Shown here piece by piece: positions 1 through 64,000 of a stretch of DNA of 64,000 nucleotides (the stretch's first letter is position 1; each line of letters begins with the position of its first letter). The stretch lies in NCBI RefSeq assembly GCF_003790525.1, contig NZ_CP033635.1; one strand, given 5' to 3'. The notes beneath the pieces were generated by a model that saw nothing but the letters and a program-made list of their open reading frames with translations, did no database searches and was not told the origin of the DNA. The position numbers and the translations under genes were made by a program. Source of the DNA: Escherichia coli. GTDB lineage: Bacteria; Pseudomonadota; Gammaproteobacteria; Enterobacterales; Enterobacteriaceae.

Positions 1-38
1 GCTGCAGCGCCAGGTGGAAGAAGAGAACGTGGAGGGGC

Positions 39-773
39 GTGATGAATAATGATGCAGCACGTCAGGAGCAACTGATTAAACGGATAAGAAAACTGCTGGC
101 GCTGAGCCGGAATAACAGTAATCCCCATGAGGCAGGTCAGGCTCTTTCCCGCGCACAGGCGCTGATGCGGAAGCATGGTATCACCGAACTGGATGCTGAT
201 ATTTCGGTGATAAAAACCTCATCATCAAAGGGAGCACCGTCAGAAGCGGAAAAAGTTCCGGTATGGATGGGGCGTCTTATGAATGTTGTTGCAGGGGCAT
301 TCGGATGCCATACATACCTGGATTGGCGTATCACAACCGGAGGATACTGGCGGCGGATTGTCACATTTTATGGTTTTGGGGAGCGTCCGGTTGTGGCTGC
401 GTATGCCTTTGATGTTCTCTGCCGGCAGATGCAAAAGGCGACAAAAGAGTATCTCTCAACCCAGAGCCGGAAATTAAAACACTCAACCCGTCGTGCAAGA
501 GCTGCGATGTTTCGTGACGGCTGGGTTTATGGGGTGCGTGATGTGGTGGATGCATTCCGGCTCACGGAAGATGAGACGCGTGTAATGAATACGTGGCTGC
601 AGAACCAGCAATTTGAGGGAATGGTCGTCTTCCGGGAGGTAAAGGACTGCCATGGCGGTGACCATGCACGCTGGCAGGGATACAACGAGGGGAAAAAGGC
701 AACGCTGAATCACGGTGTTGGTTCCCGGGATCTGAGACCGGAAAGCCTGATATCAGGCGGAGGTGAGGTATGA
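39..773 (+). CDS. conserved island-associated hypothetical protein (DUF2786-like)
   Basis: 244-aa ORF; N-terminal basic helical region; resembles hypotheticals at the edge of SPI-7-type islands by recollection only. Confidence 0.35.
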   Translation: MMNNDAARQEQLIKRIRKLLALSRNNSNPHEAGQALSRAQALMRKHGITELDADISVIKTSSSKGAPSEAEKVPVWMGRLMNVVAGAFGCHTYLDWRITTGGYWRRIVTFYGFGERPVVAAYAFDVLCRQMQKATKEYLSTQSRKLKHSTRRARAAMFRDGWVYGVRDVVDAFRLTEDETRVMNTWLQNQQFEGMVVFREVKDCHGGDHARWQGYNEGKKATLNHGVGSRDLRPESLISGGGEV

Positions 774-1348
774 GTAATAACTTGTCACAGGCCACCAACG
801 GACTGTTGATGCAGCTGGTGATGGATCTCAAAAGTGGCTATCTGCGCCGCTGTGAAGCGCTGGGGCTTTCCCGGGAAGAAATGCAGATGCTGCAGGGGCT
901 GAGTATTGAGGAAATTCACTATCTGTCAAATTCAGAGGTGTCAGTGCTGCGGCTGGATATTAACCACAATAACCTTGTACGCATGCTGCAGCAGGCCAGG
1001 ACTGAACAGAAACGCCTGCAGCGAATCGATCGCGCTCTTGCACTGGGGGGATCGATTGAACTCATGGCGTTTTATTTTGGCCTTTCCAGTGTGGACGTTG
1101 CAGCACGGCGCCGTATTTCAGGAATTGATGTGCGCCCGGGGCGGGGTATCACACTCAGCGATGATGAAAACTCTGAACTCTGGAGACTGTGGCAGAAAGC
1201 AGGGATTAACGATGTGGAGAGCGCTGACGGGCTGGACGTCATGATGCTCTGTGCAGAGCAGATGAATATCCCGCTCACGGCCGTCTGGCATGCTGTCAGG
1301 GGGTGGCATACAGCCGGAAGCCCTGAACAGGTAAGGAATGCGTCATGA
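770..1348 (+). CDS. STY4526/YPO1902-family pathogenicity-island protein (putative)
   Basis: 192-aa ORF, start overlaps upstream stop (operon-like); family assignment from memory of N-terminal motifs. Confidence 0.4.
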   Translation: MSNNLSQATNGLLMQLVMDLKSGYLRRCEALGLSREEMQMLQGLSIEEIHYLSNSEVSVLRLDINHNNLVRMLQQARTEQKRLQRIDRALALGGSIELMAFYFGLSSVDVAARRRISGIDVRPGRGITLSDDENSELWRLWQKAGINDVESADGLDVMMLCAEQMNIPLTAVWHAVRGWHTAGSPEQVRNAS

Positions 1349-1593
1349 AGATGAAAGAGCTGGTTCCCGGTCTGCTGAGCTGTCCCGGGGTACCGCCAGC
1401 CTGCCAGCGGAAGGCGGTGGACCTCGTTAACCGGTTTCGTCGCGGGGAGAGGAATTACCATGAACTGAAGGAAAAGGGATTCGGGTATATCAAGATTAAT
1501 GTTGGTCCGGACTGGCGGTTACTGAGCAGGAACCGGGGACAAACCTGGGCGCTGTTGAGTCACGAGCGATACAACAATATGAGACTGAGGTAG
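1345..1593 (+). CDS. hypothetical small protein
   Basis: 82-aa ORF translationally coupled to upstream gene. Confidence 0.3.
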   Translation: MKMKELVPGLLSCPGVPPACQRKAVDLVNRFRRGERNYHELKEKGFGYIKINVGPDWRLLSRNRGQTWALLSHERYNNMRLR

Positions 1594-1772
1594 AGCAAAA
1601 TGACTGATTTTGGTTCAACTAAATATAACGCCAGTTTTGAAGAATGGCATGAAGTGTTAATGGACTATGCCGGGTTACGTGGTGGAAGTGCCGCCGATGC
1701 CGAAGCATGGCGCGATGACTATGAAGCTGGAAAAACGCCTGTCGAAGCATATTGCGATGAGTGGGGTGATGA

Positions 1773-1985
1773 ATGAGCAAAATTGACTATCAGGAGCTGC
1801 GTGAGGCGGCAGAAAAGGCAATGCATGACGACTGGGGATTTGACACGGACCTTTTCTATGAGCTGGTAGAACCATCGATTGTGCTGGCTCTGCTGGATGA
1901 ATGCGAGACGCTGGCAACTGAGAATGCGAAGCTGAAGACAGCACACCCTCAACTGTTCGGGAAAGCTGAAGGAGCGACAAAATGA
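1773..1985 (+). CDS. phage Ea22/ead-like small protein
   Basis: N-terminus MSKIDYQELREAAEKA resembles lambdoid early-region Ea22-type proteins. Confidence 0.3.
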   Translation: MSKIDYQELREAAEKAMHDDWGFDTDLFYELVEPSIVLALLDECETLATENAKLKTAHPQLFGKAEGATK

Positions 1986-2203
1986 GCAAGCCAACCGACG
2001 AAGAAATAGTTCGGGTGTTGGAAGAACACGGGCGCTGTATGACTTACGTCGTGACCAACTGGCTTAGGGATAAATATCGCACACTCAAAACGGCATACGT
2101 TTTGCGTCGTCTAAAGAAACTGGAGTTCGACGGGAAAGTAAAGCGCGTTAACAGTTCTTATATAAGACAAATTTGCTGGGAGGCAACCAGTGAGCGAGAT
2201 TGA
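1982..2203 (+). CDS. hypothetical small basic protein
   Basis: 73-aa ORF overlapping neighbours by 4 nt. Confidence 0.3.
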   Translation: MSKPTDEEIVRVLEEHGRCMTYVVTNWLRDKYRTLKTAYVLRRLKKLEFDGKVKRVNSSYIRQICWEATSERD

Positions 2204-2789
2204 TTATCAGGCGCTACGGGAACGTTATTCACCTAAGCCAGTACCTGAATGCTCTGTTTGTGGCGAGGAAATGTCAATACAGCGCATATCTGGAGCACAT
2301 GTTGTTTATGCCTGTTCCGGTGAGGGTGATGACGGATATTTTAAGATAGGGCGTACTTTTGCAGACGAACATTATGAAGAATCACGCGTAACAGTAGTTG
2401 ATGATAGTGATCCCGATGTGATTGCACTACTGGACGAACTGGAGGCAGCAAAATCAAAACTCAACGAGCAGCGTGAATATTACGAGGGAGTAATCGCGGA
2501 TGGGAGTAAGCGTATTGCAGAACTGGAAGCACGGGAAATAAAACCAGCCAAAGGCGAAGTTCTTGTCGTTGTATCTGGTTTTACTGGTTGCGGAAAAAGC
2601 GCCATTGCCGGGGAAATAGAAATCGCGATGAAGGCTATTGGTGTGCCGGTTCTATGGACTAATGGCGATGCGGAAAAGCGCATGACAGGAGCTGACTGGC
2701 TGACAGCGATTGAGATGTACAAACCAAATGTGCGCATCGTGGAAGTTAATGTGCCACGCGTCGCTGGCATTCGCACCAAAGGAGAGTGA
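2190..2789 (+). CDS. Ea22-like protein with Cys-pair and P-loop-like motif
   Basis: N-terminal MSEIDYQALRE, CSVCGEEM...YAC Cys pairs, coiled-coil segment, GFTGCGKS Walker-A-like motif. Confidence 0.35.
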   Translation: MSEIDYQALRERYSPKPVPECSVCGEEMSIQRISGAHVVYACSGEGDDGYFKIGRTFADEHYEESRVTVVDDSDPDVIALLDELEAAKSKLNEQREYYEGVIADGSKRIAELEAREIKPAKGEVLVVVSGFTGCGKSAIAGEIEIAMKAIGVPVLWTNGDAEKRMTGADWLTAIEMYKPNVRIVEVNVPRVAGIRTKGE

Positions 2790-2790
2790 T

Positions 2791-3306
2791 ATGGCGTTAA
2801 CACACCGCGAACTCTGTCAGATTGCGTACAAGTTCCTTAAGCGCAACGGGTTCAAGGTTTGTTTTCATGACCGCTTTATAGCTGTAACCAGTACCGGAGA
2901 GCAGCCAGATGCTATGGGATTCAGAAATTCAGCATCATGCCTGATAGAGGCGAAATGTTCTCGTGCTGACTTGTTGGCAGATAGAAAAAAGCGTTTTCGT
3001 AAAAATCCATCTCTTGGAATGGGCGACTGGCGATTCTTTATTAGTGAGCCGGGAATTATTTCAATTGAGGATTTACCACCTGGCTGGGGATTACTTCACG
3101 TTGTTAACGGAAGAGTACGGAAAGTACATGGGTGGCCCAGGGGTAATTGCTGTTGGGGTAATCCTGACGATAAGCCATTTACTGGAAATAAGCAGGTTGA
3201 ATGCGATTACATGTTATCTGCATTAAGGCGCATGGAGTTGAGAGGGCACCTTAATGAAATATATGACGGTGTAATTGTTAATAAGAAAGAAGGAAACGCA
3301 GCATGA
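2791..3306 (+). CDS. putative PD-(D/E)xK-type nuclease-like protein
   Basis: ATG at 2791 directly after upstream stop; motif PDAMGF ... LIEAKCSR fits D...(E)xK core; C-terminal Cys/Trp-rich tail. Confidence 0.3.
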   Translation: MALTHRELCQIAYKFLKRNGFKVCFHDRFIAVTSTGEQPDAMGFRNSASCLIEAKCSRADLLADRKKRFRKNPSLGMGDWRFFISEPGIISIEDLPPGWGLLHVVNGRVRKVHGWPRGNCCWGNPDDKPFTGNKQVECDYMLSALRRMELRGHLNEIYDGVIVNKKEGNAA

Positions 3307-3701
3307 TCACTATTACCAAAGAGCGACTGCTGACAATCCAGCAGTGGCGCGAAACATACGGACCTGGTAGCAACGTTGTATTGCCAGCAGAAGAAGCGGA
3401 AGAACTGGCACGAATTGCACTGGCATTGCTGGAAGCAGAACCGCTGGTGCCCGTCATGTATAAAGGAATGAAACTGTTAACAAAAGAGGGGCTTGAGCTT
3501 ATTCGTGACGGTATTGCTGAGGCTACAGGACTGGAAGCAATGTGTATGGCTGAGGCTTTGCTGTCTGGGGCGTCAGTGCCGTCAGTGCCAGAAGAAATGT
3601 ATTGGCAGGATGCGCCTGTTGGAGGCAGTAGCAAAGCAGCTGCATACGCGACAGGCTGGAATGCCTGTCGCGCCGCAATGCTTCAGGGAAAAGGAAAGTG
3701 A
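3303..3701 (+). CDS. hypothetical protein (paralog of 4134..4547)
   Basis: First ~47 aa nearly identical to the ORF at 4134. Confidence 0.4.
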   Translation: MITITKERLLTIQQWRETYGPGSNVVLPAEEAEELARIALALLEAEPLVPVMYKGMKLLTKEGLELIRDGIAEATGLEAMCMAEALLSGASVPSVPEEMYWQDAPVGGSSKAAAYATGWNACRAAMLQGKGK

Positions 3702-3703
3702 TA

Positions 3704-3924
3704 TGGCTAACTCGTTACTTGAAACCTGCAACAACTGGCAGATTCAGAGGGCGGAGATTTTATCTCGCAATCCAGATATGGCAATGACAATTGATAATCT
3801 GGACACGCTAATTGAACGGACCGTGCGTTCTGCAATTGATATAGCACATCGAGTGGATTGGGATTTCAGAGAAGCGGAGCGGCTTGCTAAAGAGCAGGAG
3901 AAAGCAGCGGGTAAAGGAGACTGA
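3704..3924 (+). CDS. hypothetical small protein
   Basis: ATG at 3704 preceded by AAGGAAAG; in frame within track ORF 3493..3924. Confidence 0.3.
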
Positions 3925-3925
3925 T

Positions 3926-4123
3926 ATGGATAAAAACACCACTGCTTACTGGAATCTGTCACTTGATACCGAATGCCCAAAATGCGGTCACAATTTCGAT
4001 CTGCTTTGTGATCCAGATTTCTGGGAATTTTCTGGAGCAAAACAGGCATGTGAAGAAATAAAAGGTTACGAAACATGCTGTCCAGAATGTAACCATGAAT
4101 TTAAAACAGATTTTGTGTATTGA
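3926..4123 (+). CDS. zinc-ribbon small protein
   Basis: CPKCGH ... CCPECNH Cys pairs; ATG at 3926 preceded by AAAGGAGA. Confidence 0.35.
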   Translation: MDKNTTAYWNLSLDTECPKCGHNFDLLCDPDFWEFSGAKQACEEIKGYETCCPECNHEFKTDFVY

Positions 4124-4133
4124 GGCATAACAA

Positions 4134-4547
4134 ATGACCACTATAACCAAAGAGCGACTGCTGACAATCAAGCAGTGGCGCGAAACATACGGACCGGGTA
4201 GCAACGTTGTACTGCCAGCAGAAGAAGCGGAAGAACTGGCACGGATTGTACTGGCATCGCTGGAAGCGGAACCGGTGGCGTGGATGTGTGATGACGAAGA
4301 TGGTCGTGAATATAACGGTCATAACGAGTTTTCTTATGGAAGACGCGGGATTCCCCTTTACGCCGTCCCGCCAGCGCCGAATGGATTGGTTAAAGCCGTA
4401 GCTTTCTATGAGCAGGTTAAACGTGAAAATCCGCCAGTTGAAACGGGAGCATGGAAAGACGCCGTTGACTGGGTGCTTAAACAAGCTTGTCAGGCTGTAA
4501 ACACTGGCATCAATGAAAGAAGAACAATTGAAGAAAATGATGATTGA
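4134..4547 (+). CDS. hypothetical protein (paralog of 3303..3701)
   Basis: Shared N-terminal module MTTITKERLLTIKQWRETYGPGSNVVLPAEEAEELARI. Confidence 0.4.
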   Translation: MTTITKERLLTIKQWRETYGPGSNVVLPAEEAEELARIVLASLEAEPVAWMCDDEDGREYNGHNEFSYGRRGIPLYAVPPAPNGLVKAVAFYEQVKRENPPVETGAWKDAVDWVLKQACQAVNTGINERRTIEENDD

Positions 4548-4595
4548 GCCGGAAGCAGCAAAAAAGCGCATTGCAGAACTGGAGGAGCGCCGGTC

Positions 4596-4811
4596 ATGAG
4601 AAAAATCAGTGGAATGTTGAACCTGGAGAAGGCCAGGATGCAGTTGCGTGTTTTGTTATCAGGACCGGTTCCTGCGATCACTCCGATGTCGCATGCCGTG
4701 GCAATTAAAGTTGTGCCTGATGCTCCGGATGCGAGTGAGCGGAGGGTGGCTGAACTGGAACAGGCCTGCGCTGCCGCGGGCATTCGTATCAAAGGGGAAC
4801 AAGTGAAATGA
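4596..4811 (+). CDS. hypothetical small protein
   Basis: 71-aa ORF in same-strand gene string. Confidence 0.25.
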   Translation: MRKISGMLNLEKARMQLRVLLSGPVPAITPMSHAVAIKVVPDAPDASERRVAELEQACAAAGIRIKGEQVK

Positions 4812-5029
4812 AACTGAAGATGCAGGCAATGGACGGCCCGGTGATTATAGAGAGTAGTGATGTGACACAGTTTTACCCTGACCATGAAAGTGGCGGGGAA
4901 CTCACCGCTGTTGAGTACCTTGCTGACGGGGGAAGAATCACCGCGAGGGTGAGTCACTCTTTTTATCAGGTTGCTGCGGCACTTGCCGGGGCATGGCGTG
5001 CGGATGATGCATCAAAAAGCGGTGGGTGA
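4808..5029 (+). CDS. hypothetical small protein
   Basis: 73-aa ORF overlapping upstream stop. Confidence 0.25.
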   Translation: MKLKMQAMDGPVIIESSDVTQFYPDHESGGELTAVEYLADGGRITARVSHSFYQVAAALAGAWRADDASKSGG

Positions 5030-5289
5030 GGACTGTGCCGGAATGATTGTCTGTTCCGAAGCTGCTGAACCGCGACATAAATTTTTTATGTTGCGGTGAA
5101 GCAGCCGGCAAACGAAGAGCGTCAGCGTATCAACAGTTAAGGAAAATATCTTCTGAAGCCGGACGCGACAGTCAGTCCGGTGGTGCTCGTGTGGTGAAGT
5201 GTTTAGCCTGCATCTTTGACAGGGTTCAGTTATAAGCATTTCGGAAACCGTTCCCCGGCGCAGTCTGCCGGGATTTAAGGAGTTTATTT

Positions 5290-6555
5290 ATGGCGCTACC
5301 TGCAGAAAGCCTTATTGCGCATACGCTCAGAAAAATGAAGGCCAGCATGGCAGAGAAAGCCAGTCGTGAGGACGGGAGGATACGCAGTGGGCTGTTGTTT
5401 ACCGGCAATGTTCACGATTCGTATCCCCGCAGGCTGTTGCTGGATACGCGCCTTTCTCCCCTTGATAAAACTGCGTGGATGATGATTCGTCTGCATGCCC
5501 TGAATAATGAGGGCGCAGTATTTCCGACGTACGATGAACTGCAGTTACAACTGGCATCTCCCGGGTGCGGGAAGGCGTCCCGTGAAACAGTGAGCCGGGT
5601 GCTGACAATGCTGCGGCTTACGGGCTGGCTGAGTCTGTGTAAGCGGGTCAGGGATGAAAAAGGGCGGGTCCGGGGGAATATTTACGCCCTGCATGATGAG
5701 CCACTGACCTGCTGTGATGCAGAAAAGTTTGACCCACGATACCTGGATATGGTTCTGGATACTGTGAGCAGGAGCCGGAACAAGACAATCCGGCACACAG
5801 CCAGTGAAGTGCTCAGTGATATCAAAAATGAGCCCGGTATGCGGCATTACCACAGCCATATCACTCTGTTTGAATCGCGTATGGGGGCAGCACAGACACC
5901 TGGTCAGCTGGCGGCGCGTCAGCGGGTGAACCCGATGGTGAATGAAAACACAGGCAGAGAGAGTGGTTCGGATTCCGTACATACCCCTGCACCTGTCGTG
6001 CAGGTAACCGAACTCAGTGCTCCGTTAACCGAACTCAGTGAAAAACAGGAAATGAGCCCACTCAGTTCGGATTCCGTACCGCCTGAAAAATCAGTAACTT
6101 ATCACTCGGTTCGGAAACCGAACAATTACGTACGTAATATCACACACAGTGTGATTAAAAATACGTACGTATTGCCTGAGTCGGTGAAATCGCAAATCAG
6201 CACAGAAGACACGGACATGCTGACAAAACAACTGCAGGCGTTGCCGGAAGAACTGGCAGGTAGTGTGCTGAGCAGCCTGTCACAGATGCTCAGCAAAAAC
6301 ACGCTCCAGAATCCGGTTGGCTGGATGCTGGCTGTGATGAAACGTGCGCGTGAGGGAAGTTTTAATACGCCGGATATGTCCGTGCATGAATCCCGGTCGC
6401 CAGCCCGTGCACCATATCAGCCTGTGTACAACCGTGATGAACGTGAACGTCGTCGCAGGAAAGTGGCGTCACCTGAAACGGTGAGCAACATTGTCGCAGA
6501 ATTCCGTGCCAGCCTGAAACGTGCAAATGCTGCCCGTCTGGCGGCGCGTGTTTGA
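5290..6555 (+). CDS. STY4528-family pathogenicity-island replication protein (putative)
   Basis: 421-aa ORF with AGGAG RBS; family name from memory; immediately followed by iteron-like tandem array. Confidence 0.45.
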   Translation: MALPAESLIAHTLRKMKASMAEKASREDGRIRSGLLFTGNVHDSYPRRLLLDTRLSPLDKTAWMMIRLHALNNEGAVFPTYDELQLQLASPGCGKASRETVSRVLTMLRLTGWLSLCKRVRDEKGRVRGNIYALHDEPLTCCDAEKFDPRYLDMVLDTVSRSRNKTIRHTASEVLSDIKNEPGMRHYHSHITLFESRMGAAQTPGQLAARQRVNPMVNENTGRESGSDSVHTPAPVVQVTELSAPLTELSEKQEMSPLSSDSVPPEKSVTYHSVRKPNNYVRNITHSVIKNTYVLPESVKSQISTEDTDMLTKQLQALPEELAGSVLSSLSQMLSKNTLQNPVGWMLAVMKRAREGSFNTPDMSVHESRSPARAPYQPVYNRDERERRRRKVASPETVSNIVAEFRASLKRANAARLAARV

Positions 6556-7381
6556 TGGTTAAAAATCGTACGGTGTTGGCAGTGCCAACAGTGGTTAAAA
6601 ATTGTGCGGTGTTGGCAGTGCCAACAGTGATTAAAAAATGTACGGTGTTGGCAGTGCCAACAGTGGTTAAAAATTGCGCGGTGTTGGCAGTGCCAACAGC
6701 GGTTAAAAAGTGTACGGCGTTGGCAGTGCCAACAGTGATTGAAAAATGTACGGTGTTGGCAGTGCCAACAGTGATTAAAAAATGTACGGTGTTGGCAGTG
6801 CCAACGGTGATTAAAAAATGTACGGTGTTGGCAGTGCCAACAGTGGTTAAAAATTGCGCGGTGTTGGCAGTGTCAACAGTGGTTAAAAATTGTGCGGTGT
6901 TGGCAGTGCCAACAGTGATTAAAAAATGTACGGTGTTGGCAGTGCCAACAGTGGTTAAAAATTGCGCGGTGTTGGCAGTGCCAACAGCGGTTAAAAAGTG
7001 TACGGCGTTGGCAGTGCCAACAGTGATTGAAAAATGTACGGTGTTGGCAGTGCCAACAGTGATTAAAAAATGTACGGTGTTGGCAGTGCCAACGGTGATT
7101 AAAAAATGTACGGTGTTGGCAGTGCCAACAGTGGTTAAAAATTGCGCGGTGTTGGCAGTGCCAACAGTGGTTAAAAATTGTGCGGTGTTGGCAGTGCCAA
7201 CAGTGATTAAAAAATGTACGGTGTTGGCAGTGCCAACAGCGGTTAAAAAGTGTACGGCGTTGGCAGTAGCAACAGCGATTAAAAAATGTACGGTGTTGCC
7301 AGTGGCAACAGTGGTTAAAAAGTGTCCGGCGTTGCCAGTGGCAACAGTGTTTGAAAATTGTACTGAGTTGGCACTGCCAAC
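6556..7381. repeat. tandem array of ~23 x 36-bp repeats, each with a 17-bp palindrome TGTTGGCA-G-TGCCAACA (iteron/centromere-like)
   Basis: Read directly: 36-bp period (palindromes at 6574-6590, 6610-6626, ...), unit GTTAAAAATTGYRCGG + palindrome; last copies carry symmetric variant TGTTGCCA-G-TGGCAACA. Confidence 0.9.
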
Positions 7382-7486
7382 ATGACGTAATTTCAGTCAT
7401 TCCTTTTTTTATTTTTGATTGTCAGATCTCCGTCTGCAGGCTGACTATTTCAGCCCGATATCCTTTTCTTTTGCCGGAGATATAAC

Positions 7487-8212
7487 ATGTCTGAAGAACA
7501 AATGAAGGAACCCGCATCCCGTCGTGTAGGTGCGCTTACTTCACCAGTGAATATCGAGTTGCACTCCCGTTATGCAATCATGCTGTGGGAAGGGAGACGA
7601 GGCACGAAAAGTAAAAGTGCTGAAGATCGCAGGGCAGCGAAAATAATGAGTATGCCGGAAGCTATTAAGATGACTGGCGGCCTCTACAGAGATTCTCTTG
7701 CTGATAATCCCTATGCGGATGAAACGATGTGGAAAGTTGAAAATGCGATTGTTGAGGCAACCGATAAAATTAATGCTGAAGTTCGTGTACTTGAAGGGAT
7801 CCTCAGAAATATTCCGTCAGTGATCACTGTCCGGGATGCTCTTTCTCGTTCTCCTGTCGATATTGGGGTTTTCAGCCGCTCTCCTCTGGGCTACCGCTGT
7901 GTATGGCTTCTTGTCGGGTATGATCAGCTTGCATTAAAAACGTTTCAGGCAGCACATCTGGGGCTTATTTCACGAAACAGGCGTGATGAGTTGTTGTCTT
8001 CTGGTGCGCATCTTATCCGCAAAATTTACGGTATTCTGCAGGGGTATCGCACTATGGCGGTAACTCGGGATGATATTGAGAATAAAACAGAAAAGGCAGA
8101 GAAAGCTATTGCCCGTTATGGTATGCCTCATGATGATATTCTATCCGGTAAGCTCAGATCTTCATTTTCTCCGCCCCTGAACCGTAAGTCCCGTGATGCA
8201 TCCCGGCAATGA
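7487..8212 (+). CDS. conserved ICE-associated protein
   Basis: 241-aa ORF between repeat array and topB; position conserved in this island class by recollection. Confidence 0.4.
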   Translation: MSEEQMKEPASRRVGALTSPVNIELHSRYAIMLWEGRRGTKSKSAEDRRAAKIMSMPEAIKMTGGLYRDSLADNPYADETMWKVENAIVEATDKINAEVRVLEGILRNIPSVITVRDALSRSPVDIGVFSRSPLGYRCVWLLVGYDQLALKTFQAAHLGLISRNRRDELLSSGAHLIRKIYGILQGYRTMAVTRDDIENKTEKAEKAIARYGMPHDDILSGKLRSSFSPPLNRKSRDASRQ

Positions 8213-8228
8213 CAGGTGAGGAGAATTC

Positions 8229-10247
8229 ATGCGTCTCTTTTTGTGTGAGAAACCTTCACAGGCCGGTGATATAGCCAGAGTACTTGGGGCTGCCAGACGT
8301 GTTGATGGTGCGATTGAAGGTAAGGACTTTGTTGTGACCTGGGCCTTTGGTCACTTGCTGGAGCAGGCGCCACCGGAGGCGTATGGTGAGCAGTTTGGCA
8401 GTCCCTGGAAAATTGACGTTTTGCCGGTCTTTCCTGAACAGTGGCAGATGGTGGTGAAGGATAATGTCGGGAAGCAGTTTAATGTGATCAGCCGCCTTCT
8501 CCGTAAGGCTGATGAAGTGGTGATTGCCACTGACGCCGATCGTGAAGGCGAAATTATCGCAAGGGAACTGCTGGATTATTGTGGTTATACCGGCGTTGTG
8601 CGCCGTCTCTGGCTGTCCGCACTGGATGAGAGCAGTATCAGGGAGGCGCTGGGCAGGATACTGCCCGGAGAGGAGACCGAGAAGTTATATGAAGCCGGTA
8701 AGGGACGCAGCCGGGCTGACTGGCTGACGGGGATCAACCTGACGCGTCTGTATACCCTGAAAGCCAGGGAGTGTGGTGTGTCCGGCGTCCTCTCTGTTGG
8801 CAGGGTGCAGACGCCCACGCTTGCGATGGTGGTCAGACGGGATGCAGAAATCAAAAATTTTATTCCGGTACCTTACTGGCAACTGTATCTCTGGCTGGAG
8901 AAGGACAATGTGCGTTTTCGTACCTCCTGGATTGCGGCAGCGCAGTACTGCGATACTGAAAAACGGTGTGTGAATGTGCAGGCGGCAACAGCCGTCCTGT
9001 CACAGTGTCGTCAGGCCGGTGTTGCTGTTGTCAGGGATGTCAGCAGCAGACGGGAGAAAAAGCAGCCTCCGCTGTGTTTTTCGCTCGGAACGCTGCAGGA
9101 GGTCTGTTCGCGCAAATTTGGCCTCGGCGCGCAGGCCGTTCTTGATATAGCCCAGTCGCTGTACGAAAAGCATAAGGCGACAACATATCCGCGTACAGAT
9201 TGCGGTTATCTGCCTGTGTCGATGTACAAAGAAGTGCCTGACGTACTGGCAGCGCTGGAAAAAACCGATCCGGATATTGCCCCGGAGCTGGCAAAACTCA
9301 GTCCTGATATTGTGTCGGGGATCTGGAACGACAGGAAGATCACCGCGCATCATGCGATAATCCCCACCCGTCAGCCGTTTAATATTGGGGCGCTGAGTGA
9401 TAATGAGCTTAAGGTGTACCGGTTAATTCGTCAGCATTATCTGGCTCAGTTTTTACCCGTTCAGGAGCTGGATGTCACAGAGGCCACTTTTCTTGTTGCG
9501 GGGCAGTTGTTTGGAACGCGGGGGCGAGTGGAGGTTGTCAGGGGATGGCGTGCGCTTTTTGTGTCAGATTCGGCGGGAGAGGAAGAGGATGTTGCAGACG
9601 ATGAGCAGGCGATGCCCCTTCCCGTACTGGCAAAAGGCGATGAATGTCGTCCTGCTGAAGCTGAACTCAAAGAGATGCAGACCACGCCACCGCGTCATTA
9701 TACGGAAGGCACGCTGATTGCGGCGATGAAAAACGCTGCGGGGATGGTGAGTGATCCGGCACTGAAAAAAGTGTTACGCGAAAATGCGGGGCTGGGCACT
9801 GAAGCGACCCGCGCAGAAATACTGGAAACGTTGTTCACCCGCAAATATATCGAGAAGCAGGGTAAGCATATCCGTGCCACGCAACTGGGGGCGGAGCTGA
9901 TAGCGGGATTGCCGGAGGCGCTGACCAGTCCGGGGACAACGGCGCTGTGGGAACAGGCTCTGGATGATATTGCACAGGGTAAACTGTCACTGTCGTCATT
10001 TATGGAAAAGCAGAAACAGTGGCTTAACCACCTGGTGGCCGGTGCAAGGCAGCAGCAACTGCAGATCACGGCACCGGTTACGCCGGCATGCCCTCTTTGT
10101 GGGAGCAGAATGCGGAAAGTGAAGATGAAAAGCGGGAAAGGGGAATTCTGGAGCTGCCAGCGTTATCCGGAGTGTAAGGGAGTGATTTCAGAGCAGAAAC
10201 CGACATCCGGGAAACGGGGCGGCAGAAAAATTAAAAAGCATGGATGA
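8229..10247 (+). CDS. topB: DNA topoisomerase III
   Basis: N-terminal Toprim motif MRLFLCEKPSQAGDIARVLGA, conserved topoisomerase IA core, C-terminal zinc ribbon CPLCGS...CQRYPEC. Confidence 0.9.
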   Translation: MRLFLCEKPSQAGDIARVLGAARRVDGAIEGKDFVVTWAFGHLLEQAPPEAYGEQFGSPWKIDVLPVFPEQWQMVVKDNVGKQFNVISRLLRKADEVVIATDADREGEIIARELLDYCGYTGVVRRLWLSALDESSIREALGRILPGEETEKLYEAGKGRSRADWLTGINLTRLYTLKARECGVSGVLSVGRVQTPTLAMVVRRDAEIKNFIPVPYWQLYLWLEKDNVRFRTSWIAAAQYCDTEKRCVNVQAATAVLSQCRQAGVAVVRDVSSRREKKQPPLCFSLGTLQEVCSRKFGLGAQAVLDIAQSLYEKHKATTYPRTDCGYLPVSMYKEVPDVLAALEKTDPDIAPELAKLSPDIVSGIWNDRKITAHHAIIPTRQPFNIGALSDNELKVYRLIRQHYLAQFLPVQELDVTEATFLVAGQLFGTRGRVEVVRGWRALFVSDSAGEEEDVADDEQAMPLPVLAKGDECRPAEAELKEMQTTPPRHYTEGTLIAAMKNAAGMVSDPALKKVLRENAGLGTEATRAEILETLFTRKYIEKQGKHIRATQLGAELIAGLPEALTSPGTTALWEQALDDIAQGKLSLSSFMEKQKQWLNHLVAGARQQQLQITAPVTPACPLCGSRMRKVKMKSGKGEFWSCQRYPECKGVISEQKPTSGKRGGRKIKKHG

Positions 10248-10514
10248 TGATTACATGCTTTTTTTTATTTGTTAAAGTACATACGCTTTGATGTATACCC
10301 CCGTTATCAGCGGGAAACAGAGTGGCGATTAAACAACGGCGTTGCTCTGTTTCTGATACAGCAACGACCACTGCGTCCGGTTGTGTTGCAAGGCGCACGA
10401 ACTCCGTGAAAACCGCGTCGGGAGTGATCCCCGGAGAAAAGTGAGATAACCTCAGGGCTGGTAACCCGTGACGGCGCTGAATTTTCAGCGCCGTTTTTTA
10501 TTGGTGTTTTCTGC

Positions 10515-10815
10515 TTGACTTTATTTATGGCTGTTTTAAAAATGAGCATGCTAAATAGCTGCTTTGCAGCCAACCAATCTCCCGGTGGTCTGAGAGGGAG
10601 GCTTACGCGACCACACTGTCATCTTCGGATGACCAGCCAATGTTCCAGCAGTCTGAGAGGAGCGCCTTCGGGTGACTGCCAGCCAATGTTTCAGCGATCT
10701 GAGAGAAACGCCTTCGGGTGATTGCAATATCCTCGTAGCCTGAAAGGGGATGCCTTTATGGCGGTACATCCGTTTAGCCTCTGGGAACGGATATCACCAC
10801 TGGTGATTGAGGTAC
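10515..10815 (+). ncRNA. candidate structured RNA or ssDNA element with three hairpin modules (copy 1), unclassified
   Basis: -35-like TTGACT at 10515; modules at 10587-10612, 10649-10678, 10695-10724 each with outer stem, UGAGAG-rich internal loop and CGCC-UUCG-GGUG tetraloop stem; extra hairpin GTCATC-TTCG-GATGAC at 10618-10633. Confidence 0.45.
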
Positions 10816-10937
10816 GTTTAACTGCACAGACAGCCGGAAATTCAGCTGATTCCGGCATCCCCGACGGGAACTATCACTCCCGTCAGGGCTGGTGATGTTC
10901 TCCGTCATATCTTTTTTTACTCCATGGAGAAATCATC

Positions 10938-11402
10938 ATGTCTGCAACTAACTCTACTTCTGCAAAAACTGAATACTTCAACCTGACCATGAAAGGTCTT
11001 GGGTATCTCAGCAATGTACGTCAGGTTAACCATCAGAACGGTTCGTTCCTCAGCTGCGTGATTAACGCACTGAGTGGACCAACGGACAATCCGTCCTATA
11101 CGCGTTTTGATGTCACGGTTGCCGGTAAAGAGGCGACCACCCTGATCTCCCGCTGCCAGAAAGCAGTGGATGAGGACCGCAAGGTACTGCTTGGTTTTAC
11201 GTTAAGCAACCTTGCCACCGACATTTTCACCCTGAACAAGGGGGAGCATGCCGGTGAGCAACGCGTCAGCCTGAAAGCCCGCCTGATCAAGGTGGACTGG
11301 ATAAAAATAGGCCAGGAGCAGGTCTATAAGGCTGAAAAAGCGGAGTCCCAGCCACCGAGCCATGGCACCACAAAACGTGAATACGCAGAAGACTCCTTCT
11401 GA
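10938..11402 (+). CDS. STY4534-family ICE protein (putative)
   Basis: 154-aa ORF with GGAGAAA RBS; family assignment from memory, uncertain. Confidence 0.4.
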   Translation: MSATNSTSAKTEYFNLTMKGLGYLSNVRQVNHQNGSFLSCVINALSGPTDNPSYTRFDVTVAGKEATTLISRCQKAVDEDRKVLLGFTLSNLATDIFTLNKGEHAGEQRVSLKARLIKVDWIKIGQEQVYKAEKAESQPPSHGTTKREYAEDSF

Positions 11403-11501
11403 TCGCGTATTTTTCTCACTGCCTCCCTGATAAAGAAAACAGACCACCATCAGGGAGGTCTGTTTTCTTATTGTTTTTACTGAACTTTAAGGAAACAAAT
11501 T

Positions 11502-11705
11502 ATGACTTCTACAAACGGTATTCTCGCAGCTGCGGCAGGTTATACATTACCTCTGGAAATACTCAAAAGTGGGCGCGGATATTATATTGGCACTCAGTGT
11601 TCTGAAGGACCGGTATCCCGTGAATCAGAAGAGTATTTCAAAAAATATGAGCAGGCTGAGCGGGCGCTGAAAAATGGCACCTGGACACAACGTCATGCCT
11701 GGTAA
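11502..11705 (+). CDS. DUF905-like small protein (YkfF-like)
   Basis: 67-aa ORF; resembles small proteins co-occurring with ssb in CP4-type islands (recollection). Confidence 0.35.
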   Translation: MTSTNGILAAAAGYTLPLEILKSGRGYYIGTQCSEGPVSRESEEYFKKYEQAERALKNGTWTQRHAW

Positions 11706-11717
11706 TGAGGAGGTGCT

Positions 11718-12275
11718 ATGGCTTCACGCGGCGTAAACAAAGTTATCCTGATAGGACATCTGGGGCAGGATCCGGATATCCGGTATTTCCCCAATGGCGG
11801 TGGCGCTGTGGCGAATCTGTCACTGGCGACCAGCGACACCTGGCGGGATAAACAGAGCGGTGAAATGAAGGAAGTTACTGAATGGCACCGCGTTGTTCTC
11901 TATGGAAAACTGGCTGAAGTTGCCGGCGAGTACCTGCATAAGGGGTCGCAGGTGTATATAGAAGGCCAGCTTAAAACCCGTAAATGGTTTGACCAGCAGA
12001 ATGGTGTGGACCGTTATTCAACTGAGGTTGTTGTGGGCGTGAATGGTGTCATGCAGATGCTGGGTTCATCGCGTCAGCAGGGCGCTTCCGGTAATGGTGC
12101 TTCAGCACTGGCACAAGGGGGCCAGGGACATCCGCCGAAGACGACCGGACAGACTGGTCGTGCCACCCGGACGACGTCAACGGGTAATGGTGCTCCACCA
12201 ATGGACTTTGACGATGATATCCCCTTTATGGGGCTCGGGTATGGCATGGAACGACGAATTATTCATGCCATGTAA
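11718..12275 (+). CDS. ssb: single-stranded DNA-binding protein
   Basis: OB-fold N-terminus [28 protein letters not shown], Gly/Gln-rich linker, acidic tail DFDDDIPF. Confidence 0.92.
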
Positions 12276-12285
12276 TATTAACCAC

Positions 12286-12308
12286 GGGGCGTTACGCCCC
12301 ACTTTTTT
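12286..12308 (+). terminator. rho-independent terminator after ssb
   Basis: GGGGCG-UUA-CGCCCC hairpin followed by T6 run. Confidence 0.6.
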
Positions 12309-12321
12309 ATCCGGAGGTTCC

Positions 12322-13290
12322 GTGAGTGAAAAAGTTAACAAAATCACTATGATTCATGACGGGGCGTTCAAGAAGACGCTTGAAGATCCCGCCGCAGTAA
12401 GGGACTTTCTTGAACAGGTCTTGACACACGATCAGATATCCCGCTGTAATCTTGATACAATAGAAGTTGAAAAGAATTCGTTCGTGACGGAAAGTTTGCG
12501 TCAGCATGCCTGTGATGTTTTGATCAGCATGAAGACAAACGACGGCAGGGACGGATACATTTATACCTTAATCGAGCACCAGAGTTCGCCGGATAAATTC
12601 ATCCCGCTGCGTATGATGCGATATATCCTGGCTGTAATGGAGCAACATGTTGAAAAGCATAAGTGTGCACCTGTGGTGATCCCCGTGTTGTTTTATCATG
12701 GTGCAATGCGGCCATATCCGTATCCGCTGAACTGGGTGGATTGTCTGGATGACCCGGAGTACGGACGGGAGATTTATGGCGAGTCAAAGTCATTCAGTCT
12801 GGTGGATGTCAGTACGCTTGATGATGATGAAATTGAGCAGTATCGCCGGATGGCGGCGCTGATGTACACCATGAAGTCCGGAACTCAAGGTGATTTGATT
12901 GAGCTGATTGGTAAATCGATCACACTGACGGATAAGTATGGCAGTAGCATTCACCTGAATACGGTGCTTACTTATCTGATGGAACTTTACCAGATGGATG
13001 TTGCTGAACTTTTTGAAGCAATATCCACACACTATCCCAGCCATAAGGGGGTGATTATGACGATAGCGGAACAACTGGAAGAGAAAGGTCGGGTTGAAGG
13101 TCTGGAGAAAGGCCTTGAGAAAGGCCTTGAGAAAGGCCGTGCTGAAGGCCGTGCTGAAGAGCGTCAAAAAGCGCTTGCAGAAACTTATGCATCTGTCCGT
13201 CGCATGAGCGATATGGGGATGTCAACGGAAGTTATTAAGCAGGCACTTCATCTTTCTGATGAACAGATTCAGGAAGCGCTTAATAATTAA
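12322..13290 (+). CDS. rpn: Rpn-family recombination-promoting nuclease (YhgA-like, PD-(D/E)xK)
   Basis: GTG 12322 four nt after GGAGG; motifs IEHQSSPDKFIPLRMMRY and VIPVLFYHG; C-terminal GLEKG repeats; track ORF 12043..13290 extends upstream in frame. Confidence 0.7.
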   Translation: MSEKVNKITMIHDGAFKKTLEDPAAVRDFLEQVLTHDQISRCNLDTIEVEKNSFVTESLRQHACDVLISMKTNDGRDGYIYTLIEHQSSPDKFIPLRMMRYILAVMEQHVEKHKCAPVVIPVLFYHGAMRPYPYPLNWVDCLDDPEYGREIYGESKSFSLVDVSTLDDDEIEQYRRMAALMYTMKSGTQGDLIELIGKSITLTDKYGSSIHLNTVLTYLMELYQMDVAELFEAISTHYPSHKGVIMTIAEQLEEKGRVEGLEKGLEKGLEKGRAEGRAEERQKALAETYASVRRMSDMGMSTEVIKQALHLSDEQIQEALNN

Positions 13291-13385
13291 CCTCGCATCG
13301 TAATGATGTGGCAGAGCGCGACTGATGCGTCAGAACGTGTGATGCCCTGTGAACACAGCGCCTGCCATTGTGCAGGCGTTTTTTT
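12978..13385. repeat. direct repeat copy A (3' end of rpn plus downstream hairpin region)
   Basis: About 400 bp nearly identical to 13407..13770 apart from number of 15-nt GGCCTTGAGAAAGGC-type units. Confidence 0.8.
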
Positions 13386-13405
13386 ATCAATCAGTCTGGT
13401 AAATT

Positions 13406-13672
13406 GTGATGGAACTTTACCAGATGGATTTTGCTGAACTTTCTGAAGCAATATTCACACACTATCCCAGCCACAAGGGGGTGATTATGACGATAGCGGA
13501 ACAACTGGAAGAGAAAGGCCTTGAGAAAGGCCGTGCAGAAGAGCGTCAAAAAGCGCTTGCAGAAACCTATGCATCTGTCCGTCGCATGAGTGATATGGGG
13601 ATGTCAACAGAAGTTATTAAGCAAGCTCTTCAGCTTTCTGATGAACAGATTCAGGAAGCGCTTAATAATTAA
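13406..13672 (+). CDS. stand-alone duplicate of Rpn C-terminal domain (RpnS-like small protein)
   Basis: 88-aa ORF about 90 percent identical to last ~95 aa of rpn, fewer GLEKG units, own GTG/ATG start. Confidence 0.5.
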   Translation: MMELYQMDFAELSEAIFTHYPSHKGVIMTIAEQLEEKGLEKGRAEERQKALAETYASVRRMSDMGMSTEVIKQALQLSDEQIQEALNN

Positions 13673-13770
13673 CCTCACATCGTAATGATGTGGCAGAGCG
13701 CGACTGATGCGTCAGAATGCGTGATGCCCTGTGAACACAGCGCCTGCCATTGTGCAGGCGTTTTTTTTGT
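13407..13770. repeat. direct repeat copy B
   Basis: Second copy of rpn 3' segment including conserved downstream hairpin GCCTGCCATTGTGCAGGCG + T-run. Confidence 0.8.
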
Positions 13771-13862
13771 CAACCGGAAATCAGTTGTTCATTGAGCCTC
13801 CCCTCACTTCTTCTGCAAATTGACCTCTGACTTTATCACTTCACTGCAGAGGTAATTCCCTG

Positions 13863-14441
13863 ATGAAAATATCCCTTCTTTTTTCCGCGCTGTCTGTCTG
13901 TGTGTTGCTGGCGGGGTGCCAGAGTCCGCAAAAACTGCAGCAGAGGGCGGCTGCCGTCCCGGTACCGTCGGTGACAGTCAGCAACAATGTCCGTCCGGCA
14001 AATCCGGATGTGTACGCCGGTGCGGCGACACCGGAGGTGGTGCGTTATGACCGCTATCTGCTGGTTAACACGGCACCGGATACGGTACAGCGTGACCCGC
14101 TTTCCCAGGTGATTGACATCCGCATTCCGGCATCACTGAAGCCGACGGTGGCGGATGCGATGCGTTATGCCCTGAAACAGTCCGGCTACACACTCTGCGC
14201 CACGGGGCCTGCCAACGGTGTGCTCTACCGTCAGCCGCTACCGGCCGTGCAGTACCAGACCGGGCCGGTCAGACTGCGGAGCGCGCTGCAGATGATGGCG
14301 GGGCCGGCATGGCAGCTTGAGGTGGATGATGTGCAGCGCGTGGTCTGTCACAGTCTGCGTGAGGGTTATCAGTTACCGGCACGCCAGCTGGCGCCGGTAC
14401 CGGCGGTGGTGAAGGTATCCGGTGCGGAGCAGAAAAAATGA
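13863..14441 (+). CDS. pilL: PilL-family lipoprotein of the ICE conjugation region
   Basis: Signal peptide with lipobox LLAGC; first gene of the T4SS block. Confidence 0.55.
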   Translation: MKISLLFSALSVCVLLAGCQSPQKLQQRAAAVPVPSVTVSNNVRPANPDVYAGAATPEVVRYDRYLLVNTAPDTVQRDPLSQVIDIRIPASLKPTVADAMRYALKQSGYTLCATGPANGVLYRQPLPAVQYQTGPVRLRSALQMMAGPAWQLEVDDVQRVVCHSLREGYQLPARQLAPVPAVVKVSGAEQKK

Positions 14442-15217
14442 GTGAAAAGCAACAGGAGATATCAGCCGCTGCAGGTGGTTCAGGTGGCACCACACCGTCA
14501 GGAAGGGCGAAACGGCGTCCCTCTCCCGGTCTGTTCGCAGGGCTGGTGACGGTGGTGATGATGGCGATCGCGGTTGCCGGTCTGGTTCGTTATACGGGAG
14601 AGCAGGACAGGCGAATGACTGCGCTGGCGGTGCAGATGAAGGCGTATTCTGATGCGCTCGCCTTGTCCGGAACGGAACTGGTACCACTGAGGGAGAGGCT
14701 GGCTGAGACCGAAAAACAGCTGAAGAGTGTGGCGGAACGTATTTCTCAGCTGGAAAAGCGTCCTGCACTGACGGAGGAAGAGCATGCGCGTACGGGAGAG
14801 ATGGCCGCCAGCCTGGCATCACTGCAGACCTCACTGGCGCAACAGGGAGAAACGCTTCGCACGTATGAGCAGCGACTGGAGAAGGTGGAGAAGACTTCAG
14901 TCACCCCGGTATCACCGTCATCTGCGAAAGGCGCGGGCGGGACGATGAAGGGCACAGCGGCGGTTGCGCCACAGAAGAAACGAATGTCTGCCGGCGTGCC
15001 GGTGGTCAGTCGTACCGCGCCGTTTGTTCTGACCGGGACAGAGCAGCGGGGAGGCCGTACGTATGCGGCAGTGGCCCCCCGTGGATTCAGCAGTCTTGCT
15101 GATGTGACGTTACTGGGTGAAGGGGAGAGCACGACAGGCTGGGTGCTTGAGCGTGCAGGACGTGGCGAGGCCACGTTCCGGGTGAATGGTCGTCAGGTCC
15201 GGGTCATGGTGGAGTGA
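14438..15217 (+). CDS. conserved ICE conjugation protein (TM anchor + coiled coil)
   Basis: N-terminal TM helix then coiled-coil; overlaps neighbours. Confidence 0.45.
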   Translation: MSEKQQEISAAAGGSGGTTPSGRAKRRPSPGLFAGLVTVVMMAIAVAGLVRYTGEQDRRMTALAVQMKAYSDALALSGTELVPLRERLAETEKQLKSVAERISQLEKRPALTEEEHARTGEMAASLASLQTSLAQQGETLRTYEQRLEKVEKTSVTPVSPSSAKGAGGTMKGTAAVAPQKKRMSAGVPVVSRTAPFVLTGTEQRGGRTYAAVAPRGFSSLADVTLLGEGESTTGWVLERAGRGEATFRVNGRQVRVMVE

Positions 15218-15941
15218 GAAAATGAAGCTGAAAAGTCTGTCACTGGCGCTCATGCTGCTGTCCCTGCAGGCGATGGCCGCCGTACAGGAGAGTACGCAGC
15301 AGGGAACGCGCACCTCCTCATCCTCTCAGGTCAGTACCACCACACAGGAACTGCAGCAGCAGGCCGGGCAGTGGGGACTCAGTGAGGAAGATTACCGGCG
15401 TTACCGTACCCTGATGGAAGGTCCCCGCGGTATTCAGTCTCCGGGGCTGGACCCGCTGACGGTACTGGGGATTGAAGCGCGGACGGATGCAGAGCGCAGG
15501 GTGCTGGCCGAAAAATGGGTTAAAGCTGAGTATGAACGCACTGAGAAGGAACTGGCTTTCCAGCGTGAAGTGAATGCCGCCTGGAAACGGTTGTATCCGG
15601 GGGTGATGCCGGTCAGCCTGGGGAATTCTGCCGGCATCGCCCGTGACACCGGGGGACGTCTTGCCCTGTTTGTCAGGTCGAAAGACTGCAGTACCTGTGA
15701 TGCGCGGCTGGCCGCCGTGCTTTCATCCGGTCGTCAGGTGGATATTTACCTGGTCGACAGTCAGGGAAATGATGAAAAGCTGAGGCAGTGGGCCCGGGAG
15801 CACAGTATCCCGGCAGACCGTGTGCGCAGTCGCCACATCACGCTGAACCATGACGGCGGTCGCTGGCTGCGGTTTGGGGAGGGGAGAATGCCGGTGGTAC
15901 TTCAGCAGGGGGCTGACGGATGGCGCGTGGCAGCCTTCTGA
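15186..15941 (+). CDS. conserved ICE periplasmic protein
   Basis: Signal peptide MKLKSLSLALMLLSLQAMA (true start probably near 15222). Confidence 0.45.
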   Translation: MVVRSGSWWSEKMKLKSLSLALMLLSLQAMAAVQESTQQGTRTSSSSQVSTTTQELQQQAGQWGLSEEDYRRYRTLMEGPRGIQSPGLDPLTVLGIEARTDAERRVLAEKWVKAEYERTEKELAFQREVNAAWKRLYPGVMPVSLGNSAGIARDTGGRLALFVRSKDCSTCDARLAAVLSSGRQVDIYLVDSQGNDEKLRQWAREHSIPADRVRSRHITLNHDGGRWLRFGEGRMPVVLQQGADGWRVAAF

Positions 15942-16576
15942 TGTCGCTGCTGCTGATGGCAGTCAGCATTCCGGCGGGGGCGGCGCTGCATGATATCCCG
16001 GAGGGATACGTGCGTGTGGCGGAACAGCATGGAGTTCCGGCAGAAGTACTCTATGCCGTCTCGCTGACCGAGACGGCCATGGTCCCCTCCGCCATTGGTG
16101 CTGTAATGAAAAAACGGAATGAGGATTACAGGGTACCAGCAGTGGCACGTCCCTGGCCCTGGACCATCAATGTGGCGGGCCGGGGATACCGCTATGCCAG
16201 TCGACTGGAGGCCTGGCAGGCCCTCCAGGTTTTTCTGAAACGATATCCGGCCCGACGGATTGATGTGGGGATAGCCCAGGTCAATCTGGGCTGGAACGGG
16301 CACCGTTTTGCGTCCACATGGGCGGCATTTGACCCGTACACCAGTCTGAACACGGCGGCGGTCATCCTGAGAGAATGTCGCCGTCGCCATCCTGACAGCT
16401 GGCTGCAGGCTGCCGGCTGTTATCACCATCCGGCAGGCGGCGCACCCGCAGTACGCTACATCGCGCTGGTGAGGCGGCATATTGACCGCCTCCACCGTGA
16501 TGCGGTCAGTACGTCAGGTGTGACTGCCATGAATCCCCGTTATATCCGGACAGAACCCCGGGAGTTAACCCCATGA
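15920..16576 (+). CDS. lytic transglycosylase (SLT domain)
   Basis: Signal peptide; motif AVSLTETAM typical of SLT catalytic region. Confidence 0.65.
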   Translation: MARGSLLMSLLLMAVSIPAGAALHDIPEGYVRVAEQHGVPAEVLYAVSLTETAMVPSAIGAVMKKRNEDYRVPAVARPWPWTINVAGRGYRYASRLEAWQALQVFLKRYPARRIDVGIAQVNLGWNGHRFASTWAAFDPYTSLNTAAVILRECRRRHPDSWLQAAGCYHHPAGGAPAVRYIALVRRHIDRLHRDAVSTSGVTAMNPRYIRTEPRELTP

Positions 16577-17100
16577 AACGATTTAAACGATATGTCATGA
16601 CGACCGCAACGGGTCTGTTGCTGTGCGCGGCTCAGGCCGGCGCGGAGCTCAGGGTGATTGCTGACCTTGGTGGCAGTGATGCCGGCAGGTTTTATGAAGC
16701 AATAAACCGCCAGGTGGACAGCGGAACGTCGTCGCCTGTCACGGCGCTGCTGCCGCAGGGGGAGAGTGCGATGCTGCCGGTTTCCACGCCGGAAATGTCT
16801 CCCGGAGAGGTGACGCCGAGGCCACTGCAGTTACCGGGGCTGGGGGCACTGTTCCTCGTGGGGGATGATGCACTCTCCCGTCAGTGGCTGCAGGCGAATG
16901 CGGCCGCGCTGCTTGAAAGGAAGGCTGCCGGTATGGTGGTGAGCGTGACGAATGAGAGCGGTCTGCAGGCGCTGCGGGCGCTGGCTCCCGGTGTGATGAT
17001 GGTACCGGCTTCCGGTTCAGCACTGGCCCGCCGTCTGCAGCTTGACCACTGGCCGGTGCTGATAACGGACAGTGGTATCAGCAGTGTGGTGATGCCGTGA
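16573..17100 (+). CDS. conserved ICE periplasmic protein
   Basis: Signal peptide, Ala/Pro-rich; overlapping stop-start. Confidence 0.45.
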   Translation: MKRFKRYVMTTATGLLLCAAQAGAELRVIADLGGSDAGRFYEAINRQVDSGTSSPVTALLPQGESAMLPVSTPEMSPGEVTPRPLQLPGLGALFLVGDDALSRQWLQANAAALLERKAAGMVVSVTNESGLQALRALAPGVMMVPASGSALARRLQLDHWPVLITDSGISSVVMP

Positions 17101-17690
17101 TGCAGAGACAACTGACGGACCTGTTACAGGAAGGCGCGTGGCACGGCATTCTGCTGTGCGTTCTGGTCGTGCTGTTTCTGTTTTTTCCGCGCCTGTGGGG
17201 GCGATGCAGGCATCGTGAACGCGCCAGTGAGCGTCGTCACCGCCGTTACCGCGCTGCGGCTGAACGTGTGCTGACAAAGCTGCCGGAAGGTGGGGCGGGT
17301 GTGAAATACCTGCGAAAAATTAACCCGTATGTGTTTGAAGAACTGCTGCTTCTGGCGTTTGAACGCCGGGGGATGGCGGTCATCCGTAACACACGTTACA
17401 GCGGAGATGGTGGTCTGGATGGTCAGGTGCTGATTGACGGCGAGCGGTGGCTGATTCAGGCCAAACGTTACGGACGGACCATCCGTCCGTCACATATTGA
17501 TGATTTTGGTGACCTGCTGCGCCGTGAAGGCTGCCGTGGATTTTTTATTCACACCGGTCGTACGGGACCGGCCAGCCGGGCTCGCCTGGCGCTGTGGCCG
17601 GATATTGAGCTGGTCAGCGGGCAGCGTCTGCTGAAACTGCTGAACGGGGCATTGCTGCCGGATGAACTTACCAGAGGAGCGCGGAGATGA
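17097..17690 (+). CDS. Mrr-like restriction endonuclease domain protein (ICE core)
   Basis: N-terminal TM helix; PD-(D/E)xK-like core GDGGLDG ... LIQAKRY. Confidence 0.55.
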   Translation: MMQRQLTDLLQEGAWHGILLCVLVVLFLFFPRLWGRCRHRERASERRHRRYRAAAERVLTKLPEGGAGVKYLRKINPYVFEELLLLAFERRGMAVIRNTRYSGDGGLDGQVLIDGERWLIQAKRYGRTIRPSHIDDFGDLLRREGCRGFFIHTGRTGPASRARLALWPDIELVSGQRLLKLLNGALLPDELTRGARR

Positions 17691-17932
17691 TGACGGTAAA
17701 ACGGGTGTTTATGTTTTTATTCAGAATAACGATTGATTCGTTGCGCATAGTGGCACTGACACTTCTGCTGGCATCCGTGGTTCTGGAAGCGCTTTCAGCC
17801 TGCATTCTGCGCCGGGTAACGGCATCCGTCCGGGTATCACCACACTGTGGATATGGCTGCGGACGTGGTGCGGTGGCGTACTGGCCAGAGAGCCGCGTTC
17901 ACGCTGCACCGGAGAAAGGAGAGCGGGTGTGA
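17687..17932 (+). CDS. small membrane protein
   Basis: 81-aa hydrophobic ORF overlapping neighbours. Confidence 0.3.
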   Translation: MMTVKRVFMFLFRITIDSLRIVALTLLLASVVLEALSACILRRVTASVRVSPHCGYGCGRGAVAYWPESRVHAAPEKGERV

Positions 17933-18714
17933 ACGTTTCATTTACTGAACAGGTGCAGAGGAATATGCCGCAATGGGCGAATGACCCGTTACTGGCATGG
18001 GATGCCACCGCGTTTGCGGCAATGTCGGATTTTATTACAGAGCACTACTGGACGGGACAGGGCAGCATCAATGTGTTCCGCATTGTGGGAACTGACCATC
18101 CACAGTATGCCGGAATGACCTGGCTGGAGCTGATGGAGCGCGGTAAACGTATGGACATCAATATCCCGTTACTGGAAAAAAATCCGGGATACTACACGCA
18201 GGCAGAGCAACAGCATGCCGGGATGAGTTTTGTCAGCACGGATGGCGTTGACTGGTATGTCAGTGCAGACGGCAATCACCGCAGTTGCCTGGCACGCTTT
18301 CTGTTTCACCTGCAGGGGGAGGAGCGCACACAGCTTCACAACGTGGCACAGAGTATTTATCACACAGACCGGGCGTTCTGGTCTGCCTGCCGGGAAATCC
18401 ACAACCTGACTGACGCGCTGTCCCGGCATGGTGTGTATATCCGTCTGCAGACCCGACGGCAGTGTGTTGCCCGCGAAGACCTGGCCTGCTGGAAAGTGGA
18501 CCGTTTCAGCACAGAGGCGCAGCTGACAGTGGATGACGTGCGTGCCGGCGGACATGATATGCCTGCGGTGTATAAGACGTTGCTGCTGAATGCGGCAGAC
18601 GCATGGCGTGAGGTGATGGTATTACAGCGCAGACTGGAGGCGCTGTCTGCATCACCGGGGAACGATTTGCCACGCACATGGTGGCGACGTCTTTTACGGA
18701 AGGGGGACATGTAA
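17929..18714 (+). CDS. conserved ICE protein
   Basis: 261-aa ORF; stop overlaps traD start (TAATGA). Confidence 0.45.
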   Translation: MNVSFTEQVQRNMPQWANDPLLAWDATAFAAMSDFITEHYWTGQGSINVFRIVGTDHPQYAGMTWLELMERGKRMDINIPLLEKNPGYYTQAEQQHAGMSFVSTDGVDWYVSADGNHRSCLARFLFHLQGEERTQLHNVAQSIYHTDRAFWSACREIHNLTDALSRHGVYIRLQTRRQCVAREDLACWKVDRFSTEAQLTVDDVRAGGHDMPAVYKTLLLNAADAWREVMVLQRRLEALSASPGNDLPRTWWRRLLRKGDM

Positions 18715-20831
18715 TGAGCAACCGCTATGTCATTGAGGCATTGCTGAGACCGGCTGTGGAGTTCAATACGGCAGTGGTGGCAGCAACAGCAGCATGTATC
18801 TGTGTGACAGCCCCCTGGGCGGTGGCGCTGGCACCCACCGTCAGTTACGCCACTGCCGGTGGATTTGCCCTGCTGGCCGTGGTGCGTTTCCGGCAGGGGA
18901 TGAACATCATCCGGTATCGCCGTAATCTGCGCCGGCTGCCCCGCTATGTGATGAGTACACGGCAGATCCCGCTCAGCCGTCAGCGGCTGTTTCTGGGGCG
19001 GGGATTTCGCTGGACCCAGAAGCATACCCAGCGTCTCCAGGATACGCTGCGACCGGAGGTGGCACACTATCTGCAGCCGGGCGGACTTTACCGGCTGGCG
19101 CGCTGGCTGGAAATGAAAACGGAACACCGTCTGCCCGCGCTGGGGAAACTGCTCCGGCATGAGTCGTCTCTGAATCCTGTGCGTCCTCTGCCGCCGGTGG
19201 GGGGAAATCCCGCCCTGCATGGTATTGAGCCGGATGAACAGGATGTGACGCTGGCTCTGGGGGAGCGTGTGGGGCATACCATTGTCTACGGCACCACCCG
19301 TGTCGGTAAAACCCGCCTGGCAGAACTGCTGGTCACTCAGGATATCCGCAGGGGAGAGGTGACCATTGTGTTTGATCCCAAAGGTGATGCTGATCTGCTG
19401 CTGCGTGTCTGGGCGGAAGCACACCGTGCCGGGCGGGGTGATGAACTGTATATTTTCCATCTGGGATGGCCGGAAATTTCGGCCCGATATAATGCGGTGG
19501 GACGCTTCGGGCGTGTTTCGGAAGTGGCTTCTCGTGTGGCCGGGCAGTTGTCCGGTGAAGGGAACTCTGCGGCTTTCCGCGAGTTCGCCTGGCGGTTCGT
19601 CAACATCATTTCCCGCGCCCTGGTGGCACTCGGTGAGCGCCCGGACTACCTGCTGATTGTGCGGTATGTGAACAACATAGCCGATCTCTATATCCGCTAT
19701 GCCGGAAAGGTGATCCGCGAGCGCATGCCGGAACTGGAGCAGGCGATTGCGAATAACCAGAATGTGATCAGCGAGGAGGATGTTCCCCGCACCATGCAGA
19801 ACCAGCCGGATGCGGTACGTATCTGGTCCATCGAGATGGCCCTGAGCAGTGAGGAGGGTAAAAAAATTTACGATCCGATCCTGGACGGGCTTCGCAGTGC
19901 GGTCCGCTATGACCGTACCTATTTTGACAAAATCGTGGCGTCCCTGCTGCCGCTGCTGGAAAAACTCACCACGGGCAGGATCGCAGAGCTGCTGGCACCG
20001 GACTATCTGGACATGAACGATGCGCGACCGATTTTTGACTGGGAACAGGTGATCCGTAAAAAGGCGGTGGTCTATATCGGCCTGGATGCACTCAGCGACA
20101 GTGTGGTAGCCAGTGCTGTGGGGAATTCGATGTTTGCGGACCTGGTGAGCGTGGCGGGGCATATCTACAAGCACGGCATGCATGCCGGTCTGCCCGGTAA
20201 GGGGGAAGGCAAAAATGTGGTGAACCTGCACTGCGATGAGTTTAACGAACTGATGGGGGATGAGTTTATTCCGCTCATTAACAAGGGGGGCGGTGCCGGT
20301 ATGCAGGTCACCGCGTACACCCAGACATCGTCAGATATTGAAGCGCGTATCGGTAATGCAGCCAAAACGGCGCAGGTTCAGGGAAACTTCAACAACATGA
20401 TCATGCTGCGTGTCAGGGAGAACAGGACGGCAGAGCTGCTGACCACACAACTGCCTCAGGTGGAGATCTACACCAAGACGCTGGTCTCCGGTCACCAGGA
20501 TACGGCGGACGTGTCTGCCGGTCAGGATTTCACGTCCAGCACCCAGGATCGTGTCGGCACGGTGAAGGTACCTCTGCTGGAGCCGTCAGATATTGTCACC
20601 CTGCCCAAGGGACAGGCGTTTGCCCTGCTGGAAGGGGGGCAGTTGTGGAAAATCCGGATGCCGCTGCCGGCAGGGGATACGGATGACGTGCTGATGCCGG
20701 AGAACATTGCCCGGGTGGCAGAGGCGATGAGACAGAACTATCACACCGGTGAAGGATGGTGGAATGAGCCGCCGTCAGCGCAGGCCGCCGGAACAGATGA
20801 AGGAGGCGGATATGGCGGAAGCGCGTCGTGA
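18714..20831 (+). CDS. traD: conjugative coupling protein (T4CP, TraD/VirD4-like)
   Basis: ATG 18714 after GGAAGGGGGA; N-terminal TM helices; Walker A GTTRVGKT. Confidence 0.85.
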   Translation: MSNRYVIEALLRPAVEFNTAVVAATAACICVTAPWAVALAPTVSYATAGGFALLAVVRFRQGMNIIRYRRNLRRLPRYVMSTRQIPLSRQRLFLGRGFRWTQKHTQRLQDTLRPEVAHYLQPGGLYRLARWLEMKTEHRLPALGKLLRHESSLNPVRPLPPVGGNPALHGIEPDEQDVTLALGERVGHTIVYGTTRVGKTRLAELLVTQDIRRGEVTIVFDPKGDADLLLRVWAEAHRAGRGDELYIFHLGWPEISARYNAVGRFGRVSEVASRVAGQLSGEGNSAAFREFAWRFVNIISRALVALGERPDYLLIVRYVNNIADLYIRYAGKVIRERMPELEQAIANNQNVISEEDVPRTMQNQPDAVRIWSIEMALSSEEGKKIYDPILDGLRSAVRYDRTYFDKIVASLLPLLEKLTTGRIAELLAPDYLDMNDARPIFDWEQVIRKKAVVYIGLDALSDSVVASAVGNSMFADLVSVAGHIYKHGMHAGLPGKGEGKNVVNLHCDEFNELMGDEFIPLINKGGGAGMQVTAYTQTSSDIEARIGNAAKTAQVQGNFNNMIMLRVRENRTAELLTTQLPQVEIYTKTLVSGHQDTADVSAGQDFTSSTQDRVGTVKVPLLEPSDIVTLPKGQAFALLEGGQLWKIRMPLPAGDTDDVLMPENIARVAEAMRQNYHTGEGWWNEPPSAQAAGTDEGGGYGGSAS

Positions 20832-21573
20832 TGCGGAACGCAGCCCGCAGTCCCGGGCGCCCCGTCAGCATGGTCTGCTGTACAATCTGGTGTGGGGCTG
20901 GCCGTGGGCACTGGTGGGGCTGATTTTATCCTCCCTGCTGCTGAGTCTGTTGATTGAGTATGCCGGTATGACGTTTTTCTGGAGTGAGGAGGGGGCGGCG
21001 CACAGCCGCGCTGTCATGAACACGGAGCTGGGCTGGCTGTCAACGGAGTTCACCCGCAGTCTGCTGCTTTCCGCGCCGGCAGAAACGGTGCCGGCGTGGA
21101 TTTCCGCCGCGTATCAGTGGCTGTTTGTGGACAGTGGCATGCAGACATGGCTGCATGCACAGCAGGCGGGGACGGCGGCAGGCAGAAGCGTGTCTGAATT
21201 CAGCAGTGAGCTGAGTCAGTGGCTGGCTTATCATCTTCATGACTACCTGCTGGCGACGGTGTATGTGACGGTGGTGACGATGGTCAGGGTGGTTATTCTC
21301 GTCCTGTCCGTTCCGTTGTTTGTGATGGTGGTTCTGGTGGCCGTTGTGGAGGGGCTGGGGCGCCGTGATTTGCGGCGTTACGGCGCGGCTTATGAGTCCA
21401 GCTTTGTCTATCATCATGCAAAAAAATCAGTCAGACCGGCGATTTATGTCCCCTGCATTATTTACCTTTCCTGGCCCGGCGCGGTATATCCGAACCTGCT
21501 GATATGGCCGGCGGCCATGCTGCTGGGACTGGCGGTTACCGTGACTGTGGCATCGTTCAAAAAATATCTCTGA
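20812..21573 (+). CDS. conserved ICE integral membrane protein
   Basis: ATG 20812 preceded by AGGAGG; multiple TM helices; track ORF starts earlier at 20749 inside traD. Confidence 0.5.
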   Translation: MAEARRDAERSPQSRAPRQHGLLYNLVWGWPWALVGLILSSLLLSLLIEYAGMTFFWSEEGAAHSRAVMNTELGWLSTEFTRSLLLSAPAETVPAWISAAYQWLFVDSGMQTWLHAQQAGTAAGRSVSEFSSELSQWLAYHLHDYLLATVYVTVVTMVRVVILVLSVPLFVMVVLVAVVEGLGRRDLRRYGAAYESSFVYHHAKKSVRPAIYVPCIIYLSWPGAVYPNLLIWPAAMLLGLAVTVTVASFKKYL

Positions 21574-21656
21574 TTCATGCGCCGGACACCCCGGTGCAAA
21601 ACGTGTTTTGTGGCGGGGTGTCGGCAGACAAGCCACGTACTGACTGTCACAGCGCG

Positions 21657-21848
21657 TCAGCGTAAGAGCACCGGCAGCAAGGGAATGACAACAATGGTGA
21701 TGACGATGATGAGCAGGTTGATGCCCCTGATGACGTCATATAACCAGACAGGGCACTGTGGCTCTTCCCTGACGATATATAACACAACAAAAAACCAGGT
21801 AAGACTGAACAGGGCCCGGTACGGAAGGGCGGTGAGGAGAAATTCCAT
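21657..21848 (-). CDS. small two-helix membrane protein (hypothetical)
   Basis: 63-aa ORF with AAGAGGAAA RBS 8 nt upstream; antisense to the tra string. Confidence 0.35.
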   Translation of the reverse strand: MEFLLTALPYRALFSLTWFFVVLYIVREEPQCPVWLYDVIRGINLLIIVITIVVIPLLPVLLR

Positions 21849-22091
21849 GCTGATGTTTCCTCTTTACGGGGGGTCATTAGCGGGAAACTGTAGTGATGAC
21901 CTGTTTCAGTAAACAGAAAAAATCATTAAAGATGGAATAAAATTGCGCCCCGGCGCGGGGATATGTTCCGGCATTCAGCCATGTCCGTTTTCCCTTAAAA
22001 ATTTTCAGTTTTACAAATAGAGTTTATCGCTGACCGGCACACCTGCCTTCTTCATGCTGTACGCACCCACAGATTCTTAACGGAGGTGCGT

Positions 22092-22433
22092 ATGTTTTCT
22101 CTTCCCGCATTTCCCCGGCGTGCCGCTGCCCTGGCAGGTACTACCGGGATGATGCTTCTTGCCATTGTGGCTGTGCCGGCTCAGGCCGCCGAAAAGGATG
22201 AGCTGGCAACGGCCATGCGCCAGCTTGACCAGGTACGGGCGGCGCTTGACCGTGCCAGAACGGCATCCCTTCAGGCCACGCCTCATGACGGGCGTTATTT
22301 CTTCGACTACCCGCGCGCACAGGCTGACATTCAGACCATGCAGGCGGGTATTGACCGTTATCTCACGCCGTCCCGTGCCCAGCCCCGAAACGGCAGTGCC
22401 GTGACCGGTGAATACCGGCGGGAGCGTCCCTGA
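22092..22433 (+). CDS. conserved ICE periplasmic protein
   Basis: ATG 22092 preceded by GGAGG; signal peptide. Confidence 0.45.
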   Translation: MFSLPAFPRRAAALAGTTGMMLLAIVAVPAQAAEKDELATAMRQLDQVRAALDRARTASLQATPHDGRYFFDYPRAQADIQTMQAGIDRYLTPSRAQPRNGSAVTGEYRRERP

Positions 22434-22675
22434 TGGCGCTGACGTCGGCACAGATCACGGCCTTTAAGGTGGCATCCGGTGATGTGGATCTGAATGTGGT
22501 GCATCTGACATCGGTGGGAATGCTGGTTGCCGTTCTCTTTCTCTGGGCCGCCTGGGGACTGTCGGATGCATGGTCCGGGTGGCGTAACGGTGACGTCAGG
22601 GAATCTGCGTTTATCTGGTTTACCGTCCGTACCGCACTGCTGCTTGTCAGCAGTATCTGGATGTTTGCGGGCTGA
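22433..22675 (+). CDS. conserved ICE small membrane protein
   Basis: 80-aa ORF with TM helices. Confidence 0.45.
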   Translation: MALTSAQITAFKVASGDVDLNVVHLTSVGMLVAVLFLWAAWGLSDAWSGWRNGDVRESAFIWFTVRTALLLVSSIWMFAG

Positions 22676-22702
22676 TTTTCCGTTTTCTTTAAGGAGACAT
22701 AT

Positions 22703-23068
22703 ATGTTTAAAAACGCTTTTACTTTCCGTCACCTGCGTCTGGCGGGAATGGGGCTGATTGCTTTTCTGCTGGGCAGTCTGACCCCGGCACTGGCCGATTT
22801 GCCCAAAATTGAGCCGCCATCATCCGGTGGGGGTGGTGGTTTTTTTAATCAACTCAAAGGCTATATCCAGGATGGCATTGTGCTGTTTGGTCTGGTAGTT
22901 GCAGCGGCGGCCTTTGTGAAGGTGGCGGAGGCTGCCGTTACCACTTTTTCTGAGGTGCGTGACGGCAAGACGGGCTGGGGACAGTTCGGGGCCATTATCG
23001 TGGTCGGGGTGGTGCTGCTGGTTGCGGTTATCTGGCTGCTCGGCAAATCCGCGAACATCATCCTGTAA
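22703..23068 (+). CDS. T4SS pilin-like membrane protein (VirB2-like)
   Basis: Signal/leader, Gly-rich segment, two hydrophobic helices. Confidence 0.5.
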   Translation: MFKNAFTFRHLRLAGMGLIAFLLGSLTPALADLPKIEPPSSGGGGGFFNQLKGYIQDGIVLFGLVVAAAAFVKVAEAAVTTFSEVRDGKTGWGQFGAIIVVGVVLLVAVIWLLGKSANIIL

Positions 23069-23087
23069 TCCACCAGGAGGGCTGTTT

Positions 23088-23453
23088 ATGGAAACCATTC
23101 GTTTTCTGCCCGATCGTCTGAATGCCGAACCGACGGTGTTCCGGGGATTCACCACGCCAGAGCTGGGTCTGGCCGCACTGAGCGGTGTCTTTCTCGGTCT
23201 TCTCTGGACACTGCCACTGATACCGCTGTTCGGCTGGGTGATTATTCCCACCGGTGCCCTGCTCACTCCACTGCTTCTGGTCTGGACCGGCGGCGTGTGG
23301 ATCACCCGGCTGAAACGGGGCAAACCGGATAACTGGCTCTGGCAGCGTATTGAAGAGAAAAAAGCGGCGCTGGGTGTGGGGCGCCCTGCATTTATCAGGG
23401 AAGCACAGGGCTGGTCCCTGCGTCGTTCCCGCGTCAGGGGAGGAAAAGGATGA
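23088..23453 (+). CDS. conserved ICE membrane protein
   Basis: METIRFLPD start inside track ORF 22959..23453; TM helices. Confidence 0.45.
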   Translation: METIRFLPDRLNAEPTVFRGFTTPELGLAALSGVFLGLLWTLPLIPLFGWVIIPTGALLTPLLLVWTGGVWITRLKRGKPDNWLWQRIEEKKAALGVGRPAFIREAQGWSLRRSRVRGGKG

Positions 23454-24097
23454 GTCGTTTTCGTCATGCCCTGCAGGATCGTGACCAGCATATTTTGACG
23501 CTTCGTGTGTTCAGTGGTGTGCTGGCGGGGCTGCTTCTGATGGTCACCCTCGGCTGGATGTCTGCACCTGACCGGCTGACCATCCATAATCCACCTGATT
23601 TACGTTCCGGCAGTACCCGTTCGTGGTGGGAGGTTCCGCCTTCCACTGTCTATTCCTTTGCGTATTACATTTTCCAGCAACTGAATGCCTGGCCGAAAAA
23701 CGGTGAGGTGGATTATCCGGCAAAAATTCATGCCCTGTCGGCCTATCTGACACCGTCGTGCCGGGAAATCCTTGAAACGGATGCACGACGCCGTAAGGAC
23801 GCGGGGGAACTGCTGGATCGTGTTCGTGTGGTGTATGAGATCCCTGAGCACGGTTACGGCGGACGTTACAACCGTAATCCGGTCACGGTGGAAGGCCGGG
23901 ACAACTGGCAGGTTCGTCTCGACCTGGTGGTGGATGAGTATTTTCATGCTGAGCCGGTCAAACGGGCGCTGGTCCGCTATCCGATGAAGGTGGTGCGTAT
24001 GGAGGGCGATCCGGAACTTAATCCGTTTGCTCTGGCGCTGGACTGTTACAGCTCCACGCCGCAGCGTCTGGAAGCCGTGAAGGGAGGTGGTGAATGA
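23450..24097 (+). CDS. conserved ICE protein
   Basis: N-terminal TM helix; overlapping stop-start. Confidence 0.45.
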   Translation: MSRFRHALQDRDQHILTLRVFSGVLAGLLLMVTLGWMSAPDRLTIHNPPDLRSGSTRSWWEVPPSTVYSFAYYIFQQLNAWPKNGEVDYPAKIHALSAYLTPSCREILETDARRRKDAGELLDRVRVVYEIPEHGYGGRYNRNPVTVEGRDNWQVRLDLVVDEYFHAEPVKRALVRYPMKVVRMEGDPELNPFALALDCYSSTPQRLEAVKGGGE

Positions 24098-25014
24098 GAA
24101 CCTGTGTACTGCGCAACCTGCTGCGTCCTGCCGCTGTGATGTTGTCGCTGTCAGTGATGTCCCTGACGGCGCAGGCAGATGAACTGATGAAGTGGGAGCG
24201 TATTCCGCTGGATGTCCCGCTGATGGTGGGGCAGGAGCGGGTCATTTTTGCCGATAAAAACGTGAGGGTGGGCTTTCCGCCGGCACTGAACGGCAGGCTG
24301 CGGGTGCAGAGCACCGGCGGTGCCGTTTACCTGAAAGCGGACAGCGCGTTTCCGAAAACGCGGATCCAGCTGCAGGATGTGGAAAGCGGGGAGATGATCC
24401 TGCTGGATGTGACGGCCGCAGAAAAGGGGCCCACCGAGCCGATACGGATTGTGTATGACGGGGAGGTGAACACGGTGAGCCGTGCCGGCGGCAGCGCTCC
24501 GGAGAGCGCGAAGGCGGGCAGCAGTGACGGACGTCCCGGGAAAGTCGGTGCGGATGACGGCACGCAGGCCCGCCGGACCGCCCCCCGTTATGACGAGCCC
24601 CTGCCGGTTCTGCTGACCCGGTATGCGGCACAGTCCCTGTATGCTCCGCTGCGCACCCTTGAACCGGTTGCGGGGATCAGACCGGTGGTGCCACCTCTTC
24701 CCCGGCAAATCACCACGCTTTACCCGTCTGAACCCCTGACGGTATCCCCGGTGGCGGCATGGTCCGCCGGCGGACGAACCGTGGTGGCCCTGAAACTCAC
24801 CAGTACGGTGAGCCGGCGTATTGTGCTTGATCCGCGAGCCCTGCAGGGCCGTTTTGTGGCGGCCACCTTCCAGCACCGCTGGCTGGGTGCTGCCGGGACA
24901 CCGGAAGACACCACAATGCTGTATGTGGTGACGGCAGGCCGCCCGGAGAAGGCCTTTGTGGCAGAGCCTGTGGCACCGCGCAGGACGGGCGGGGAGGTGA
25001 AACATGCAGATTAA
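24094..25014 (+). CDS. conserved ICE periplasmic protein (VirB9-like role suspected)
   Basis: Signal peptide ending AQA. Confidence 0.45.
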   Translation: MRTCVLRNLLRPAAVMLSLSVMSLTAQADELMKWERIPLDVPLMVGQERVIFADKNVRVGFPPALNGRLRVQSTGGAVYLKADSAFPKTRIQLQDVESGEMILLDVTAAEKGPTEPIRIVYDGEVNTVSRAGGSAPESAKAGSSDGRPGKVGADDGTQARRTAPRYDEPLPVLLTRYAAQSLYAPLRTLEPVAGIRPVVPPLPRQITTLYPSEPLTVSPVAAWSAGGRTVVALKLTSTVSRRIVLDPRALQGRFVAATFQHRWLGAAGTPEDTTMLYVVTAGRPEKAFVAEPVAPRRTGGEVKHAD

Positions 25015-26482
25015 GTCCAATACCCTGGTGAAATTTGTGGTACCTGCTGTGGTACTGGCGGGGCTGGTGATCACGATGAAAAGCTGCAGCACACCGGAGA
25101 GCGGGAGTGAGAGTACAGCACAGAGCGGTGCGCTGGCCGGATTATCGTCAGAAGAGCTGCGTGCGCTGGGCGTGGAAGGGGACACGCCGGAGGATACCCT
25201 GCGGACCCTGGTTGCCCGCCTGAACCAGGTCAGGGATAACCAGAAAACGCTGGAGAGCCAGAATGCGCAGTTGCTGAAGGACAACGAACAGCTGCGTCGC
25301 CGGGGGACGGATGTGTCCGGCCAGGTCAGTGAAGCCGTGGCGGGAATGCAGAAAACCTACGATCAGAAGCAGCGTGAACTGCAGGAGCAGCAGCGCTCCC
25401 TGATGTCGCAGATTGATGTGCTGCGGGGGCAACTGAGTGACCAGCTGACGGGAAGTCACACGAAGCTCAGCGATATTCCTGACGGGCTGGGACTGGATTC
25501 AGGCAGTGGTGCCGGGTCGTTGATCTCGCAGGGGGCGGACGGGCTGATGTGGGTGAGTCCGGCCGATCAGTCACAGGATGATCCGCTGAGCAGCGGCGGA
25601 AAGAGCGGTCCGCGTTTTCCGACCTCCTTCCTTGAAGATAACCCCCTGACCCGGCAGAAAGCAGCCTATGAGCAGCAGGTGAAGGGGTACAGCAATGAGC
25701 AGCAGGCGGCCACCACGCAGGCCGTGTACACCCTGCCGGAGAACTCAACCCTGACGGGCAGCCGTGCCATGACGGCCCTGCTGGGCAGGGTGCCGGTAAA
25801 CGGCACGGTGACCGATCCGTATCCGTTCAAGATCCTCGTGGGGCGCGATAACCTCACGGCAAACGGCATTGAACTGCCGGATGTGGAGGGGGCTGTGGTG
25901 TCAGGGACGGCCAGCGGTGACTGGACGCTTTCCTGTGTGCGCGGACAGGTGAACAGCATCACCTTTGTGTTTGCTGACGGCACGGTACGCACGCTGCCAC
26001 AGGCGGATGTGAACGGTACCACCAACAGCAATCAGCAGGCGAAAAACGGGAATAACGCAGGCGGGATTGGCTGGATTTCGGATGAGGATGGGATCCCGTG
26101 TATCAGCGGCACCCGTAAATCCAATGCGTCAACCTACCTGCCGACGATATTCGGGCTGGCCGCAGCCGGCGCGGCCGGGGATGCCCTGAGTGAGGGGCAG
26201 TACACCTCGCAGAACAATGTCAACGGTATCACCTCGACGCTGACCGGCAGTGCCGGTGAAGCGGCGCTGGGTAAGGCCCTTTCCGGCGGGATGAATGAGA
26301 CCGCGGACTGGGTAAGACAGCGTTACGGGCAGACCTTTGATGCCATTTATGTGCCGCCGGGAAAAACGCTGGCCGTTCACATTACCCGTCAGCTGGCGAT
26401 TGATTATGAAGAGCGTGGACGTCGTGTGCGTTATGACTTCACCCTGCCGGGAGAAGCGGGCGACCGGGGCGGCCTTGACTGA
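25004..26482 (+). CDS. conserved ICE protein (VirB10-like role suspected)
   Basis: N-terminal TM anchor, coiled coil, large periplasmic domain. Confidence 0.45.
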   Translation: MQIKSNTLVKFVVPAVVLAGLVITMKSCSTPESGSESTAQSGALAGLSSEELRALGVEGDTPEDTLRTLVARLNQVRDNQKTLESQNAQLLKDNEQLRRRGTDVSGQVSEAVAGMQKTYDQKQRELQEQQRSLMSQIDVLRGQLSDQLTGSHTKLSDIPDGLGLDSGSGAGSLISQGADGLMWVSPADQSQDDPLSSGGKSGPRFPTSFLEDNPLTRQKAAYEQQVKGYSNEQQAATTQAVYTLPENSTLTGSRAMTALLGRVPVNGTVTDPYPFKILVGRDNLTANGIELPDVEGAVVSGTASGDWTLSCVRGQVNSITFVFADGTVRTLPQADVNGTTNSNQQAKNGNNAGGIGWISDEDGIPCISGTRKSNASTYLPTIFGLAAAGAAGDALSEGQYTSQNNVNGITSTLTGSAGEAALGKALSGGMNETADWVRQRYGQTFDAIYVPPGKTLAVHITRQLAIDYEERGRRVRYDFTLPGEAGDRGGLD

Positions 26483-26499
26483 ACAGGGAGAATGAGTCC

Positions 26500-26904
26500 G
26501 TGAAACGATTACTGTTCGTGATGAGTGTGGCACTGGTGCTGTCGGGCTGTGCCACCTCTAAAGAAGAGCTGCTGCCTGCCGGAGAGCAGACGATGCTGGA
26601 GCTCTGGCAGGGTAAAACCGCAGGTGGCGGTCAGCGGCATGCGCTGGCCGCCCGGGAAACGTTGCGCCGTCCCCTTACGGTAACGGAGCAGCAGGGGATG
26701 AACGCGGAGGCGTACAGCTACAGCCGGACGCAGGAAAGCGAAATCAGCCAGCAGTTTCCGCGTCTGCCGAATCCCGACATGGTGATGTATGTGTTTCCGC
26801 ATCTGGCCGGCGGTACGTCGCCGGTTCCGGGCTACAGCACGGTATTTCCTTTTTACAGCAGGACGCAGTATGCGCTGCCAGGTGAGCGTACGGAGGCTCT
26901 GTAA
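26500..26904 (+). CDS. conjugative transfer region lipoprotein
   Basis: Signal peptide with lipobox LSGC. Confidence 0.5.
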   Translation: MKRLLFVMSVALVLSGCATSKEELLPAGEQTMLELWQGKTAGGGQRHALAARETLRRPLTVTEQQGMNAEAYSYSRTQESEISQQFPRLPNPDMVMYVFPHLAGGTSPVPGYSTVFPFYSRTQYALPGERTEAL

Positions 26905-29753
26905 TGACATTCTCGCTTTTCAGACGCCGTGAGGAAAAAGGTACAGCAGAGACCAGGGAACGACCGGAAGCAGAAGCGGGGGCATCTTCATCGGCCTTTG
27001 TTCCGCCCTGTCCTCCGGGGGCACAGCCCCTGCGACGTCCGGGACAGATGACCCGTGATGCTGAGGCGGCGGTTTATCATGCCGGTCCGTCGGTTATTGA
27101 TTTTCTGCCATGGGTGGAATATCTGGATGAGGAGCAGTGTCTGCTGCTTGACGACGGGGTGTCGGTGGGAGCGGTCTATTCGGTGACGCCGGCCGCAACG
27201 GAAGGGCGTACGGAAGAGCGCCTGGCGCAAATCAGGGACATGGTGGAGGATGCCCTCCAGGACAGTTTTGATGAGTACGACACGCATCCCTGGGTGGTGC
27301 AGTTCTACTGTCAGGATGAAAATGATGTGGATGCGTACCTAGACTATCTGAAGGGGTATGTGAAACCCCACGCGCAGGGAACGGCATTCACGGAGGCCTG
27401 GCTGGGTGAAATGGCCCGCCATCTCAGGGGGATTGCCCGTCCTGAGGGACTGTTTACGGACACCCTGGTCACCGGTCAGCCCTGGCGGGGACAGCAGCGA
27501 CGAACCCGGATGGTGGTTTACCGTCGTATCGGGAAGAACAATAACGATCCGATGTCGCCGGTGGCGATGCTGAACCAGGTCTGCGACCGCGTGGTGTCCG
27601 CACTGGGTGGAGCCGGTATCCGCTGTACCCGGATGAACGGTCAGCAGGTGCACAGCTGGCTGCTGCGGTTATTTAATCCGGCACCGGACTGGATTGCCCG
27701 TGAAGAGCTGTACCGGATGGCCTCACGGGTTGATCCGCGTGAGCGTGGTGATGATGTGATGCCGGTGATGACGGATTTTGCCGAGAGCCTGTGGTTTAAC
27801 CCGCCGTATTCCGATCCGGAGAACGGGGTGTGGTGGCTGGACGCCATGCCGCACTGTGCCGTGGTGGTGGAAAAGCTGCGTACGCCGCCGGAGCCGGGGA
27901 CCATCACCGGAGAGATGCCCCGTGGGGAAAAAACGGTGAATGCGCTGATGGACACCTTTCCGGAGGGAACGGTGATGTGCATGACCATCGTGGTGCAGCC
28001 CCAGGACACCCTGGAGGACCGTTTCACCCGGCTGTCGAAAAATGCGGTGGGTGAGAACACGGAATCCATCCGGGCGCGTCAGGACGTGAAGGTGGTGAAG
28101 GAGCTGCTGGGGAACCGGCACAAGCTGTACCGGGCAGGGCTCACCTTTCTTCTGCGGGCAGAGGATATGGACAGCCTGAAACGCCGGCGTGTGGAGCTGA
28201 CCACGGTGCTTCTGGGGGCTGGTCTGCAGCCGGTGCGGCCTGAGTTTGACGTGGGGCCGCTGAACAGCTGGCTGCGGGCGCTGCCGATGTGTTTTGATCC
28301 GGATACGGACAAAAAGCAGTGGTACACGCGTCTGATGTGGGTACAGCACATGGCAGGATTGTTGCCGGTGACCGGCCGGGATACGGGGACCGGACATCCG
28401 GGGTTCAGTTTTTTTAACCGGGGTGGTGATGTGCTGACTTTCGATCCGCTGAACAAGCTGGACCGTACCCAGAACGCGCATCTGCTGCTGTTCGGACCAA
28501 CGGGGGCCGGTAAATCGGCCACGCTGTGTGCTTCACTGTCGCAGGTGATGGCAGTACACCGTCCCCGCCTGTTCATTGCCGAAGCGGGGAACTCGTTTGG
28601 TCTGCTGGCCGATTATTTTGAGAGTCTCGGGCTGTCGGTGAACAAAATCAGCGTCAGACCGGGAACCGGTGTGACCCTGCCGCCGTTTGCAGATGCGCAT
28701 AAACTGGTTGAGGAAGGGCAGGATCTGCAGTGCGTGGATGAGCACTCACTGCCTGATATTGAGGATGAAGCCGGGGATGAAGGGGAGGATAAACGAGACA
28801 TTCTGGGCGAGATGGAAATCTCAGCCAGGATGATGATCACCGGGGGGGACCCGAAAGAAGAGGCCGCGCTGAAGCGTGCGGACAGGGCGATGATCCGCGA
28901 GGCGCTGCTGATGGCCACACACCGGACATACCGTGAGGGGCGGCAGATGCTGCCGGAGGATTTGCAGTCCGCCCTGTGGGAGATCTCCCGTGACAGCAGC
29001 CGTAACGATGTGCGCAATGCAAAGGCGGCGGAGATGGCGGAGTCTCTGGGGATGTTCACCCAGAAGGGGAGTTTTGAGGCGGAGTTGTTCAACCGCGAGG
29101 GCGAACTGTGGCCGGAAGCGGATGTGACGCTGATTGACCTGGGGCATCTGGCCCGTGAGGGGTATGAGGCACAGATGGCGCTGACCATGGTGTCGATGAC
29201 CAACATGATCAATAACATTGCCGAACGTGATCAGTATCTGGGGCGTGACATCGTGTTTGCGGTGGATGAGGCGCATATCGTGACGGTCAATCCGCTGCTT
29301 TCGCCGTACATGACGAAGGTTGTGAAGATGTGGCGTAAGCTGGGAGCGTGGCTGTGGCTGGCGACACAGAACCTGAAGGATTATCCGGATGTGTCGGAGA
29401 AGATGCTGAATATGGCGGAATGGTGGGTGTGTCTGACGATGCCACCGGAGGAAGTGAACAACATTGCACGCTTTAAATCACTGACGGAGGAGCAGAAAGC
29501 GGTGCTGATGTCGGCGAGTAAGCTGTCCGGCTGTTATACCGAAGGCGTGGTGCTGGCGAAGCAGATTGAGGCGCTGTTCCGTGCGGTGCCGCCAAGTCTC
29601 TATCTGGCGCTGGGCATGACGGAGAAGGAGGAGAAGGCTGAGCGGCGTATGCTGATGAAGGAACACCAGTGCAGCGAACTGGAGGCTGCGTTCCATGTGG
29701 CGCGTAAGCTGGACAGGCTGCGTGGTCTGTCGGCCATGGAGGCGGAGGTATGA
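26904..29753 (+). CDS. conjugative transfer ATPase (VirB4/TraC-like)
   Basis: 949-aa ORF; Walker A GPTGAGKS; Walker B-like IVFAVDEAH. Confidence 0.85.
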   Translation: MTFSLFRRREEKGTAETRERPEAEAGASSSAFVPPCPPGAQPLRRPGQMTRDAEAAVYHAGPSVIDFLPWVEYLDEEQCLLLDDGVSVGAVYSVTPAATEGRTEERLAQIRDMVEDALQDSFDEYDTHPWVVQFYCQDENDVDAYLDYLKGYVKPHAQGTAFTEAWLGEMARHLRGIARPEGLFTDTLVTGQPWRGQQRRTRMVVYRRIGKNNNDPMSPVAMLNQVCDRVVSALGGAGIRCTRMNGQQVHSWLLRLFNPAPDWIAREELYRMASRVDPRERGDDVMPVMTDFAESLWFNPPYSDPENGVWWLDAMPHCAVVVEKLRTPPEPGTITGEMPRGEKTVNALMDTFPEGTVMCMTIVVQPQDTLEDRFTRLSKNAVGENTESIRARQDVKVVKELLGNRHKLYRAGLTFLLRAEDMDSLKRRRVELTTVLLGAGLQPVRPEFDVGPLNSWLRALPMCFDPDTDKKQWYTRLMWVQHMAGLLPVTGRDTGTGHPGFSFFNRGGDVLTFDPLNKLDRTQNAHLLLFGPTGAGKSATLCASLSQVMAVHRPRLFIAEAGNSFGLLADYFESLGLSVNKISVRPGTGVTLPPFADAHKLVEEGQDLQCVDEHSLPDIEDEAGDEGEDKRDILGEMEISARMMITGGDPKEEAALKRADRAMIREALLMATHRTYREGRQMLPEDLQSALWEISRDSSRNDVRNAKAAEMAESLGMFTQKGSFEAELFNREGELWPEADVTLIDLGHLAREGYEAQMALTMVSMTNMINNIAERDQYLGRDIVFAVDEAHIVTVNPLLSPYMTKVVKMWRKLGAWLWLATQNLKDYPDVSEKMLNMAEWWVCLTMPPEEVNNIARFKSLTEEQKAVLMSASKLSGCYTEGVVLAKQIEALFRAVPPSLYLALGMTEKEEKAERRMLMKEHQCSELEAAFHVARKLDRLRGLSAMEAEV

Positions 29754-30136
29754 TGTGTCTGAAATACCCGAAACCGGAGGTGATGACAGAGGTCATGCCC
29801 GGGGGCAGCGTGTTTTTTCTGCCGCCGCAGGGAAAACCGGGTGTTGCGGATCTGGCGCAACCGCATCTGCAGCGCCTGCGGTCACAGCTTGAACGCAGGC
29901 TGGGTACGCTGCATCGTGTGGTGTGTCAGCCCCAGCGGGTGGGGCAGAGCAGCAGTGTGGCCGTGACAGCAGAAGGGGCGTGTGGCGAGGTGCATCTTCT
30001 GCTGACAGTAGGGGGGCATGAGAGCTGGCCCTCTGAAGAGGAATACCGGCATCCGCGCTGGTATATCCAGGTGGTGGATGCGGCCGATCTGTTCTACCTG
30101 CTGCTCTGGCTGTGTGATGGCGGGCAGGAAGCCTGA
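29750..30136 (+). CDS. hypothetical protein
   Basis: 128-aa ORF coupled to upstream ATPase gene. Confidence 0.35.
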   Translation: MMCLKYPKPEVMTEVMPGGSVFFLPPQGKPGVADLAQPHLQRLRSQLERRLGTLHRVVCQPQRVGQSSSVAVTAEGACGEVHLLLTVGGHESWPSEEEYRHPRWYIQVVDAADLFYLLLWLCDGGQEA

Positions 30137-30509
30137 AAAAACTGCCGCTACTGGCAACTGTGTCGTGGTGGCATGTTACTGGCAGGTGGTTTACGGAGTA
30201 TGGGCCCAATTCTGGCCTGCCGGAACATGCCCTTATAACCTTTAACACAGCGGTTACATAAAAAACAATGTCTTTTATGCACAGCAGTATTATGGCTGAA
30301 AGTGAAATAAAAGCGCGATATTATACTGCTTCGCGTCCGGTTGTCATTATCATGGATAGTGCGTTATGTTTATAAAGGCGTGACGGACGCTTAATTCTCA
30401 CGCAACGCACCCCTCTTAAATTTTCAGTTTCCGGTTTTGAATTTATTGCTGCTATTGGTGCTGCTTATGCGCACGCTGTAAGTCGGATATTGTCTGACGG
30501 AGGCGTACA

Positions 30510-30905
30510 ATGTACCGGATTTTCTGTTCCCTGTTTTTCCTGCCGCTGGCAGCGTCTGCTGGCACAACAATTTATACCGATTCTCAGCACCTCCCCGTTA
30601 ATACTCCCGATGGTGTCAGGGTGGTTCTGCTGGATGCACCGGAGCAGCTTCAGAACCGCTTTTTTGGCTCGTTGCCTGCTGATGCGGATAAGGCTGAAGC
30701 GCTGGTCAGGGCACGTATGCAGTCTCCCGAATGGCAGATGATGCAGGCGGAACTGGCTGCTCATTACCGCGATGTGGCACATGCCTGGTCGCTGGGCGTG
30801 AAGAAATATCCTGCCGTGGTGTTTGATGACAGTGAGGTGGTTTACGGCACCACTGATGTGGTGGTGGCCGGGAAACTCCGTACTGAGGGAGGAGTGCAGC
30901 CATGA
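30510..30905 (+). CDS. conserved ICE periplasmic protein
   Basis: Signal peptide; follows a ~370-bp AT-rich intergenic region (likely promoter). Confidence 0.45.
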   Translation: MYRIFCSLFFLPLAASAGTTIYTDSQHLPVNTPDGVRVVLLDAPEQLQNRFFGSLPADADKAEALVRARMQSPEWQMMQAELAAHYRDVAHAWSLGVKKYPAVVFDDSEVVYGTTDVVVAGKLRTEGGVQP

Positions 30906-31876
30906 TATCCCTGAAAGGTCGTCTGCGTGCCGGCGCGCTGTTACTGAGTGTGGCATCACTGCCTCTGGCGTCTGCGTCACTGAATACTGCCAGCATTATC
31001 GCCAGCGCGGCGGCACCGGACTGTATCAGCTGGCGTGTCAGCGGGATTTGTTACTGGCTTTACTGCAGCGCGTTTGGCTGCAAGGTCAGAACCTCCGTGA
31101 AGGTGACGCATTTCATCCCGGAAGTGGTTGTTTCCACCTATACGGCACCGGGTGGTAATCCCTGGAAAGAGATGTCGCTGGTCAGCCGGACGGCAGGTGG
31201 CCCGGAGAATGCCATCACTGACGGTCTGTCCGGACTGAGTGCCGGCGGGGGAAATCCGGCGGATATGAAAGCACAGGGAGAGCGGCGTTCAGCCATTCGC
31301 TTCAAATACGCAGATGCGCTGGGGCATCCGGCCACACAGATTATCGGCAGGATGGTGCCCGGATTCAGCTGTGATTCACCGGTGACGCCGGCCATGCCCT
31401 ATTTCCTGAGTACCCTGGACAGCATCGTCTGGCGAACGGGATTACCTGAATCCCTGTATCCCGAAGCACTGGTTCCCGGCAAACGCGAGATTGGCAGCCA
31501 GGCCGATAAAAACATGTGGGGGAGTGTTTATCCAAGAAGCGGTTTTGTGATGCAGACCGATGATGACCGGGCCGCGGCGGTGGTGGCCCAGCGGGTGGCC
31601 GACATTATCACGCGGACGGGGGAGCCGCATGTCTACAGGGAGGTGAAGGGCGTGAAACGTGACGGCTACTGGCCCCCGGAGGCGGTGGAGGAAAACACCG
31701 GCACCCGCAATCACAAATGGCAGCGACTGACGCCGTCAGTGTCGCGTTCCTGTGCCGTTTTCCCGGATGGTGAACACCAGGCAGCGGAGAACGGTAATGC
31801 CGCCTTTGCACTGTGGCAGCCCTACAGTTGCTGCAAAAAGCGCGGGCAGCGATTCCTTGGCAGTACGAATTTTTAA
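30902..31876 (+). CDS. conserved ICE periplasmic protein (TraU-like)
   Basis: Signal peptide; conserved Cys residues. Confidence 0.4.
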   Translation: MISLKGRLRAGALLLSVASLPLASASLNTASIIASAAAPDCISWRVSGICYWLYCSAFGCKVRTSVKVTHFIPEVVVSTYTAPGGNPWKEMSLVSRTAGGPENAITDGLSGLSAGGGNPADMKAQGERRSAIRFKYADALGHPATQIIGRMVPGFSCDSPVTPAMPYFLSTLDSIVWRTGLPESLYPEALVPGKREIGSQADKNMWGSVYPRSGFVMQTDDDRAAAVVAQRVADIITRTGEPHVYREVKGVKRDGYWPPEAVEENTGTRNHKWQRLTPSVSRSCAVFPDGEHQAAENGNAAFALWQPYSCCKKRGQRFLGSTNF

Positions 31877-31885
31877 GGAACCATA

Positions 31886-33304
31886 ATGATGAAGATGAAA
31901 ACAGGTGTGGTGGCACTGAGTGTGATGCTGTGCTGCAGTACTCCGGTGATGGCTGATCTTCTTTCCCTGCCGAAACTGAATGACAGCACGTTCGGTTACG
32001 GGAAATCCGTGGATGGCGCCGTATCTGACAAACTGTTCTATACGCTGGGTGGCGGCTCGGTGATCTCCCAGCCAGCCACGCGCAGCAACATGCAGAAGCT
32101 GGGTATGGACCTGGGCTGGAGCAGCGATCTGATGTGCGGCAACTTTGACCTGAAGACCACGGTGGGTAATCAGCTTAACGGCGTGACCGAAGGTTTTAAA
32201 AATCTGATGGGGGATGTGATTCAGGGGGCGACCGGCGCCGTTGCCAGTCTGCCGGCGATGGTGATACAGCGTGCCAATCCCGGCCTGTACGACATGATCA
32301 CCAACGGTGTGCTGCAGGCGAATGTGGCTTTCGACAAGGCGCAACTGAACTGCCAGAACATGGCAAAACGGATGATGGACTTTTCTGATCGCAGCAAATG
32401 GACGCAGGCTGCGATGCTGGAAGAGTACAAGAAGGTGGTGAACAGCGGTGACGGCGATGCGGTGAAAGGGGATGAGGCCGGGCGTCAGGCCACCGGGAAG
32501 GAGGGTAAGAAATGGATTGGCGGACAGCAGCGTGGCGGGGCAGGTCAGCCCGCCATCCGGCCGGTGCATGATCTGACAGCGGCCGGGTTTAACATGATGA
32601 ACGGTCTGCCCGTGACCAGTACGGCCAGCGTCAGTGCCGGCAACTGTAACGGCAGCGCCTGTGAGATGTTCCGGAATGCAGAAGAGGCCGCGAAGGCGGT
32701 GGTGAAGGTGCTGGGTGATCGTACCATGCGCACCTGTACGGATGCGAAGGCCTGTACCAGCGGGGATAATGAACAGCAGCAGGGAACCGTTGCAGGAACG
32801 GGGTTTGCGCCGGTGCTGGAAGAGGCGACCCGGGTGAACACGGAACAACTGGTCCGTCTGGTGAATGGTCAGGAGAAACCCACCGCGGAGAATCTGGCAA
32901 AACTGAAAACCGGCAGTCTGGCTGTCTCTGCAGGGGTGATCAATGCCCTGCGTCGTGACCCGGACAATATGTCCCTGACATCGCGGCTGGCGGGAGAACT
33001 GGCGATGGCGCATACCGTGGAAACGGCTCTGGTGATGCGCAGAATGCTGCTCACCGGGATGTCTGAGCCGTATGCGGCCGCAGAAGATGCCGCGATTCAG
33101 GAAGGCGACCGGCGTATCGCTTCACTGGACAGGGAAATCATGGCGCTGAAGAACGAGATGGAGCTGAAACGCGATCTGGCACGTAACAGCGTGCTGACCA
33201 TCATTGAACGCGACAATGAGCGCGTGGGCAGCAACCCGATGATCCAGCCTGCAGACAATACTGACAGTCGTGTCCGGGCACTGGAAACTCCGGACGGGGA
33301 GTAA
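31886..33304 (+). CDS. conserved ICE periplasmic protein
   Basis: Signal peptide MMKMKTGVVALSVMLCC; coiled-coil C-terminus. Confidence 0.45.
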   Translation: MMKMKTGVVALSVMLCCSTPVMADLLSLPKLNDSTFGYGKSVDGAVSDKLFYTLGGGSVISQPATRSNMQKLGMDLGWSSDLMCGNFDLKTTVGNQLNGVTEGFKNLMGDVIQGATGAVASLPAMVIQRANPGLYDMITNGVLQANVAFDKAQLNCQNMAKRMMDFSDRSKWTQAAMLEEYKKVVNSGDGDAVKGDEAGRQATGKEGKKWIGGQQRGGAGQPAIRPVHDLTAAGFNMMNGLPVTSTASVSAGNCNGSACEMFRNAEEAAKAVVKVLGDRTMRTCTDAKACTSGDNEQQQGTVAGTGFAPVLEEATRVNTEQLVRLVNGQEKPTAENLAKLKTGSLAVSAGVINALRRDPDNMSLTSRLAGELAMAHTVETALVMRRMLLTGMSEPYAAAEDAAIQEGDRRIASLDREIMALKNEMELKRDLARNSVLTIIERDNERVGSNPMIQPADNTDSRVRALETPDGE

Positions 33305-33308
33305 GCGT

Positions 33309-33668
33309 ATGGCGATGACTCAGGGGACAAAAGCGGGGCTGGTCCTGAAGGGCATTAAGGTGGCCGGCATGTGGCTGTCGGGCCTTATTGCCATGATGAT
33401 TCTGGCCCTCCTGGTGGCTGATACGGGCATGCGGCATACGCAGGAAGTGGAAGCATTACGGCTCTGGCTCCACGAGACACGTTTCGGATGGCTGGGGTGG
33501 CGGGTGTGCCTCTACGGTGCGCTGGCATGGGGATGCCGGAAAATCTGGCGTGCGCCGGGGTTCAGACCGGAATACCGCCGTCCCTTTGCGCGGATTTGTC
33601 TGGTCAGTGCTCTGTTTGCGTTACTTTGCGAGTACAGCATTTTTTTCGGACCGGGGGCTGAACTGTGA
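33309..33668 (+). CDS. conserved ICE membrane protein
   Basis: ATG 33309 preceded by GGGGAG; two TM helices. Confidence 0.4.
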   Translation: MAMTQGTKAGLVLKGIKVAGMWLSGLIAMMILALLVADTGMRHTQEVEALRLWLHETRFGWLGWRVCLYGALAWGCRKIWRAPGFRPEYRRPFARICLVSALFALLCEYSIFFGPGAEL

Positions 33669-35173
33669 CCACGAATAACTATCTGGAACACTTTCTGACC
33701 CTGCTGGGCTGGCTGGTGAATAACGGCCTGTGGGATCTGCTGACGGGGACGGGGCTGTTTGCCCTGCCACTGGCCTTCAGGGTTATCGGGATCTGGCTGA
33801 AAGTGCGGGAAGAGGGGGCGGATGAGGGAAATAAAGGGATGCTCTCACTGCCCCGCATTGAGCATGCCCTGTATGGTGCATTTTTTGTGATGGTGGCCTG
33901 CTGTGTGCCGCTGGTACAGGTGACGCTGGACACGCTGAAATTTGATCGCAGCCGTGCCCAGACCTGCGGTGTGTGGACACCGAAAGCACCCGGTGATACC
34001 GGGTACAGCGGGGTGATCAGCAGCCTGGGTGACAGGACAGCGGCCGCCCCGGTGTGGTGGGTGGTGGTGCATAAACTCTCCAAAGGTGTGACGCAGGCTG
34101 CTGTGGCGTCCATTCCCTGCCGGCCGGATATACGGCAACTGCGTTTTGAGGTGCAGCGGACATTCATTGCGAACCGGGCGCTGGCCGACGAGCTGCAGGA
34201 CTTCACCAACGACTGTTACTCGCTGGCGCTGTATCAGTGGAAGCAGCGTGACCAGGGGATGACGAAGGACAGGAAGCTGCTTTCGGATATCAGCTGGATT
34301 GGCAGCAGTACGTTCATGCAGGGTGACTACGGGACACTGCAGTCGAAAATGCCACGTGCGGCATTCCCGTGGAATAGCGCCCGTGACAGCGGCCGTCCGG
34401 ATACGGGACGGGGGGGTTATCCCACATGCCGTGAATGGTGGAGTGACAGTAGTGTCGGGCTGAAGAAGCGGGTGACAGAGGAAGTTGATGAAGGACTGTG
34501 GTTACGTATTTCGGCGGCAATGAAAATGCTGGGGAACGCGCAGGCGAACTACCAGGAGGAAATCATCAAACGTCTGGTGAGTCCGGCGAACCTGACCCTG
34601 TCACAGGGGGGTGAGGTGTACCGTGGCTATGGCGGTAATGCAGATATGACGGCGGCGAATGCGGTCACGCGTGCAGCAGGCACGGCGGGTTCTGCCGTTG
34701 CTAGTCTGGCAGCGTTTCCGGCGTTTGATGCGATGCGGCAGGCGCTGCCGATGGTGCAGAGTATTCTGCTGATGGCGGTGTATATCATGCTCCCGTTGAT
34801 TCTGGCGTTTGCGGCGTATGAATTCAGCACGCTGATCACACTGACGTTTGTGGTGTTTGCACTGAATTTTCTGACGTTCTGGTGGGAGCTGGCGCGGTGG
34901 CTTGACAGCTGGATGCTGACGGCCTTGTACAGTTCGGACACGCATTCCCGAGTGAACATGATGGGGCTGCAGAATACGTCGGACGATATCATCATGAATT
35001 TTGTGATGGGCACGATGTTTATTGTATTGCCTACAGTATGGCTCGGAGCGTTAACATGGGCAGGGATTAGTGTTGGAAGTATTGGAGCAGCTATTGGCAA
35101 AGGTGTATCTGACGCACAACAAGCAGGAAAACAGGAAGGAAATATTGTCAATTTATTAAGTAGGAAAAAATAA
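33665..35173 (+). CDS. traG: TraG-like conjugal transfer membrane protein
   Basis: 502-aa polytopic membrane protein; last gene of the contiguous T4SS string. Confidence 0.65.
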   Translation: MTTNNYLEHFLTLLGWLVNNGLWDLLTGTGLFALPLAFRVIGIWLKVREEGADEGNKGMLSLPRIEHALYGAFFVMVACCVPLVQVTLDTLKFDRSRAQTCGVWTPKAPGDTGYSGVISSLGDRTAAAPVWWVVVHKLSKGVTQAAVASIPCRPDIRQLRFEVQRTFIANRALADELQDFTNDCYSLALYQWKQRDQGMTKDRKLLSDISWIGSSTFMQGDYGTLQSKMPRAAFPWNSARDSGRPDTGRGGYPTCREWWSDSSVGLKKRVTEEVDEGLWLRISAAMKMLGNAQANYQEEIIKRLVSPANLTLSQGGEVYRGYGGNADMTAANAVTRAAGTAGSAVASLAAFPAFDAMRQALPMVQSILLMAVYIMLPLILAFAAYEFSTLITLTFVVFALNFLTFWWELARWLDSWMLTALYSSDTHSRVNMMGLQNTSDDIIMNFVMGTMFIVLPTVWLGALTWAGISVGSIGAAIGKGVSDAQQAGKQEGNIVNLLSRKK

Positions 35174-35221
35174 ACAAGCTTTCAGCAGGAGGAGAATAAT
35201 AATTGCTTCTCCTGCTGAATA

Positions 35222-35467
35222 TTAATATCGATCGTATGAATTAACGATGTTGATGGGACCACCTTTTGATTCAATCCAGCCCTCGCTATCTCCATATGAC
35301 CGGATTTTTACAAGTTCAATATCGTTCTTGTTTTTTTCATTGCAAGTAGAGTCTGGTCCAGCGTTAGACAAAACCGCGCAAACAGCTTTTTTCAGCAGAG
35401 AGCTGAAAGTCCATGGGGTATCAGAGGTTTTGCAACTCCACATTGCTTTTTCTGTTTCATTGGTCAT
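35222..35467 (-). CDS. hypothetical small protein
   Basis: 81-aa ORF with AGGAGG RBS 6 nt upstream. Confidence 0.4.
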   Translation of the reverse strand: MTNETEKAMWSCKTSDTPWTFSSLLKKAVCAVLSNAGPDSTCNEKNKNDIELVKIRSYGDSEGWIESKGGPINIVNSYDRY

Positions 35468-35765
35468 CGCGTGCCTCCTGTAAGTGGATAATCATCCTGG
35501 TACTATCATACGTGTTGTATGATAAATGTTCAATGCTTGCGAATCCAGGTGTAATTGTCTGATTTTGCTCTTCCATTTGTACAGTTTGTGATGTGGGGCC
35601 GGACATGTCTCAGCATGTCACAATAGCTCCAGAAACTGCCGTCTCATCGTTACTGAACATAGTGTGATTAATTTTTAAAAATGTGAAAAGAATAATCTCT
35701 CTTTTTAGTCGTCCGGCTATGTCTTATATTCTCCCTGAATCAAACCCTGTATCAGGAGAAGCTGA

Positions 35766-36338
35766 ATGAAAATATCAAAACTGGTTGTTGTGGCTACAGT
35801 ATGCTCCACGCTGAGTGCATGTTCCGTGGAAGAGATGGCTGCTGTGAACAAGAAAATCAGTGACGGTGCATTTGCTGTGACGAAAGCGCTCAATGGGGGA
35901 ACGGGCGACGCGGATAATGGTATGCCGATCCTTAACAAGCAATTGCCGCCGGAGCAGGATAAACGCGAAAATGTTATTGATGTCCCTGTTGATGTGGATA
36001 CCGCAGCAGGCCGACTGAAACGCTATTACAAGTTTTACTCGAATGATGAGGTAAATGCGATCCGCAATAACGGCACAACTGACGGAAAATGGCAGGCAAG
36101 TGCGATTATTGACAATGGGCATATCTGGGATGCGATGCCGGGCAGTTACTACAAAATGGGAGGAAACTGGCGTAAAGGCAGCTTTGATGATCACCTGACG
36201 ATTGAGGTGGAAAAGAACGGTAAGGGAAGCCGGGTCTATATCACCTATGCTTCAGCTTCTCAGGCGCATTTGCAGGCAAGTTCTCTTGAGCCTCTGTTTA
36301 AGCGAGTGAAGGATGTGGCTGAAGGAAAGGTTCGTTGA
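35766..36338 (+). CDS. hypothetical lipoprotein
   Basis: Signal peptide with lipobox LSAC; AGGAGAAG RBS. Confidence 0.5.
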   Translation: MKISKLVVVATVCSTLSACSVEEMAAVNKKISDGAFAVTKALNGGTGDADNGMPILNKQLPPEQDKRENVIDVPVDVDTAAGRLKRYYKFYSNDEVNAIRNNGTTDGKWQASAIIDNGHIWDAMPGSYYKMGGNWRKGSFDDHLTIEVEKNGKGSRVYITYASASQAHLQASSLEPLFKRVKDVAEGKVR

Positions 36339-36562
36339 TGAGCACGCCACGGGCAAGCCCTTATGGCTAAAGGAGAGGGAGATTGCCCGTGGCGGCCCAC
36401 TTTTTTTAATCATTTTTTTACCATGTTGTCCAGTATTTTTACATAAGTGAAACATCTGGTGTTGTTTTCTGTTCATCGTGCTGGAAGTTACAGGGCTTGT
36501 AATTGAACGGGGAGAGATGTAATTTACGTGCGCAAAAATTTTACTCAAGGGGGAGAAAACCG

Positions 36563-36826
36563 ATGAAACCGAATATCCATCCTGAATACCGTACTGTGGT
36601 GTTCCACGATACCAGTATCGATGAGTACTATAAAATTGGTTCGACCATCAAGACTGAACGTGTGATTGAGCTTGATGGTGTCACCTATCCGTACGTAACA
36701 ATTGATGTTTCCTCTAAGTCGCATCCTTTCTACACTGGCAAACTGAGAACTGTTGCTTCAGAAGGTAACGTGGCGCGCTTTAACCAGCGTTTCGGTCGTT
36801 TTGTTGACACCAAAAAAGGCGCATGA
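36563..36826 (+). CDS. rpmE2: 50S ribosomal protein L31 type B (zinc-independent paralog)
   Basis: [18 protein letters not shown]...[19 protein letters not shown] matches YkgM-type L31; in frame within track ORF 36503..36826. Confidence 0.8.
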
Positions 36827-36949
36827 GCAGAAATCGATCACAGGCGCGATTGATATGGAAAGGTATTGCATGAGTGTCTGAGGTCGGTTATTTTACGTTT
36901 CACAAGAAAGAAGCACTTAAACAGAAACTCACAGTCCATATTCCTTCAT

Positions 36950-36972
36950 CCCCGGTTACGGGGATTTTTTTT
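36950..36972 (+). terminator. rho-independent terminator after rpmE2
   Basis: CCCCGG-UUAC-GGGG hairpin followed by T8 run. Confidence 0.5.
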
Positions 36973-37083
36973 AGCTGTTGTCTGGGGAGGGAAGGGGGCT
37001 GTGTCGGGCTGGGAGCTGTAAGGCTGCGATTGTCCGGGTGATGTCTGAACATGCGGTATGTTTGCGTTAAACAAGGGGGGAGT

Positions 37084-37272
37084 ATGTGGATACTGATTTT
37101 CTGGCTTTCAACACCATATTCAGTGTCATCCAGTGTTGCCAGACAACCAACGCTTGCTGTTCATTCTCAGGAGTTCGCCAGCGAAAGGGCCTGCAGGAAT
37201 GCGCTGGCTGAGATGAAGAAGGTGAATGTCGGAGAACTGACCCTGAGGGGGATCTGTGTCTCAAAAGAATAG
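37084..37272 (+). CDS. hypothetical small secreted protein
   Basis: MWILIFWLSTPYSVSS signal-like start inside track ORF 37051..37272. Confidence 0.3.
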   Translation: MWILIFWLSTPYSVSSSVARQPTLAVHSQEFASERACRNALAEMKKVNVGELTLRGICVSKE

Positions 37273-37602
37273 TGGGGTAGAGGGAGCGAACCAGGCTGTT
37301 TTATCAGGATGTGATTCTGGAGAGTCCGCTCGCCGCAGTCCGGCGACCGAACGGTAGTGAGCGAGCGGACGAGGAAGCGGAACGTCACAGTTCTTTCATA
37401 ATGCACCTACGCTGTGTGGTTACATGGGTAAAGGATGAATATCACCATTCTATATCTGTTTCTGAAAAACAGTTTCGCTTGTTGCCTGTCATTGCCGGCT
37501 GGCGTTAGCATACAGAGGCGGTATTATCCCCTGTGATATTACGGGTTATTTTGTTTTGCTCTGTAAGACCTGGCCAGCTATTATGCTGGCCTTTTTTGTG
37601 GT

Positions 37603-37938
37603 TTATTGTTCGCAGTCCAGCATTGCAAATAATTTTCGTTTCTGTTCCTTCACATACTCAACATCAACAGTACAATCCAGATAACTTAACTCATCTTCTG
37701 TCCAGGCATTGATGGATTCTTTTATTCGGTGTGTCACATCCGGTGTGAGTATGTCGCGCATTTTCTCAATGGTATCCCGGCTTATTTCTCCTCGTGGAGA
37801 TTCAAGCAGAGGAATTACTGCCTGATGTCCCGGAGGGAGTATAAGACGTAATTCATATTTAAGTGTTTCGTTGAGTAAACGACAGAAAGCACTGTATTTC
37901 TCTTTCCGGGTACTGTTCATCGTTTTATTCCTTCTCAT
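37603..37938 (-). CDS. hypothetical protein (AT-rich cassette)
   Basis: 111-aa ORF downstream of the membrane protein gene, same strand. Confidence 0.4.
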   Translation of the reverse strand: MRRNKTMNSTRKEKYSAFCRLLNETLKYELRLILPPGHQAVIPLLESPRGEISRDTIEKMRDILTPDVTHRIKESINAWTEDELSYLDCTVDVEYVKEQKRKLFAMLDCEQ

Positions 37939-38015
37939 TACTGTGCATGGTGTAAGATTAAAGCGTTTTGCAAAAGATGTACAAGTTGTTTTTATCCGGA
38001 TTTAATATCATGGAC

Positions 38016-38696
38016 TCACTTTTCTTTTGTGTCAGTGGGTACTGCATTGTTTATTAGCCACGGCAATTGTTGATTACCCTGTATTTTTCGGATGTAGTTA
38101 TCAATAATATCTTTTGTTTCATCACTATTATTATAAAAAGATTCAAGTGTGCATATAAAATCATCATTTAATGCAGGTAGCAGGATTATGTTTTTTACTG
38201 TGAACCGGATATGACGATTACTCAGTGTTTTTAAATAAAGTTTCTTTCCAATAACAGGATTTACATTGAAAATATTGTAACAGATTTCCACTGTGTTTTC
38301 TGAAGGTGCGTATAATACGTATGCCGGATATTTTTTATGAAGTTTTATCAGGCAATTTATAAAGTCTAAGGAATTTGTTTGTTTTGCTTTTTCTCGCATC
38401 TTATTTACGTGTTGCGAAAAGAAATATGCTTTTGTAAATATAAAAAGAAAAATAAGCGCAGTGTTTAACAGAAATGTGATGGCAATTGTTATAAATAACC
38501 ATTTACCTGAACCTGTATTAAAGATATGGGATGAAAGATACCCACCTGTCAGCAACAAAAATATAAATAATAATGACTGCATTTTTTCCTGGTTGTTTAT
38601 TGATGATTTCAGACACAGAAATATAACAACACATGCAAAGCTCCAGAAAAATATAACAGCAAAATCCATATTATCACCTTTTGTCTGACAGTTCAT
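38016..38696 (-). CDS. hypothetical membrane protein (AT-rich cassette)
   Basis: Three N-terminal TM helices then soluble Lys/Asn-rich domain; very AT-rich codons. Confidence 0.4.
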   Translation of the reverse strand: MNCQTKGDNMDFAVIFFWSFACVVIFLCLKSSINNQEKMQSLLFIFLLLTGGYLSSHIFNTGSGKWLFITIAITFLLNTALIFLFIFTKAYFFSQHVNKMREKAKQTNSLDFINCLIKLHKKYPAYVLYAPSENTVEICYNIFNVNPVIGKKLYLKTLSNRHIRFTVKNIILLPALNDDFICTLESFYNNSDETKDIIDNYIRKIQGNQQLPWLINNAVPTDTKEK

Positions 38697-38795
38697 TTGT
38701 TGATGCTATCACGATATTCGCGATGCGGTAAATATATCAATATGTTGGTTTATTTGTGTAATACATTATTTCCCATGCGCCATAAAATCAGTCTG

Positions 38796-39070
38796 TTGAC
38801 GATAGCTTTTTTCTTTTGTTATTCTGTACCCGCTTTAACTGTCGCTTCGGCGACCAACCAATCTCCCGGTGGTCTGAGAGGGAGGCTTACGCGACCACAC
38901 TGTCATCTCAGGATGACCAGCCAATGTTCCGGCAGTCTGAGAGGAGCGCCTTCGGGTGACTGCAATATCCCATGAGCCTGGAAGAGGATGCCTATATGGC
39001 GGCAACATCCGTTTAGCCTCTGGAAACGGATGTCACCAGTAGCTGGTGACTGAGGTACGTTATTTTTACC
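38796..39070 (+). ncRNA. candidate structured RNA or ssDNA element, two modules (copy 2)
   Basis: -35-like TTGACG 38796; hairpin GTCGC-TTCG-GCGAC; modules matching copy 1 A and B; terminal hairpin GTCACCAG-TAGC-TGGTGAC + T-run near 39031-39068. Confidence 0.45.
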
Positions 39071-39818
39071 TTCGGATTACCCGTACGGTTTTGTATGTCA
39101 TGAAACTTACGAGTTTTCCTCTCGCAGAGTGGCGAAAATGCCTTATATATCTGCGTCTTAAAGATTTTCTGTCTGGCTGCATGAGCTTCTTGTGACTGTG
39201 CGCACGGCATAAGGCCATTTGAAATTTGGCTGCTTGCGTGTGTACGTGGAGTCTGAAGCTGTGCGGCGTCACTTGCGTGCGACCGGAGGGAACACCAAGT
39301 GACGCCACAACAATCTGCCCTGAAAGCAGCATCACGTAAGGCCAGCCAGAAAATCGTCGCTCGTGACCAGCGTTCTGATGACCGTTTCGTCTGTCTGACA
39401 GCGTCTTTCAGTAACGTGTCCATGCCTTTCCGGCGCGTCCGTTTTCACGGACGGCCACGCCGGAATGTCTTTTTAAACTTCATAATACATGAGAGGTAAG
39501 TGTATTAAATAGTTGAAAAAAGGAATAAATATGAAAAATCGTTCTGATGTCGGAAGGCGTCATCGTAAGATGACGGGGAGTAAAAAATCGCCCTGGTGCA
39601 CAGGTAGCGAACTCCTGTAAAAACTCAACATGTGCAAGCTCTGCTACATCGACATCAAACGAGCCAGGAAGGCGAGCAACCGCGTTACAGAGCCGTCCGT
39701 GATGACGAAAAACTAACAATATCAACGATCTGGTCTGTTTATCGGAAGGGCATCTCATGCAGTTGAACTTTCAGAACGGATGGTTTTCTGCATCTTTTTT
39801 AACAGGGGGATTGACGTT

Positions 39819-40736
39819 ATGTCCCGTAAATCGTCACGTTCCAAAGTTGAAGTCTTTCGCAAGTCATTCATCTCACTTGCCCGTGATTGTGGTGGCAGCT
39901 ACGCAACAACCGCTGACAGAATGCGAATTGCCAGATACTTTTTGAATTATTTGCAAGTAAACGGTATCAAACTTCGTCAGACGGGCAGTATTAAGACGAG
40001 GCATATTTCTGGTTATCTTCTCAGCAGGAAAGAGCAGGGGATCTCTCACCGCACAATTCAGAATGAACGGGCAGTTATGCGCGCAATTCTAGAGAAAGAT
40101 GGTCGCCTTAAAATAGCGGATCCGTCCAATCCTTTATTGAGCAATGAAGCTCTTGGACTCAGGGATACATGCCGTGATGGTAAAAAGATACCACTCTCAC
40201 AGGATGAGTTTAATAAAGCCTTCAGTAAGGTTGAAAAAAATAATCCCGGTGTTGCTGCAGTAATGCAAATTTCTTATGTTCTTGGACTGAGGACAAAAGA
40301 AGCTGTTCAGTCTTGTAAATCAGTTAACTCGTGGCTACGTGAACTTGATTCAGGGCATGATTCTCTTCTCGTTGTTTTTGGGACGAAAGGTGGAAGGCCC
40401 AGAGATACAACGATCATTAATCGTGATGCAGTGAAACATGCGCTCATTTATGCAAAAAACATTATGGATAAACAGAATGGTAAACTTATCGATTGCCCCA
40501 ATATTAAACAGGCTATAAACGTATATCGTTACCATGTAAGAAAAGCTGGTTTATCTGGAGTGAAGGCACCACATAGTATGCGTTATCATTTTTCGCAGGA
40601 AGCAAGGCAGTTTTATCGAAAAAGTGGATATGGAGATAAAGAAATTTACGCAAGGGTTTCCATGGACCTTGGTCATGGTGACGGAAGAGGGCGTTATGTA
40701 AAACAGGTCTACTTTAAAGGCGATGATGAGAGCTGA
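39819..40736 (+). CDS. tyrosine recombinase/integrase-like protein
   Basis: ATG 39819 preceded by GGGGGA; SAM-like N-terminal region; candidate catalytic residues GLRTKEA, HSMRYHF, GRGRYVKQVY. Confidence 0.5.
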   Translation: MSRKSSRSKVEVFRKSFISLARDCGGSYATTADRMRIARYFLNYLQVNGIKLRQTGSIKTRHISGYLLSRKEQGISHRTIQNERAVMRAILEKDGRLKIADPSNPLLSNEALGLRDTCRDGKKIPLSQDEFNKAFSKVEKNNPGVAAVMQISYVLGLRTKEAVQSCKSVNSWLRELDSGHDSLLVVFGTKGGRPRDTTIINRDAVKHALIYAKNIMDKQNGKLIDCPNIKQAINVYRYHVRKAGLSGVKAPHSMRYHFSQEARQFYRKSGYGDKEIYARVSMDLGHGDGRGRYVKQVYFKGDDES

Positions 40737-40739
40737 TAT

Positions 40740-41480
40740 TTAAAATGAATCCGGAGGATATGTGTTTTTCGCGAACTTATTAATTTCTGTAATAAGAATT
40801 TCTGATGCACGATTACACATGCTCTCATTAAAGTATCCTATATGGCATTCATGGATGCGGCAATTTAGTTTTCTGGATAGCCATCTGTTTGCCTCGTTAC
40901 GGGATATATTTGTTTTTTGCTGATAGCTGTCAAAAAGTTTACGCACTTGTGCTCTGAGTATTCTCAAATTTTCTTTAGCTGGAGTACCTAATGGTCTCCC
41001 TGAATTTTTATGACATCCAACCCATGCATTGCATGGGCTGCAAATCCAGTAATATTTGTTTTCTGTAGTGGGTGTCGTGGAAAATGGCATAAGTGCACCT
41101 TTTCTGAGTTGTGCCTTATTACCACAGTAAGTGCAGATTACAATTGGACGAACATCTGCAATATTCAGTGCTGCATAAGTAAGACGTTCATTTTTCATCA
41201 TGTTTCGTTTTCCACAGTCAGTGAGAATATGCTTTATTGTGTCTAATTCTTCTCGGAGTATTTTTGAACGGACGCCAGTTCGATAACGCTGTTGAAAGTA
41301 GAGCTCAATATGGCGTAGTTTTATACTATTTATTGATTTTATCTGTATATTGGATTCTTTAAGAAATGAAGCAAATCTTCTGGCTCTCCCCATATATACC
41401 AGTATGTCTTCTGGTGTCGGGGCGCATGCTTTAGCTATTTTGATTAGCTCATCTTTTAATTTTTTGTATTTCGATTTCAT
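40740..41480 (-). CDS. integrase N-terminal-like domain fused to zinc-ribbon domain
   Basis: N-terminal ~100 aa resemble N-terminus of 39819 gene product; C-terminal CTYCG...CSPCN...C..H cluster; convergent, stops 3 bp apart. Confidence 0.45.
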   Translation of the reverse strand: MKSKYKKLKDELIKIAKACAPTPEDILVYMGRARRFASFLKESNIQIKSINSIKLRHIELYFQQRYRTGVRSKILREELDTIKHILTDCGKRNMMKNERLTYAALNIADVRPIVICTYCGNKAQLRKGALMPFSTTPTTENKYYWICSPCNAWVGCHKNSGRPLGTPAKENLRILRAQVRKLFDSYQQKTNISRNEANRWLSRKLNCRIHECHIGYFNESMCNRASEILITEINKFAKNTYPPDSF

Positions 41481-41593
41481 CCTGATATCTCTCTTTAAGG
41501 TTCATTAAGAGTGTTACTGAGTAAAAAAATATCAAATTAAGTATTTATTGTCATTCAGTTGTAGCTTCTCAGCCGCTCCACGACAATAACAAC

Positions 41594-41890
41594 TTGAAGT
41601 TTTATGCAGTTTGTGCTTACAATTTAAACGCTAACTTGTCGCTTCGGCGACCACCAATGTTCCATGTGGCCTGTGAGGAACGCCTTCGGGTGGCCCACGT
41701 CGCTCCGGCGACCACCAATGCTTCATCTGACCTGTGAGGAGCGCCTTCGGGTGGTCAGTTTTACACCTCCTGAGCCTGAAAGGAGCTGTGCGTGCTGAAG
41801 GGATATGTTCCCGGAAGTACGGGCAAATCTGCGCACCTTTGAGAGCAGATGTCACTGCGGTTTTCCGTGATGATGAAGGCTTTTTTATCA
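41594..41890 (+). ncRNA. candidate structured RNA or ssDNA element, two modules (copy 3, divergent)
   Basis: TTGAAG (41594) and TACAAT (41618) promoter-like pair; two modules with stems GUGGCC/GGCCCAC and CUGACC/GGUCAG around UGUGAGGA-CGCC-UUCG-GGUG; T-run near 41881. Confidence 0.4.
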
Positions 41891-42009
41891 CTGTATGACC
41901 TGAGTTATCTCTGGTCTTTAAGCGCATCGTGTTATCGCGTTGATGTGTTCACCTGACGGATTTTCCAGTCCGTCAGGGCGGAACGTCCGTCTTTTATCCG
42001 GAGGTTCCG

Positions 42010-42411
42010 ATGTTTATTCCACTTCTGTTTCGCGCAGAGATGCGCCTGACACCTTTCTTTCAGCGACTCAGACAACGTCTGTGTTATCCGGTGAGTCGTG
42101 TTCATACACAACATCCCTGGTCTTCTCCACAGTTGCGGCACCTTTACTGCACGCCGTGGTTTGTTAACGCCACCGGCAATCTGGCAGTCCGTGCCTGCAT
42201 TCTTTCCATTGACGGTTCTTTGCGACACTGCTTTGAGTTCCGTGAAGGCTCTCACAGCCGTGAATACCGTTTCTGGTTTGAGGCGCTTCCTTTGTCGGTA
42301 CTGCGTTTTAACGCTTTTACCGGTCGAATATCCGATCGCCGTACACTCTCTGCTGCCTCCCGTATGGCCGCGCAGCTTACTTCCTTTCGCTATCGCTTCG
42401 GTTTGCGCTGA
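42010..42411 (+). CDS. hypothetical Arg-rich protein
   Basis: ATG preceded by the same 18-nt TTTTATCCGGAGGTTCCG as rpn; antisense ORFs also open here. Confidence 0.35.
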   Translation: MFIPLLFRAEMRLTPFFQRLRQRLCYPVSRVHTQHPWSSPQLRHLYCTPWFVNATGNLAVRACILSIDGSLRHCFEFREGSHSREYRFWFEALPLSVLRFNAFTGRISDRRTLSAASRMAAQLTSFRYRFGLR

Positions 42412-42563
42412 AGCTGTTTGAGGTCGTTATGACCGTCATTTTCTCTACGAGCAGCGTTGTCTGATCGCGCCATTCAGAACGCGATGACAAAGCTGATTTT
42501 TCCTTAACCCGTCCGGGAGCGCTTCCGTTCGGGGAACGGTCTCTCTGTTTCTGGAGATTGTTT

Positions 42564-42950
42564 ATGGGACTCGATATTTTTTTCCTTGGGCGTGATCGTG
42601 TTTGTGTTACCGACGCAGTGGTATCGGTACCGGAAACGCGGGAAGTGGGGTACTTTCGCAAGGTTAACCCACTGATTGCCTGGTTTGAGAAGCATTGTGG
42701 ACCGCTTGAAAATGCCGTGGAGCGTCCGGTTTCCAGAACGGAACTGGAGGCACTACTGAGCGATCTTGAATGCCTTACGCCGGAGAACTGCCGGGAATTC
42801 TTCCCCACAACAGAAGGATTCTTTTTTGGCTCTCAGGAGTATGACCAGTATTACTGGAAGGATGTTGAGGACGTGAAGTCGTGGGTCAGACGCACGCTTG
42901 ATTCGTTTGATTTTGAACGAAAAATACTGTTGCTCTGGGCATGGTGGTAA
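42564..42950 (+). CDS. hypothetical protein
   Basis: ATG 42564 preceded by GGAGA; acidic. Confidence 0.4.
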   Translation: MGLDIFFLGRDRVCVTDAVVSVPETREVGYFRKVNPLIAWFEKHCGPLENAVERPVSRTELEALLSDLECLTPENCREFFPTTEGFFFGSQEYDQYYWKDVEDVKSWVRRTLDSFDFERKILLLWAWW

Positions 42951-43036
42951 CTATTTCTCAGTCCTTGTTTTTAACCATGTGATTATTCGCAGAGGCCCGA
43001 CAGCTCTGGCCTGCTTTTATTCCGGAGAATGAGATT

Positions 43037-43228
43037 ATGCAAATAAGTGCAGAAACTCGCGCTGTTTTACGTCACTACAGACAGATCATTAACGCCAGAC
43101 GGCGTGAAGATGGCATGAAAGCTCTCAGCACGCCGCAAATCGTTGATGAGATCTGTGAGTTTATGCTCAGCCAGCCAGCAGTGTATCTGGGGGGGCAGTT
43201 CATCATGCAGAAGGCCAGAACAAGATAG
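43037..43228 (+). CDS. hypothetical small protein
   Basis: 63-aa ORF with GGAGAA upstream. Confidence 0.3.
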   Translation: MQISAETRAVLRHYRQIINARRREDGMKALSTPQIVDEICEFMLSQPAVYLGGQFIMQKARTR

Positions 43229-43368
43229 CTGTCTTTGTTCATGGCTTTTCAACAGACCGTTATGCTTTCGCCACCACATGGTAAGGCGGGTCTGATTTTA
43301 CTGTTAACCGTACGGTTCACTCTCATACCGTACGGTGGGAGTGAACCCTTTTCATTAAGGACACTCTC

Positions 43369-43878
43369 ATGAAAACGAAAACTTCTGCACCTGCTGTATA
43401 TGTTGGTACCTGGGCTAAATACAACAATGGCAGCATAGAAGGATGCTGGTTTAATGATTTAACCGTTTTTGAAACTGAAAGCGATTTTTTATCTGCGGCC
43501 CGTAAGTTTCATCAGGATGAAAAAGATCCTGAATTTATGTACCAGGATTATGAAAACTTTCCTTCGGGAATGGCTTCAGAATATGGTTTCAACTGGGCTT
43601 ATGTTGAAGGTTATCGTCTTGCCCGTGAAGAAGGCTGTGAAGATGCATGGTATGCATGGGTTTCTAATACCGGTGATACCTGTTTCGAACAGTTCAGGGA
43701 GGCGTGGCTTGGTGGTCCTTATGACAGTGAACTCGAGTTCGCCGCGCAGTACGTGGATGAATGCGGTTTTCTGTCAGAGGTACCTGATACTGTTGCACGC
43801 TATTTTGATTATGAGGCTTTTGCGCGCGATTTGTTCATGGAACTGGATTTTGTCGACGGACACGTTTTCCATCGGTAA
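43369..43878 (+). CDS. ardA: antirestriction protein ArdA (DNA-mimic, anti-Type I R-M)
   Basis: Motifs AVYVGTWAKYNNGSI, DPEFMYQDYE and C-terminal ARYFDYEAFARDLFM match ArdA family; very acidic. Confidence 0.85.
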   Translation: MKTKTSAPAVYVGTWAKYNNGSIEGCWFNDLTVFETESDFLSAARKFHQDEKDPEFMYQDYENFPSGMASEYGFNWAYVEGYRLAREEGCEDAWYAWVSNTGDTCFEQFREAWLGGPYDSELEFAAQYVDECGFLSEVPDTVARYFDYEAFARDLFMELDFVDGHVFHR

Positions 43879-44074
43879 CTCACAGCCATGAGGGCGCATA
43901 TAAGCCGTGTACTGGCGGATGTGATTTCAGCATACATTCTGCTGGTTTTTTTACCGTTGTTGACAATTTTAATCATCGCGGATGAACAACCTGAACTCTG
44001 TTGTTCACCGCCCGGAGGCATCGTTCCTTCGGACGGTGTGCTCTTTCATCAGAAAGAATCAGACAGGGGGTTTT

Positions 44075-44434
44075 ATGTATTCGCGTTTTATTACTGGTTA
44101 CTGGCATCTTCAGACGCAGTCCGCTTTGCTGGCACATCTCTGTCAGCTTGAAGGTGAACTGACGATACTTCGCGCCTGGCAATGTCTCGGAATTACCCCG
44201 GTGCCGGAGGATGAAGATGAGCCTTCACCACTTTACTCAATTTTGTGGGATGTTGGTGAGGCTCTGGGCTGGTTGCTGTATGACCTGGAGATGGAAAATG
44301 TTCCTGCACCGGGAACGATTTTCCACGAGGTATTCGACAGGGTTATATCTCTGGGGTATGAGACTGAGCCCGGTATCTGGGCTGAAAGTATCAGTACCGG
44401 AAAGCGCTACGCTGCAATGCCTGACGAATTTTAA
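44075..44434 (+). CDS. hypothetical acidic protein
   Basis: ATG 44075 preceded by AGGGGG, inside track ORF 43982..44434. Confidence 0.35.
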   Translation: MYSRFITGYWHLQTQSALLAHLCQLEGELTILRAWQCLGITPVPEDEDEPSPLYSILWDVGEALGWLLYDLEMENVPAPGTIFHEVFDRVISLGYETEPGIWAESISTGKRYAAMPDEF

Positions 44435-44447
44435 TGTTTTCCACATT

Positions 44448-44488
44448 CCCACAGGGACTCATCCCTGTGGGACGGGTCCCGGCTTTTT
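44448..44488 (+). terminator. intergenic hairpin plus T-run (terminator-like)
   Basis: CCCACAGGGA-CTCA-TCCCTGTGGG 10-bp stem then GGGAC..GTCCC and TTTTT. Confidence 0.45.
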
Positions 44489-44501
44489 CAGGAGAAATTT
44501 C

Positions 44502-44840
44502 ATGAGACCCGATTTGAATACTTTACCCGGAGATTCCGGCTGCAGCGTCTGGTTCTATGACGGAATGTCTCAACCGCGTCTGCTGGCGGGCAGTATTGCC
44601 GGGTTACTGACGGATGTTACGATCACATCGAATTACCGTGGTGACGTCACATCTGAAATTCATGACGTGGTGCAGGAGTGGCTTGCGACCGGCAGGGGTA
44701 ACCTGGCGGATTTAAAGGAAGAACTCTGGTACTACAACCTCTACATAAATCCGTCGGCAGACGAACTTATGAATGCCAACAGGCGGTATGGCCTCGGACA
44801 TACCACCAGGCTGAAAGGCTTTATCAATAACGCGGCGTGA
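44502..44840 (+). CDS. hypothetical protein
   Basis: ATG 44502 preceded by AGGAGA, inside track ORF 44211..44840. Confidence 0.4.
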   Translation: MRPDLNTLPGDSGCSVWFYDGMSQPRLLAGSIAGLLTDVTITSNYRGDVTSEIHDVVQEWLATGRGNLADLKEELWYYNLYINPSADELMNANRRYGLGHTTRLKGFINNAA

Positions 44841-44915
44841 CACACCGCCATCCCGTGAGGGCTCAGCTCCTCACGGGGCTGTTCCCTCGGTGATTTTCAT
44901 ACAGAGAGGAGCAGA

Positions 44916-45353
44916 ATGATGAACGTTAAGTCTGTGACTGAGGTTGACGACGCTGTGGTTGCCCGTGTCAGTGAAGTTCTGGAATTCGCATTTCCGGGGC
45001 AGAAATTTGAAGTGCTGAAGGTATGCGATTCCGGCGTTTACAACATGATTAATGTGTACTGGCTGGACGGCCCGACACAGGCTGAAGTGCGGTTTATCAC
45101 CCGTGCGTTTGAAGGCAAAAACGGGCTGAGGTTTGTGCACGAATCCCGCGAATTCAGTAATGAATTTGTGCAGGAGTGCATTGACCGGCTTCGCCAGAAG
45201 TACGGGCATCGCAACGTTCCGCCAGAGGTGACCGTGGAGCGTTACTGGAAAAACGATCTGTGGAAGATTAAAACAGATCGTTTCCCGGGCACTATTGAGG
45301 TTGCCATCAACGAAATGGGGATGGAAACCAGTAAATACCGGAAGGTTGTATAA
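44916..45353 (+). CDS. hypothetical protein
   Basis: 145-aa ORF with GAGGAG RBS; preceded by hairpin CCGTGAGG..CCTCACGG. Confidence 0.4.
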   Translation: MMNVKSVTEVDDAVVARVSEVLEFAFPGQKFEVLKVCDSGVYNMINVYWLDGPTQAEVRFITRAFEGKNGLRFVHESREFSNEFVQECIDRLRQKYGHRNVPPEVTVERYWKNDLWKIKTDRFPGTIEVAINEMGMETSKYRKVV

Positions 45354-45460
45354 CCGGCTGGACTTTTGACGATGGCGGAATGTGACAATTCCGCTTTTCC
45401 CGTGAGGGCATTGTTCCTCACGGGACAATGCCCTCTTCATTTACCAGAGGAGCATTGATT

Positions 45461-46438
45461 ATGGCTGAATGGTGCAGAAATCGTTTTGAAATCACCGGTA
45501 AGTCAGTCTGTCTTGACGTACTGATTCAGTGGATTGAAGGGAATGATGCCCCCCGGTACCGTCATGCGATCCAGCAGAGCATACTGCTGTTTCTTGCAGG
45601 CTGTGCGGGGATACTGAAACCGGTAAGAACGGTGTCATATCCGCCTTATCCCGGGCTGGTCAGTCACGGTGCCGGCTCAACAACTGTAGCCAGTCAGGCG
45701 TTTGAACAATGGCTGGGATTACTGACCAGGGATGCCTTCCTTGATCACGAGACGGTGAAGACAATAGATCGTCTTTATCATCAGACAGGGACAGGCGCTA
45801 TCCGGTGGAGTAATCTGCCTGATACGGCGAAGGAGATAATCGGTGGTGTGCTTGCACAACAATATGCTGACTGGTTTGGCGTGGCGGATGTGTATGAACG
45901 CCCTGATAACGCCTGTCTCTGGGAGTCGTTGTTAACATTTGCGGAGTATTCGCAACCCTGTGATATGCTGCAGGTGATGCCAACACGACTGGCCACGGAG
46001 CTGAACGGAAGTGGTGGTTTGCTGAAAGGCACCGGAACGACCCGCAGTTTTTACTGCCGCCAGTTTGGTATGGAGTACCCACTGGGGCAGAATGTCCGGT
46101 GGAAACGAACCGGGCTGAGTACGTTGATACTGGAGTTTGATACCATCTGGTGTCCGCCTTCAGGTGTACTGGTGGGGGAGATTTCGGCAGTGTTTGACTG
46201 TGAGGTCCGTCACTGGTACAGCGAGCCGAAGAACGGAATCAGAGGCTATGACTGTTATGATGGTGGTGAACATACGGACAGCAATATGGAAGCCGAATGG
46301 CCACACTCTGACGATGAGGGGGAGGTCGCGGAGCATGAGCAGCCACAACTCTGTCTGATCAGGGACACGCAGCCAGGTGAACGCGTCATGGCATTAGCAT
46401 CAGTCGAGTCCCCGGGGCCAGTAGTAAAAATAGTGTAA
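45461..46438 (+). CDS. hypothetical protein with acidic C-terminus
   Basis: ATG 45461 preceded by AGAGGAG, inside track ORF 45428..46438. Confidence 0.4.
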   Translation: MAEWCRNRFEITGKSVCLDVLIQWIEGNDAPRYRHAIQQSILLFLAGCAGILKPVRTVSYPPYPGLVSHGAGSTTVASQAFEQWLGLLTRDAFLDHETVKTIDRLYHQTGTGAIRWSNLPDTAKEIIGGVLAQQYADWFGVADVYERPDNACLWESLLTFAEYSQPCDMLQVMPTRLATELNGSGGLLKGTGTTRSFYCRQFGMEYPLGQNVRWKRTGLSTLILEFDTIWCPPSGVLVGEISAVFDCEVRHWYSEPKNGIRGYDCYDGGEHTDSNMEAEWPHSDDEGEVAEHEQPQLCLIRDTQPGERVMALASVESPGPVVKIV

Positions 46439-46519
46439 TGAAACAATGCGCCACATTTTGTGGCGCTTTTTTAATAAATCAGTGATGGCAGAGTTGTTAT
46501 TGTAAATAACTCTCCGTGT

Positions 46520-49435
46520 TTACTGAGTCAGTTTTTTTATCAGGTCGTGAATTTTATCACCTGAAAACTGGGTCATGAAAGTTATCTTTATGGATTTACT
46601 GATTTGTTCGAAGAGTTTCTGTGCATGTTTTATTTTATCGCGTTCTTCATGTCTGAGTTCACGTTTGCCATCAACATTTTTGGTTTCAATAATAAGGTTC
46701 AGATAATCACCCTTTGACGTGTTTACAACATAAGCGAAGTCAGGGGAGTAAGTGTATCCTCCCGCTACAGGAATTTTTATTGAATTTTTGGGGATCTTTG
46801 TGAAGACAATGACTGACCTGACCTCACCCTCTGTCATATTGAGTTTTTCAAGTTCTGAATCATAAAATACTTCTTCAAAAAGATAAGAGTCCAGTGGAGG
46901 GCTTGTATTATCCTGTAAAACGCCAAGATCACTTGACAATACATCAGCAAGATAACCGCCGTCTGCATTGGTGAATTTCGTGGGATGGACAGTTCCTGAT
47001 ATTACATTATACCCAAGGCTGAATTTACTGAACGAGTTATTAAGCAAATACTTGCTGAAACCAGATTTAATTTTTCTGATTGTCTGAATGTTAAGGTATT
47101 CAGTTATATTTATGATGTCTTTTATATCACAAAAAACCTTATGCATGGTGTCATGTTTGACAAAAATAGTCTGTGATAATTTATCAAGGAATTCACGATA
47201 GCTCATTGTGTTTATTTTGTGAAAATTATCCTCATCAACACTGAGAATGCTTTTCGACATTGCCGTATCATTATGGATATAAATTCTTTCAATACGAGTA
47301 TGAGCACCGGATTTGGTAAATCTGTCTGCTTCTTCCAGCATAAACGCTCTGAAAAGGGATAAAAACTCACGTTCACTTTTTATTTTATACTCAATCACGA
47401 CCTTTTGATTGATCAAGTCCCATAGTTCTTTCAGCTCACTGAACTTACCAACACGCATTTTAGTGCGTCTTTTTCCATCAGAGGCTTTTTTTATTTTGCC
47501 TGGTTTCACTCCTGCAGGAAATGCTGCCGGATATCTGGCTTTTAAGCGGCTATAGGCATCTGAATCTTTGAAGTTATCATTATCATCAATGATCTCATCA
47601 TCAAAAATTTCATTCAAGAGTGTTCTGGAGGAAAGCTCCGGATATTGAGACAGGATTTTATCCTTAAGTTCCTGAGTAAACTTACCTGGAACAGTCTCTT
47701 TGAAAGAACTATCGTTGATCTCTTTGACAAGAGAATCGACAAAATCTTTTTCTGTAAAATCAACATAATAGTTGAGGGTAAAATTGCGGTCTTTCACACG
47801 ACACATGTATTCATTCACCGGAAGACGTAAACCACGCCCTACTTCCTGAAGTTTAGATGTGGTGCTACCGCTCGAACGGAGCTTACAAATCTGAAAGACA
47901 TTTGGGTTATCCCATCCCTCACGCAACGTCCATTTAGAGAAAATGAAACGGCGAGGATTTTCTAAAGACAATAGAAGCTCTTTATCATGAAGGATTTCGT
48001 TGATTTCCTGCTCAATTTTATCATCTTTATCACTATTATCTTTTGAAAAATAACCACCATGAACAGAAGATATATCCTTAACAGTTTTTTCAAGGTAGTT
48101 TCTGTAAAACTCATCTTTTTCTGTTTTTAACAGTTCATTTGCTTCTGCCAAAACGTATTCTTCGAACTTAGTTTTCAGGCTTCCTGCAATATCATTACCA
48201 TCACGATAGCCTTCAATGTCATCAATGAAGAAAAGAGTAAGAGGTTTTATGCGTGGCCTTTGTGTCAGATACTCTTTTTCTAACTTAAAGTGTTCTTTGA
48301 CAGCTTTACGTATCATGTTATCAGCAAGTGTCTGATCGTAAGAATAGGGGTTTATCGAACTACCAATTTTTAGCTCAATACCATTACTCAACACTGCTGT
48401 ATTCTTATTTAAAGCATCAAGAGTTAAATCATGGATCGCACTATGCGTCTTAGATAGTGATTCACCTTTGGCTAACTTAAAAATTTTTTTATTATTATTT
48501 TCGTTCAGTTCAAATGTAGCTTCTTTTCCGTCAGATTTGACCAACTTGAGGTTGGCATTACCATCACCAACTATATCCTCAATGTATGCATCAATACCTT
48601 TAACAAGATCTTCATTGAAGGCATCTACGGCTGTAAGACGATAAACTAAGTTCTTATAGCCTTCACTAAAGGTTGCACCATAGCGGATGATATATTGGGC
48701 ATTAAATTTTTGAATATGTTCCCATGTCTTTTTACCAGTAGGAAATTTATGAGGCTCATCAATGATAATGAATGGTTTTATCGCACTAAGTGCAGAAAAT
48801 GGGGTATCAAACTGATTATTAAGCAAGCCAACATCATAAGTGTCAGTTAAAGACTTAGAGTTAATCATCCCTGAATTGATCACAAGAATGTGTATATATT
48901 TCTTATTGAAATTACTTGCTTCAACAAAATCATGGATAGCTTGAGGCATATACGATTTTGTATTTTTACCCGAACGTTTCTGACTTTCAACAACGTAAGT
49001 CTTTAGTTCACGCTCGTAATCATCTCGAAAGTGTTCTTTTATAGCATCGCTTTTTAAAAAGTTAACGGTTCCGGCTTTGATCGATAGGGTAGGAACAATG
49101 ATGATAAACTTGTTAATACCAAATGATTTGTTCAGGTCAAAAATTGTTTTGGTGTAAGTATAAGTTTTACCTGTACCTGTCTCCATAGAAACATCAATTA
49201 CGTTGCTTTTAGCATCGTAATTATCTTTTGAGTGCTCAATACCATTGAACTCCTGAACATTTTTTATGTTGTTGTAGTATTGTTGTTCAGATAGATTCAG
49301 TTCTGGATTAGCTAACAGGCGAATTGCAACATGATCCGTCTGATGAGGTATGGCGGATACAAAGACATTCATTACCGAATCAACGCCAGCCTTTTGATGA
49401 GGTAAATTTTTTTCGAATGTGAACCCTTTAGACAT
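46520..49435 (-). CDS. res: Type III restriction endonuclease subunit Res
   Basis: SF2 helicase motifs METGTGKTYT and IIIDEPHKF; C-terminal PD..(E)xK-like YSPDFAYVV...IIETK; directly downstream of mod; AT-rich. Confidence 0.85.
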   Translation of the reverse strand: MSKGFTFEKNLPHQKAGVDSVMNVFVSAIPHQTDHVAIRLLANPELNLSEQQYYNNIKNVQEFNGIEHSKDNYDAKSNVIDVSMETGTGKTYTYTKTIFDLNKSFGINKFIIIVPTLSIKAGTVNFLKSDAIKEHFRDDYERELKTYVVESQKRSGKNTKSYMPQAIHDFVEASNFNKKYIHILVINSGMINSKSLTDTYDVGLLNNQFDTPFSALSAIKPFIIIDEPHKFPTGKKTWEHIQKFNAQYIIRYGATFSEGYKNLVYRLTAVDAFNEDLVKGIDAYIEDIVGDGNANLKLVKSDGKEATFELNENNNKKIFKLAKGESLSKTHSAIHDLTLDALNKNTAVLSNGIELKIGSSINPYSYDQTLADNMIRKAVKEHFKLEKEYLTQRPRIKPLTLFFIDDIEGYRDGNDIAGSLKTKFEEYVLAEANELLKTEKDEFYRNYLEKTVKDISSVHGGYFSKDNSDKDDKIEQEINEILHDKELLLSLENPRRFIFSKWTLREGWDNPNVFQICKLRSSGSTTSKLQEVGRGLRLPVNEYMCRVKDRNFTLNYYVDFTEKDFVDSLVKEINDSSFKETVPGKFTQELKDKILSQYPELSSRTLLNEIFDDEIIDDNDNFKDSDAYSRLKARYPAAFPAGVKPGKIKKASDGKRRTKMRVGKFSELKELWDLINQKVVIEYKIKSEREFLSLFRAFMLEEADRFTKSGAHTRIERIYIHNDTAMSKSILSVDEDNFHKINTMSYREFLDKLSQTIFVKHDTMHKVFCDIKDIINITEYLNIQTIRKIKSGFSKYLLNNSFSKFSLGYNVISGTVHPTKFTNADGGYLADVLSSDLGVLQDNTSPPLDSYLFEEVFYDSELEKLNMTEGEVRSVIVFTKIPKNSIKIPVAGGYTYSPDFAYVVNTSKGDYLNLIIETKNVDGKRELRHEERDKIKHAQKLFEQISKSIKITFMTQFSGDKIHDLIKKLTQ

Positions 49436-49437
49436 GA

Positions 49438-51474
49438 TTAGTTCCTTACCACCAAATCTAAATCAATAGATTTTTTATTAGCATAACTTTTTAGTGCTTC
49501 ATTGAGTTCCATCTGTTTCGCACTTTCGAAGTTGCTGCCATAAAATACAACTTTGTTAGGGGCAAAGTCTTTGTCTGCATCCAGCTTTTGAAGTAAAGCT
49601 TTCAAAGCCTCACTTGTGAAATTAGGCGCAATTAGATATAGCCGACCATCGCACAAGTGTGCTTTGTAGCCATTAAGGTCAATATCTTCAATTGGTGTTG
49701 TTAGCAAGCTGCCATCATACACGCACCATGTCGTCAATAGAGTGTCATACTGCTCTGGTGTCAATACAGCATCGTCAAAGAAACTAAGATTAGAAAGCGT
49801 AAGTTCAGACTCATCTTTCACTCGAAAATTATGAACTGTTTCAAATATTTTAAATCCCAAATCTCCATTATAATTAGGATTATCTTTTTTCAGCTTTTTT
49901 CCTGCCTTAATAATTCTGTCTTTTGTTATATTGAAGATGGATTTATACCCTTCTTTATAGGCTTGTTTCTTTTTATCTGTTTCTTCATCTAATTGAACAC
50001 AGATGAAGTTTCTTTTCCTGCCGTCTTCAATATTTAACTCCAGAATACCATGAGCTGTAGTTCCAGAGCCAGCAAAAAAGTCAAGATAAATGTCTTTATC
50101 TTCGGCTTTTACTGAACCAAATAGTGTTTTTATTAAACTTGTTGGCTTCGGGTAGGAGAAATATCCTTTCCCACCAAAAAGATTTTCAACCTCAACACCA
50201 CCATCACTTTTAGTTGAAATAATTGATCTTAGTAAAAACTCTTCAACTTCATCTAAAAATTTAACCGAACTGGGTTGGGTGTTTTCTGTACTGGCAAACC
50301 AAATTCCACCACAAATAACGCTACCATCATGTAGTTTTTTGATATCTGCATACTTTCCATCTATTCTTTTTGCAATATGATTAAAAGTGCCTTCTTTCCA
50401 ACGCCAGCCTCTGTCTGGGATTTTGACAGGGTTATTAGTCAAAGGGTGCAATACTTCATACGTGGGTCCAAATGAATCTGCATTAGGCCAGCTCATATTA
50501 ATTTTACCCCATGGCCTATAATCTTCGTTCAAACAGTTGTAAAGAGTAATTCCACGATCATATCCGTTGGAGCTGTAGAATTTTTTGAGTTGCTGCTCTG
50601 CTTTATCTAATGGCACCTTCTCCTTTTTTAACTTTTCAATAAACTGATATACATCATCAATACCATCTTTCCGCATTAAAAATTCTTTACTTATTTCGTT
50701 ATTCTTCGCATAAGCAAGGATGTACTCATGGATATTACCAATACCCTTATCATTTTTAGGGATACGTTTATTCCATACAATATTTTCTATGAAATTTGCT
50801 TCGCCAAAAATTTCATCACAAATAGTTTTAAGTTGATTTAATTCATTTTCGTCAATCGAAATAAATATCACACCATCTTCACGTAGAAGCTCACGAGCAA
50901 TATATAAACGAGGATAAATGAACGTTAACCATGCGCTATGGCTGCTTGAACCATTCGTGGTAAATTCAAGTATACGTTTAGCCTCATCAAGATCGATACC
51001 TGCCAGATCAGAAAGCTGTTCAGGTGTAAACTTGCGATCATCGTTATAGGCGAATCCATCCTTACCTGTATTGTATGGTGGATCAATGTAAATCATCTTC
51101 ACCTTTTCAGAGTAAGCATTAACCATATGCTTCAATACTTCGAGGTTATCCCCTTTGATTAACAGATTCTGACTGTTTTTGTTCTCTTCACGTTGGTTAT
51201 GGTCTTTATCTTCGGAGAGTAATGTCTTCGGCGGCAAGTTAGCTAACAGACGGGCATAGGATTTACCAAGCCAGTTCAGGCTGTATGATTCTTTGGAGAG
51301 TTCAACATCCGATGATTTGACGATTTCAAGCAATTTTTCCTGAATGAACGCTCCATTTTTATCAAAACACTGTGGAAAGTTAGCCTTTAAAATCGCAAGC
51401 TGTTTACTGTTTGTGGTTTCAGTTTCAGAGAAAAGAGTTTCTTTTTTCAGTTGAAATTGGGGTTGTGTATTCAT
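49438..51474 (-). CDS. mod: Type III R-M N6-adenine methyltransferase Mod
   Basis: DPPY motif (IYIDPPYNTG) before FxGxG motif (LDFFAGSGTTAHG); N-terminus resembles EcoP15I-type Mod; GGAGGT RBS. Confidence 0.88.
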   Translation of the reverse strand: MNTQPQFQLKKETLFSETETTNSKQLAILKANFPQCFDKNGAFIQEKLLEIVKSSDVELSKESYSLNWLGKSYARLLANLPPKTLLSEDKDHNQREENKNSQNLLIKGDNLEVLKHMVNAYSEKVKMIYIDPPYNTGKDGFAYNDDRKFTPEQLSDLAGIDLDEAKRILEFTTNGSSSHSAWLTFIYPRLYIARELLREDGVIFISIDENELNQLKTICDEIFGEANFIENIVWNKRIPKNDKGIGNIHEYILAYAKNNEISKEFLMRKDGIDDVYQFIEKLKKEKVPLDKAEQQLKKFYSSNGYDRGITLYNCLNEDYRPWGKINMSWPNADSFGPTYEVLHPLTNNPVKIPDRGWRWKEGTFNHIAKRIDGKYADIKKLHDGSVICGGIWFASTENTQPSSVKFLDEVEEFLLRSIISTKSDGGVEVENLFGGKGYFSYPKPTSLIKTLFGSVKAEDKDIYLDFFAGSGTTAHGILELNIEDGRKRNFICVQLDEETDKKKQAYKEGYKSIFNITKDRIIKAGKKLKKDNPNYNGDLGFKIFETVHNFRVKDESELTLSNLSFFDDAVLTPEQYDTLLTTWCVYDGSLLTTPIEDIDLNGYKAHLCDGRLYLIAPNFTSEALKALLQKLDADKDFAPNKVVFYGSNFESAKQMELNEALKSYANKKSIDLDLVVRN

Positions 51475-51531
51475 AACGCACCTCCAGAATGCACGGAGGT
51501 ACTTGACGCGGAATTTTTATACAGGCATATT

Positions 51532-51659
51532 GTTGCGTTGCGTTGCGTTGCGTTGCGTTGCGTTGCGTTGCGTTGCGTTGCGTTGCGTTGCGTTGCGTTG
51601 CGTTGCGTTGCGTTGCGTTGCGTTGCGTTGCGTTGCGTTGCGTTGCGTTGCGTTGCGTT
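51532..51659. repeat. pentanucleotide simple-sequence repeat (GCGTT)n, ~25 copies, 58-185 nt upstream of mod start
   Basis: Read directly: uninterrupted gttgc/gcgtt tract from about 51532 to 51659. Confidence 0.95.
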
Positions 51660-51740
51660 TCATTAAATAGCCTCGAGTTTCGTTTTACAGGTTTTTATTC
51701 TAACCTGAATTGTTGATTTTCTGAATAAGTCTGACGTCAG

Positions 51741-51900
51741 TTGTTACGGGAAGGTATCAGAGTGGCTAGATGCACTGTGGCACGTCTCATGGCGGTTATG
51801 GGGCTTGCCGGCGTTCTCCGGGGGGTAAAGCTCCGTGCTACTGTCACCTGGAACGCCGTTGCCGCAGGCGACCGCGTAAACCGTCTGTACCGCCCGGGCC
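51741..51900 (+). pseudogene. IS3-family transposase fragment
   Basis: Translation REGIRVARCTVARLMAVMGL resembles IS3-family OrfB N-terminal region; no integrase core follows. Confidence 0.35.
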
Positions 51901-51940
51901 CAATATTAAGAACTAACGTCATACCAGGGACGTTGTCTGA

Positions 51941-52954
51941 ATGGATGAGAAGCTAAAACATGCGGATTTATCGTCTTTGCCAGAGCAGGTGAGGGTTGCC
52001 GCTAGGGAGCTTGTTGACCTGAAGTTTCGTATCGATATGGCAGCAAGAGGCGGTACGTCAGGGATACCACTTGACCTGCATGGGAGGATGACAGGAGGAG
52101 AATGGGGGCCGCATTGCGGGCTGGAATTTTTCTGCAGCATCATTCCTTTTTTCCCGCGAGATTTTGAAACCTGTTCAGTAACTGAAATGTTGGTTCCTAC
52201 CTTACATACCTTCGGCTGCAACTGGCGTTGGTGGCCCGATCGTTATTGTAGCGACAAAGATGAACACTATATACGGCGTCACATTTTTTCTGATTACGGG
52301 CTGAAAAGTACGAGCTATACCTTCATTCCTCAGTTGGGATTGTTCTGCCCGAGTGAAGGTAAAAATCGTGTTAACTTCTGCCGCCATCACGGTATCGAAT
52401 ATATCCCCGCACAGGTTTATTCCCATGATTACCCAGAAGCAAATCGAATCTCTGTGTACGTTCAGGATACTGCCGGAGGGCTGGATGTGTGGGCCGTTCT
52501 TGATAATCGCTATGTTCAGAAGGTTACTCACTATGCCTTTGCGCTCCCACTTTTGTGCGCTTATGGGGTAGAGTTCCCAGGTAAGTGGCCAGCAGGATGG
52601 CCATCGATATCGGACCTCCTGGCTAATCAACTGTGTTGCACTGATGACACAACCTTTCATAAACCCGTGATCGATATGCAAGCTGTCAGGGATACGCTGG
52701 ATCGTGATGAGAACAGCAGAGAGGATGGGGAGATGTATGTCAAAACCAATGTGGTTGAGCTGCCGCTGGCCGGGCTGGTTCGCTTCATTCTGATCGCAAT
52801 GTTACTGAGTTTAGGTGCGTTGTTCATCCACGAGGTACTGGATGAGGGAAGCCTGTCCAGGATTGCACTGGGAATAAGCACTTTCACGGCTGGCGTGGTT
52901 GCTTCGTTTTTTATCCCAGCGTTCCGTATCAAGAAAAAATATCTTCGCAAATAG
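51941..52954 (+). CDS. hypothetical protein with two C-terminal TM helices
   Basis: 337-aa ORF, Cys/Trp/His-rich soluble domain, hydrophobic helices near residues 280-330. Confidence 0.4.
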   Translation: MDEKLKHADLSSLPEQVRVAARELVDLKFRIDMAARGGTSGIPLDLHGRMTGGEWGPHCGLEFFCSIIPFFPRDFETCSVTEMLVPTLHTFGCNWRWWPDRYCSDKDEHYIRRHIFSDYGLKSTSYTFIPQLGLFCPSEGKNRVNFCRHHGIEYIPAQVYSHDYPEANRISVYVQDTAGGLDVWAVLDNRYVQKVTHYAFALPLLCAYGVEFPGKWPAGWPSISDLLANQLCCTDDTTFHKPVIDMQAVRDTLDRDENSREDGEMYVKTNVVELPLAGLVRFILIAMLLSLGALFIHEVLDEGSLSRIALGISTFTAGVVASFFIPAFRIKKKYLRK

Positions 52955-52974
52955 TTGTGGCATTTCTTGAACAC

Positions 52975-53224
52975 TTTTTCGAGACAGGTTCAACCGCAGG
53001 CATTCAGGCCAAACATGCGGTTAAACTACGTATTCAATTAACTGCCCTAAATATGGCTAAGCGCCCGGACGATATGTCTGTCTGCACCTAGGTGGAAATT
53101 ACACCCTCTAAAGGGAGCTGATCTTAGAGGTCATTGGGAAATATCAGTAAACTCTAACTGGCGAATTACCTTTCGATTTGAAGGCGAAGACGCAATTCTG
53201 GTTGACTATCAGGATTATCATTGA
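52975..53224 (+). pseudogene. higB: higB-like (RelE/ParE superfamily) toxin remnant, frameshifted
   Basis: C-terminal frame reads KLHPLKGADLRGHWEISVNSNWRITFRFEGEDAILVDYQDYH*; N-terminal part in another frame, no intact start. Confidence 0.5.
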
Positions 53225-53232
53225 GGGATAAC

Positions 53233-53975
53233 TGAACCGCCCCGGGAATCCTGGAGACTAAACTCCCTGATAAAGAGGTAAACAGAATGGCTAAAAATAC
53301 TCGTTTTTCCCCCGAAGTCCGTCAGAGGGCGATTCGTATGGTTCTGGAAAGTCAGGGCGAATATGACTCACAGTGGGCGGCAATTTGTTCCATTGCCCCA
53401 AAGATTGGCTGTACACCGGAGACTCTGCGTGTCTGGGTACGCCAGCATGAGCGGGATACCGGAGGCGGTGATGGCGGGCTCACCACCGCTGAACGTCAGC
53501 GTCTGAAAGAGCTGGAACGTGAAAATCGTGAACTGCGCCGCATCGTCTATGGAAACGACATTCGTGCTGGATGCTCTGGAGCAGGCGTTATGGGCCCGTC
53601 GACCGTCCGGCACAGTCCATCACAGTGATAAAGGTTCTCAGTATGTATCGCTGGCCTACACAGCGGCTTAAGGAAGCCGGATTACTGGCATCAACAGGAA
53701 GTACTGGTGACTCGTATGACAACGCGATGGCGGAGAGCATCAATGGCCTTTACAAAGCGGAGGTAATACACCGTAAGAGCTGGAAAAACCGGACAGAAGT
53801 GGAGCTGGCCACACTCACGTGGGTGGACTGGTCTAACAATCGACGATTGCTGGAAAGGCTGGGCCATATCCCACCGGCAGAAGCAGAAAAAGCTTATTAT
53901 GCTTCCATCGGAAACGATGATCTGGCAGCCTGAGTTCACAGATAAAACACTCTCCAGGAAACCCGGGGCGGTTCA
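53233..53975 (+). mobile_element. IS629/IS1203-like (IS3 family) element remnant with internal deletion
   Basis: Left IR TGAACCGCCCCGGGAATCCTGGAGACTAAACTCCCTGA at 53233; orfA 5' part joined to orfB 3' part; imperfect right IR ending 53975; flanked by AAC direct repeats. Confidence 0.7.
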
Positions 53976-53979
53976 AACT

Positions 53980-54188
53980 ATGAGTCGTATTCATAATCCC
54001 GCCACTCAGGCGCGGTTCTTCGTGAAGATCTGGGAGATATGTCAGTCACAGACGCTGCCACCGCATTGGGCATTACTCGCACGGCGCTTTCCCGGATTCT
54101 GAACGAAAAAGCGGGTATTTCTGCGGATATGGCGCTCCGTCTGGAATCAGCACTCGGAACCAGCGCCGAAATGTGGACAGGTATGTAA
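53980..54188 (+). pseudogene. higA: higA-like HTH antitoxin remnant
   Basis: ATG 53980 (MSRIHNP) then frame change into ...AVLREDLGDMSVTDAATALGITRTALSRILNEKAGISADMALRLESALGTSAEMW. Confidence 0.4.
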
Positions 54189-54379
54189 TCACAGTATGAG
54201 CTTTGGGTTGCTTCGCAAACTGCTCGCCCAAACATTCGCCCATTATTTCACCATGCCTGACATGCATTCCCCAACATTGGACGGGGAGCCGTCATGGAGG
54301 GGGCTACGCAGGAACCGCCGAAAGCACGCTGTTTTATATTTGTTTTATTGAATATAAGAGGAGGCCATAAAACGGCCCC

Positions 54380-54720
54380 CTTGTTTTTATCAGAAAGAGT
54401 AACGGAAGCTGGCGTTCACCGCGTTATCCACGTTGTACTTACCAAATGCCGATTTCTCAAACTCCAGACCAAAGCGGAGATTATCGCGAATTTCTGCATT
54501 CAGACCAACATTCATGAGCATACGTCCGTCTTTCTCGCCTTTGATGCGTTTTTCACCAGAGGCATCGCGCGGAACGGTTTCACTGTTTGCCAGAATGTCA
54601 AACTGGTAACCGAGGCCGGCACGGGCAGTGACTTTCCAGTCCTTACCAGAGAAGGTTTTACCGACATCGATACCGGTACGGCCAATCAGCGGGTTGAAGT
54701 CCTTTCTGGTGTGAGAACCT
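54380..54720 (-). pseudogene. flu: antigen 43 (autotransporter) C-terminal beta-barrel fragment
   Basis: Reverse translation ...KDFNPLIGRTGIDVGKTFSGKDWKVTARAGLGYQFDILANS...NAVNASFRYSF*; in-frame stop at upstream junction 54721. Confidence 0.6.
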
Positions 54721-54869
54721 TAAGGAAATCGTCCGCAGCCCCATTACCGTCTTATATCACTGGCGCTGACATGTATTATCCGGGGAGTTAAGTCTGTCGA
54801 TGTCCGACAGACTTTTGATAATGGAAACAACATGCAGCGATAATGTGCATGCTGTTTTGCAGGTGGAAC

Positions 54870-56072
54870 TCAGAAGGTGAACTGCAACTGTGCGACCGCA
54901 CCGTAAGTGTTGTCCGTGCCGATCAGGCCTGCCACATCAAGGTGAACCACATCAAACGGTGAGATACCAACCCCGGCCGTGAATGCACTGCCGTTGTTGC
55001 TGGCCAGATTCTGGCGGTAACCGGTACGTAACTGTGCCCATTTCCAGGCATTAAACTCAGCACCAACGGCGGCAAACTGACGTTTGCTGTCTGATGTGAA
55101 GCCGCTGGCCGGGGTCAGATCCACATCCAGTGCCGTGGTGAACATGTCGTTGTGCCATGATACGCCGGTCGTTACCTGCGGACGGATCCTGAAGGTTTCA
55201 GTGACACCATGTACCTCTTTGGTCTCAATGCTGCGTGGGATCAGGTTTTGTGCGACCAGACCCAGCGTCCAGTTGTCATCCAGGTCCATGCTGGCACCGA
55301 TATCAGCGTTAATACCGTTTTGGGTGTTGTGGTAACGGTTACCTTTGAATGCGCTGCTGTCATAGTTTTTGATCAGCGTATTGTAGTTAAACAGGTCAAC
55401 ACGCTGGAATTTTGGTGTGAAGCCCAGTGACCATTTTTGTCCGGCCGTTTCCAGTTCAGTGGCCAGCGCAACGCCCACATCGGTGATCAGTGCGGCACGG
55501 GCAAAAGCCTGTGAGGTCAGTCTGTTTTTATCCACATCCTGGCTGCCACTGTCTGCAATGCTTTCCAGATAGTTCAGGTCGGCATCGCTGACTTTACCGT
55601 CGACGCTGACAGTCCCGAACGTTTTCAGCATCAGTGCAGCAGCGAGGGTATCACCGGGAAGGGCCGCCACAGCAGATACCCCGGCCTGTGCGCTGGCATG
55701 GGTGTTCCGGAAGTCCTGCAGTCTCTCTTTCAGGCGGGCCGCTGTCTGCGGTACCCCGGAGTGGCTGTCGACGGCACGGTCGAAGGCTTTCCAGTCATCG
55801 CTGATTTTGTCGGCGTTGTCGGCGATATTACCCGGATCGGACAGCTGCGCACCCACGGACGGAAGCAGAAGACTGAAGTCATCTTTTGCACCGGATTTTG
55901 TCAGCAGTGCCGGGTTTGCCAGTGGGGCCACACCATAGTGAGAGGAGGCAACCCCCGTTCCTCCCATCGCATCATTGCGGGCTTCAAAATATGACGTTGC
56001 TGCAGTCGAATTAAAGGAAAATAAAACGGCAGACGCGATGAGAGTACGGGTAATATGCTTTTTCATCATCAT
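54870..56072 (-). CDS. outer-membrane beta-barrel protein (TraF_2/FadL-like, putative)
   Basis: Signal peptide; C-terminal aromatic end QLQFTF. Confidence 0.45.
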   Translation of the reverse strand: MMMKKHITRTLIASAVLFSFNSTAATSYFEARNDAMGGTGVASSHYGVAPLANPALLTKSGAKDDFSLLLPSVGAQLSDPGNIADNADKISDDWKAFDRAVDSHSGVPQTAARLKERLQDFRNTHASAQAGVSAVAALPGDTLAAALMLKTFGTVSVDGKVSDADLNYLESIADSGSQDVDKNRLTSQAFARAALITDVGVALATELETAGQKWSLGFTPKFQRVDLFNYNTLIKNYDSSAFKGNRYHNTQNGINADIGASMDLDDNWTLGLVAQNLIPRSIETKEVHGVTETFRIRPQVTTGVSWHNDMFTTALDVDLTPASGFTSDSKRQFAAVGAEFNAWKWAQLRTGYRQNLASNNGSAFTAGVGISPFDVVHLDVAGLIGTDNTYGAVAQLQFTF

Positions 56073-56173
56073 TTCAGTTTCCTGTATTGAGGTATTTTGG
56101 GTATAACAACAGAGGGCACGGCTGTGCCATTAAAAATAGTTGGTGTATTATTCCGGTTTGTTGCTCAGTATTA

Positions 56174-56995
56174 TTACCAGGGGGATAACGGAACCCTGAA
56201 TAACGCAGTGGGTAATATTTTTCCTGTTATCAGATATTCTGCCTGTGCCGGAGTGAGTGTTACGGCGCGAACAGGGATATCCGGAGATATTTTTCGGGCC
56301 ATCTGAAACCAGCCTTCTTTTTCTATATCCATTCTGACCGGATATAACGAAAGTACCGGATAAATAATGGTGTTATTAATTTCTTTTTTCTGCCTGAGCA
56401 GAACGCCGCAATATTCTCCGGAATGCGTTCCGGCAAACGGAAAACCATGCCAGAGAATAATGTCCATATTCTCGCGGGCTGAAATAATCCTGCAGAATAT
56501 CTCCTGTGTGGCTGGCCAGTCTCCCGGACGATACAGTGGATAATGCACCCTGCCGTTCAGCCATTCCGGACTGAGATAAAACCAGTCAGCCAGTGCTGCA
56601 AGAATCTCCCCGCTCAGATAGTCAGTGAGTCTGTCCGGCTCCCGGAAGACGGCAGGGCGGATATTCCAGGGGGCCAGTAATGCAGCCATCGTTGTTGCGC
56701 TGATATCATGTGCCTGCATGATGTGCTCCATCCTGCTGAGAAGACGGCGGACGATGTTATCTGCAGGAAGAAACATTTCACTTAACGCGTCTTCGACCAG
56801 GATACGCGTCAGGTCAGAGACGGAAAGAGAAAGCTGTTCGCTCATGATACCAAGGGCATCCCTGACTCCCTGCGGATAACGAACCTGCAGGGGTGTGGAC
56901 TGCAGCTGGCGATGACTGAGCAGGCATTCGCAAATTCGCTCCCTGTCCAGGGAGAGCATCATACGGGCGGCAATACCTGTGCTGTCAGTTTTCAT
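56174..56995 (-). CDS. hypothetical protein downstream of rci
   Basis: 273-aa ORF on same strand as the pil operon. Confidence 0.4.
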   Translation of the reverse strand: MKTDSTGIAARMMLSLDRERICECLLSHRQLQSTPLQVRYPQGVRDALGIMSEQLSLSVSDLTRILVEDALSEMFLPADNIVRRLLSRMEHIMQAHDISATTMAALLAPWNIRPAVFREPDRLTDYLSGEILAALADWFYLSPEWLNGRVHYPLYRPGDWPATQEIFCRIISARENMDIILWHGFPFAGTHSGEYCGVLLRQKKEINNTIIYPVLSLYPVRMDIEKEGWFQMARKISPDIPVRAVTLTPAQAEYLITGKILPTALFRVPLSPW

Positions 56996-57207
56996 TTCAC
57001 CTCCATGCGGGTCAGCGTGTTTTGTTCATAAATTGAGTCTAAAGAGAGTGTTTTTTAAACGGAAGCGAGTTATTTCGATCGTTATGATCGAGTGTGTTTC
57101 AAGAGTGTTTGCAACTCTGTTTTAAGGGCGAATGAAAAGGATTCGGACAGGATGACCGTGATTAATTTAACCCGGAAGCAAAAGTTGATTTTCATTCTGA
57201 TATGCCT

Positions 57208-58332
57208 TCAGTTTGTTAACGGACAAATCATGACCCGTTCATCAATGTTTGCGGGTAGCTCGCCTGGCGTGGGAACGCGTTCACCCCGCTGAGCAGCCTG
57301 TGCCAGTGTGCGCAGCAACAATACGCTGGCATGAGATATAGCCAGTTCCCGGGTTTCTGCACGGGTTTCAAGGTCGAAATCGTGCAGTGTCACGACAAAC
57401 AGCCCGTTTCTGCACCCGACAGTTGCAGGGTAGGGAACAAAATAAGGTGAAATTTTGCTGGTCTGTTTACGCCTTGCATCGAGTTTGCTGACCAGCTGAT
57501 ATGCCCGGAGATGCGTGTACCGTTTTAACATGTTCAGGGAGCGGTGGCCTGAAATAGCGGCAACTTCAATGACATTCAATGTACCAAGTTCGAAAAATCG
57601 GCTGATGGCTTCATGACGGAGATCGTGAAAATGCAGATTTTCTATTTTCAGGTCCAGAAGTGCGGTACGCCAGGCGCTTTTGAAACCGGATGAGGTGTAA
57701 CTGAACACATTGCCGTTTATCTGTTGTGGCAGAATTTGCAGGTAGTTGCGAGCTTTCCGGGAGAGTGGGACATCGCGTGGTAAACCATTTTTCGTTTCAG
57801 GAAGATGCGCCACTCCGTGCTGCAAATCGAGGTGTTCCCAGCGTAATGTGAGAATTTCCCCCTGTCGCATTGCTGTTTCCAGGGCCAGATGGAAGATAAC
57901 GTAGAGCTGCTGATTTTTATCTCTGAAATAGCGGGAGAGTCGGCGTTCTTCGCCAGAAGTCAGGCGACGCTCTCGCCCATTACTGATTTTGGGTTTTCGG
58001 ACCAGTTCAACAGGATTCATACGGCATGTCCCCCATTCCACACGGGCGATATTGAATAATGATGATAAAAGAGCAAGTTCAAGACGGACGGTGTTTCCGG
58101 TGATTTGACGCCCAGTTCGTGGGTTAATTTGAGCCAAACGCTGATCCCGGTAACTGGCGATATAAACGGTCGTGATTTCATCCATATAGCGATCGGCCAC
58201 AGGGTGACGTTTAATCACATTGACGCGATAAACCTCCTGCAGATGCCCTTTTTTATGGACGGAAACGGTTTTCAGGTATTTGTCCAGCGCCCGGTTGAGA
58301 GTCATTTTGCGAATTTTGATTTTTCGAAACAT
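57208..58332 (-). CDS. rci: shufflon-specific tyrosine recombinase Rci
   Basis: ATG 58332 ([30 protein letters not shown]...) matches R64-type Rci; track ORF extends further upstream in frame. Confidence 0.85.
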
Positions 58333-58394
58333 ATCGGCCTTCCACGATAAAAACGGGGAAGGTAGGAATAGTGAAACGGAAATGCAATATCGCC

Positions 58395-58413
58395 GTGCCA
58401 ATCCGGTGTGTGG
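58395..58413 (+). repeat. shufflon sfx 19-bp repeat (left)
   Basis: GTGCCAATCCGGTGTGTGG, matching the R64 shufflon repeat consensus as I recall it. Confidence 0.85.
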
Positions 58414-58746
58414 CGAACGATTGGTGCACCTGACGGAAGTTACAGCAATCTGGGTTCTCACCGGGGAACATTTAACGGGAGAAATAACGGCAGAGGAACT
58501 TTGTTTGTGTACGCTTCCGGTGGAAATGGTGCCGGTGGCGGTGATTGCGCCAACACATCAAATCTTCAGGGCTATGTGAACGGCGCTTTCATTGGTATGA
58601 ATGCCAGCAATAACCCCTCCTACGGAAAGACAGCATTTATTTCATTTGCCGTGCCAGTGGGAGCGTCATATCAAATCATCTCCAGACCAACACAAAATTA
58701 CGCCTGTGGTAACGGTGTTTTCTCTGTGTATGCCTATCAGATGTGA
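58408..58746 (+). other. silent alternative PilV C-terminal cassette
   Basis: ORF reads out of left sfx repeat in the same frame (CQSGVW...) that pilV uses through right repeat; no independent RBS. Confidence 0.7.
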
Positions 58747-58750
58747 GTCC

Positions 58751-60079
58751 CTAGCTGGCTTTAACAATGTAGTTGAATGCAATATTTTTGGGACGCATTT
58801 CTGTGGTACTCCCCTGTGCCCAGTATGGCATACCACTATGATGCCCTTTCAGCCATCCGCCACGTTCGTGATAGACGCCTGATTGATCGGCCTGATAACT
58901 CAGGAGTTGTCTGTTCCGATCACCATCAAGTCCCTTCCCGTTATCCCAGCCACGGATAAAAACACCGCGCAGATCGGGCAATTTACAGCCAGGATAAGCA
59001 CGGGCAAGCTGAGGATACCGGGAACAGGAAAACGACTGGCCGTTCATCAACAGATAGCCTTGTGGAGGAGTGGCAGATGGCCATGGGATAGGGCTTCCCA
59101 CAGGGTAGGATTCAAAGCCAATCCACACACCGGATTGGCACGAAAGTATTGCCCCTTTACTGTCGCGGCCTACAAGTCCGTCCGGTGAGCAGGAAGTACC
59201 TGCGGTGGCTGTTTTTTCCAGCTGTAAATACTCACCCGTGGAAAGACGCCCCTCAGACCGGACAGTTCCACCACTGACTTTTCCTCCTTTGAGCTCTCCT
59301 TCGGTTGTGATCCCTTTGTTGTTAACAGCACGTATCCATTCGCTGTCCGTCATGGTGAAGCCGCCACCATTTGGATGTAACCAACGATTTGATGTGACAT
59401 CGCCTGAAAATCTGGCGTTTTTACCACTGGCTTCATTGATATTGGTGATGCTGTTATTATTCATATCAATGCCAGTATGCATTCTGTTTAAATCGGGTCT
59501 TCCCTGAACGCTGTAGCGGTAAAGCCGATCGCTTTCCTCCAGATCTTTTCCAGCCATTCGCATGGCGATATGCCCCTTGTTGCAGGTAATCTGATAATTA
59601 CTTCCCAGATCGGTCCAGCCGCCAAAGGCACCTGTAACGGAATTATTCTGGAGCATAAAACCACCGAGTCCATTAATCTGGCCCGCTATGCGACGTAACC
59701 CATCTTCTTTAATATCCTGTCCTCCGGTTGTGCAGGTAAGTGCTTCCAGACGACCGGATAAATTATTTTTTCTGATACCGGTAATATAGCTGTGTCCAAA
59801 GGGGGAGCGGGAAAAACCGTTGTTCAGATATCCCTGCTGAATTAATTCATTTACCGTGATGGTTTTACTGGAAAGTGAGCTGGTTTTATCAGCCACATAA
59901 TTCTTTATTGCATTATTATATTCATCAGCATGTAAAGCCGCACTTTGATAAAGTTGTTCATTCAGCCAGTCTTCAATTTCTGAATAAATCATTGGCGTGG
60001 CGATACCAATTACTATCAGGCCTGCCAGAATTTCAAGCAGAATAAAACCTTTATCGTCATCGTGTCTGAATTTTTTCAC
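58751..60079 (-). CDS. pilV: thin-pilus minor pilin/adhesin PilV (shufflon-variable C-terminus)
   Basis: Prepilin-type N-terminus KGFILLEILAGLIVIGIATP; constant region to sfx repeat, then variable 124-aa tail. Confidence 0.85.
   Translation of the reverse strand: MKKFRHDDDKGFILLEILAGLIVIGIATPMIYSEIEDWLNEQLYQSAALHADEYNNAIKNYVADKTSSLSSKTITVNELIQQGYLNNGFSRSPFGHSYITGIRKNNLSGRLEALTCTTGGQDIKEDGLRRIAGQINGLGGFMLQNNSVTGAFGGWTDLGSNYQITCNKGHIAMRMAGKDLEESDRLYRYSVQGRPDLNRMHTGIDMNNNSITNINEASGKNARFSGDVTSNRWLHPNGGGFTMTDSEWIRAVNNKGITTEGELKGGKVSGGTVRSEGRLSTGEYLQLEKTATAGTSCSPDGLVGRDSKGAILSCQSGVWIGFESYPVGSPIPWPSATPPQGYLLMNGQSFSCSRYPQLARAYPGCKLPDLRGVFIRGWDNGKGLDGDRNRQLLSYQADQSGVYHERGGWLKGHHSGMPYWAQGSTTEMRPKNIAFNYIVKAS
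59123..59141 (-). repeat. shufflon sfx 19-bp repeat (right, inverted)
   Basis: CCACACACCGGATTGGCAC = reverse complement of left repeat; lies inside pilV codons CQSGVW. Confidence 0.85.
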
Positions 60080-60726
60080 GTGAATATCTCCGATGTGTGG
60101 ATAACGGAATCAGGGAAGAGGGTCAGCACATACAGGGACGCGCAGAGAAACGGGGCAAACGGCAGCGCCAGCTGGCGTCTGCGACGGCAGAAAATGAGGA
60201 TAAACAGAAATGCTCCGGAGGCTGCGGCGGTGATTATGAGTGGAGTGTGTTGCGGTTGCGTCCACATTGCGATCCCCGCAATCAGGAACACATCACCAAG
60301 GCCGAGCGCTTCCGTCCCTTTCGCTGCCAGAAAAATGCGTCGTAACAGGTATATCATGCCGAACCACAGTGACGCGTTGAGCAGGGCATGAGCCAGTGAG
60401 TCCTGGCTGTATCTGAACGCTGCGCCCAGAATAATAAGAGAAAGCGTGAATATCCGGGGAAGCCGACAGACAGCAATATCCGTCAGCGTCATTACAGTTA
60501 ATAATCCCGTCAGAATGGAAAGGAATAACAGTCCTGTCGCGTCAACACCATATGCACCGTTGAGGCAAATGCTCAGGACAGCCAGAAGACAACAGATGCA
60601 CACCGCAGCGTTGTGTGGGCGGGTATTGTGTACTTCTGATAAATATACTGTGGCGGCGCTGTATGAAAGATACAGAATTGCCGCAAGGACAATCAGGATA
60701 ATGCATATCGGGAGTAATTCAGACAC
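60076..60726 (-). CDS. pilU: prepilin peptidase
   Basis: 216-aa polytopic membrane protein; position as in R64/SPI-7 pil operon. Confidence 0.7.
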   Translation of the reverse strand: MSELLPICIILIVLAAILYLSYSAATVYLSEVHNTRPHNAAVCICCLLAVLSICLNGAYGVDATGLLFLSILTGLLTVMTLTDIAVCRLPRIFTLSLIILGAAFRYSQDSLAHALLNASLWFGMIYLLRRIFLAAKGTEALGLGDVFLIAGIAMWTQPQHTPLIITAAASGAFLFILIFCRRRRQLALPFAPFLCASLYVLTLFPDSVIHTSEIFT

Positions 60727-60738
60727 AGTTACCTCAGC

Positions 60739-61215
60739 TTAATCTTTTCTGAAATACCGGTTGTGGATTATTCGGGCATATATCATGCGCCGGGCTGTGT
60801 TATTTTTGCTGAATCCTGCGTTGTAACTGCCAAGGCATTCCCAGTTAACGCCGCAGCGTTGAAAATGGCGGGCCAGTATCCAGGCACCGGTATGAATATT
60901 CAGGCAGGGCTTTTTAAGCAGTTCATCCTTGTTTTTAATGACGCCCAGTTTTTTCAGTTCAGGAATATGCACTGAATTAATCTGCATTATTCCGTAATCC
61001 GTACTGATGATTTTTCCGGATTTGTTTTTATTGTGATTTATCGCAGTGGCGACCAGGCCGCTTTCCTGCTGTGCAATGGTTTTCAGAAGCTCAGGGGCAA
61101 TCAGGTAACGTTTTCCGGCCTGAATAAAACAGGAATCGAGATGATTATTATTCATCACAGATGCGATTGATGTGTGACTGAATAAAAGCAGGACAGAGAG
61201 ATATAACCATTTCAT
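60739..61215 (-). CDS. pilT: lytic transglycosylase
   Basis: Signal peptide; SLT-like motif AQQESGLVATAINHN...GIMQINS. Confidence 0.7.
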   Translation of the reverse strand: MKWLYLSVLLLFSHTSIASVMNNNHLDSCFIQAGKRYLIAPELLKTIAQQESGLVATAINHNKNKSGKIISTDYGIMQINSVHIPELKKLGVIKNKDELLKKPCLNIHTGAWILARHFQRCGVNWECLGSYNAGFSKNNTARRMIYARIIHNRYFRKD

Positions 61216-61273
61216 TATGATAATCCCGGCAGTGACAGCATCCTCTGGTATTTAAGGATGCTGTCCGGAAACA

Positions 61274-61810
61274 TTAGCTGTTTGTTTCAAGGGTGATGTT
61301 ATTTTTGTCGTTACTACATACTGTTACGGGATCCACAGTAGCCGGGGCGGTATTCATGATTTTGGTAAACATGGATGAACTGCGCAGGCTGTTAATGAGT
61401 TCCACGCAATTTTCTTTCGGTACATTATTGCTGGTAATCGTATAACCATACTTGTCTGCCGTTGCCTTAATGGTGACATCACCGCCCCAGGCATTTTTGG
61501 CCTTGTTACCACCGGCGATCATATCGGCCGGCAGGGAACCACTCTGCGTCAGCGTTTTGATATAATCACTGCTGGTATATTGTCCCTGGAACTTGTACTG
61601 CTTCATTTTGGTTGCAATGGTCTGCAGGTTTTTCACTTCGCGCTGGTTATCACTGGATGACATGGTACTGGACATCTGACTCATTGCGAGAACAACCACA
61701 ATACCGATAATAATCAGTGCGCCGGCAACTTCCAGTAAGGTTAAACCTTTATCCTCCTCTTTCTCTTTTTTTAAAGCAAAATAAGAATAAAGACATGATC
61801 TGAAGTTCAT
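61274..61810 (-). CDS. pilS: type IV prepilin (thin-pilus major pilin)
   Basis: Leader then GLTLLEVAGALIIIGIVVVLA prepilin cleavage/hydrophobic segment. Confidence 0.8.
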   Translation of the reverse strand: MNFRSCLYSYFALKKEKEEDKGLTLLEVAGALIIIGIVVVLAMSQMSSTMSSSDNQREVKNLQTIATKMKQYKFQGQYTSSDYIKTLTQSGSLPADMIAGGNKAKNAWGGDVTIKATADKYGYTITSNNVPKENCVELINSLRSSSMFTKIMNTAPATVDPVTVCSNDKNNITLETNS

Positions 61811-61859
61811 ATATCACTCCTGGTTTATGGGATGTTTCAGAAATATTCTGTATGCGGGA

Positions 61860-62960
61860 TTATTGTTTCAGCATGTCGCTGATACTGTAGATGGCAGATA
61901 TCATGTTAAGAATAAAAAAGAAGACAAAAACTCCTGATATACCGGTAATAATTAATCCAATTCGTTTTACCCGTTTTTTTGCTTCCTCCAGCCACTGATC
62001 GGCATAGAGTGCCATGGTTGCCACACTGTCCTCCCTTTCGGAGTTCAGGAGCAGTTTATTGATGCATATTCTGGACGGAAAATCGTAACCGGAATTTCGC
62101 ATTGCTGTGGCCAGATTCTGACCGGATAATACATGTTTTCGTATTGCCTGAATTCTCTCCTTTAACCATTTATTCTTTTCTGCACCTTTTTCCATTCGGA
62201 GCAGGGCCTGCGAAAGAGGAATATTAATCTGCAGCATGGATGAAATACTGAACAGATAATTCACCCCGTGTAAGGTCTGATACAGTGACCAGGGGGGAGC
62301 CTTGTCCAGCATCCTCCGGCCGGGGCCGGTATACCGGCTGAATGAAAAACGGATCAGAAGCGTCAGGGCGAAAATGGTCCCACAGAGCCAGAATCCGTAC
62401 CCGATGAAAAATTCCGACATGCCGGCAAGCAATTTCATCTGGAATGACCATTTATCTTCTGAAGCAAACGCACTGACGATGGGGATGATACGGGTATGGG
62501 CGTTGTACATATTCACCACACAGAGCGAAAGCAGCAGAAGGGGGTAGAGGCAGACGGCAATGAGGCTGGATGTCATTTCCCGCCGGGCTTTAACGGTTCT
62601 GGCCACCTGGAAAAGGGCGTCGGCAATATTTCCGCGCTCTTCCCCGTTTCTGATTAACGTGGCTTCCTCCGGTGGCACCCAGGTTAACAGGGCACCGGAT
62701 AACATGCCGCTGGCTTTGATGGAATCGATGCATTCTTTTGCCAGAAAATACATGCCGGATGTGCCTTTCTTTTCACCAAAATCGGTTTCGATCTCGCAGA
62801 GAAATTCGAGTGCACGCAGGGACGGCGTTCCGTCACGTATCATGCCGCCCAGGGCTTCGTAGAACTCCACCCGGTTCAGGGCAAAGGTTTTTCTGGCTAT
62901 CCAGACAGTCAGTGCTGTCAGCTCAATGTCGGTGTTGTTGAGTTTTTCCAGAAATCTCAT
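61860..62960 (-). CDS. pilR: type IV pilus inner-membrane platform protein (GspF-like)
   Basis: ATG 62960 directly after pilQ stop; polytopic; track ORF 61860..63026 extends into pilQ. Confidence 0.7.
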   Translation of the reverse strand: MRFLEKLNNTDIELTALTVWIARKTFALNRVEFYEALGGMIRDGTPSLRALEFLCEIETDFGEKKGTSGMYFLAKECIDSIKASGMLSGALLTWVPPEEATLIRNGEERGNIADALFQVARTVKARREMTSSLIAVCLYPLLLLSLCVVNMYNAHTRIIPIVSAFASEDKWSFQMKLLAGMSEFFIGYGFWLCGTIFALTLLIRFSFSRYTGPGRRMLDKAPPWSLYQTLHGVNYLFSISSMLQINIPLSQALLRMEKGAEKNKWLKERIQAIRKHVLSGQNLATAMRNSGYDFPSRICINKLLLNSEREDSVATMALYADQWLEEAKKRVKRIGLIITGISGVFVFFFILNMISAIYSISDMLKQ

Positions 62961-62961
62961 G

Positions 62962-64000
62962 TCAGTGCAGCAGCGTATAGCTGTCCTCGTCGATGGGAGA
63001 GATGTAATGGGCCGCCAGCGGATCAACCTGCCCGCTGTTGATTTTTCCCAGCAGATGCTGATTTCGTGTCATGCCGCCCAGCTCCCGGTGCCAGTAGGTT
63101 CTGGCCTCAATACGCCCCTTTTCCCGGTACAACTGGAAAAAACGGGCATCCGGGGAGATGACTTCTGCGATCACCGTTCGTCCTGTCACGCCACGCCAGC
63201 AGTGCGGGCAGCCTTCATGATTTCGCAGATATACCTGGTCCGGGTTGCAGACGCTTTCCACCAGGTGCCGTTCATCATCCGTGCGCTCGGTAGCCACCTC
63301 ATGCCAGGGGCGACGGCAGTGCGGACATATCAGCTGAACCAGACGCTGGCTCAGCAGGCCAATGAACAGTTGCGGGTCGGCAATCATCCTGGCCTGTACC
63401 CCCTCCATCTCAAGACGTTCGAGGATGTTAATCGGGTCGTTCGCATGGATGGTGGTCAGCATCAGATGGCCGGTCATGGCGGCTTTTATTGCCGTAATGG
63501 CGGAATCGTGGTCGCGGATTTCACCGTTCAGGATCCCGTCGGGGTCAAGACGCAGTGCCGATTTGATGGAGTCCACCCAGCCCTGCGCGGTATCCATGAC
63601 GGCGGTCTGAATGGCACCGGGAATACGCCCTTCCGGCGGGGATTCGATGGTGAACAGCCTGCGACGGGGCAGAAGAATACCGCCGGTATTGTTGAAGCCG
63701 TACTGTTCAAGGTATGCCGCAGAGGCGGTTCTCAGCGTGGTGGATTTTCCTGAACCTGTTGGTCCTGAGAGCGTGATAATACCTTCAGGGCGCTGCAGAA
63801 TACGGCGCAGGGTGCGCTCCTGCTCAGGGTGGTAGCCCAGCATGCTGAAGGTCGGGATTTGCAGACTGTCATCCTTGATCAGACGGAGCACAGCATAGAG
63901 GCCGCCCACGCAGGGATAGTGGGAGTAGCGTGCACCAAACAGACCGGCCAGTTTCAGGTACTGCTCTGAAAGACGCGCATCCTGAGGCACCCCGGGATCA
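62962..64000 (-). CDS. pilQ: type IV pilus assembly ATPase (GspE-like), 5'-truncated by window end
   Basis: Walker A GPTGSGKST; Cys tetrad CPHC...CPHC; gene continues beyond 64000. Confidence 0.75.
   Translation of the reverse strand, partial: DPGVPQDARLSEQYLKLAGLFGARYSHYPCVGGLYAVLRLIKDDSLQIPTFSMLGYHPEQERTLRRILQRPEGIITLSGPTGSGKSTTLRTASAAYLEQYGFNNTGGILLPRRRLFTIESPPEGRIPGAIQTAVMDTAQGWVDSIKSALRLDPDGILNGEIRDHDSAITAIKAAMTGHLMLTTIHANDPINILERLEMEGVQARMIADPQLFIGLLSQRLVQLICPHCRRPWHEVATERTDDERHLVESVCNPDQVYLRNHEGCPHCWRGVTGRTVIAEVISPDARFFQLYREKGRIEARTYWHRELGGMTRNQHLLGKINSGQVDPLAAHYISPIDEDSYTLLH

Follow-up and report, generated by a model that had tools for sequence, protein, structure and literature searches.

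ICEs of the PFGI-1/SPI-7 class carry their relaxase and integrase genes at the tRNA end, tens of kb from traG (~36 kb in the element analysed here). Among the described members, ICEEc2 and ICEKp2 are presented in PMC6761156 as PAPI-family ICEs at tRNA-Phe. In ICEPan of Pantoea ananatis, TraG belongs to conserved block CR-4 and TraI and the integrase to CR-5 (PMC4458695), and in HAI2 of Pectobacterium atrosepticum the putative relaxase ECA0613 and int ECA0614 have consecutive locus tags, suggesting adjacency, and the island uses a phe-tRNA site (PMC4814525). Both elements sit at tRNA-Phe and keep the TraG block apart from a last block holding TraI and the integrase, with variable islands between the two.

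We analysed a 64-kb stretch of Escherichia coli DNA (hereafter the window) and compared it with these systems. ICEEc2, the pKLC102/PAGI-2-family element of APEC strain BEN374 (Roche et al. 2010), is similar in the description given by PMC6761156 and PMC4458695: it too has an E. coli host, a tRNA-Phe site and a T4SS of the PAPI/pKLC102 type, and its type IV pilus has been implicated in mating. Its cargo is expected to differ from that of the window. PFGI-1, PAPI-1, pKLC102, ICEclc and ICEHin1056 have the same T4SS families (TIGR03745-03759, TraG_N, the TraC-like ATPase and TraD) and the same TIGR03760 relaxase class, whereas the Pseudomonas MPF-G ICEs integrate at tRNA-Lys or tRNA-Gly, unlike the window's relatives at tRNA-Phe, and their protein identity to the window's element is expected to be low. 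A likeness to the SPI-7 family of Enterobacteriaceae (SPI-7 of Salmonella Typhi and its relatives) is apparent from the PGAP names of several window-equivalent genes, namely 'SPI-7-type island replicative DNA helicase' and replication proteins of the STY4528 and STY4534 families. tRNA-Phe is the site of these ICEs too, and they share with the window's relatives a shufflon-bearing pil operon and a MOBH relaxase adjoining the integrase. Compared with SPI-7, the window's element has its pil operon in inverted orientation close to the right end, and presumably the element also differs in being without the Vi locus or the SopE phage. ICEPan and HAI2 differ in belonging to other genera and carrying other cargo, and the ICEPan pil operon lies in block CR-2. 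We read the window as an internal 64-kb slice of an ~80-kb ICE of the PFGI-1/pKLC102/SPI-7 class (ICEEc2-like, with an MPF-G T4SS and a MOBH relaxase) located at an E. coli tRNA-Phe, with the relaxase, integrase and tRNA cut off, and we give this reading a probability of roughly 0.9.

The conjugation genes conform to the class. An MPF-G (PFGI-1/ICEHin1056-type) operon runs on the + strand from PilL2 to TraG_N (13863..35173), as identified by Pfam, NCBIfam and the PGAP names in 99%-identical relatives. It contains the MPF-G gene set that marks the class (TIGR03745-03759, a TraC-like ATPase, a TraU-like protein and TraG_N) together with the type IV coupling protein TraD (18678-20831, +; TraG-D_C and TrwB_AAD_bind, PGAP name traD). 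The TraC-like ATPase is encoded at 26904-29753 (+; Pfam TraC_F_IV), the TraU-like protein at 30902-31876 (+; Pfam TraU, annotated as TIGR03756 in relatives) and the TIGR03755 protein at 31886-33304 (+; NCBIfam TIGR03755, 548 bits), and matches to DUF4400 and DUF3438 were also obtained in the operon. Its last gene (33665..35173, +) encodes a mating-pair-stabilisation protein with a TraG_N domain (PF07916, E=3.5e-77), in which residues 9-478 of 502 match profile positions 2-455 of 462 in Pfam, so that the gene is intact and full-length; the TUM1886 homolog has 507 aa. The maintenance/replication module typical of the class (parA, dnaB, parB, topB, ssb) was likewise recovered, with topB at 8229-10247, ssb and the STY4528/STY4534 genes placed in the window by PGAP transfer, and parA, dnaB and parB immediately left of the window-equivalent stretch in relatives.

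The first-pass annotation had the T4SS gene string stop at 35173, which holds, and had the conjugation module end at TraG, which is correct for that string but not for the module as a whole, since TraF and a type IVb pil operon follow at 54.9-64 kb. The conserved backbone resumes with a TraF-like conjugal transfer gene (54870..56072, −; PF13729, E=5.6e-68). Beyond it, the type IVb conjugative pilus operon (58751..64000, −; Pfam Shufflon_N, Peptidase_A24, PilS, T2SSF and T2SSE) encodes the PilV shufflon adhesin, a prepilin peptidase, a transglycosylase, the PilS pilin, PilR (T2SS-F family) and the PilQ ATPase, whose gene runs past the window end. Such an operon with its shufflon recombinase is a further hallmark of the PFGI-1/pKLC102/SPI-7 class.

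Between these two conserved parts lies a variable accessory region (35174..54869; G+C 0.35-0.50), recognised by its mosaic identity and indels relative to TUM1886 and TUM9803 and by Pfam and PGAP. It holds hypothetical genes, an L31 paralog, STAXI/EFASI motifs, an Integrase_1 gene, ArdA, LPD29, DUF1281, a type III restriction-modification system and IS and toxin-antitoxin (TA) remnants. The genes that directly follow traG had been described as small and unrelated, and indeed neither the 81-aa gene at 35222..35467 (−), hypothetical in relatives too, nor the 190-aa hypothetical gene at 35766..36338 (+), 95.7% conserved in TUM1886, gave a family match in Pfam or NCBIfam. They are followed by a cargo gene for a type B ribosomal protein L31 paralog (36563..36826, +; PF01197, E=1.8e-24, with the PGAP name in relatives) and, further on, by the antirestriction gene ArdA (43369..43878, +; PF07275, E=2.3e-26). 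The type III restriction-modification system (46520..51474, −) comprises Res at 46520-49435 and Mod at 49438-51474, which match ResIII/RE_endonuc and N6_N4_Mtase/T3RM_EcoP15I_C in Pfam, and has 35% G+C; it is found in some relatives only and TUM9803 is without it, while the cargo of TUM1886 at the same spot includes HNH/EcoRI-like methylase/CcdAB and iha insertions. The earlier label of E. coli-like cargo fits this region poorly, given its low G+C (35-48%) and its mobile-element accessory genes (ArdA, type III restriction-modification, STAXI/EFASI).

It had also been proposed that a relaxase/integrase module once followed traG and that the insertion of cargo displaced or replaced it. The fall in G+C from ~0.59 to 0.44-0.50 across ~35 kb is sharp, T4SS genes are no longer recognisable beyond 35.2 kb, and the region after traG is an indel hot spot between relatives, all of which could be taken as traces of such an event. 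However, TraG is full-length, the junction contains no truncated gene fragments, and in relatives the relaxase and the ICE integrase never adjoin traG but always lie at the tRNA end, as they do in the published relatives with their separate conserved traG and traI-int blocks. In relatives whose cargo after traG differs (TUM1886, TUM9803), traI-int is without exception still at the far end. A scan for terminators and promoters at the traG junction gave the same counts as shuffles. Displacement is very improbable, this class giving no reason to expect a relaxase or integrase beside traG, and the abrupt end of the T4SS at 35173 with its drop in G+C is a normal boundary between backbone and variable cargo and not the scar of lost mobility genes.

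The window had been reported to hold no recognisable integrase, which proved incorrect, as two genes for tyrosine recombinases are present. One, beside the shufflon (57208..58461, −; PF00589, E=7.4e-23; PGAP 'site-specific integrase'), is Rci-like, with an annotated homolog of 374 aa, and judging from its sequence and its position adjoining the PilV shufflon gene it is probably Rci. The other (39780..40736, +) is an Integrase_1-family tyrosine-recombinase-like gene matching PF12835 (E=1.3e-51) and PF12834 (Phage_int_SAM_2). Upstream of it are a STAXI motif (38901..39060, +; Rfam RF01728, 89 bits) and an EFASI motif (39539..39661, +; Rfam RF02957, 77 bits), and a second STAXI copy of the accessory region follows at 41637..41808 (+; RF01728, 83 bits). 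Scores of 139, 89 and 83 bits for STAXI and 77 bits for EFASI all pass the Rfam gathering scores (40.5 for STAXI, 51.2 for EFASI). The Rfam description, as quoted in PMC12370729, has EFASI follow STAXI and precede an integrase gene, and this is the order seen here. STAXI/EFASI elements have been proposed to function as single-stranded DNA.

The strong Pfam match and the upstream STAXI/EFASI motifs, known companions of integrase genes, could suggest that the Integrase_1 gene is the functional integrase of the element and uses a non-tRNA site. Against this, the gene lies >35 kb from both ends of the homologous ICEs. These elements are bounded by two tRNA-Phe repeats, with another integrase next to attR, and in a comparison with PDB sequences the Integrase_1 protein matches solved tyrosine recombinases no better than E ~0.8, which is not significant. 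We consider this possibility scarcely credible. Nor does the protein show similarity to the tRNA-side Int of the relatives. As a candidate for the ICE integrase the gene was rejected, being mid-element while a different integrase adjoins the tRNA in relatives, and neither tyrosine-recombinase gene of the window is the ICE's tRNA-site integrase.

The remaining absences reported by the first-pass annotation were borne out. When all large or unannotated ORFs of the window, antisense ones included, were scanned with Pfam, no relaxase family was found, and tblastn against the window with TraI, the UvrD-like helicase and Int from the family itself gave a best E of 0.19. ARAGORN and Rfam detected no tRNA in the 64 kb, and sequence comparison revealed no tRNA-Phe or att-like sequence >12 nt in the window.

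Where the window lies within the element follows from collinearity. The tRNA-Phe (pheV) ICEs of many E. coli genomes, many of the closest from chicken/APEC strains, are collinear with it at 92-99.8% identity. The ICE of TUM1886 aligns end to end within this range, record position 909004 corresponding to window position 1 and 978383 to position 64000; TUM9803 carries two related ICEs. PilR and an AcaB-like protein have exact-protein matches in many relatives, none of which is the same as the window all the way through, and contig L018, one of eight encoding a window-identical PilR, is 100% identical to positions 61090-64000. No complete E. coli genome compared matched the window at 100% identity over its whole length, a search of the GTDB representative genomes with PilQ gave a 3.3-kb MAG contig and nothing else, and the window's 276-aa repeat protein has no entry in the exact-protein index. 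The left window edge coincides with the 3' end of parB, ~5 kb inside the left end of the relatives, and the right edge falls inside pilQ. The layout of the class begins with attL, parA-dnaB-parB and topB-ssb, continues with the T4SS operon ending in traG and the variable region, passes to the other strand for traF and the rci/shufflon/pil operon, and closes with a uvrD-like helicase, traI, int and an attR located within tRNA-Phe. Framed by parB and pilQ, the window cuts off the relaxase, the integrase and the tRNA/att site. In extended coordinates, the relaxase would be predicted at ~71.5-73.1 kb, the integrase at ~73.1-74.2 kb and the tRNA/att site at ~74.4 kb.

In relatives, genes for a UvrD-like helicase, a MOBH relaxase and a tyrosine integrase do come after the remaining pil genes, together with tRNA-Phe, 6-10.5 kb past the window end. 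In TUM1886 these are the UvrD helicase at 984414-985922, TraI at 985915-987444, Int at 987487-988587 and tRNA-Phe at 988792-988867. The attL of this strain lies ~50 bp upstream of parA, where 50 nt repeat the 3' end of tRNA-Phe at 92% identity. TraI scores 193 bits against TIGR03760 ('ICE relaxase, PFGI-1 class'; cutoff 161 bits) and also matches Pfam TraI_2 and TraI_2_C; in all relatives checked the relaxase gene lies 7.5 kb past the window-equivalent end. The module was also found in Br_112_kylling, CM2, TUM9803 and the more distant STEC2018-553, with the arrangement of Int and tRNA-Phe repeated in CM2, Br_112 and STEC2018-553; TUM9803 is the only inspected copy without tRNA-Phe after it. 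No close relative checked is without a relaxase gene, though one copy is truncated, and nearly all have the integrase and tRNA-Phe. The first-pass annotation had offered as an alternative that these functions lie outside the window, and this is now supported by the presence of the expected arrangement in the flanks of relatives, as distinct from the source genome itself.

Decay of individual copies does occur. Strain 64.1 has only UvrD and a truncated TraI, with integrase and tRNA absent from that place, and ssb is a pseudogene in the relative TUM9803, as are rci and res in TUM1886, raising the possibility that the ICE of the source genome is a non-mobile remnant whose relaxase and/or integrase was deleted or truncated beyond the window. 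We regard this as quite unlikely, in view of the full block retained by ~35 of 36 close relatives and of the backbone genes in the window, every one of which is an intact ORF. Moreover, all eight contigs encoding a window-identical PilR have UvrD and a TraI_2 gene past the pil operon, the latter cut by the locus end in each case. The UvrD/TraI/Int/tRNA-Phe block is also carried by each of the 15 top matches to window 30-40 kb. On these sequence comparisons, the absence of relaxase and integrase is an effect of the window's edges and not a loss. That the source genome carries the end module of the relatives, and that the element is able to move, we infer from those relatives.

A more speculative view, which we think unlikely, is that the region after traG, instead of being passive cargo, may be an organised early-entry anti-defence island consisting of STAXI/EFASI, Integrase_1 and ArdA. 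The transferred single strand would then drive expression, and the Integrase_1 protein would act in ICE establishment or cargo capture. Separately, and at the same low level of confidence, the source copy may be a remnant lacking a relaxase that another, related ICE mobilises in trans, which is thinkable because of the two such ICEs in TUM9803.

Under the preferred reading of the window as an internal slice of a tRNA-Phe ICE, the element type and its layout are already known and the absence is an ordinary finding: a 64-kb window starting inside an ~80-kb element usually misses the relaxase and integrase because of their position at the tRNA end. There is no evidence that the cargo has crippled the element, and its mobility gene set is probably complete.

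The TraG_N protein gene at 33665–35173 is full length (plus strand; PF07916, E=3.5e-77, residues 9–478 of 502) and is the last gene of a plus-strand MPF-G conjugation operon, a system of the kind typical of genomic islands. This operon also encodes a TraD coupling protein (18678–20831), a TraC-like ATPase (26904–29753), a TraU-like protein (30902–31876; TIGR03756 by annotation of relatives), a TIGR03755 protein (31886–33304; 548 bits) and DUF4400 and DUF3438 proteins. In 99%-identical relatives the NCBI pipeline names the T4SS genes as TIGR03745–03759 'integrating conjugative element' proteins and a 'PFGI-1 class' PilL2. The first-pass annotation had the T4SS string stop at traG and give way to unrelated small genes, and this boundary is real: past 35173 the G+C content is 0.44–0.50, against about 0.59 before it, and two genes without family assignment (35222–35467, minus strand; 35766–36338, plus strand) are followed by a paralog of type B ribosomal protein L31. 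That the whole conjugation module ends there holds for the T4SS operon but not for TraF (54870–56072, minus strand) or a type IVb pilus operon (PilV, prepilin peptidase, PilS, PilR and PilQ), which lie further on. The pilus operon occupies the minus strand, opposite to the traG operon, between 58.7 kb and the end of the window, where base 64000 interrupts the PilQ gene. A 749-bp segment (58394–59142) is inverted relative to the homologous ICE of E. coli TUM1886 and has the same orientation as in that of TUM9803, a pattern that fits a shufflon inversion next to pilV.

We found no tRNA or tmRNA gene in the window with ARAGORN and no tRNA with Rfam at gathering thresholds, and nothing in the window matched the tRNA-Phe/att sequence of homologous ICEs over more than 12 nt. 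No relaxase family emerged when all large, unannotated or antisense ORFs of the window were scanned with Pfam, and tblastn with the nearest relative's relaxase, UvrD-like helicase and integrase reached a best E value of 0.19 within the window. The reported lack of a relaxase and of a tRNA gene is thus borne out. The reported lack of any recognisable integrase is not, since an Integrase_1 plus Phage_int_SAM_2 protein is encoded at 39780–40736 (plus strand; PF12835, E=1.3e-51) and a Phage_integrase-family recombinase at 57208–58461 (minus strand); the latter is probably Rci because it adjoins the PilV shufflon gene. In a further protein (40740–41480, minus strand) the SAM-like N-terminal domain of an integrase is joined to a DUF3268 zinc finger, with no other integrase part. 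None of the three is similar to the relatives' ICE integrase. The genes at 39780–40736 and 40740–41480 form a convergent pair that is kept in relatives.

Three STAXI motifs (10617–10770, 38901–39060 and 41637–41808) and one EFASI motif (39539–39661), all on the plus strand, exceed the Rfam gathering thresholds. Downstream of these motifs are the STY4534/ssb genes, the Integrase_1 gene and a hypothetical-gene/ArdA block, and the order of the STAXI motif at 38901–39060, the EFASI motif and the Integrase_1 gene matches the documented one. STAXI alleles are swapped between positions among relatives, in keeping with the published idea of single-stranded DNA action; a leading-region single-strand promoter would be a candidate role.

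A 36-bp tandem repeat (6556–7382; 23 copies, 89% matches) fills an ORF (6552–7385) that would encode a 12-aa repeat protein; an exact-protein look-up of the 276-aa product returned no record. Copy number varies between relatives. With the STY4528-family replication protein gene on one side and the AcaB-like/topB genes on the other, the repeat may represent an iteron- or oriV-like array instead of coding sequence. A segment of roughly 400 bp is imperfectly repeated in direct orientation (12977–13385 and 13407–13767, 85% identical) around the 3′ end of an Rpn-family (Transposase_31) gene and the next RpnC/YadD-like ORF.

The window is collinear with chromosomal ICEs of many complete E. coli genomes and identical to none. 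Against TUM1886 (NZ_CP128970.1; 92–99.8% identity, the gaps being indels) base 1 corresponds to 909004, at the 3′ end of parB, and base 64000 to 978383, within pilQ. That ICE starts with parA at 904072, then dnaB and parB; past the pil operon come a UvrD-like helicase (984414–985922), a 'TraI domain-containing protein' (985915–987444), a tyrosine integrase (987487–988587) and tRNA-Phe (988792–988867), which adjoins yqgA and speC, the pheV locus. Its TraI matches Pfam TraI_2 and TraI_2_C and NCBIfam TIGR03760 ('integrating conjugative element relaxase, PFGI-1 class'; 193 bits, cutoff 161), which identifies it as the cognate MOBH relaxase. Some 50 bp upstream of parA there is a 50-nt repeat of the tRNA-Phe 3′ end (92% identical), and the two form an attL/attR pair enclosing an element of about 85 kb. 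With the window coordinates extended, we predict the helicase at about 70.0–71.5 kb, the relaxase at 71.5–73.1 kb, the integrase at 73.1–74.2 kb, tRNA-Phe at 74.4 kb and attL some 5 kb to the left of base 1.

The same end module lies past the pil operon in Br_112_kylling, CM2, TUM9803 and the more distant STEC2018-553 (about 92% identity over the right part). All eight contigs with a PilR identical to the window's carry UvrD and a TraI_2 gene on the far side of the pil operon, and one contig is 100% identical to window 61090–64000. The best 15 matches to window 30–40 kb are all (15/15) among genomes with the UvrD/TraI/Int/tRNA-Phe block, which about 35 genomes carry with at least 98% identity across its helicase/relaxase part. 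An intact relaxase and integrase, in the expected arrangement, were found just outside the corresponding region in all close relatives checked except strain 64.1 (NZ_CP059917.1, 4661461–4664021), whose right end is limited to the UvrD-like helicase plus a truncated TraI and shows neither an integrase nor a tRNA at that place. This ICE looks like a decayed copy; with one such case against about 35 genomes with the block, decayed copies exist but are rare, and decay of the source copy itself is improbable. TUM9803 (NZ_CP135671.1) has two related ICEs of this family (920621–978799 and about 5110248–5178210), one with its relaxase/integrase allele at tRNA-Phe and the other without an annotated tRNA gene after the integrase. 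Published layouts agree: ICEKp2 and the E. coli element ICEEc2 belong to the PAPI family of ICEs and sit at tRNA-Phe (PMC6761156); ICEPan has TraG in conserved block CR-4 and both TraI and integrase in terminal block CR-5 (PMC4458695); and HAI2, at a phe-tRNA gene, has a putative relaxase (ECA0613) and int (ECA0614), whose consecutive locus tags suggest adjacency (PMC4814525).

The cargo, called E. coli-like in the first-pass annotation, is not especially so: it has 35–48% G+C and comprises typical mobile-element accessories, among them ArdA antirestriction (43369–43878), a type III R-M system (46520–51474), DUF1281 and LPD29 genes, and the STAXI (38901–39060 and 41637–41808) and EFASI motifs. 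TUM1886 has insertions near window 36.8 kb (HNH endonuclease, EcoRI-like methylase, CcdAB) and 30.1 kb (iha), and TUM9803 is without the type III R-M, IS and TA segment of window 46.5–54.9 kb; in every one of these variants traI-int remains at the tRNA end. This argues that the missing relaxase, integrase and tRNA reflect where the 64-kb window was cut, as the suggestion that they lie outside it had allowed, a reading to which we give a probability of roughly 90% from comparison with relatives; the alternative that cargo displaced or replaced the mobility genes carries very little weight. The original observation, made in a known ICE family, is correct but trivial, and the traG end of the T4SS operon is an ordinary junction between a conserved backbone block and a variable region of that family.

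Follow-up and report, generated by a model that had tools for sequence, protein, structure and literature searches.

There are three hairpin-module arrays in the window, the 64,000-nucleotide stretch of DNA analysed here, which is an SPI-7/SGI-4-type integrative conjugative element (ICE) in Escherichia coli. All three are copies of STAXI, an RNA motif that is already catalogued. As a whole explanation we favour, with a probability of about 0.6, that the copies are RNA leaders and that one of them forms part of a MOB_M-type relaxase/oriT cassette. The motif itself is already known, and the link to a relaxase and oriT is a useful new lead.

STAXI arrays and their gene contexts

A full-model scan of both strands yields three arrays, all on the + strand, in agreement with an earlier sequence-only reading in which the copies were taken as a single family on a single strand. 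They match the Rfam family STAXI (RF01728) over the full model on the + strand with 139.2, 89.1 and 83.3 bits for copies 1, 2 and 3, respectively, compared to a curated gathering score of 40.5 bits. Thus, the element is not new but corresponds to the motif described by Weinberg et al. 2010 (PMC2864571), with which it shares tandem pseudoknots, UUCG loops and an Enterobacterales host, and from which it shows no structural difference.

Each array consists of a sigma-70 promoter, a 5' hairpin located about 15 nt past the -10 box, and tandem pseudoknot modules (Table 1). A tetraloop hairpin is the first structured feature of each RNA, and the pseudoknot unit is repeated at least twice per array, with two or three canonical H-type modules plus one or two degenerate ones. 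There are three canonical and two degenerate modules in copy 1. Copy 2 had been described as nearly identical to copy 1 but with two modules rather than three, and this is what is found: the two copies share 97% identity over 110 nt, and the canonical-module matches give the same counts. In copy 3, a degenerate part lies between the canonical modules and the terminal module, and the end previously placed at 41890 is sensible given that terminal module and the T6 run that follows it.

The genes surrounding the arrays are those from which the acronym of the motif is drawn, namely topoisomerase, ssb, anti-restriction and 'integrase' genes. Copy 1 is located after the terminator of the topoisomerase III gene and 120 nt ahead of an STY4534-family gene and ssb, an integrase-domain gene comes after copy 2, and copy 3, whose promoter is divergent from a promoter-like site of the zinc-finger gene (41554 to 41526, - strand), heads a block that extends from a 133-aa gene (42010-42411) through ArdA (43369-43878). 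Among 74 arrays, comprising 71 from other genera and the three in the window, the recombinase-fold gene found after copy 2 lies 650-960 nt downstream in 26, the STY4534 family comes next in 9, and homologues of the 133-aa protein come after STAXI in 8. The earlier observation that each copy heads a + strand gene block (the ssb block, the recombinase-like gene and the ardA block) is borne out, and these contexts are also seen in other genomes. STAXI positions and the same three contexts are kept from Photorhabdus to Escherichia. Copy 1 and most arrays of other genera are not followed by a T run, and genes start 35-230 nt after the array. A T run is present in some lineages only, and we rejected the idea of a general terminator after STAXI.

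Table 1. Positions of STAXI, cassette and gene features in the window
Feature	Position	Strand	Basis
STAXI copy 1 (outside the interval noted earlier)	10515-10818	+	Rfam STAXI 139.2 bits, module matches
Copy 1 promoter TTGACT-17-AAAAAT	10515-10543	+	promoter scan
Copy 1 5' hairpin	10559-10571	+	
Copy 1 canonical modules	10574-10614, 10637-10679, 10683-10725	+	model matches
Copy 2 promoter TTGACG-18-TATTCT	38796-38825	+	-10 box ends 16 nt before 5' hairpin
STAXI copy 2 RNA domain	38841-39057	+	Rfam 89.1 bits (match 38901-39060)
Copy 2 5' hairpin GTCGC-TTCG-GCGAC	38841-38854	+	
Copy 2 canonical modules	38858-38898, 38921-38963	+	model R1: 46.2 and 65.6 bits
Copy 2 inter-module hairpin	38902-38917	+	sequence
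Copy 2 degenerate modules	38964-39004, 39005-39057	+	sequence
U-rich run after copy 2 modules	39061-39068	+	sequence
Conserved hairpin GCGGC-GTCACTTG-N20-CAAGTGAC-GCC, between STAXI and EFASI	39262-39309	+	inverted repeat
Terminator-like hairpin TTCCGGCGCGTCCGT / ACGGCCACGCCGGAA then T run, 5' of EFASI	39428-39475	+	inverted repeat, sequence
EFASI motif (RF02957)	39539-39661	+	Rfam 77.2 bits, cut-off 51.2
Tyrosine-recombinase-fold protein, candidate MOB_M-type relaxase	39780-40736	+	Pfam Phage_int_SAM_2 + Integrase_1
Phage_int_SAM_2 + DUF3268 zinc-finger protein, convergent gene	40740-41480	-	Pfam
Copy 3 promoter TTGAAG-18-TACAAT	41594-41623	+	-10 box ends 15 nt before hairpin
STAXI copy 3 RNA domain	41638-41886	+	Rfam 83.3 bits (match 41637-41808)
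Copy 3 hairpins	41638-41651, 41699-41712	+	
Copy 3 modules	41654-41698, 41715-41758	+	model R1: 58.2 and 58.7 bits
Copy 3 terminal degenerate module	41827-41880	+	sequence
Copy 3 T6 run	41881-41886	+	sequence

Covariation, strand and transcription

Covariation was assessed with 99 distinct modules from other Enterobacterales genera. Changes on both sides are seen for 13 of the 14 module pairs, and 96.7% of the paired cells are filled by pairs, compared to 80.5% in shuffles. The pseudoknot helix is absent from the search model and the search pattern alike; it is nevertheless paired in 96.6% of cases, and all five of its pairs change on both sides. What was remarked upon earlier as 'different yet complementary' stems is therefore genuine covariation, and the pseudoknot helix takes part in it. 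One G-U pair is kept in 75 of the 99 modules.

The fold is selected on the + strand, which is the sense strand of the downstream genes. There are 132 G-U wobble pairs when the + (sense) strand is read as opposed to 20 A-C combinations, a ratio of about 6 to 1, and within the pseudoknot helix the corresponding numbers are 32 and 8. Minimum free energy z-scores, obtained with RNA and DNA parameters for both strands and with folds that exclude pseudoknots, are unremarkable (+0.5 to -3.3) and inconsistent in their strand preference, and they are uninformative given that pseudoknots are left out of the folds.

The promoter scan identifies a sigma-70-type promoter for all three copies, as had been proposed, and its distance is fixed in the window and likewise in the majority of some 70 arrays of other genera. 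This establishes each STAXI copy as its own transcription unit, as judged from promoter sequence. Transcripts have been detected elsewhere: STAXI was observed by strand-specific RNA-seq in Pectobacterium, where segments of about 228 nt were called (PMC4710047), and both STAXI and EFASI were detected by RT-qPCR (PMC12370729). The fixed-distance promoter, the sense-strand test and the degenerate terminal modules, which extend beyond the Rfam model, are what the current analysis adds to the description of STAXI, together with the proposed re-reading of the neighbouring 'XerDC integrase' (see below).

The copy 2 cassette, its candidate relaxase and its other carriers

A conserved non-coding cassette, composed of STAXI, a hairpin and EFASI, resides directly upstream of the recombinase-fold gene, and copy 2 forms its 5' domain. 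The sequence-only reading located copies 2 and 3 correctly, but it overlooked EFASI and the conserved hairpin. EFASI starts 479 nt past the STAXI copy 2 match and ends 119-158 nt before the recombinase-fold gene, whose start as annotated in relatives corresponds to position 39819. In all 18 of the 18 loci that carry this gene, STAXI, a spacer of 363-664 nt, EFASI and the gene follow in the same order on one strand. The EFASI copy in the window fits RF02957, including its position upstream of an 'integrase' gene, which is the association behind the name of the motif. No pairs were predicted for an EFASI consensus fold from a MAFFT alignment, which was too poor.

The hairpin between STAXI and EFASI has no Rfam family. 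Its exact arms are present in 48 of 132 fetched loci and are always found between the two motifs. Moreover, its lower stem covaries, and the EHEC island version carries a compensatory variant (CTTT/AAAG). This hairpin is a candidate for the inverted repeat of oriT. A 66-aa ORF at 39299-39499 was rejected as a gene, being devoid of family matches and not conserved in Rahnella or Pantoea plasmids.

The recombinase-fold protein exhibits 47% identity over its full length (293 residues, E = 3e-92) to WP_033567157.1 of SGI-4, which is a seed of the MOB_M relaxase profile in a preprint that provides both the seed list and the position of oriT (bioRxiv 10.64898/2026.01.13.699239). The catalytic residues R158, K190, H252, R255, H286 and Y298 are near-invariant among 26 homologues. 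Most likely, this gene encodes the predicted DNA-transfer nickase (MOB_M-type relaxase) of the element, and the 'XerDC integrase' of the STAXI neighbourhood is re-read in the same way. Given the 2026 preprint and the identity to its seed, the cassette would be the intergenic region that holds oriT. The family also encodes MOB_H TraI (PMC6543542), and therefore the recombinase-fold protein may not be the sole or main relaxase.

The convergent gene encodes a zinc-finger protein that shares its N-terminal domain with the neighbouring recombinase-fold protein, and, by analogy with MpsB of SGI1 (PMC6414798), this protein is a candidate accessory factor of the relaxosome. What had been viewed as a recombinase-like gene pair serving as exchangeable cargo is thus most likely a MOB_M-type relaxase with its accessory protein. 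The genes between copies 2 and 3 constitute a conserved core module rather than variable cargo.

The cassette is also found without the recombinase-fold gene. Such carriers include one rolling-circle plasmid, three ColE1-like plasmids, pLH50-c-F and the EHEC TAI islands, for which matches at 60-80% identity are present in about 628 E. coli genomes. STAXI is kept in all relaxase-less carriers, which, by the same preprint and seed identity, may be oriT-only hitchers. The small plasmids have no cer-type XerCD site when up to 3 mismatches are allowed, and the Rahnella plasmids carry a separate multimer-resolution site and ssi. The match of the small plasmids to the window begins at 38836-38839, which is at or just ahead of the copy 2 RNA domain. 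In plasmid p3, STAXI is a mosaic in which copy-1 modules (100% identity) are combined with a leader of the copy 3 type and a spacer of the copy 2 type.

Competing explanations and comparison with known systems

A shared expression or transfer-related role, as had been suggested before, is the best reading of the STAXI copies. In the explanation that we favour, a transcript of about 830 nt, extending from the copy 2 promoter (start near 38832) to EFASI, would supply RNA required for the processing of oriT DNA, by analogy with SGI1. STAXI would be the 5' domain of this transcript, and perhaps sets its stability, processing or read-through, as the same analogy suggests. Copies 1 and 3 would provide the same promoter and leader ahead of the ssb and anti-restriction blocks, such that three DNA-handling operons could be expressed via one common RNA leader. 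These two copies lack EFASI and the conserved hairpin, and so STAXI must do more than fulfil any role at oriT. A more far-reaching version, which we regard as possible yet doubtful, is that a tyrosine-recombinase-type relaxosome has an RNA cofactor with STAXI at one end and EFASI at the other, that transfer of MOB_M/MPF_G ICEs and their hitchers is generally RNA-dependent, and that the same leader couples the ssb and anti-restriction operons. A literature search did not retrieve experiments on STAXI or EFASI function.

An unlikely alternative, although one with several points in its favour, is that STAXI acts as a stand-alone trans-acting sRNA or protein sponge, wherein the modules bind a host or element protein regardless of the downstream genes. 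Rfam assigns STAXI the type 'Gene; sRNA', the modules are repeated, their unpaired bases are strongly conserved (loops CCAAUG, CUGAGAG and UUCG), the RNA-seq segments in Pectobacterium are short, and the cassette persists on plasmids that lack the partner gene. The U-rich runs that come after the final modules in copies 2 and 3 also fit, but copy 1 and most arrays of other genera have no such run, and the genes that start at short distances downstream point to read-through leaders. Furthermore, no binding partner is known, and a CsrA sponge was rejected because GGA is not conserved in the modules. We find it very improbable that STAXI itself is the oriT at the DNA level, which would give the ICE three oriT-like sites. 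Copy 2 does belong to the intergenic region that precedes the MOB_M-like gene, all relaxase-less carriers retain the motif, and the related ICEclc has two oriTs. However, copies 1 and 3 are remote from the relaxase gene and without the accompanying hairpin and EFASI, freely covarying stems suit RNA folding better than sequence-specific recognition of DNA by a protein, and the conserved promoter, the UUCG loops and the retained G-U pair likewise speak against this reading.

The covariation, the sense-strand wobbles, the unpaired promoter and the lack of similarity to Frpo/ssi argue that STAXI is a transcribed RNA leader rather than an Frpo-like single-stranded DNA promoter or a scar. A DNA role was raised by the discoverers of STAXI (flag 'DNA?'), and the position ahead of ssb and anti-restriction genes resembles that of Frpo in F and ColIb-P9. 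On such a reading, the transferred strand would fold, and the fold would act as a single-strand promoter or as a site of priming, allowing ssb and ardA to be expressed early in the recipient. This is quite improbable for STAXI. The leading region of the F plasmid, Frpo regions included, has no STAXI match in Rfam, and the best blastn hit to five reference sequences has an E-value of 0.059 and falls outside every STAXI copy, compared to the threshold of E <= 1e-6 used by Samuel et al. No inverted repeat pairs with the -35/-10 hexamers of any copy, and hence no duplex promoter is rebuilt. The fold would also be needed on the template strand, yet wobbles favour the sense strand, and the strand that becomes single during replication of the ColE1-like plasmids carries the STAXI antisense, as is probably also true of the rolling-circle plasmid (nick region read from sequence). 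The least probable reading, to which we give very little credence, is the earlier suggestion that the copies are recombination scars or cassette boundaries that delimit swappable cargo. In many E. coli ICEs, the match to the window stops at 41753, which is inside copy 3, and both the start of the small-plasmid match and the mosaic STAXI of p3 could be seen in this light. These breakpoints are nonetheless as expected of homologous recombination between repeated conserved sequences, and the scar proposal is contradicted by the covarying pseudoknot, the positioned promoter, the gene contexts kept across genera and the core nature of the genes between copies 2 and 3.

The functions of STAXI and EFASI have been unexplained since 2010 and 2017, respectively, and STAXI now has a testable role in conjugation. 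The carriers of these motifs include ICEs that move metal-resistance and virulence genes (SGI-4 and SPI-7-type islands) and the EHEC islands for tellurite resistance and adherence (TAI). Several hundred complete E. coli genomes contain matches of the kind typical of the TAI islands. If the cassette is a MOB_M oriT with a required RNA, the mobilisation of relaxase-less islands and tiny plasmids would be explained, and Rfam matches would offer a simple sequence marker for such oriTs.

Several known systems resemble parts of this arrangement. The Frpo/ssi elements of F and ColIb-P9 (Masai and Arai 1997; PMC9849209; PMC11541004) are likewise structured, non-coding and repeated two or three times before ssb and anti-restriction genes. 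However, Frpo folds into one long, imperfect hairpin (about 330 nt), by which the -35/-10 boxes are rebuilt on the template strand, whereas STAXI is a tandem pseudoknot array on the sense strand, downstream of an ordinary duplex promoter and without sequence similarity to Frpo. ToxI of type III toxin-antitoxin systems also comprises tandem pseudoknot repeats transcribed from an upstream promoter, but its repeats are near-identical and precede a toxin endoribonuclease gene, whereas STAXI modules differ in both stems. A ToxI-like antitoxin was rejected, since STAXI is followed by the STY4534 family, the MOB_M-like gene or the 133-aa family instead of a conserved toxin gene. EFASI is considered by Rfam to be a probable trans-acting small RNA, whereas we interpret it as the 3' domain of a transcript predicted to cross the probable oriT.

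There is also a parallel with SGI1 (PMC6414798, PMC9299015), in which a strong promoter gives rise to a primary RNA of about 700 nt that passes through oriT, and transfer depends on the 3' part of this RNA, which adjoins the MOB_M gene mpsA (PMC9299015). Both systems have a tyrosine-recombinase-fold relaxase (a candidate in our case) and a protein resembling its N-terminal DNA-binding domain, and the strong sigma-70 promoter of SGI1 (ttgacg-16-taatat) can be compared to that of copy 2. The layouts are also alike if the predicted transcript is accepted, with a non-coding RNA of 650-830 nt passing through an inverted-repeat region and ending just before the relaxase gene. Specifically, copy 2 presents the promoter, a structured 5' part, the inverted-repeat hairpin and a structured 3' part that ends before the gene, with both transcript ends being predicted. 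There are differences as well. The 5' part of the SGI1 RNA is dispensable, whereas here the STAXI 5' part is the most conserved and recurs at two further operons. The accessory gene is on the opposite strand, unlike in SGI1, and the element in the window is a self-transmissible MPF_G ICE, whereas SGI1 is an island whose mobilisation makes use of IncC plasmids. If the proposed RNA cofactor is real, the single case of SGI1 would be extended to a large class, two orphan Rfam motifs would gain a function, and RNA-dependent relaxosome function would be general rather than a peculiarity of SGI1.

STAXI arrays, their fold and their strand

There are three STAXI arrays in the window and a sole match to EFASI (see table). 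The entire window was screened for repeats and RNA families, positions 38600-42100 were read directly, and a single-module covariance model built for this analysis was run on both strands with filters off. This model recovers seven clear modules. Copy 1 has three of them, copies 2 and 3 have two apiece, and no module lies outside the three arrays on either strand of the window. The sequence-only reading had described copy 2 as copy 1 with one module fewer and copy 3 as a divergent version made of the same parts. Both descriptions hold, with 97% identity over 110 nt in the first case, and copy 3 also carries a degenerate terminal module followed by a T6 run.

Coordinates of the features discussed, in window numbering
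Feature	Position	Strand	-10 box end (promoter scan)	First hairpin start	Rfam bits (gathering score)
STAXI copy 1 (RF01728)	10617-10770	+	10543	10559	139.2 (40.5)
STAXI copy 2 (RF01728)	38901-39060	+	38825	38841	89.1 (40.5)
STAXI copy 3 (RF01728)	41637-41808	+	41623	41638	83.3 (40.5)
Degenerate terminal module, copy 3	41827-41880
Hairpin between STAXI and EFASI	39262-39309
EFASI (RF02957)	39539-39661				77.2 (51.2)
Integrase-domain gene	39780-40736	+
Convergent zinc-finger gene	40740-41480	-
Gene for 133-aa protein	42010-42411
Tandem 36-nt units	6448-7503
Near-tandem duplication	12977-13767
Paired hairpins, ardA block	44851-44888, 45398-45435
145-aa ORF between these hairpins	44916-45353
Type III methyltransferase gene	49438-51474	-
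GTTGC tract	51532-51660

To examine the fold across species, one genome per species was screened for the conserved module core, and 58 Enterobacterales loci were then searched with the module model. This search yielded 130 modules, of which 99 are distinct. The structure that was counted includes a pseudoknot helix that is absent from both the model and the search pattern. Among the 99 distinct modules, 96.7% of cells are paired, compared with 80.5% after shuffling and 33-47% with partners displaced by 1-3 columns, and two-sided changes are seen in 13 of the 14 pairs. Covariation extends to all five pseudoknot pairs (96.6% paired). It is nearly certain that these elements are STAXI and that the structure is real.

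The non-Watson-Crick cells indicate the strand. A-C cells are would-be G-U pairs of the opposite strand, and G-U outnumbers A-C by 132 to 20 overall, by 22 to 12 in the outer helix, and by 32 to 8 in the pseudoknot helix, where the figure is free of search-pattern bias. At its base, the inner hairpin has a G-U pair that persists in 75 of the 99 modules, a count that is partly biased by the search pattern. Selection on the fold therefore acts on the + strand, which is the sense strand for the genes downstream.

There is a sigma-70-type promoter in all three window copies, with the -10 box ending 15-16 nt before the first hairpin. Most of some 70 arrays of other genera have an equivalent layout made of different sequences, usually TTGAC(A/G) and a TAnnnT-like hexamer separated by 17 nt, with the hairpin about 14 nt beyond the latter. 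Among 69 arrays, the top promoter match ends 30-35 nt ahead of the first module in 33, and further distance clusters occur where an additional non-canonical module intervenes. STAXI transcripts have been seen after topB in Pectobacterium by strand-specific RNA-seq (PMC4710047), and both STAXI and EFASI were detected by RT-qPCR in one STEC strain (PMC12370729).

Our first hypothesis was that the arrays are Frpo-like single-stranded-DNA promoters, because STAXI sits before ssb and ardA (for Frpo position, PMC11541004 and PMC9849209). Four results count against this idea. Rfam searches give no STAXI match in the F leading region, where Frpo1 and Frpo2 lie, and five reference Frpo/ssi sequences show no similarity to the window. 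The promoter hexamers of the three window copies lack a pairing inverted repeat, and no hairpin there rebuilds a promoter. Moreover, an Frpo must fold on the template strand, and the strand test for STAXI indicates the sense strand. Replication of small plasmids bears on the same question. The cassette of STAXI, a conserved hairpin and EFASI lies on one strand with RNAI in three ColE1-like plasmids, and therefore the strand displaced in ColE1-like replication carries the cassette antisense. The same appears to be true of the strand displaced by a rolling-circle plasmid, judging from a pC194-like nick region upstream of rep that was read in its sequence. The functional form of STAXI is likely a sense-strand RNA made from its dedicated promoter.

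Copy 2 as the probable leader of a putative relaxase gene

The sequence-only reading placed a recombinase-like gene between copies 2 and 3. Its protein does carry recombinase domains (Pfam Phage_int_SAM_2 and Integrase_1, with only a faint XerC match), and the recombinase catalytic residues are kept in 26 homologues. The convergent neighbour has the same N-terminal domain (Phage_int_SAM_2) fused to a DUF3268 zinc finger. According to a 2026 preprint (bioRxiv 10.64898/2026.01.13.699239), tyrosine-recombinase-like relaxases of the MOB_M class (TcpM, MobK, MpsA) have often been overlooked because they carry integrase annotations; it places 44% of MOB_M in MPF_G ICEs, with oriT between the mating-pair operon and the relaxase gene. 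One seed protein of that study, WP_033567157.1, is the 'integrase domain-containing protein' of SGI-4; the window protein shows 47% full-length identity to this seed. The order in pSGI4 (NZ_CP061046.1) is that of the window, namely STAXI, hairpin (2497-2532), EFASI (2697-2845), gene and second STAXI. The window protein is most likely a relaxase. The same preprint states that the SGI-4 oriT has been mapped experimentally and that a related oriT is carried by the TAI islands of E. coli O157:H7, which it counts as oriT-only hitchers.

EFASI was named after its association with STAXI and an integrase-type gene. Rfam searches of 18 loci gave one order throughout: STAXI, then EFASI 363-664 nt further on (479 nt in the window), then an integrase-domain gene, all on one strand. 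The spacer has no conserved ORF. It does contain a hairpin with invariant arms, GTCACTTG-N19/20-CAAGTGAC, for which there is no Rfam family. This hairpin is found in 48 of 132 fetched loci, always between STAXI and EFASI (e.g. L013 7058-7093 and L131 2497-2532). Its lower stem covaries, and the EHEC version has a compensatory CTTT/AAAG change. We consider the hairpin a candidate for the relaxase-binding repeat of an oriT, and we give a probability of roughly 0.7 to copy 2, the hairpin and EFASI together forming the oriT-containing leader of a MOB_M-type relaxase gene.

Carriers, gene contexts and recombination

Complete cassettes without the gene are found on a 3.1-kb rolling-circle plasmid, on the 5.3-kb pLH50-c-F (99.7% identical to window 38839-39811) and on ColE1-like plasmids, two from Rahnella and one from Pantoea. 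The Rahnella plasmids were reported to lack mobilisation genes and yet to bear clear signs of having spread horizontally (PMC2831885). The ure/ter island of EHEC also has the cassette without the gene, and an island-type match is present in about 628 of 5426 complete E. coli genomes at 60-80% identity (about 75% among the matches listed). The one EHEC island inspected has the promoter, STAXI, a variant of the hairpin and an EFASI just under the threshold, with IS66 copies next in place of a relaxase gene. In the O157:H7 TAI island of locus L134, a direct repeat of about 170 nt (GTATTGTTCCGGCGAACTCATATTGACGC...) lies downstream of EFASI at 6850-7160, ahead of IS66 copies. It occupies the place expected for the relaxase gene, which has apparently been lost or replaced. 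The carriers differ widely in sequence and the folds are kept, so the cassette is selected without a cis-encoded protein, as expected for an oriT served in trans.

The first sizeable sense-strand ORF downstream was classed for 74 arrays, 71 from other genera and three from the window. It encodes a 292-342-aa integrase-domain protein in 26 cases (650-960 nt from the array), an STY4534-family protein in nine (60-230 nt) and a homologue of the 133-aa protein in eight (35-220 nt), and an ArdC-like protein is among the singletons. The three contexts of the window copies, each at the head of a gene block as proposed from the sequence, recur in other genera. Neither the hairpin nor EFASI is present at copies 1 and 3, which lead straight into the ssb block and the ardA block. 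Most simply, they can be read as one shared leader through which these DNA-handling operons acquire common properties of expression. In the Lonsdalea (L064, 8149-8343) and Serratia oryzae (L019, 4171-4257) loci, a C4 antisense RNA comes after the MOB_M-like gene, on the STAXI/EFASI strand, in agreement with an older remark that STAXI is sometimes near c4 RNAs. The Lonsdalea locus also has an isrK-like RNA.

The copies had also been proposed to be recombination scars around exchangeable cargo. Recombination in STAXI repeats does happen. Similarity between ICEs often stops at 41753, within copy 3, plasmid matches to the window start at 38836-38839, and the p3 STAXI is a mosaic of the three window copies. 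In all relatives examined, however, copies 2 and 3 enclose a conserved core module, and therefore the copies are not scars delimiting exchangeable cargo. The p3 mosaic lies at 2197-3140 of this rolling-circle plasmid (NZ_CP059920.1, 3140 bp), whose host strain carries the ICE too. Its promoter and leader are of the copy-3 type, its modules match window copy 1 at 100% identity, and its spacer and EFASI are of the copy-2 type, which points to recombination between ICE copies and plasmid.

The ICE family and the SGI1 precedent

The top matches of the window are E. coli chromosomes whose annotation contains an SPI-7/PAPI-1/SGI-4-type ICE, with TIGR037xx 'integrating conjugative element' proteins, TraD, TraG, a type IV pilus with shufflon, STY4528 and STY4534 'replication' proteins, topoisomerase III, ssb and ArdA. 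The STAXI motif was defined in this family, and the window simply contains its three standard STAXI sites.

Other repeats are present in the window. About 29 tandem copies of a 36-nt unit, which could be iteron-like or a repetitive RNA, correspond in relatives to an unannotated gap of about 1 kb from an STY4528-family 'replication protein' gene to a PFL_4669-family gene. About 26 copies of GTTGC, some 60 nt upstream of a type III restriction-modification methyltransferase gene, look like a phase-variation tract. Near the beginning of the PilL-domain gene region is a near-tandem duplication (257 nt at 95% identity with 382-nt spacing; 153 nt at 85% with 430-nt spacing). Related hairpins (TCCCGTGAGGGC...CCTCACGGG) on either side of an ORF in the ardA block may be terminators or another small repeated element.

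In function, the closest precedent for the cassette is SGI1, whose transfer requires oriT and two proteins: MpsA, of the MOB_M class, and MpsB, similar to the N-terminal domain of such enzymes (PMC6414798). It also requires sgm-sRNA, released by cleavage as the 3' end of a primary RNA of 650-700 nt. This precursor is made from a strong promoter (ttgacg-16-taatat), passes through oriT and ends just before mpsA, and its 5' part affects maturation (PMC9299015). The corresponding transcript of the window would be about 830 nt long, from a presumed start near 38832 to 39661. Perhaps the cassette RNA is itself a transfer factor, a speculative proposal drawn by analogy. The order of promoter, STAXI, hairpin, EFASI and MOB_M-like gene matches the layout of SGI1, and the likeness is one of architecture.

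Follow-up and report, generated by a model that had tools for sequence, protein, structure and literature searches.

Organisation of the locus

The window, that is, the whole stretch of 64,000 nucleotides of E. coli DNA analysed here, belongs to a chromosomal integrative conjugative element of the SPI-7/PAPI/ICEEc2 type (pKLC102-like), whose gene content includes TIGR037xx conjugation proteins, a SPI-7-type DnaB, ParA and ParB, topoisomerase III, Ssb and ArdA. About 17 kb inside this element lie two convergent genes. Gene A (39819..40736, plus strand) encodes a tyrosine recombinase of 305 residues (RefSeq WP_000088134.1, “integrase domain-containing protein”), and gene B (40740..41480, minus strand) encodes a protein of 246 residues in which a core-binding (CB) domain is fused to a DUF3268 zinc ribbon (RefSeq WP_000838048.1, “zinc-finger-containing protein”). 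The first-pass annotation of this DNA had described a convergent pair with stop codons 3 bp apart, and both open reading frames are indeed present with three bases separating their stops; the CDS limits of the two genes in the RefSeq annotation of E. coli GF60 are identical to the ORF calls. The length of the gene A product is counted from the annotated ATG, the longest ORF beginning at 39780. No terminator-like site was found in the region between the two genes. Of 5426 complete E. coli genomes, 51 contain the A/B pair, which comes in two sequence variants; poultry is the source of many of these 51.

Gene A encodes a tyrosine recombinase with a complete catalytic set

The gene A product displays an N-terminal core-binding (SAM-like) domain extending from residue 15 to residue 100 (39861..40118, plus strand; PF12834 Phage_int_SAM_2, E-value of 1.1e-22), followed by a catalytic domain (40155..40712, plus strand) that is matched by PF12835 Integrase_1 over residues 113-261 (E-value of 1.8e-51). 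Residues R158 (in the GLR motif), K190 (in the β-hairpin), H252 and R255 (H-x-x-R), H286 (LGH), Y293 and Y298 are all invariant among 20 homologs with identities down to 53%, the two tyrosines both being candidates for the nucleophile. The SAM-like N-terminal domain and the candidate catalytic residues that had been proposed for this protein are thus borne out by the two Pfam families and by an invariant R-K-H-R-H-Y set, and the peptide strings cited in their support were all recovered in the translations of A and B. The AlphaFold model of the protein (pLDDT of 87.6) adopts a tyrosine-recombinase fold, and its comparison with the PDB using Foldseek returned Xer, lambda Int, Tn1549 Int, XerH and Cre with a probability of 1.0 and E-values of ~1e-4. 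Similarity to known recombinases at the sequence level is remote (E = 5e-4 with the XerC model), and a sequence search of the PDB gave no match. An hhalign comparison with Cre pairs R158 with Cre R173, at low confidence within a weak alignment. Relative to the E. coli variant of 82% identity, gene A presents a dN/dS of 0.07 (0.076 for the catalytic domain). Gene A therefore belongs to an uncharacterised family of Integrase_1/Phage_int_SAM_2 tyrosine recombinases in which all catalytic positions are kept. Since the catalytic set is invariant in 20 homologs and the model is recombinase-like, the protein looks catalytically competent and, judged from its sequence, is probably an active DNA recombinase.

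Gene B fuses a core-binding domain to a DUF3268 zinc ribbon

The CB domain of the gene B product extends from residue 6 to residue 94 (41199..41465, minus strand; Phage_int_SAM_2, E-value of 2e-11), and the DUF3268 domain, comprising the zinc ribbon and a helical part, from residue 114 to residue 228 (40797..41141, minus strand; PF11672, E-value of 7.2e-27; PHROG 1934, E-value of 2e-32). Pfam identified no catalytic domain in gene B, and the composition previously proposed, an N-terminal domain similar to that of A followed by a Cys-rich zinc ribbon, was recovered by domain searches with both proteins (PF12834 with PF12835 in A, PF12834 with PF11672 in B). BLASTP aligns A and B across the N-terminal 134 residues with E = 6e-10. 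Structural comparison assigns the CB fold to the N-domain, and the remainder of the protein showed no significant match in the PDB other than the zinc ribbon. The four cysteines of the ribbon (C116, C119, C147 and C150) are all present, and the near-invariant DUF3268 residues H157, D184, H213 and C222 are kept. At three further near-invariant positions (H180, W187 and Y198), the gene B of the window and the E. coli variant closest to it have R, Q and N, respectively. Comparison of the two E. coli variants gave a dN/dS of 0.15 overall, 0.20 for the N-domain and 0.12 for DUF3268; gene A, gene B and both halves of gene B are under purifying selection.

The integrase CB invariants R78, T79, N82, E83 and R88 are not retained in gene B. 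In addition, the N-domain of B shares 22-40% identity with integrases in all cases, its own neighbour being no closer than distant ones. These differences count against a common DNA site for A and B, even though they share a CB domain. A role in anti-phage defence was considered and discarded, as a PADLOC search with A and B returned no match for either protein.

The non-coding module upstream of gene A

Gene A terminates a fixed non-coding module composed of a promoter-like site, STAXI, a conserved palindrome and EFASI. The candidate promoter of the STAXI-palindrome-EFASI-gene A unit is a TG-extended, sigma-70-like −35/−10 pair located shortly before the first STAXI repeat (TTGACG-18-TATTCT; 38796..38825, plus strand). 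The upstream STAXI copy (RF01728; 38841..39060, plus strand) consists of tandem hairpin/pseudoknot units of ~60 nt; the Rfam match covers 38901-39060 with 89.1 bits against a gathering threshold of 40.5, and an extra repeat unit lies beyond it at 38841-38896. The palindrome, or hairpin, GCGTCACTTG-N20-CAAGTGACGC (39261..39309, no strand assigned) is present in single copy and constitutes a candidate protein-binding or folded nucleic-acid site. EFASI (RF02957; 39539..39661, plus strand; 77.2 bits against a gathering threshold of 51.2), which has several stems, lies 157 nt 5′ of the gene A start. On the other side of the pair, a TG-extended sigma-70-like site located 5′ of gene B (ATGACA-17-TATTTT; 41526..41554, minus strand) is a consensus match only. 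A further site (TTGAAG-18-TACAAT; 41594..41623, plus strand) ends 13 nt before the downstream STAXI copy (41637..41808, plus strand; 83.3 bits, gathering threshold 40.5), where the next transcription unit begins. A third STAXI copy is found in the window at 10617-10770.

Sigma-70-like consensus sites are as numerous in the region as expected by chance. A −35/−10 pair with its −10 element ending 12-14 nt before the 5′ end of STAXI accompanies 8 of 15 STAXI copies, at several loci, and persists on small plasmids with non-homologous upstream DNA. Because the promoter-like pair recurs at a fixed distance even where the upstream DNA is unrelated, STAXI probably marks the 5′ ends of transcripts.

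The palindrome occurs once in the window against zero copies expected by chance, and its exact pattern is present in 13 of the loci that were fetched. In all 11 aligned loci it follows the form GCGTCACTT[G/T]-N20-22-[C/A]AAGTGACGC, in single copy, 470-570 nt 5′ of the integrase ATG. Its arms carry a compensatory change in two loci (L007 and L010), the inner stem pairs covary, and no Rfam family corresponds to it. Classical tyrosine-recombinase sites have crossover regions of 6-8 bp. The palindrome spacer, of 20 nt, is longer, and the palindrome could be an RNA hairpin instead of a recombination site.

The first-pass annotation had seen the gene pair as bracketed by hairpin modules, and these correspond to the Rfam STAXI copies at 38901-39060 and 41637-41808, with EFASI between the first STAXI and gene A. 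The bracketing elements are thus known RNA motifs with promoter-like sites and not att sites. Att-like repeats, which it had proposed to seek in the flanks, were rejected, since the only direct repeats flanking the pair are the STAXI units themselves; homology among related loci extends no further than the integrase stop codon, and no core sequence is common to them there. We also rejected a plasmid leading region with Frpo-type single-stranded DNA promoters, given that the hairpins are STAXI and EFASI and that STAXI has positionally fixed sigma-70-like promoters. The z-score of the segment 39120-39400, folded as single-stranded DNA, was only moderate (−2.5 to −3.2), and no long hairpin resembling those of Frpo was formed. 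A relaxase and an oriT were sought in the window and neither was found.

The order STAXI, EFASI, integrase is kept in every related locus scanned, and the association of these motifs with integrases in Enterobacteriaceae, to which the motifs owe their names, has already been described (Weinberg et al. 2010, PMC2864571). The Rfam text on EFASI, in the part quoted in PMC12370729, likewise places EFASI several hundred bp downstream of STAXI, followed by an integrase gene, which is exactly the arrangement of the window. These descriptions deal with the RNA motifs; neither the family and role of the integrase, nor the conserved palindrome, nor a CB-DUF3268 partner is identified in them. Both motifs have remained orphans, STAXI since 2010 and EFASI since 2017. 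They can now be attached to a defined transcription unit, to a conserved palindrome and to an integrase for which a CB-domain paralog is the only partner known, and their function thereby becomes testable.

Distribution and origin of the fusion

The CB-DUF3268 fusion is rare, with 6 full-length clusters among 5.8 billion proteins. Approximately 5 of 2908 DUF3268 representatives carry it, the others being stand-alone proteins of 120-180 residues. Where fusions could be placed they lie close to an integrase: in 6 of 7 lineages, one of them with a disrupted fusion gene, with identities down to 38% and in two arrangements, no more than ~2 kb separates the fusion from an Integrase_1 gene of the same island segment. 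Four lineages display the tail-to-tail arrangement, namely the second E. coli variant, K. oxytoca and a metagenome contig (53-56% identity) and a relative of 39% identity. In another lineage of 38-39% identity the fusion lies 5′ of the integrase, on the same strand and at ~1.9 kb. In the Pectobacterium locus (L022) the fusion is followed by ars cargo, and no integrase was found in the 6 kb fetched on each side. The fusion gene is disrupted in Brenneria, and in some E. coli it is split or truncated (H114, and P0003 with 26 member sequences). A neighbour-joining tree groups the fusion N-domains in one clade, separate from the integrase N-domains, with no fusion nearer to its own neighbouring integrase than to distant integrases. 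The single clade points to one old fusion between an integrase-family CB domain and a DUF3268 zinc-ribbon protein of the kind resident in these elements. A stand-alone DUF3268 gene is carried by a Salmonella element, upstream of the integrase, on the opposite strand and at ~1.5 kb; its product has a C-terminal YP[PAT]DSF tail in common with the fusions.

The association is one-sided. The gene A family comprises 1586 homologs against about 6 full-length fusion clusters, and a DUF3268 gene near the integrase was absent in 5 of 5 loci that had been reached independently of B (two plasmid-borne elements, two Xenorhabdus chromosomal sites and ICEKp2). Co-occurrence of the pair across genomes, proposed earlier as a check, therefore holds from the side of the fusion and fails from the side of the integrase. 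The slot after the integrase stop, occupied by B in the window, holds a 140-residue same-strand gene in another locus (L002) and an unrelated convergent gene of 317 residues with its stop 4 nt from the integrase stop in ICEKp2; in several loci it is empty or contains a small or uncalled ORF. Since unrelated genes occupy this slot elsewhere, the adjacency of A and B may reflect only a hot spot for cargo. An alignment-based survey of DUF3268 neighbourhoods, covering species-representative genomes, yielded three loci only; on the Xanthomonas plasmid pXCV183 a different tyrosine recombinase (PF00589) adjoins a DUF3268 gene. Gene B is thus an optional passenger that is kept close to the integrase, and because the integrase mostly occurs without it the pair is not an obligatory two-component system.

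Gene A is not the excision integrase of the element

A separate integrase gene is located at the end of the element (57208-58461), whereas gene A is internal. The family of gene A is a conserved accessory component of SPI-7/PAPI/ICEEc2-type elements of Enterobacterales, where it lies between traG and the anti-restriction genes. In ICEKp2 of K. pneumoniae HS11286, deletion of int2b leaves excision intact, in contrast with deletion of the terminal int2a, which abolishes it (Farzand et al. 2019, PMC6761156); excision was the only property of int2b tested in that work. The ORF between the primers published for the int2b deletion scores 396 bits with the gene A profile, which identifies int2b as a gene A homolog, and int2b is the sole family member with a genetic test. 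Like gene A, int2b lies between traG and anti-restriction genes, with EFASI before it and a STAXI copy downstream. It differs in belonging to the ~50% identity class and in having as convergent neighbour the unrelated 317-residue protein instead of a CB-DUF3268 fusion. The contrasting phenotypes of int2b and int2a indicate that this integrase family is accessory and does not provide the excision enzyme. Considering the internal position of gene A, the other integrase at the element end and the dispensability of its homolog, gene A is not the att-site integrase responsible for excision and integration. The finding concerns a family of more than 1500 homologs in islands and plasmids of Enterobacterales, for which the single genetic test points away from excision. 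A ProQ/FinO-like gene near traG was observed in one related locus (L004) and is absent from the window.

A proposed role for the A/B pair and competing explanations

Our tentative explanation, to which we attach slightly less than an even chance, is that A is an accessory recombinase unconnected with excision and B an optional modulator built on a CB domain. A would carry out site-specific recombination on the element, most plausibly to resolve or process its replicating circular form, and the single upstream palindrome may be the site. Xer/Cre-type recombinases (XerCD/dif-cer, Cre/loxP, ResD/rfsF) resolve replicon multimers. Gene A resembles them in consisting of CB and catalytic domains without an arm-binding domain, in its length of ~300 residues and in having one candidate palindromic site nearby, on a replicon with its own DnaB, ParA and ParB. 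It differs from them in its remote sequence similarity and in the length of the candidate site spacer. We read gene B as an optional accessory with an exapted core-binding domain. B would be unable to cleave DNA, and its CB domain would bind DNA or dock on A, modulating A without enabling it. Such modulation may proceed by occupation of, or competition for, sites, or by mutually interfering convergent transcription, considering that the genes are tail to tail with no terminator-like site found between them. Against this explanation count the loss of three near-invariant DUF3268 residues from the B of the window, the many integrases without B and the broken copies of B in some strains.

The main rival, which appears rather unlikely, is that the two genes are functionally independent neighbours. 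B would then be a variable “establishment” gene in which the DUF3268 activity matters, the CB domain being a borrowed module for DNA binding or dimerisation and the closeness of the genes a trace of partial duplication and of residence in the same short island segment. This agrees with the overwhelmingly stand-alone occurrence of DUF3268 in phages, plasmids and ICEs (2908 representatives; PHROG 1934), with its presence beside DUF4942 or dnaE in gene-dense plasmid regions, with the variable slot downstream of the integrase, with the absence of B from most elements that carry the integrase and with the lack of co-variation between the N-domain of B and the adjoining integrase. It accounts less readily for a fusion that, despite at least one rearrangement and at identities as low as 38%, is still within 2 kb of the integrase, for an N-domain under purifying selection (dN/dS of 0.20) and for PF12834 being otherwise seen here in integrases only. 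If B does not affect A, the pair is nothing unusual, and B adds to the instances of domain exaptation in mobile elements. Known exapted recombinase domains include the DNA-binding domains of ALOG and Ndc10 and the proteins MrpR, YopR and SroF; B differs in keeping the CB domain alone, fused to DUF3268 and beside a catalytically intact paralog. If B acts on A by antagonising or retargeting it, the pair would represent a new form of control of a tyrosine recombinase, by a paralog that retains the core-binding domain only.

The first-pass annotation had likened the pair to a recombinase with a directionality or targeting factor, or to another two-component system; its domain architecture was right, and the partnership turned out to be optional and one-sided. 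A true two-component system, in which B is required to bring A to its site or to set the direction of the reaction, now seems improbable. The CB domain common to both proteins, the tail-to-tail pairing kept in four lineages and the PF00589 recombinase beside a DUF3268 gene on pXCV183 would fit it. The imbalance between more than 1500 integrase homologs and ~6 fusion clusters, the five independently reached loci without DUF3268 and the truncation of B in some strains would not. Recombination directionality factors (Xis) are small basic winged-helix or HTH proteins. B resembles them in adjoining a recombinase gene and as a possible modulator, but it comprises 246 residues, displays a CB fold with a zinc ribbon and no Xis-like fold, and is absent from most homologous integrase loci, so that the classical directionality factor finds no support; B may have a targeting or modulating role. 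It is similarly doubtful, at a low probability, that A is a recombinase-fold DNA-binding regulator comparable to the SPbeta/phi3T repressors MrpR, YopR and SroF, with B as a second regulator bearing the same DNA-binding domain. YopR, MrpR and SroF are among the structural matches of A and of the N-domain of B, and the ICEKp2 homolog is dispensable for excision. However, all six catalytic positions are invariant in homologs down to 53% identity and the catalytic domain is strongly constrained (dN/dS of 0.076), a pattern that would be unexpected had catalysis been abandoned.

The module in other replicons

A 0.95-kb non-coding module that ends 8 nt before the gene A start codon was found alone on E. 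coli plasmids of 5.3 kb and 3.1 kb, with 90-99.7% identity. The backbones of these plasmids are otherwise unrelated, and neither an integrase nor a DUF3268 gene was found on any of them. The 3.1-kb plasmid is a Rep_1 rolling-circle replicon which MOB-suite types as mobilizable, though no relaxase is annotated. Two of the host strains carry the island too. The presence of the module on integrase-free plasmids, together with the conservation of the promoter-like site and the palindrome, suggests that it functions independently, either as RNA or as DNA acting in cis.

The ~0.95-kb module might be a transferable cis-acting element that operates as single-stranded DNA, serving for priming or as a single-strand origin, as an oriT, or as a folded site for recombination. 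In that case A would act as a recombinase on this folded DNA after conjugative entry or rolling-circle replication, much as IntI does on attC and XerCD on CTX single-stranded DNA, and B, expressed from the other strand, would compete with it as a CB-domain protein devoid of catalysis. This proposal is speculative and we consider it quite unlikely. If true, it would explain how small plasmids of two unrelated kinds, including a Rep_1 rolling-circle replicon, come to carry the module with no integrase in island-bearing strains, why the module is located beside ssb, topoisomerase and anti-restriction genes, and why the search for an oriT in ICEKp2 failed. The integron parallel is an analogy only: attC and integron features were sought in the window and none was detected, and the promoter-like sites of STAXI and its UUCG-type loops point to RNA.

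In Xenorhabdus budapestensis, a 1.9-kb unit is present at two unrelated chromosomal sites with 91% identity between the copies. It comprises, in order, a promoter-like site, one STAXI-like repeat, the palindrome, EFASI, the integrase and a terminator-like hairpin.

The STAXI-palindrome-EFASI module and its copies

The entire non-coding module lying upstream of the Integrase_1 gene, comprising STAXI, a palindrome and EFASI (window 38836-39811), was also identified on E. coli plasmids of 5.3 kb and 3.1 kb (NZ_CP100506.1, locus L030; NZ_CP135677.1; NZ_CP059920.1, locus L029; and NZ_CP135679.1). The plasmid copies are not accompanied by an integrase and the backbones of the 5.3-kb and 3.1-kb plasmids are unrelated, which suggests that the module has a self-standing function, as a ncRNA, a single-strand origin or an oriT. 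One of the plasmids is of the Rep_1 rolling-circle type and is typed as "mobilizable", although an annotated relaxase is absent, and two host strains of module-bearing plasmids also contain the island.

In 8 of the 15 STAXI copies, the 5' end of the motif lies 12-14 nt beyond a sigma-70-like -35/-10 pair, against a background rate of 6.5% when a site of this kind anywhere in 130 nt is counted. These sites precede STAXI at window positions 38796-38825, 41594-41623 and 10515-10543, while the other loci with STAXI copies in the comparison were L002, L003, L005, L007, L011, L021 and L029-L031. Since the pair is found again even where the upstream DNA is non-homologous, transcripts probably have STAXI at their 5' end. 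On the 3.1-kb plasmid, the STAXI portion of the module (L029 2862-3110) is 100% identical to window 10570-10818, the ssb/topoisomerase-proximal STAXI copy of the island, and the remainder of the plasmid module resembles the integrase-proximal copy. This mixed composition implies that STAXI copies have recombined with each other.

The palindrome, GCGTCACTT[G/T]-N20-22-[C/A]AAGTGACGC, is a conserved, single-copy element (window 39261-39309) positioned 470-570 nt 5' of the integrase gene in 11/11 aligned Integrase_1 loci. It was located in the window and in L002, L003, L005, L007, L010, L011, L016, L021 and L026. In the alignment of the 11 loci its arms display compensatory change and the inner stem covaries; the palindrome has no entry in Rfam. 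Its candidate roles are binding of a protein, formation of a hairpin in RNA, and service as a hairpin for recombination or as an oriT hairpin.

In Xenorhabdus budapestensis, a 1.9-kb unit occupies two unrelated chromosome sites (L016 7171-9037 and L017 7166-9040; 91% identical), one adjoining CDI toxin/immunity genes and the other an NRPS/PKS cluster. The unit consists, in order, of a promoter-like site, one STAXI-like repeat, the palindrome, EFASI, the integrase and a terminator-like hairpin, and may represent a small mobile or modular element. Many Xenorhabdus genomes contain several integrase copies.

Island right arm and integrase-adjacent genes

The island right arm (window 44000-58500) carries a type III restriction-modification system, toxin-antitoxin remnants and IS fragments, and no PFGI-1-class relaxase was found in it; the island copy in the window may be non-self-transmissible.

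In ICEKp2, a 317-aa gene convergent to the integrase (ORF8; L026 1088-2041), with stop codons 4 nt apart, is unrelated to the core-binding domain-DUF3268 fusion gene of the window and occupies its slot (window 40740-41480). The site just 3' of the integrase stop codon behaves as a variable cargo slot.

Island-borne DUF3268 proteins, fused and stand-alone alike, terminate in a conserved YP[PAT]DSF-COOH tail that follows a variable linker (window 40740-40760 in the fusion gene; proteins P0004, P0005, P0007, P0009, P0134 and P0139). This tail looks like a candidate short docking motif. Among other DUF3268 proteins, P0138 (L014 6001-6804) contains two tandem DUF3268 domains and is encoded directly 3' of a DUF4942 gene, and on a Klebsiella plasmid (L018) a DUF4942 gene adjoins a stand-alone DUF3268 gene.

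Follow-up and report, generated by a model that had tools for sequence, protein, structure and literature searches.

The eight co-oriented genes described here likely form one accessory operon of an integrative conjugative element (ICE) of the SPI-7/YAPI family, which would shield the element's DNA and help it to become established in a new host. Anatomy and homology were observed, as were conservation, covariation and selection against amino-acid change, and from these we infer a single transcript, its timing of expression and its anti-restriction activity. The 64-kb window, the whole stretch of DNA analysed, is such an element inserted at tRNA-Phe in the E. coli chromosome: it resembles the YAPI/SPI-7-family ICEs in its type IVB pil operon, GI-type T4SS and tRNA-Phe integration, and in relatives the TIGR037xx ICE genes, the pil operon, a MOBH TraI-domain protein, the integrase and tRNA-Phe were all found. 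A sigma-70-type promoter would start a transcript of ~4.85 kb, running through a ~370-nt structured leader with the STAXI motif, the eight genes and a bidirectional terminator (Table 1). Operons of this kind are already known and STAXI is a known motif; added here is that the operon running from STAXI to DUF1281 recurs as a conserved unit in Enterobacterales, that STAXI is the 5' leader of three units, after promoter-like sites, that its G.U and A.C counts favour the sense strand and that small plasmids carry a STAXI-EFASI module. A swappable anti-restriction operon led by STAXI makes the role of this RNA testable.

Table 1. Features of the operon and its upstream context (positions in the window).
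Feature	Position	Strand	Details
Upstream context	38901..40736	+	STAXI copy 2, 38901-39060; EFASI RNA, 39539-39661; Integrase_1-family recombinase, 39780-40736
Sigma-70-like promoter	41594..41623	+	TTGAAG-18-TACAAT; consensus match only; predicted start ~41630
Structured 5' leader, ~380 nt	41630..42009	+	STAXI and further hairpins, including 41952-41975
STAXI (RF01728) copy 3	41637..41808	+	Rfam, 83.3 bits, E 5e-16; threshold 40.5
o1, small basic protein	42010..42411	+	pI 11.4; conserved family, C-terminal end ...RYRF
o2, acidic 128-aa protein	42564..42950	+	pI 4.67; phage/phage-plasmid relatives
o3, 63-aa basic protein	43037..43228	+	pI 10.0; part of o3+ardA cassette
ardA leader	43308..43347	+	ACCGTACGGT repeated (hairpin A), overlapping 13-bp hairpin B, then CTTTTC, then SD
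ardA, predicted anti-restriction DNA mimic	43369..43878	+	169 aa; pI 4.21; net charge -21
Terminator-like hairpin 3' of ardA	43927..43945	+	T7 run; right end of swapped cassette
o5, acidic 119-aa four-helix-bundle protein	44075..44434	+	pI 4.19
o6 leader	44448..44481	+	Perfect 10-bp hairpin 44448-44471 overlapping short hairpin 44468-44481, then GCTTTTTC, then SD
o6, 112-aa protein	44502..44840	+	pI 4.94; dN/dS 0.43
LPD29 leader, family D10	44852..44889	+	Hairpin A CCCGTGAGG/CCTCACGGG; hairpin B arms GAGGGCTCAGC/GCTGTTCCCTC
LPD29-domain protein, 145 aa	44916..45353	+	pI 6.16; PF18847, E 1.3e-7; dN/dS 0.23
DUF1281 leader	45399..45435	+	Hairpin A 45399-45424 overlapping terminator-like hairpin B 45404-45435, then SD AGAGGAG
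DUF1281/Api92-like protein, 325 aa, last operon gene	45461..46438	+	pI 4.90; PF06924 (4e-66) and PF18406 (DUF1281_C); dN/dS 0.16
Bidirectional intrinsic terminator	46448..46466	both	8-bp stem, 6 GC pairs, TTTTTT tail on + strand

The eight same-strand ORFs with ribosome-binding sites that a sequence-only reading had listed are all present; PGAP (NCBI) calls the identical eight CDS in near-identical E. coli chromosomes, and an SD-like sequence, ranging from GGAGG to GAGAGGAG, lies 5-12 nt 5' of each. Against an 87-92% identical sister block, dN/dS values of 0.16-0.43 were obtained for o1, o5, o6, LPD29 and DUF1281, and these five ORFs common to the sister block are real genes under purifying selection. 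The genes had been described as small and mostly acidic, which fits in so far as five of the eight products are acidic and LPD29 is near neutral, but o1 and o3 are strongly basic and the DUF1281 protein is not small. Likewise, none of the genes around ardA had been recognised; this stands for o1, o2, o5 and o6, for which no Pfam, NCBIfam or PDB matches were found, but not for the LPD29 domain and for DUF1281 with DUF1281_C, which are identifiable. The same database searches lent nothing to the suggestion that o1, o2, o5 and o6 are anti-CRISPR, anti-SOS or DNA-mimic factors, and two AlphaFold models from this set gave generic fold matches only. Six of the eight proteins are without known function, so that an anti-defence role is assigned for one gene only.

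That gene is ardA, whose identity, proposed from the letters alone, was upheld by Pfam PF07275 (E 2.3e-26), by a PHROG 2059 match and by the solved ArdA structure 2W82 (also 7BTO; E 1.8e-8), which it matches over its whole length. [quoted passage not shown] Like the ArdA of Tn916 (Orf18, PDB 2W82) and of IncI ColIb-P9, it is a strongly acidic protein with a full-length ArdA domain on a conjugative element, although here the gene lies within a STAXI-led operon of an SPI-7-type ICE and is interchangeable with ArdC. With ArdA proteins of IncI-type plasmids it shares 62% identity, and it is absent from all 73 species-representative related loci. From its low GC (0.44, with GC3 0.37, vs about 0.50-0.53 in the flanks), ardA looks like a recently imported cassette. 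In a sister E. coli element ArdC occupies the exact position of o3+ArdA, so that the locus can be regarded as an anti-restriction slot. The replacement is of whole cassettes, o3+ArdA here vs two extra genes plus ArdC in the variant, from which o3 is missing; in L080, ardC is preceded by the same leader as ardA and also has the first four codons in common with it, and homology to the ArdC variant picks up again at 43969.

The slot is bounded on the left by STAXI, with an Integrase_1 recombinase before it, while the DUF1281/Api92 gene forms its right boundary. In 62 of the 73 DUF1281-related loci found, a STAXI precedes DUF1281 on the same strand at a distance of 1.3-4.7 kb; of the other 11, nine have too little upstream sequence to tell, L065 (4.3 kb of upstream sequence) has an o1-like ORF near the contig start, and no STAXI was found in the 9 kb available upstream of DUF1281 in L012. 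Gene content between the fixed flanks is highly variable. In place of ArdA, the slot of the relatives holds ArdC or ArdB/KlcA: one or the other was identified in 61/63 STAXI-to-DUF1281 blocks of Enterobacterales (ArdC in 27 and ArdB/KlcA-type in 36, the KlcA-type count being that of BLAST to one Pfam-verified representative). Together with the ArdC swap and the homologues in plasmid leading regions, this bears out the earlier proposal of an anti-restriction module.

The remaining genes have diverse relatives. The o1 family (pI 10-12) is represented in 23/63 blocks; it is the first gene 3' of STAXI here, although not in every block. o2 matches PHROG 7971 (E 1.3e-24), was found in 7 related loci and has homologues of ~40% identity on 326 plasmids, mostly of ~110 kb and non-mobilizable, whereas o6 matches PHROGs 10958 (7e-11) and 32750 (2e-8), both of unknown function. 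By homology, o3 and LPD29 are members of families that are also located in plasmid leading regions. Full-length o3 homologues, 63-65% identical, occur on at least 5000 plasmids, and in the leading region of an IncI-gamma/K1 plasmid the homologue lies two genes 5' of ssb with one hypothetical gene between. LPD29 homologues were found on 205 plasmids, 168/205 of them conjugative, and on the IncN plasmid pKpnC22 the homologue adjoins an antirestriction gene between repA and stbABC.

The putative promoter ends 14 nt 5' of STAXI copy 3 and matches 9/12 consensus positions, such matches being no commoner than in shuffles; promoter-like sites, again consensus matches only, are similarly placed at 10515-10543 and 38796-38825, 5' of the other two STAXI copies in the window (10617-10770 and 38901-39060). 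What the sequence-only reading had called copy 3 of a hairpin-module element preceding the block turned out to be Rfam STAXI (83 bits), a bona fide instance of the motif (Weinberg et al. 2010; PMC2864571), and, as published for the motif, it is associated here with genes for Ssb, topoisomerase, antirestriction and integrase, the ssb of the ICE being in a separate STAXI-led unit. EFASI (RF02957) lies ~480 nt downstream of STAXI copy 2 and upstream of the integrase, as published, and these three make up the conserved left boundary of the slot. Copy 3 consists of two hairpin-plus-pseudoknot units with cUUCGg loops, located at 41654-41698 and 41715-41758 by a unit model (R1) built in this analysis, and a third element, and forms the 5' part of a leader whose RNA fold (MFE -149.5 kcal/mol) has a z of -3.84 vs shuffles; a terminator-like hairpin (41976-41988) lies directly 5' of the o1 SD. 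The cUUCGg loops are conserved and the 6-bp stem covaries across 88 distinct units, with 26 G.T/T.G pairs vs 3 A.C/C.A, counts that favour STAXI acting on the sense strand. Loops of the cUUCGg type stabilise RNA but not DNA (PMC2864571), and in RT-qPCR assays the STAXI RNA was detected (PMC12370729).

These properties bear on whether the block could be a leading-region anti-defence island, as the sequence-only reading had suggested, that would be the first DNA to arrive in the recipient and would be transcribed there while still single-stranded, STAXI being an Frpo-like ssDNA promoter, which we regard as unlikely. The block shares with plasmid leading-region islands (Samuel et al. 2024, Nature; PMC11541004) its co-oriented small genes, a known anti-restriction gene alongside uncharacterised families, its mosaic, swappable content, and ArdA, the o3 family and LPD29 in common with IncI/IncN plasmids; STAXI also heads the units with ssb, integrase and antirestriction genes, a position that Frpo takes in plasmids, and these units are all on one strand, compatible with transfer starting right of the block, near uvrD-traI. 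In addition, a STAXI-EFASI module is found on a rolling-circle plasmid at the expected place of the single-strand origin. However, the G.T and A.C counts and the loops place the STAXI structure on the mRNA-sense strand, where it resembles an RNA leader, whereas that of Frpo is on the template strand. No -35/-10 elements were found within the STAXI hairpins, a predicted normal duplex-type promoter being upstream instead, and shuffled sequences fold as well as the template strand of the promoter region does (z -1.1). Unlike the plasmid islands, the block is on a chromosomal SPI-7/YAPI ICE, has no Frpo/ssi, and lies ~27 kb from the relaxase gene, which is to the right in relatives; no mapped oriT was found for this ICE family in the literature consulted, and in MOBH elements traI and oriT can be separated by tens of kb (PMC5812530). 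No psiB, orphan methyltransferase or anti-CRISPR was recognised in the block.

The three perfect hairpins reported are present, at 44448-44471, 44852-44877 and 45399-45424, but their description as punctuation between genes does not hold: they are RNA leaders that are conserved, and that of DUF1281 is a covarying, terminator-like leader at the RNA level. Most genes have a leader of two overlapping hairpins, the second terminator-like, directly 5' of the RBS, and that of LPD29 is a second copy of the DUF1281-type leader, the CCGTGAGG..CCTCACGG pattern occurring twice in the window vs 0.00 expected (100 shuffles). Hairpin A of the DUF1281 leader is conserved in sequence in 15 loci of other genera, its cross-genus alignment being 67.6% paired, not above shuffles, whereas for 68 sequences RNAalifold gives hairpin B as the consensus (95.5% paired), with 63 double-change cells vs 20.8±5.9 in shuffles (0/500). 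Hairpin B is followed by a U-run in most genera; here this run has degenerated to TTCATTT, so that terminator function is doubtful in E. coli.

Such leaders raise the prospect that they and STAXI exert cis-acting RNA control, through processive antitermination or attenuation in the manner of the phage put/nut elements, gating a burst of establishment-gene expression with o1 perhaps as RNA-binding factor; we consider this very unlikely. STAXI opens three transcription units at their extreme 5' end, 20 terminator-like sites were counted in 5.3 kb vs 5.5±2.4 expected, a separate count gave 12 sense vs 3 antisense sites, 7/8 genes have a terminator-like hairpin within 100 nt upstream, and o1 is basic, conserved and first after STAXI here. 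Yet the sense-strand density over 61 related blocks (1.18/kb) is close to that of the ICE T4SS region (0.90/kb), o1 is missing from most blocks and its model shows a folded alpha+beta domain, unlike the disordered, arginine-rich peptides of the N type, and small plasmids carry the STAXI-EFASI module without the downstream operon. The small co-oriented genes with inverted repeats between them, the tyrosine-recombinase-like gene directly upstream and the cassette-level replacement between fixed flanks would also suit an integron-like array, the hairpins being recombination sites serviced by the Integrase_1 neighbour, but this is highly improbable: the recombinase is PF12835/PF12834, not of the IntI group, the hairpins, which go with SD sequences and U-runs, covary on the sense strand with G.U pairs as RNA does, no attC-like core sites were found on reading their sequences, and ArdA/ArdC breakpoints in the shared leader and first codons fit homologous recombination better.

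In the accessory operon that we favour, the hairpin leaders probably act gene by gene on read-through, the stability of the mRNA or its translation, and would also supply short homologies where cassettes exchange. The final terminator is common to DUF1281 and the convergent Type III res gene; as the sequence-only reading had it, Type III R-M ORFs lie directly downstream on the - strand, both res (971 aa) and mod (678 aa) being intact as ORFs. The last gene is a close homologue of Api92 of the Yersinia pseudotuberculosis YAPI island (PDB 2IJR, E 2e-106), to which the present analysis adds its fixed place at the end of an antirestriction operon and its conserved terminator-like leader; an ArdC-DUF1281 fusion protein (P0101) also exists.

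The eight plus-strand ORFs of the block start exactly where the sequence-only reading had placed them, the ribosome-binding sites it described are borne out by a Shine-Dalgarno-like sequence before each, and the same eight CDS are called by NCBI PGAP in near-identical E. coli chromosomes. The identification of ardA is secure, as its product matches Pfam ArdA (PF07275; 93.7 bits against a cut-off of 27, E 2.3e-26, residues 10-162 on profile positions 1-147 of 155), PHROG 2059 'anti-restriction protein' (3.3e-26) and the solved structures 2W82, 7BTO and 7BTR (E 1.8e-8; query 9-163 on chain 5-155). ArdA proteins inhibit Type I restriction-modification enzymes, an activity that is predicted for this one. 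DNA mimicry by ArdA rests on a highly acidic surface, and the protein encoded here has a pI of 4.21 with 33 D+E against 12 K+R. The earlier description of several products as acidic applies to five (pI 4.2-4.9), LPD29 being near neutral and o1 and o3, two of the ORFs upstream of ardA, strongly basic. The neighbours of ardA had also been called unrecognisable; this no longer applies to LPD29 or to the last gene, which encodes DUF1281 and DUF1281_C, and it stands for o1, o2, o5 and o6, for which sequence searches of Pfam, NCBIfam, PADLOC and the PDB gave no matches. The DUF1281 protein is a close homologue of Api92 of the Yersinia YAPI island (PDB 2IJR, 2e-106). We found no functional literature on DUF1281, and none of the eight proteins matched a PADLOC defence-system model at E <= 0.01.

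A scan of species genomes with a single DUF1281 protein gave no matches, and it was a rescan based on an alignment of DUF1281 proteins that fetched 73 loci from many Enterobacterales genera. In 62 of these, DUF1281 is preceded by same-strand STAXI units at a distance of 1.3-4.7 kb; nine of the remaining 11 have upstream sequence too short to tell, STAXI is absent from the 9 kb upstream of DUF1281 in locus L012, and locus L065, with 4.3 kb upstream and also outside the 62, has an o1-like ORF close to the contig start. The Integrase_1 gene usually has a second STAXI upstream, and the recurrent order is STAXI-(EFASI)-integrase-STAXI-variable small genes-DUF1281. When the 304 ORFs of the related blocks were clustered and representatives scanned against Pfam, ArdC (ArdcN plus zincin peptidase) was found directly upstream of DUF1281 in 27 loci and ArdB/KlcA-type 'Antirestrict' proteins in 36, with one or other type of gene in 61 of 63 blocks; all 73 species representatives lack ArdA, o3, o6 and LPD29. 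A sister E. coli element (2015C-3121) has the same backbone, with two extra genes and ArdC instead of o3 and ArdA. The swapped segment corresponds to window positions 42977-43968, the hairpin leader and the first four codons are common to ardA and ardC, and the GC content of ardA is 0.44 against ~0.50-0.53 in the neighbouring genes. The ArdC and ArdB/KlcA occupancy, the ArdA-ArdC exchange and the GC content of ardA mark the slot as one for anti-restriction genes, filled here by ArdA: the STAXI-DUF1281 frame is fixed, and ArdA, ArdB/KlcA and ArdC replace one another inside it. As judged from sequence comparison, the block is an anti-restriction/establishment operon that is led by STAXI and fills a conserved slot of variable content in an ICE of the SPI-7 family.

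Two observations concern other occupants of the slot. P0101, a DUF1281-family protein of 406 aa from Citrobacter sp. RHBSTW-00229, is a natural fusion of the ArdC N-terminal ssDNA-binding domain to DUF1281+DUF1281_C; the fusion mirrors the ArdC-then-DUF1281 order of the 27 loci and suggests that the two proteins cooperate. In Xenorhabdus, where many genomes have several copies, the STAXI-to-DUF1281 block contains one or two ArdB/KlcA-type genes, a 180-aa unknown gene and a CbtA-toxin-like gene, resembling the antirestriction/toxin-antitoxin modules of E. coli CP4-type islands.

The dN/dS values against the sister block are 0.16-0.43 for o1, o5, o6, LPD29 and DUF1281, and with this selection signature in the alignments these five are real genes. 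For o1, the basic, R/F/L/S-rich composition had raised the reading of a spurious ORF, which was dropped since o1 forms a conserved family in 23 blocks with a dN/dS of 0.25; a word-indexed homologue search with o1 returned near-identical E. coli proteins only. The relatives of o2 are phage and phage-plasmid-like. o5 falls in its own ~120-aa acidic subfamily and is modelled as a confident four-helix bundle (pLDDT 86) with generic structural matches only; its apparent membership of DUF3085 was a single-linkage clustering artefact from one chimeric ORF. The presumably co-transcribed o1, o2, o5, o6, LPD29 and DUF1281 are candidates for new counter-defence or establishment functions.

The SPI-7, YAPI and PAPI-1 relatives form a family of chromosomal ICEs by which virulence and fitness genes are spread among Enterobacterales. 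Judging by annotated relatives, the window is part of an ~81-kb ICE of this family, situated between the kps capsule locus and tRNA-Phe. Its gene content includes ParA, an SPI-7-type DnaB, ParB, the STY4528/STY4534 replication proteins, topoisomerase III and ssb, and its transfer genes comprise a GI-type T4SS (TIGR037xx), a type IVB pil operon with shufflon, UvrD, a TraI-domain protein and an integrase. Of 5426 complete E. coli genomes, 36 have the block; the identity is 95-99.9% and the location chromosomal in every case. The Type III R-M system reported next to the block on the opposite strand is indeed there, with intact res and mod ORFs, convergent with the block. A (GCAAC)x25 pentanucleotide repeat at 51532-51656, read on the minus strand, falls within a short ORF that precedes the Type III mod gene, 58-182 nt 5' of the mod ATG, and has 33 units in the near-identical element of strain CM2; this hypermutable tract may make the Type III R-M system phase-variable. 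The CM2 element, otherwise 99.9% identical, has acquired an iha siderophore-receptor/adhesin gene in its T4SS region and an IS1414 between DUF1281 and res, and these two insertions show that cargo is still turning over around the block.

Elsewhere on the ICE, ~22 tandem 36-bp units occupy 6448-7503, directly 3' of the STY4528-family island replication gene, in a stretch that is unannotated in one relative; each unit contains a TTGGCA-16-AAAAAT promoter-like match. The array looks like iterons, which makes it a candidate for the vegetative origin of the ICE. A direct duplication of ~400 bp (12977-13385 and 13407-13767, 85-95% identical) follows the ssb/rpn region, and both copies end in the same strong terminator (AGCGCCTGC..GCAGGCGTT and a T-run). 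Between the T4SS and the STAXI-integrase region, the ICE has a gene whose annotated product is ribosomal protein L31 of type B (zinc-independent).

Positions of the non-coding elements in the window and of related features in the loci fetched for comparison.
Feature	Sequence	Position	Strand	Context
STAXI copy 1	window	10617-10770	+	before STY4534-ssb
STAXI copy 2	window	38901-39060	+	before EFASI and Integrase_1 gene
STAXI copy 3	window	41637-41808	+	before the block
EFASI (RF02957)	window	39539-39661		Rfam
CM2 insertions	L001 (CM2)	3060-5147 and 25040-26248
Ribosomal protein L31 gene	L002 (Br_112)	48752-49015
Ribosomal protein L31 gene	L001 (CM2)	11711-11974
STAXI-EFASI module on plasmid	L004 (NZ_CP059920.1)	2197-3129
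STAXI-EFASI module on plasmid	L006 (NZ_CP100506.1)	2195-3080
Xenorhabdus block	L025	6728-9001
Xenorhabdus block	L029
Xenorhabdus block	L055

To our knowledge, anti-defence islands have been charted mainly on plasmids, beside a known oriT, and the present locus extends this plasmid logic to a chromosomal ICE family. No usable oriT coordinates were found in the literature for SPI-7/PAPI-1/ICEclc-type elements; in Br_112 the TraI-domain (relaxase) gene lies ~27 kb to the right of the block. The criterion of Samuel et al. 2024 (PMC11541004) is a location among about the first 30 ORFs that follow oriT on its leading side. In MOBH elements oriT may be distant from traI, as in SXT, where it lies 40 kb away (PMC5812530). 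Like the leading-region islands of plasmids (PMC11541004), the block mixes a known anti-defence gene with leading-region families; unlike them, it has by fold tests no Frpo/ssi-type ssDNA promoter upstream.

Plasmid homologues give the gene families of the block a context. Full-length homologues of o3, 63-65% identical, are carried by at least 5000 plasmids, mostly conjugative. On an IncI-gamma/K1 plasmid the o3 homologue is two genes upstream of ssb in a classical leading region (methylase, DUF1380, antirestriction, DUF1380, o3 homologue, hypothetical, ssb, DUF905, ParB, psiB, psiA, hok, ArdA), whose genes all share one strand and are oriented toward the relaxase genes, which follow, together with mobilisation genes, a few kb beyond ArdA. 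The block is transcribed toward uvrD-traI, an orientation that is compatible with this pattern and proves nothing. The closest plasmid ArdA proteins, that of the IncI-gamma/K1 plasmid included, are ~62% identical to ArdA of the window. LPD29 has homologues on 205 plasmids, 168 of them conjugative, and on an IncN plasmid its homologue stands beside an antirestriction gene, between repA and stbABC. For o5 there were no plasmid homologues, and for o6 none on enterobacterial plasmids, the single match being a Pontibacillus replicon.

The three perfect hairpins noticed between genes are present. The CCGTGAGG..CCTCACGG hairpin pattern occurs twice against zero expected, and in 15 loci from other genera it is conserved directly before DUF1281. 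Alignment of 68 distinct DUF1281 upstream regions revealed a common leader, consisting of hairpin 0 just past the preceding stop, hairpin A overlapping hairpin B, the SD AGAGGAG and the ATG, with a TTTTTT U-run 3' of hairpin B in most genera. Such a stem with a U-run and an overlapping upstream hairpin would resemble an intrinsic terminator or attenuator. RNAalifold gives hairpin B as the consensus, with 95.5% pairing against 54-69% in slid controls, and the stem shows 63 double-change cells against 20.8+-5.9 in shuffles (0/500 reach it). Hairpin A is visible clade by clade and was not validated on the cross-genus alignment. In the window the U-run has decayed (TTCATTT or GGTGATTTT), and the 3' arm of hairpin B is predicted to be able to pair with the SD region. 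The DUF1281-type leader recurs as a second copy before LPD29, and ardA, o6 and o2 have leaders of similar architecture. There are 20 terminator-like sites in the block against 5.5+-2.4 expected, and two other 20-kb stretches of the ICE gave 31 against 17.6 and 26 against 17.3. On the sense strand their density is 1.18/kb in 61 related blocks against 0.90/kb in the T4SS region, a modest excess that weakens a 'multi-terminator operon' as a family-wide trait. A canonical bidirectional terminator lies downstream of DUF1281.

STAXI has, as far as we know, been unexplained since 2010. What the sequence-only reading had called a hairpin-module element is a real repeated element, Rfam STAXI (RF01728), with three sites in the window, all on the plus strand; copy 3 scores 83.3 bits against a gathering threshold of 40.5 over model positions 1-153 of 153, contains two tandem hairpin/pseudoknot units and is flanked by the genes for Integrase_1 and ArdA. 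Rfam at a relaxed threshold found nothing but STAXI across the block. A sigma-70-like site (TTGAAG-18-TACAAT, 41594-41623) ends 14 nt upstream of copy 3, comparable sites precede copies 1 and 2, and the 383-nt operon leader is much more structured than shuffles (z -3.84). A covariance model built for one 43-nt unit gave 112 matches when the window and the related loci were taken together, and each of the six P1 positions shows several pair types. Among 88 distinct units, the 6-bp stem has 26 G.T/T.G against 3 A.C/C.A pairs, and therefore the structure is, as the pairing statistics indicate, a property of the mRNA-sense strand.

STAXI associates with Ssb, topoisomerase, antirestriction and integrase genes, and its authors could not tell whether it acts as RNA or as single-stranded DNA (PMC2864571). 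The cUUCGg loops, on which those authors argued (PMC2864571) and which are nearly invariant among the units here, favour an RNA leader together with the detection of STAXI RNA by RT-qPCR (PMC12370729). We also considered STAXI as a Frpo-like ssDNA promoter and rejected this as the best model. Such a promoter requires a folded template strand that mimics a duplex promoter. In the promoter region, the fold of the template strand does not stand out from shuffles (z -1.1), and the sense-strand structure, the cUUCGg loops and the duplex-type promoter-like site upstream of STAXI also count against it. The slot was likewise considered as an integron-like cassette array with the hairpins as attC sites; the integrase is PF12835/PF12834 and not IntI-type, and the hairpins behave as sense-strand RNA structures tied to SD sequences and U-runs.

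Going beyond an RNA leader, it is conceivable, and in our judgement improbable, that STAXI serves in cis as the 5' leader of a circuit that controls ICE establishment genes through RNA. In such a circuit, tandem pseudoknots would start three operons (ssb, integrase and anti-restriction) and act with the leaders of individual genes, in which two overlapping hairpins (a-b-a'-b') would be followed by a U-run and the Shine-Dalgarno sequence; RNA polymerase or ribosomes would read through the terminator-studded operon, and the conserved basic o1 might be an RNA-binding factor. The proposed functional analogue is phage nut/put antitermination, and plasmids would have their alternative to the circuit in the single-stranded-DNA Frpo promoters; if it were true, ICEs would time their entry genes differently from plasmids. 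What the analysis adds is a definition of the slot, the conserved leader of DUF1281 and a locus in which the STAXI question can be approached; being compact and genetically tractable, this locus can serve as a test bed for STAXI RNA and the DUF1281 leader.

STAXI also occurs on plasmids. Fragments are found amid IS elements on an IncK2/Z plasmid, and the 0.9-kb STAXI-EFASI module of the ICE (window 38836-39725) is present on small plasmids too. One of these (L004), of 3.1 kb and from a host strain that also has the ICE, carries as its only sizeable gene a Rep_1 rolling-circle replication protein, with the module 94.5% identical to that of the ICE and on the strand opposite to rep; since the pC194-type nick site CTTGATA is absent from this plasmid, its displaced strand is not assignable. 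In the other (L006), of 5.3 kb and without a recognisable Rep ORF, the module is 99.7% identical. On these plasmids the module could serve as a single-strand origin or as a mobilisation site, or it could be an RNA module that acts in trans.
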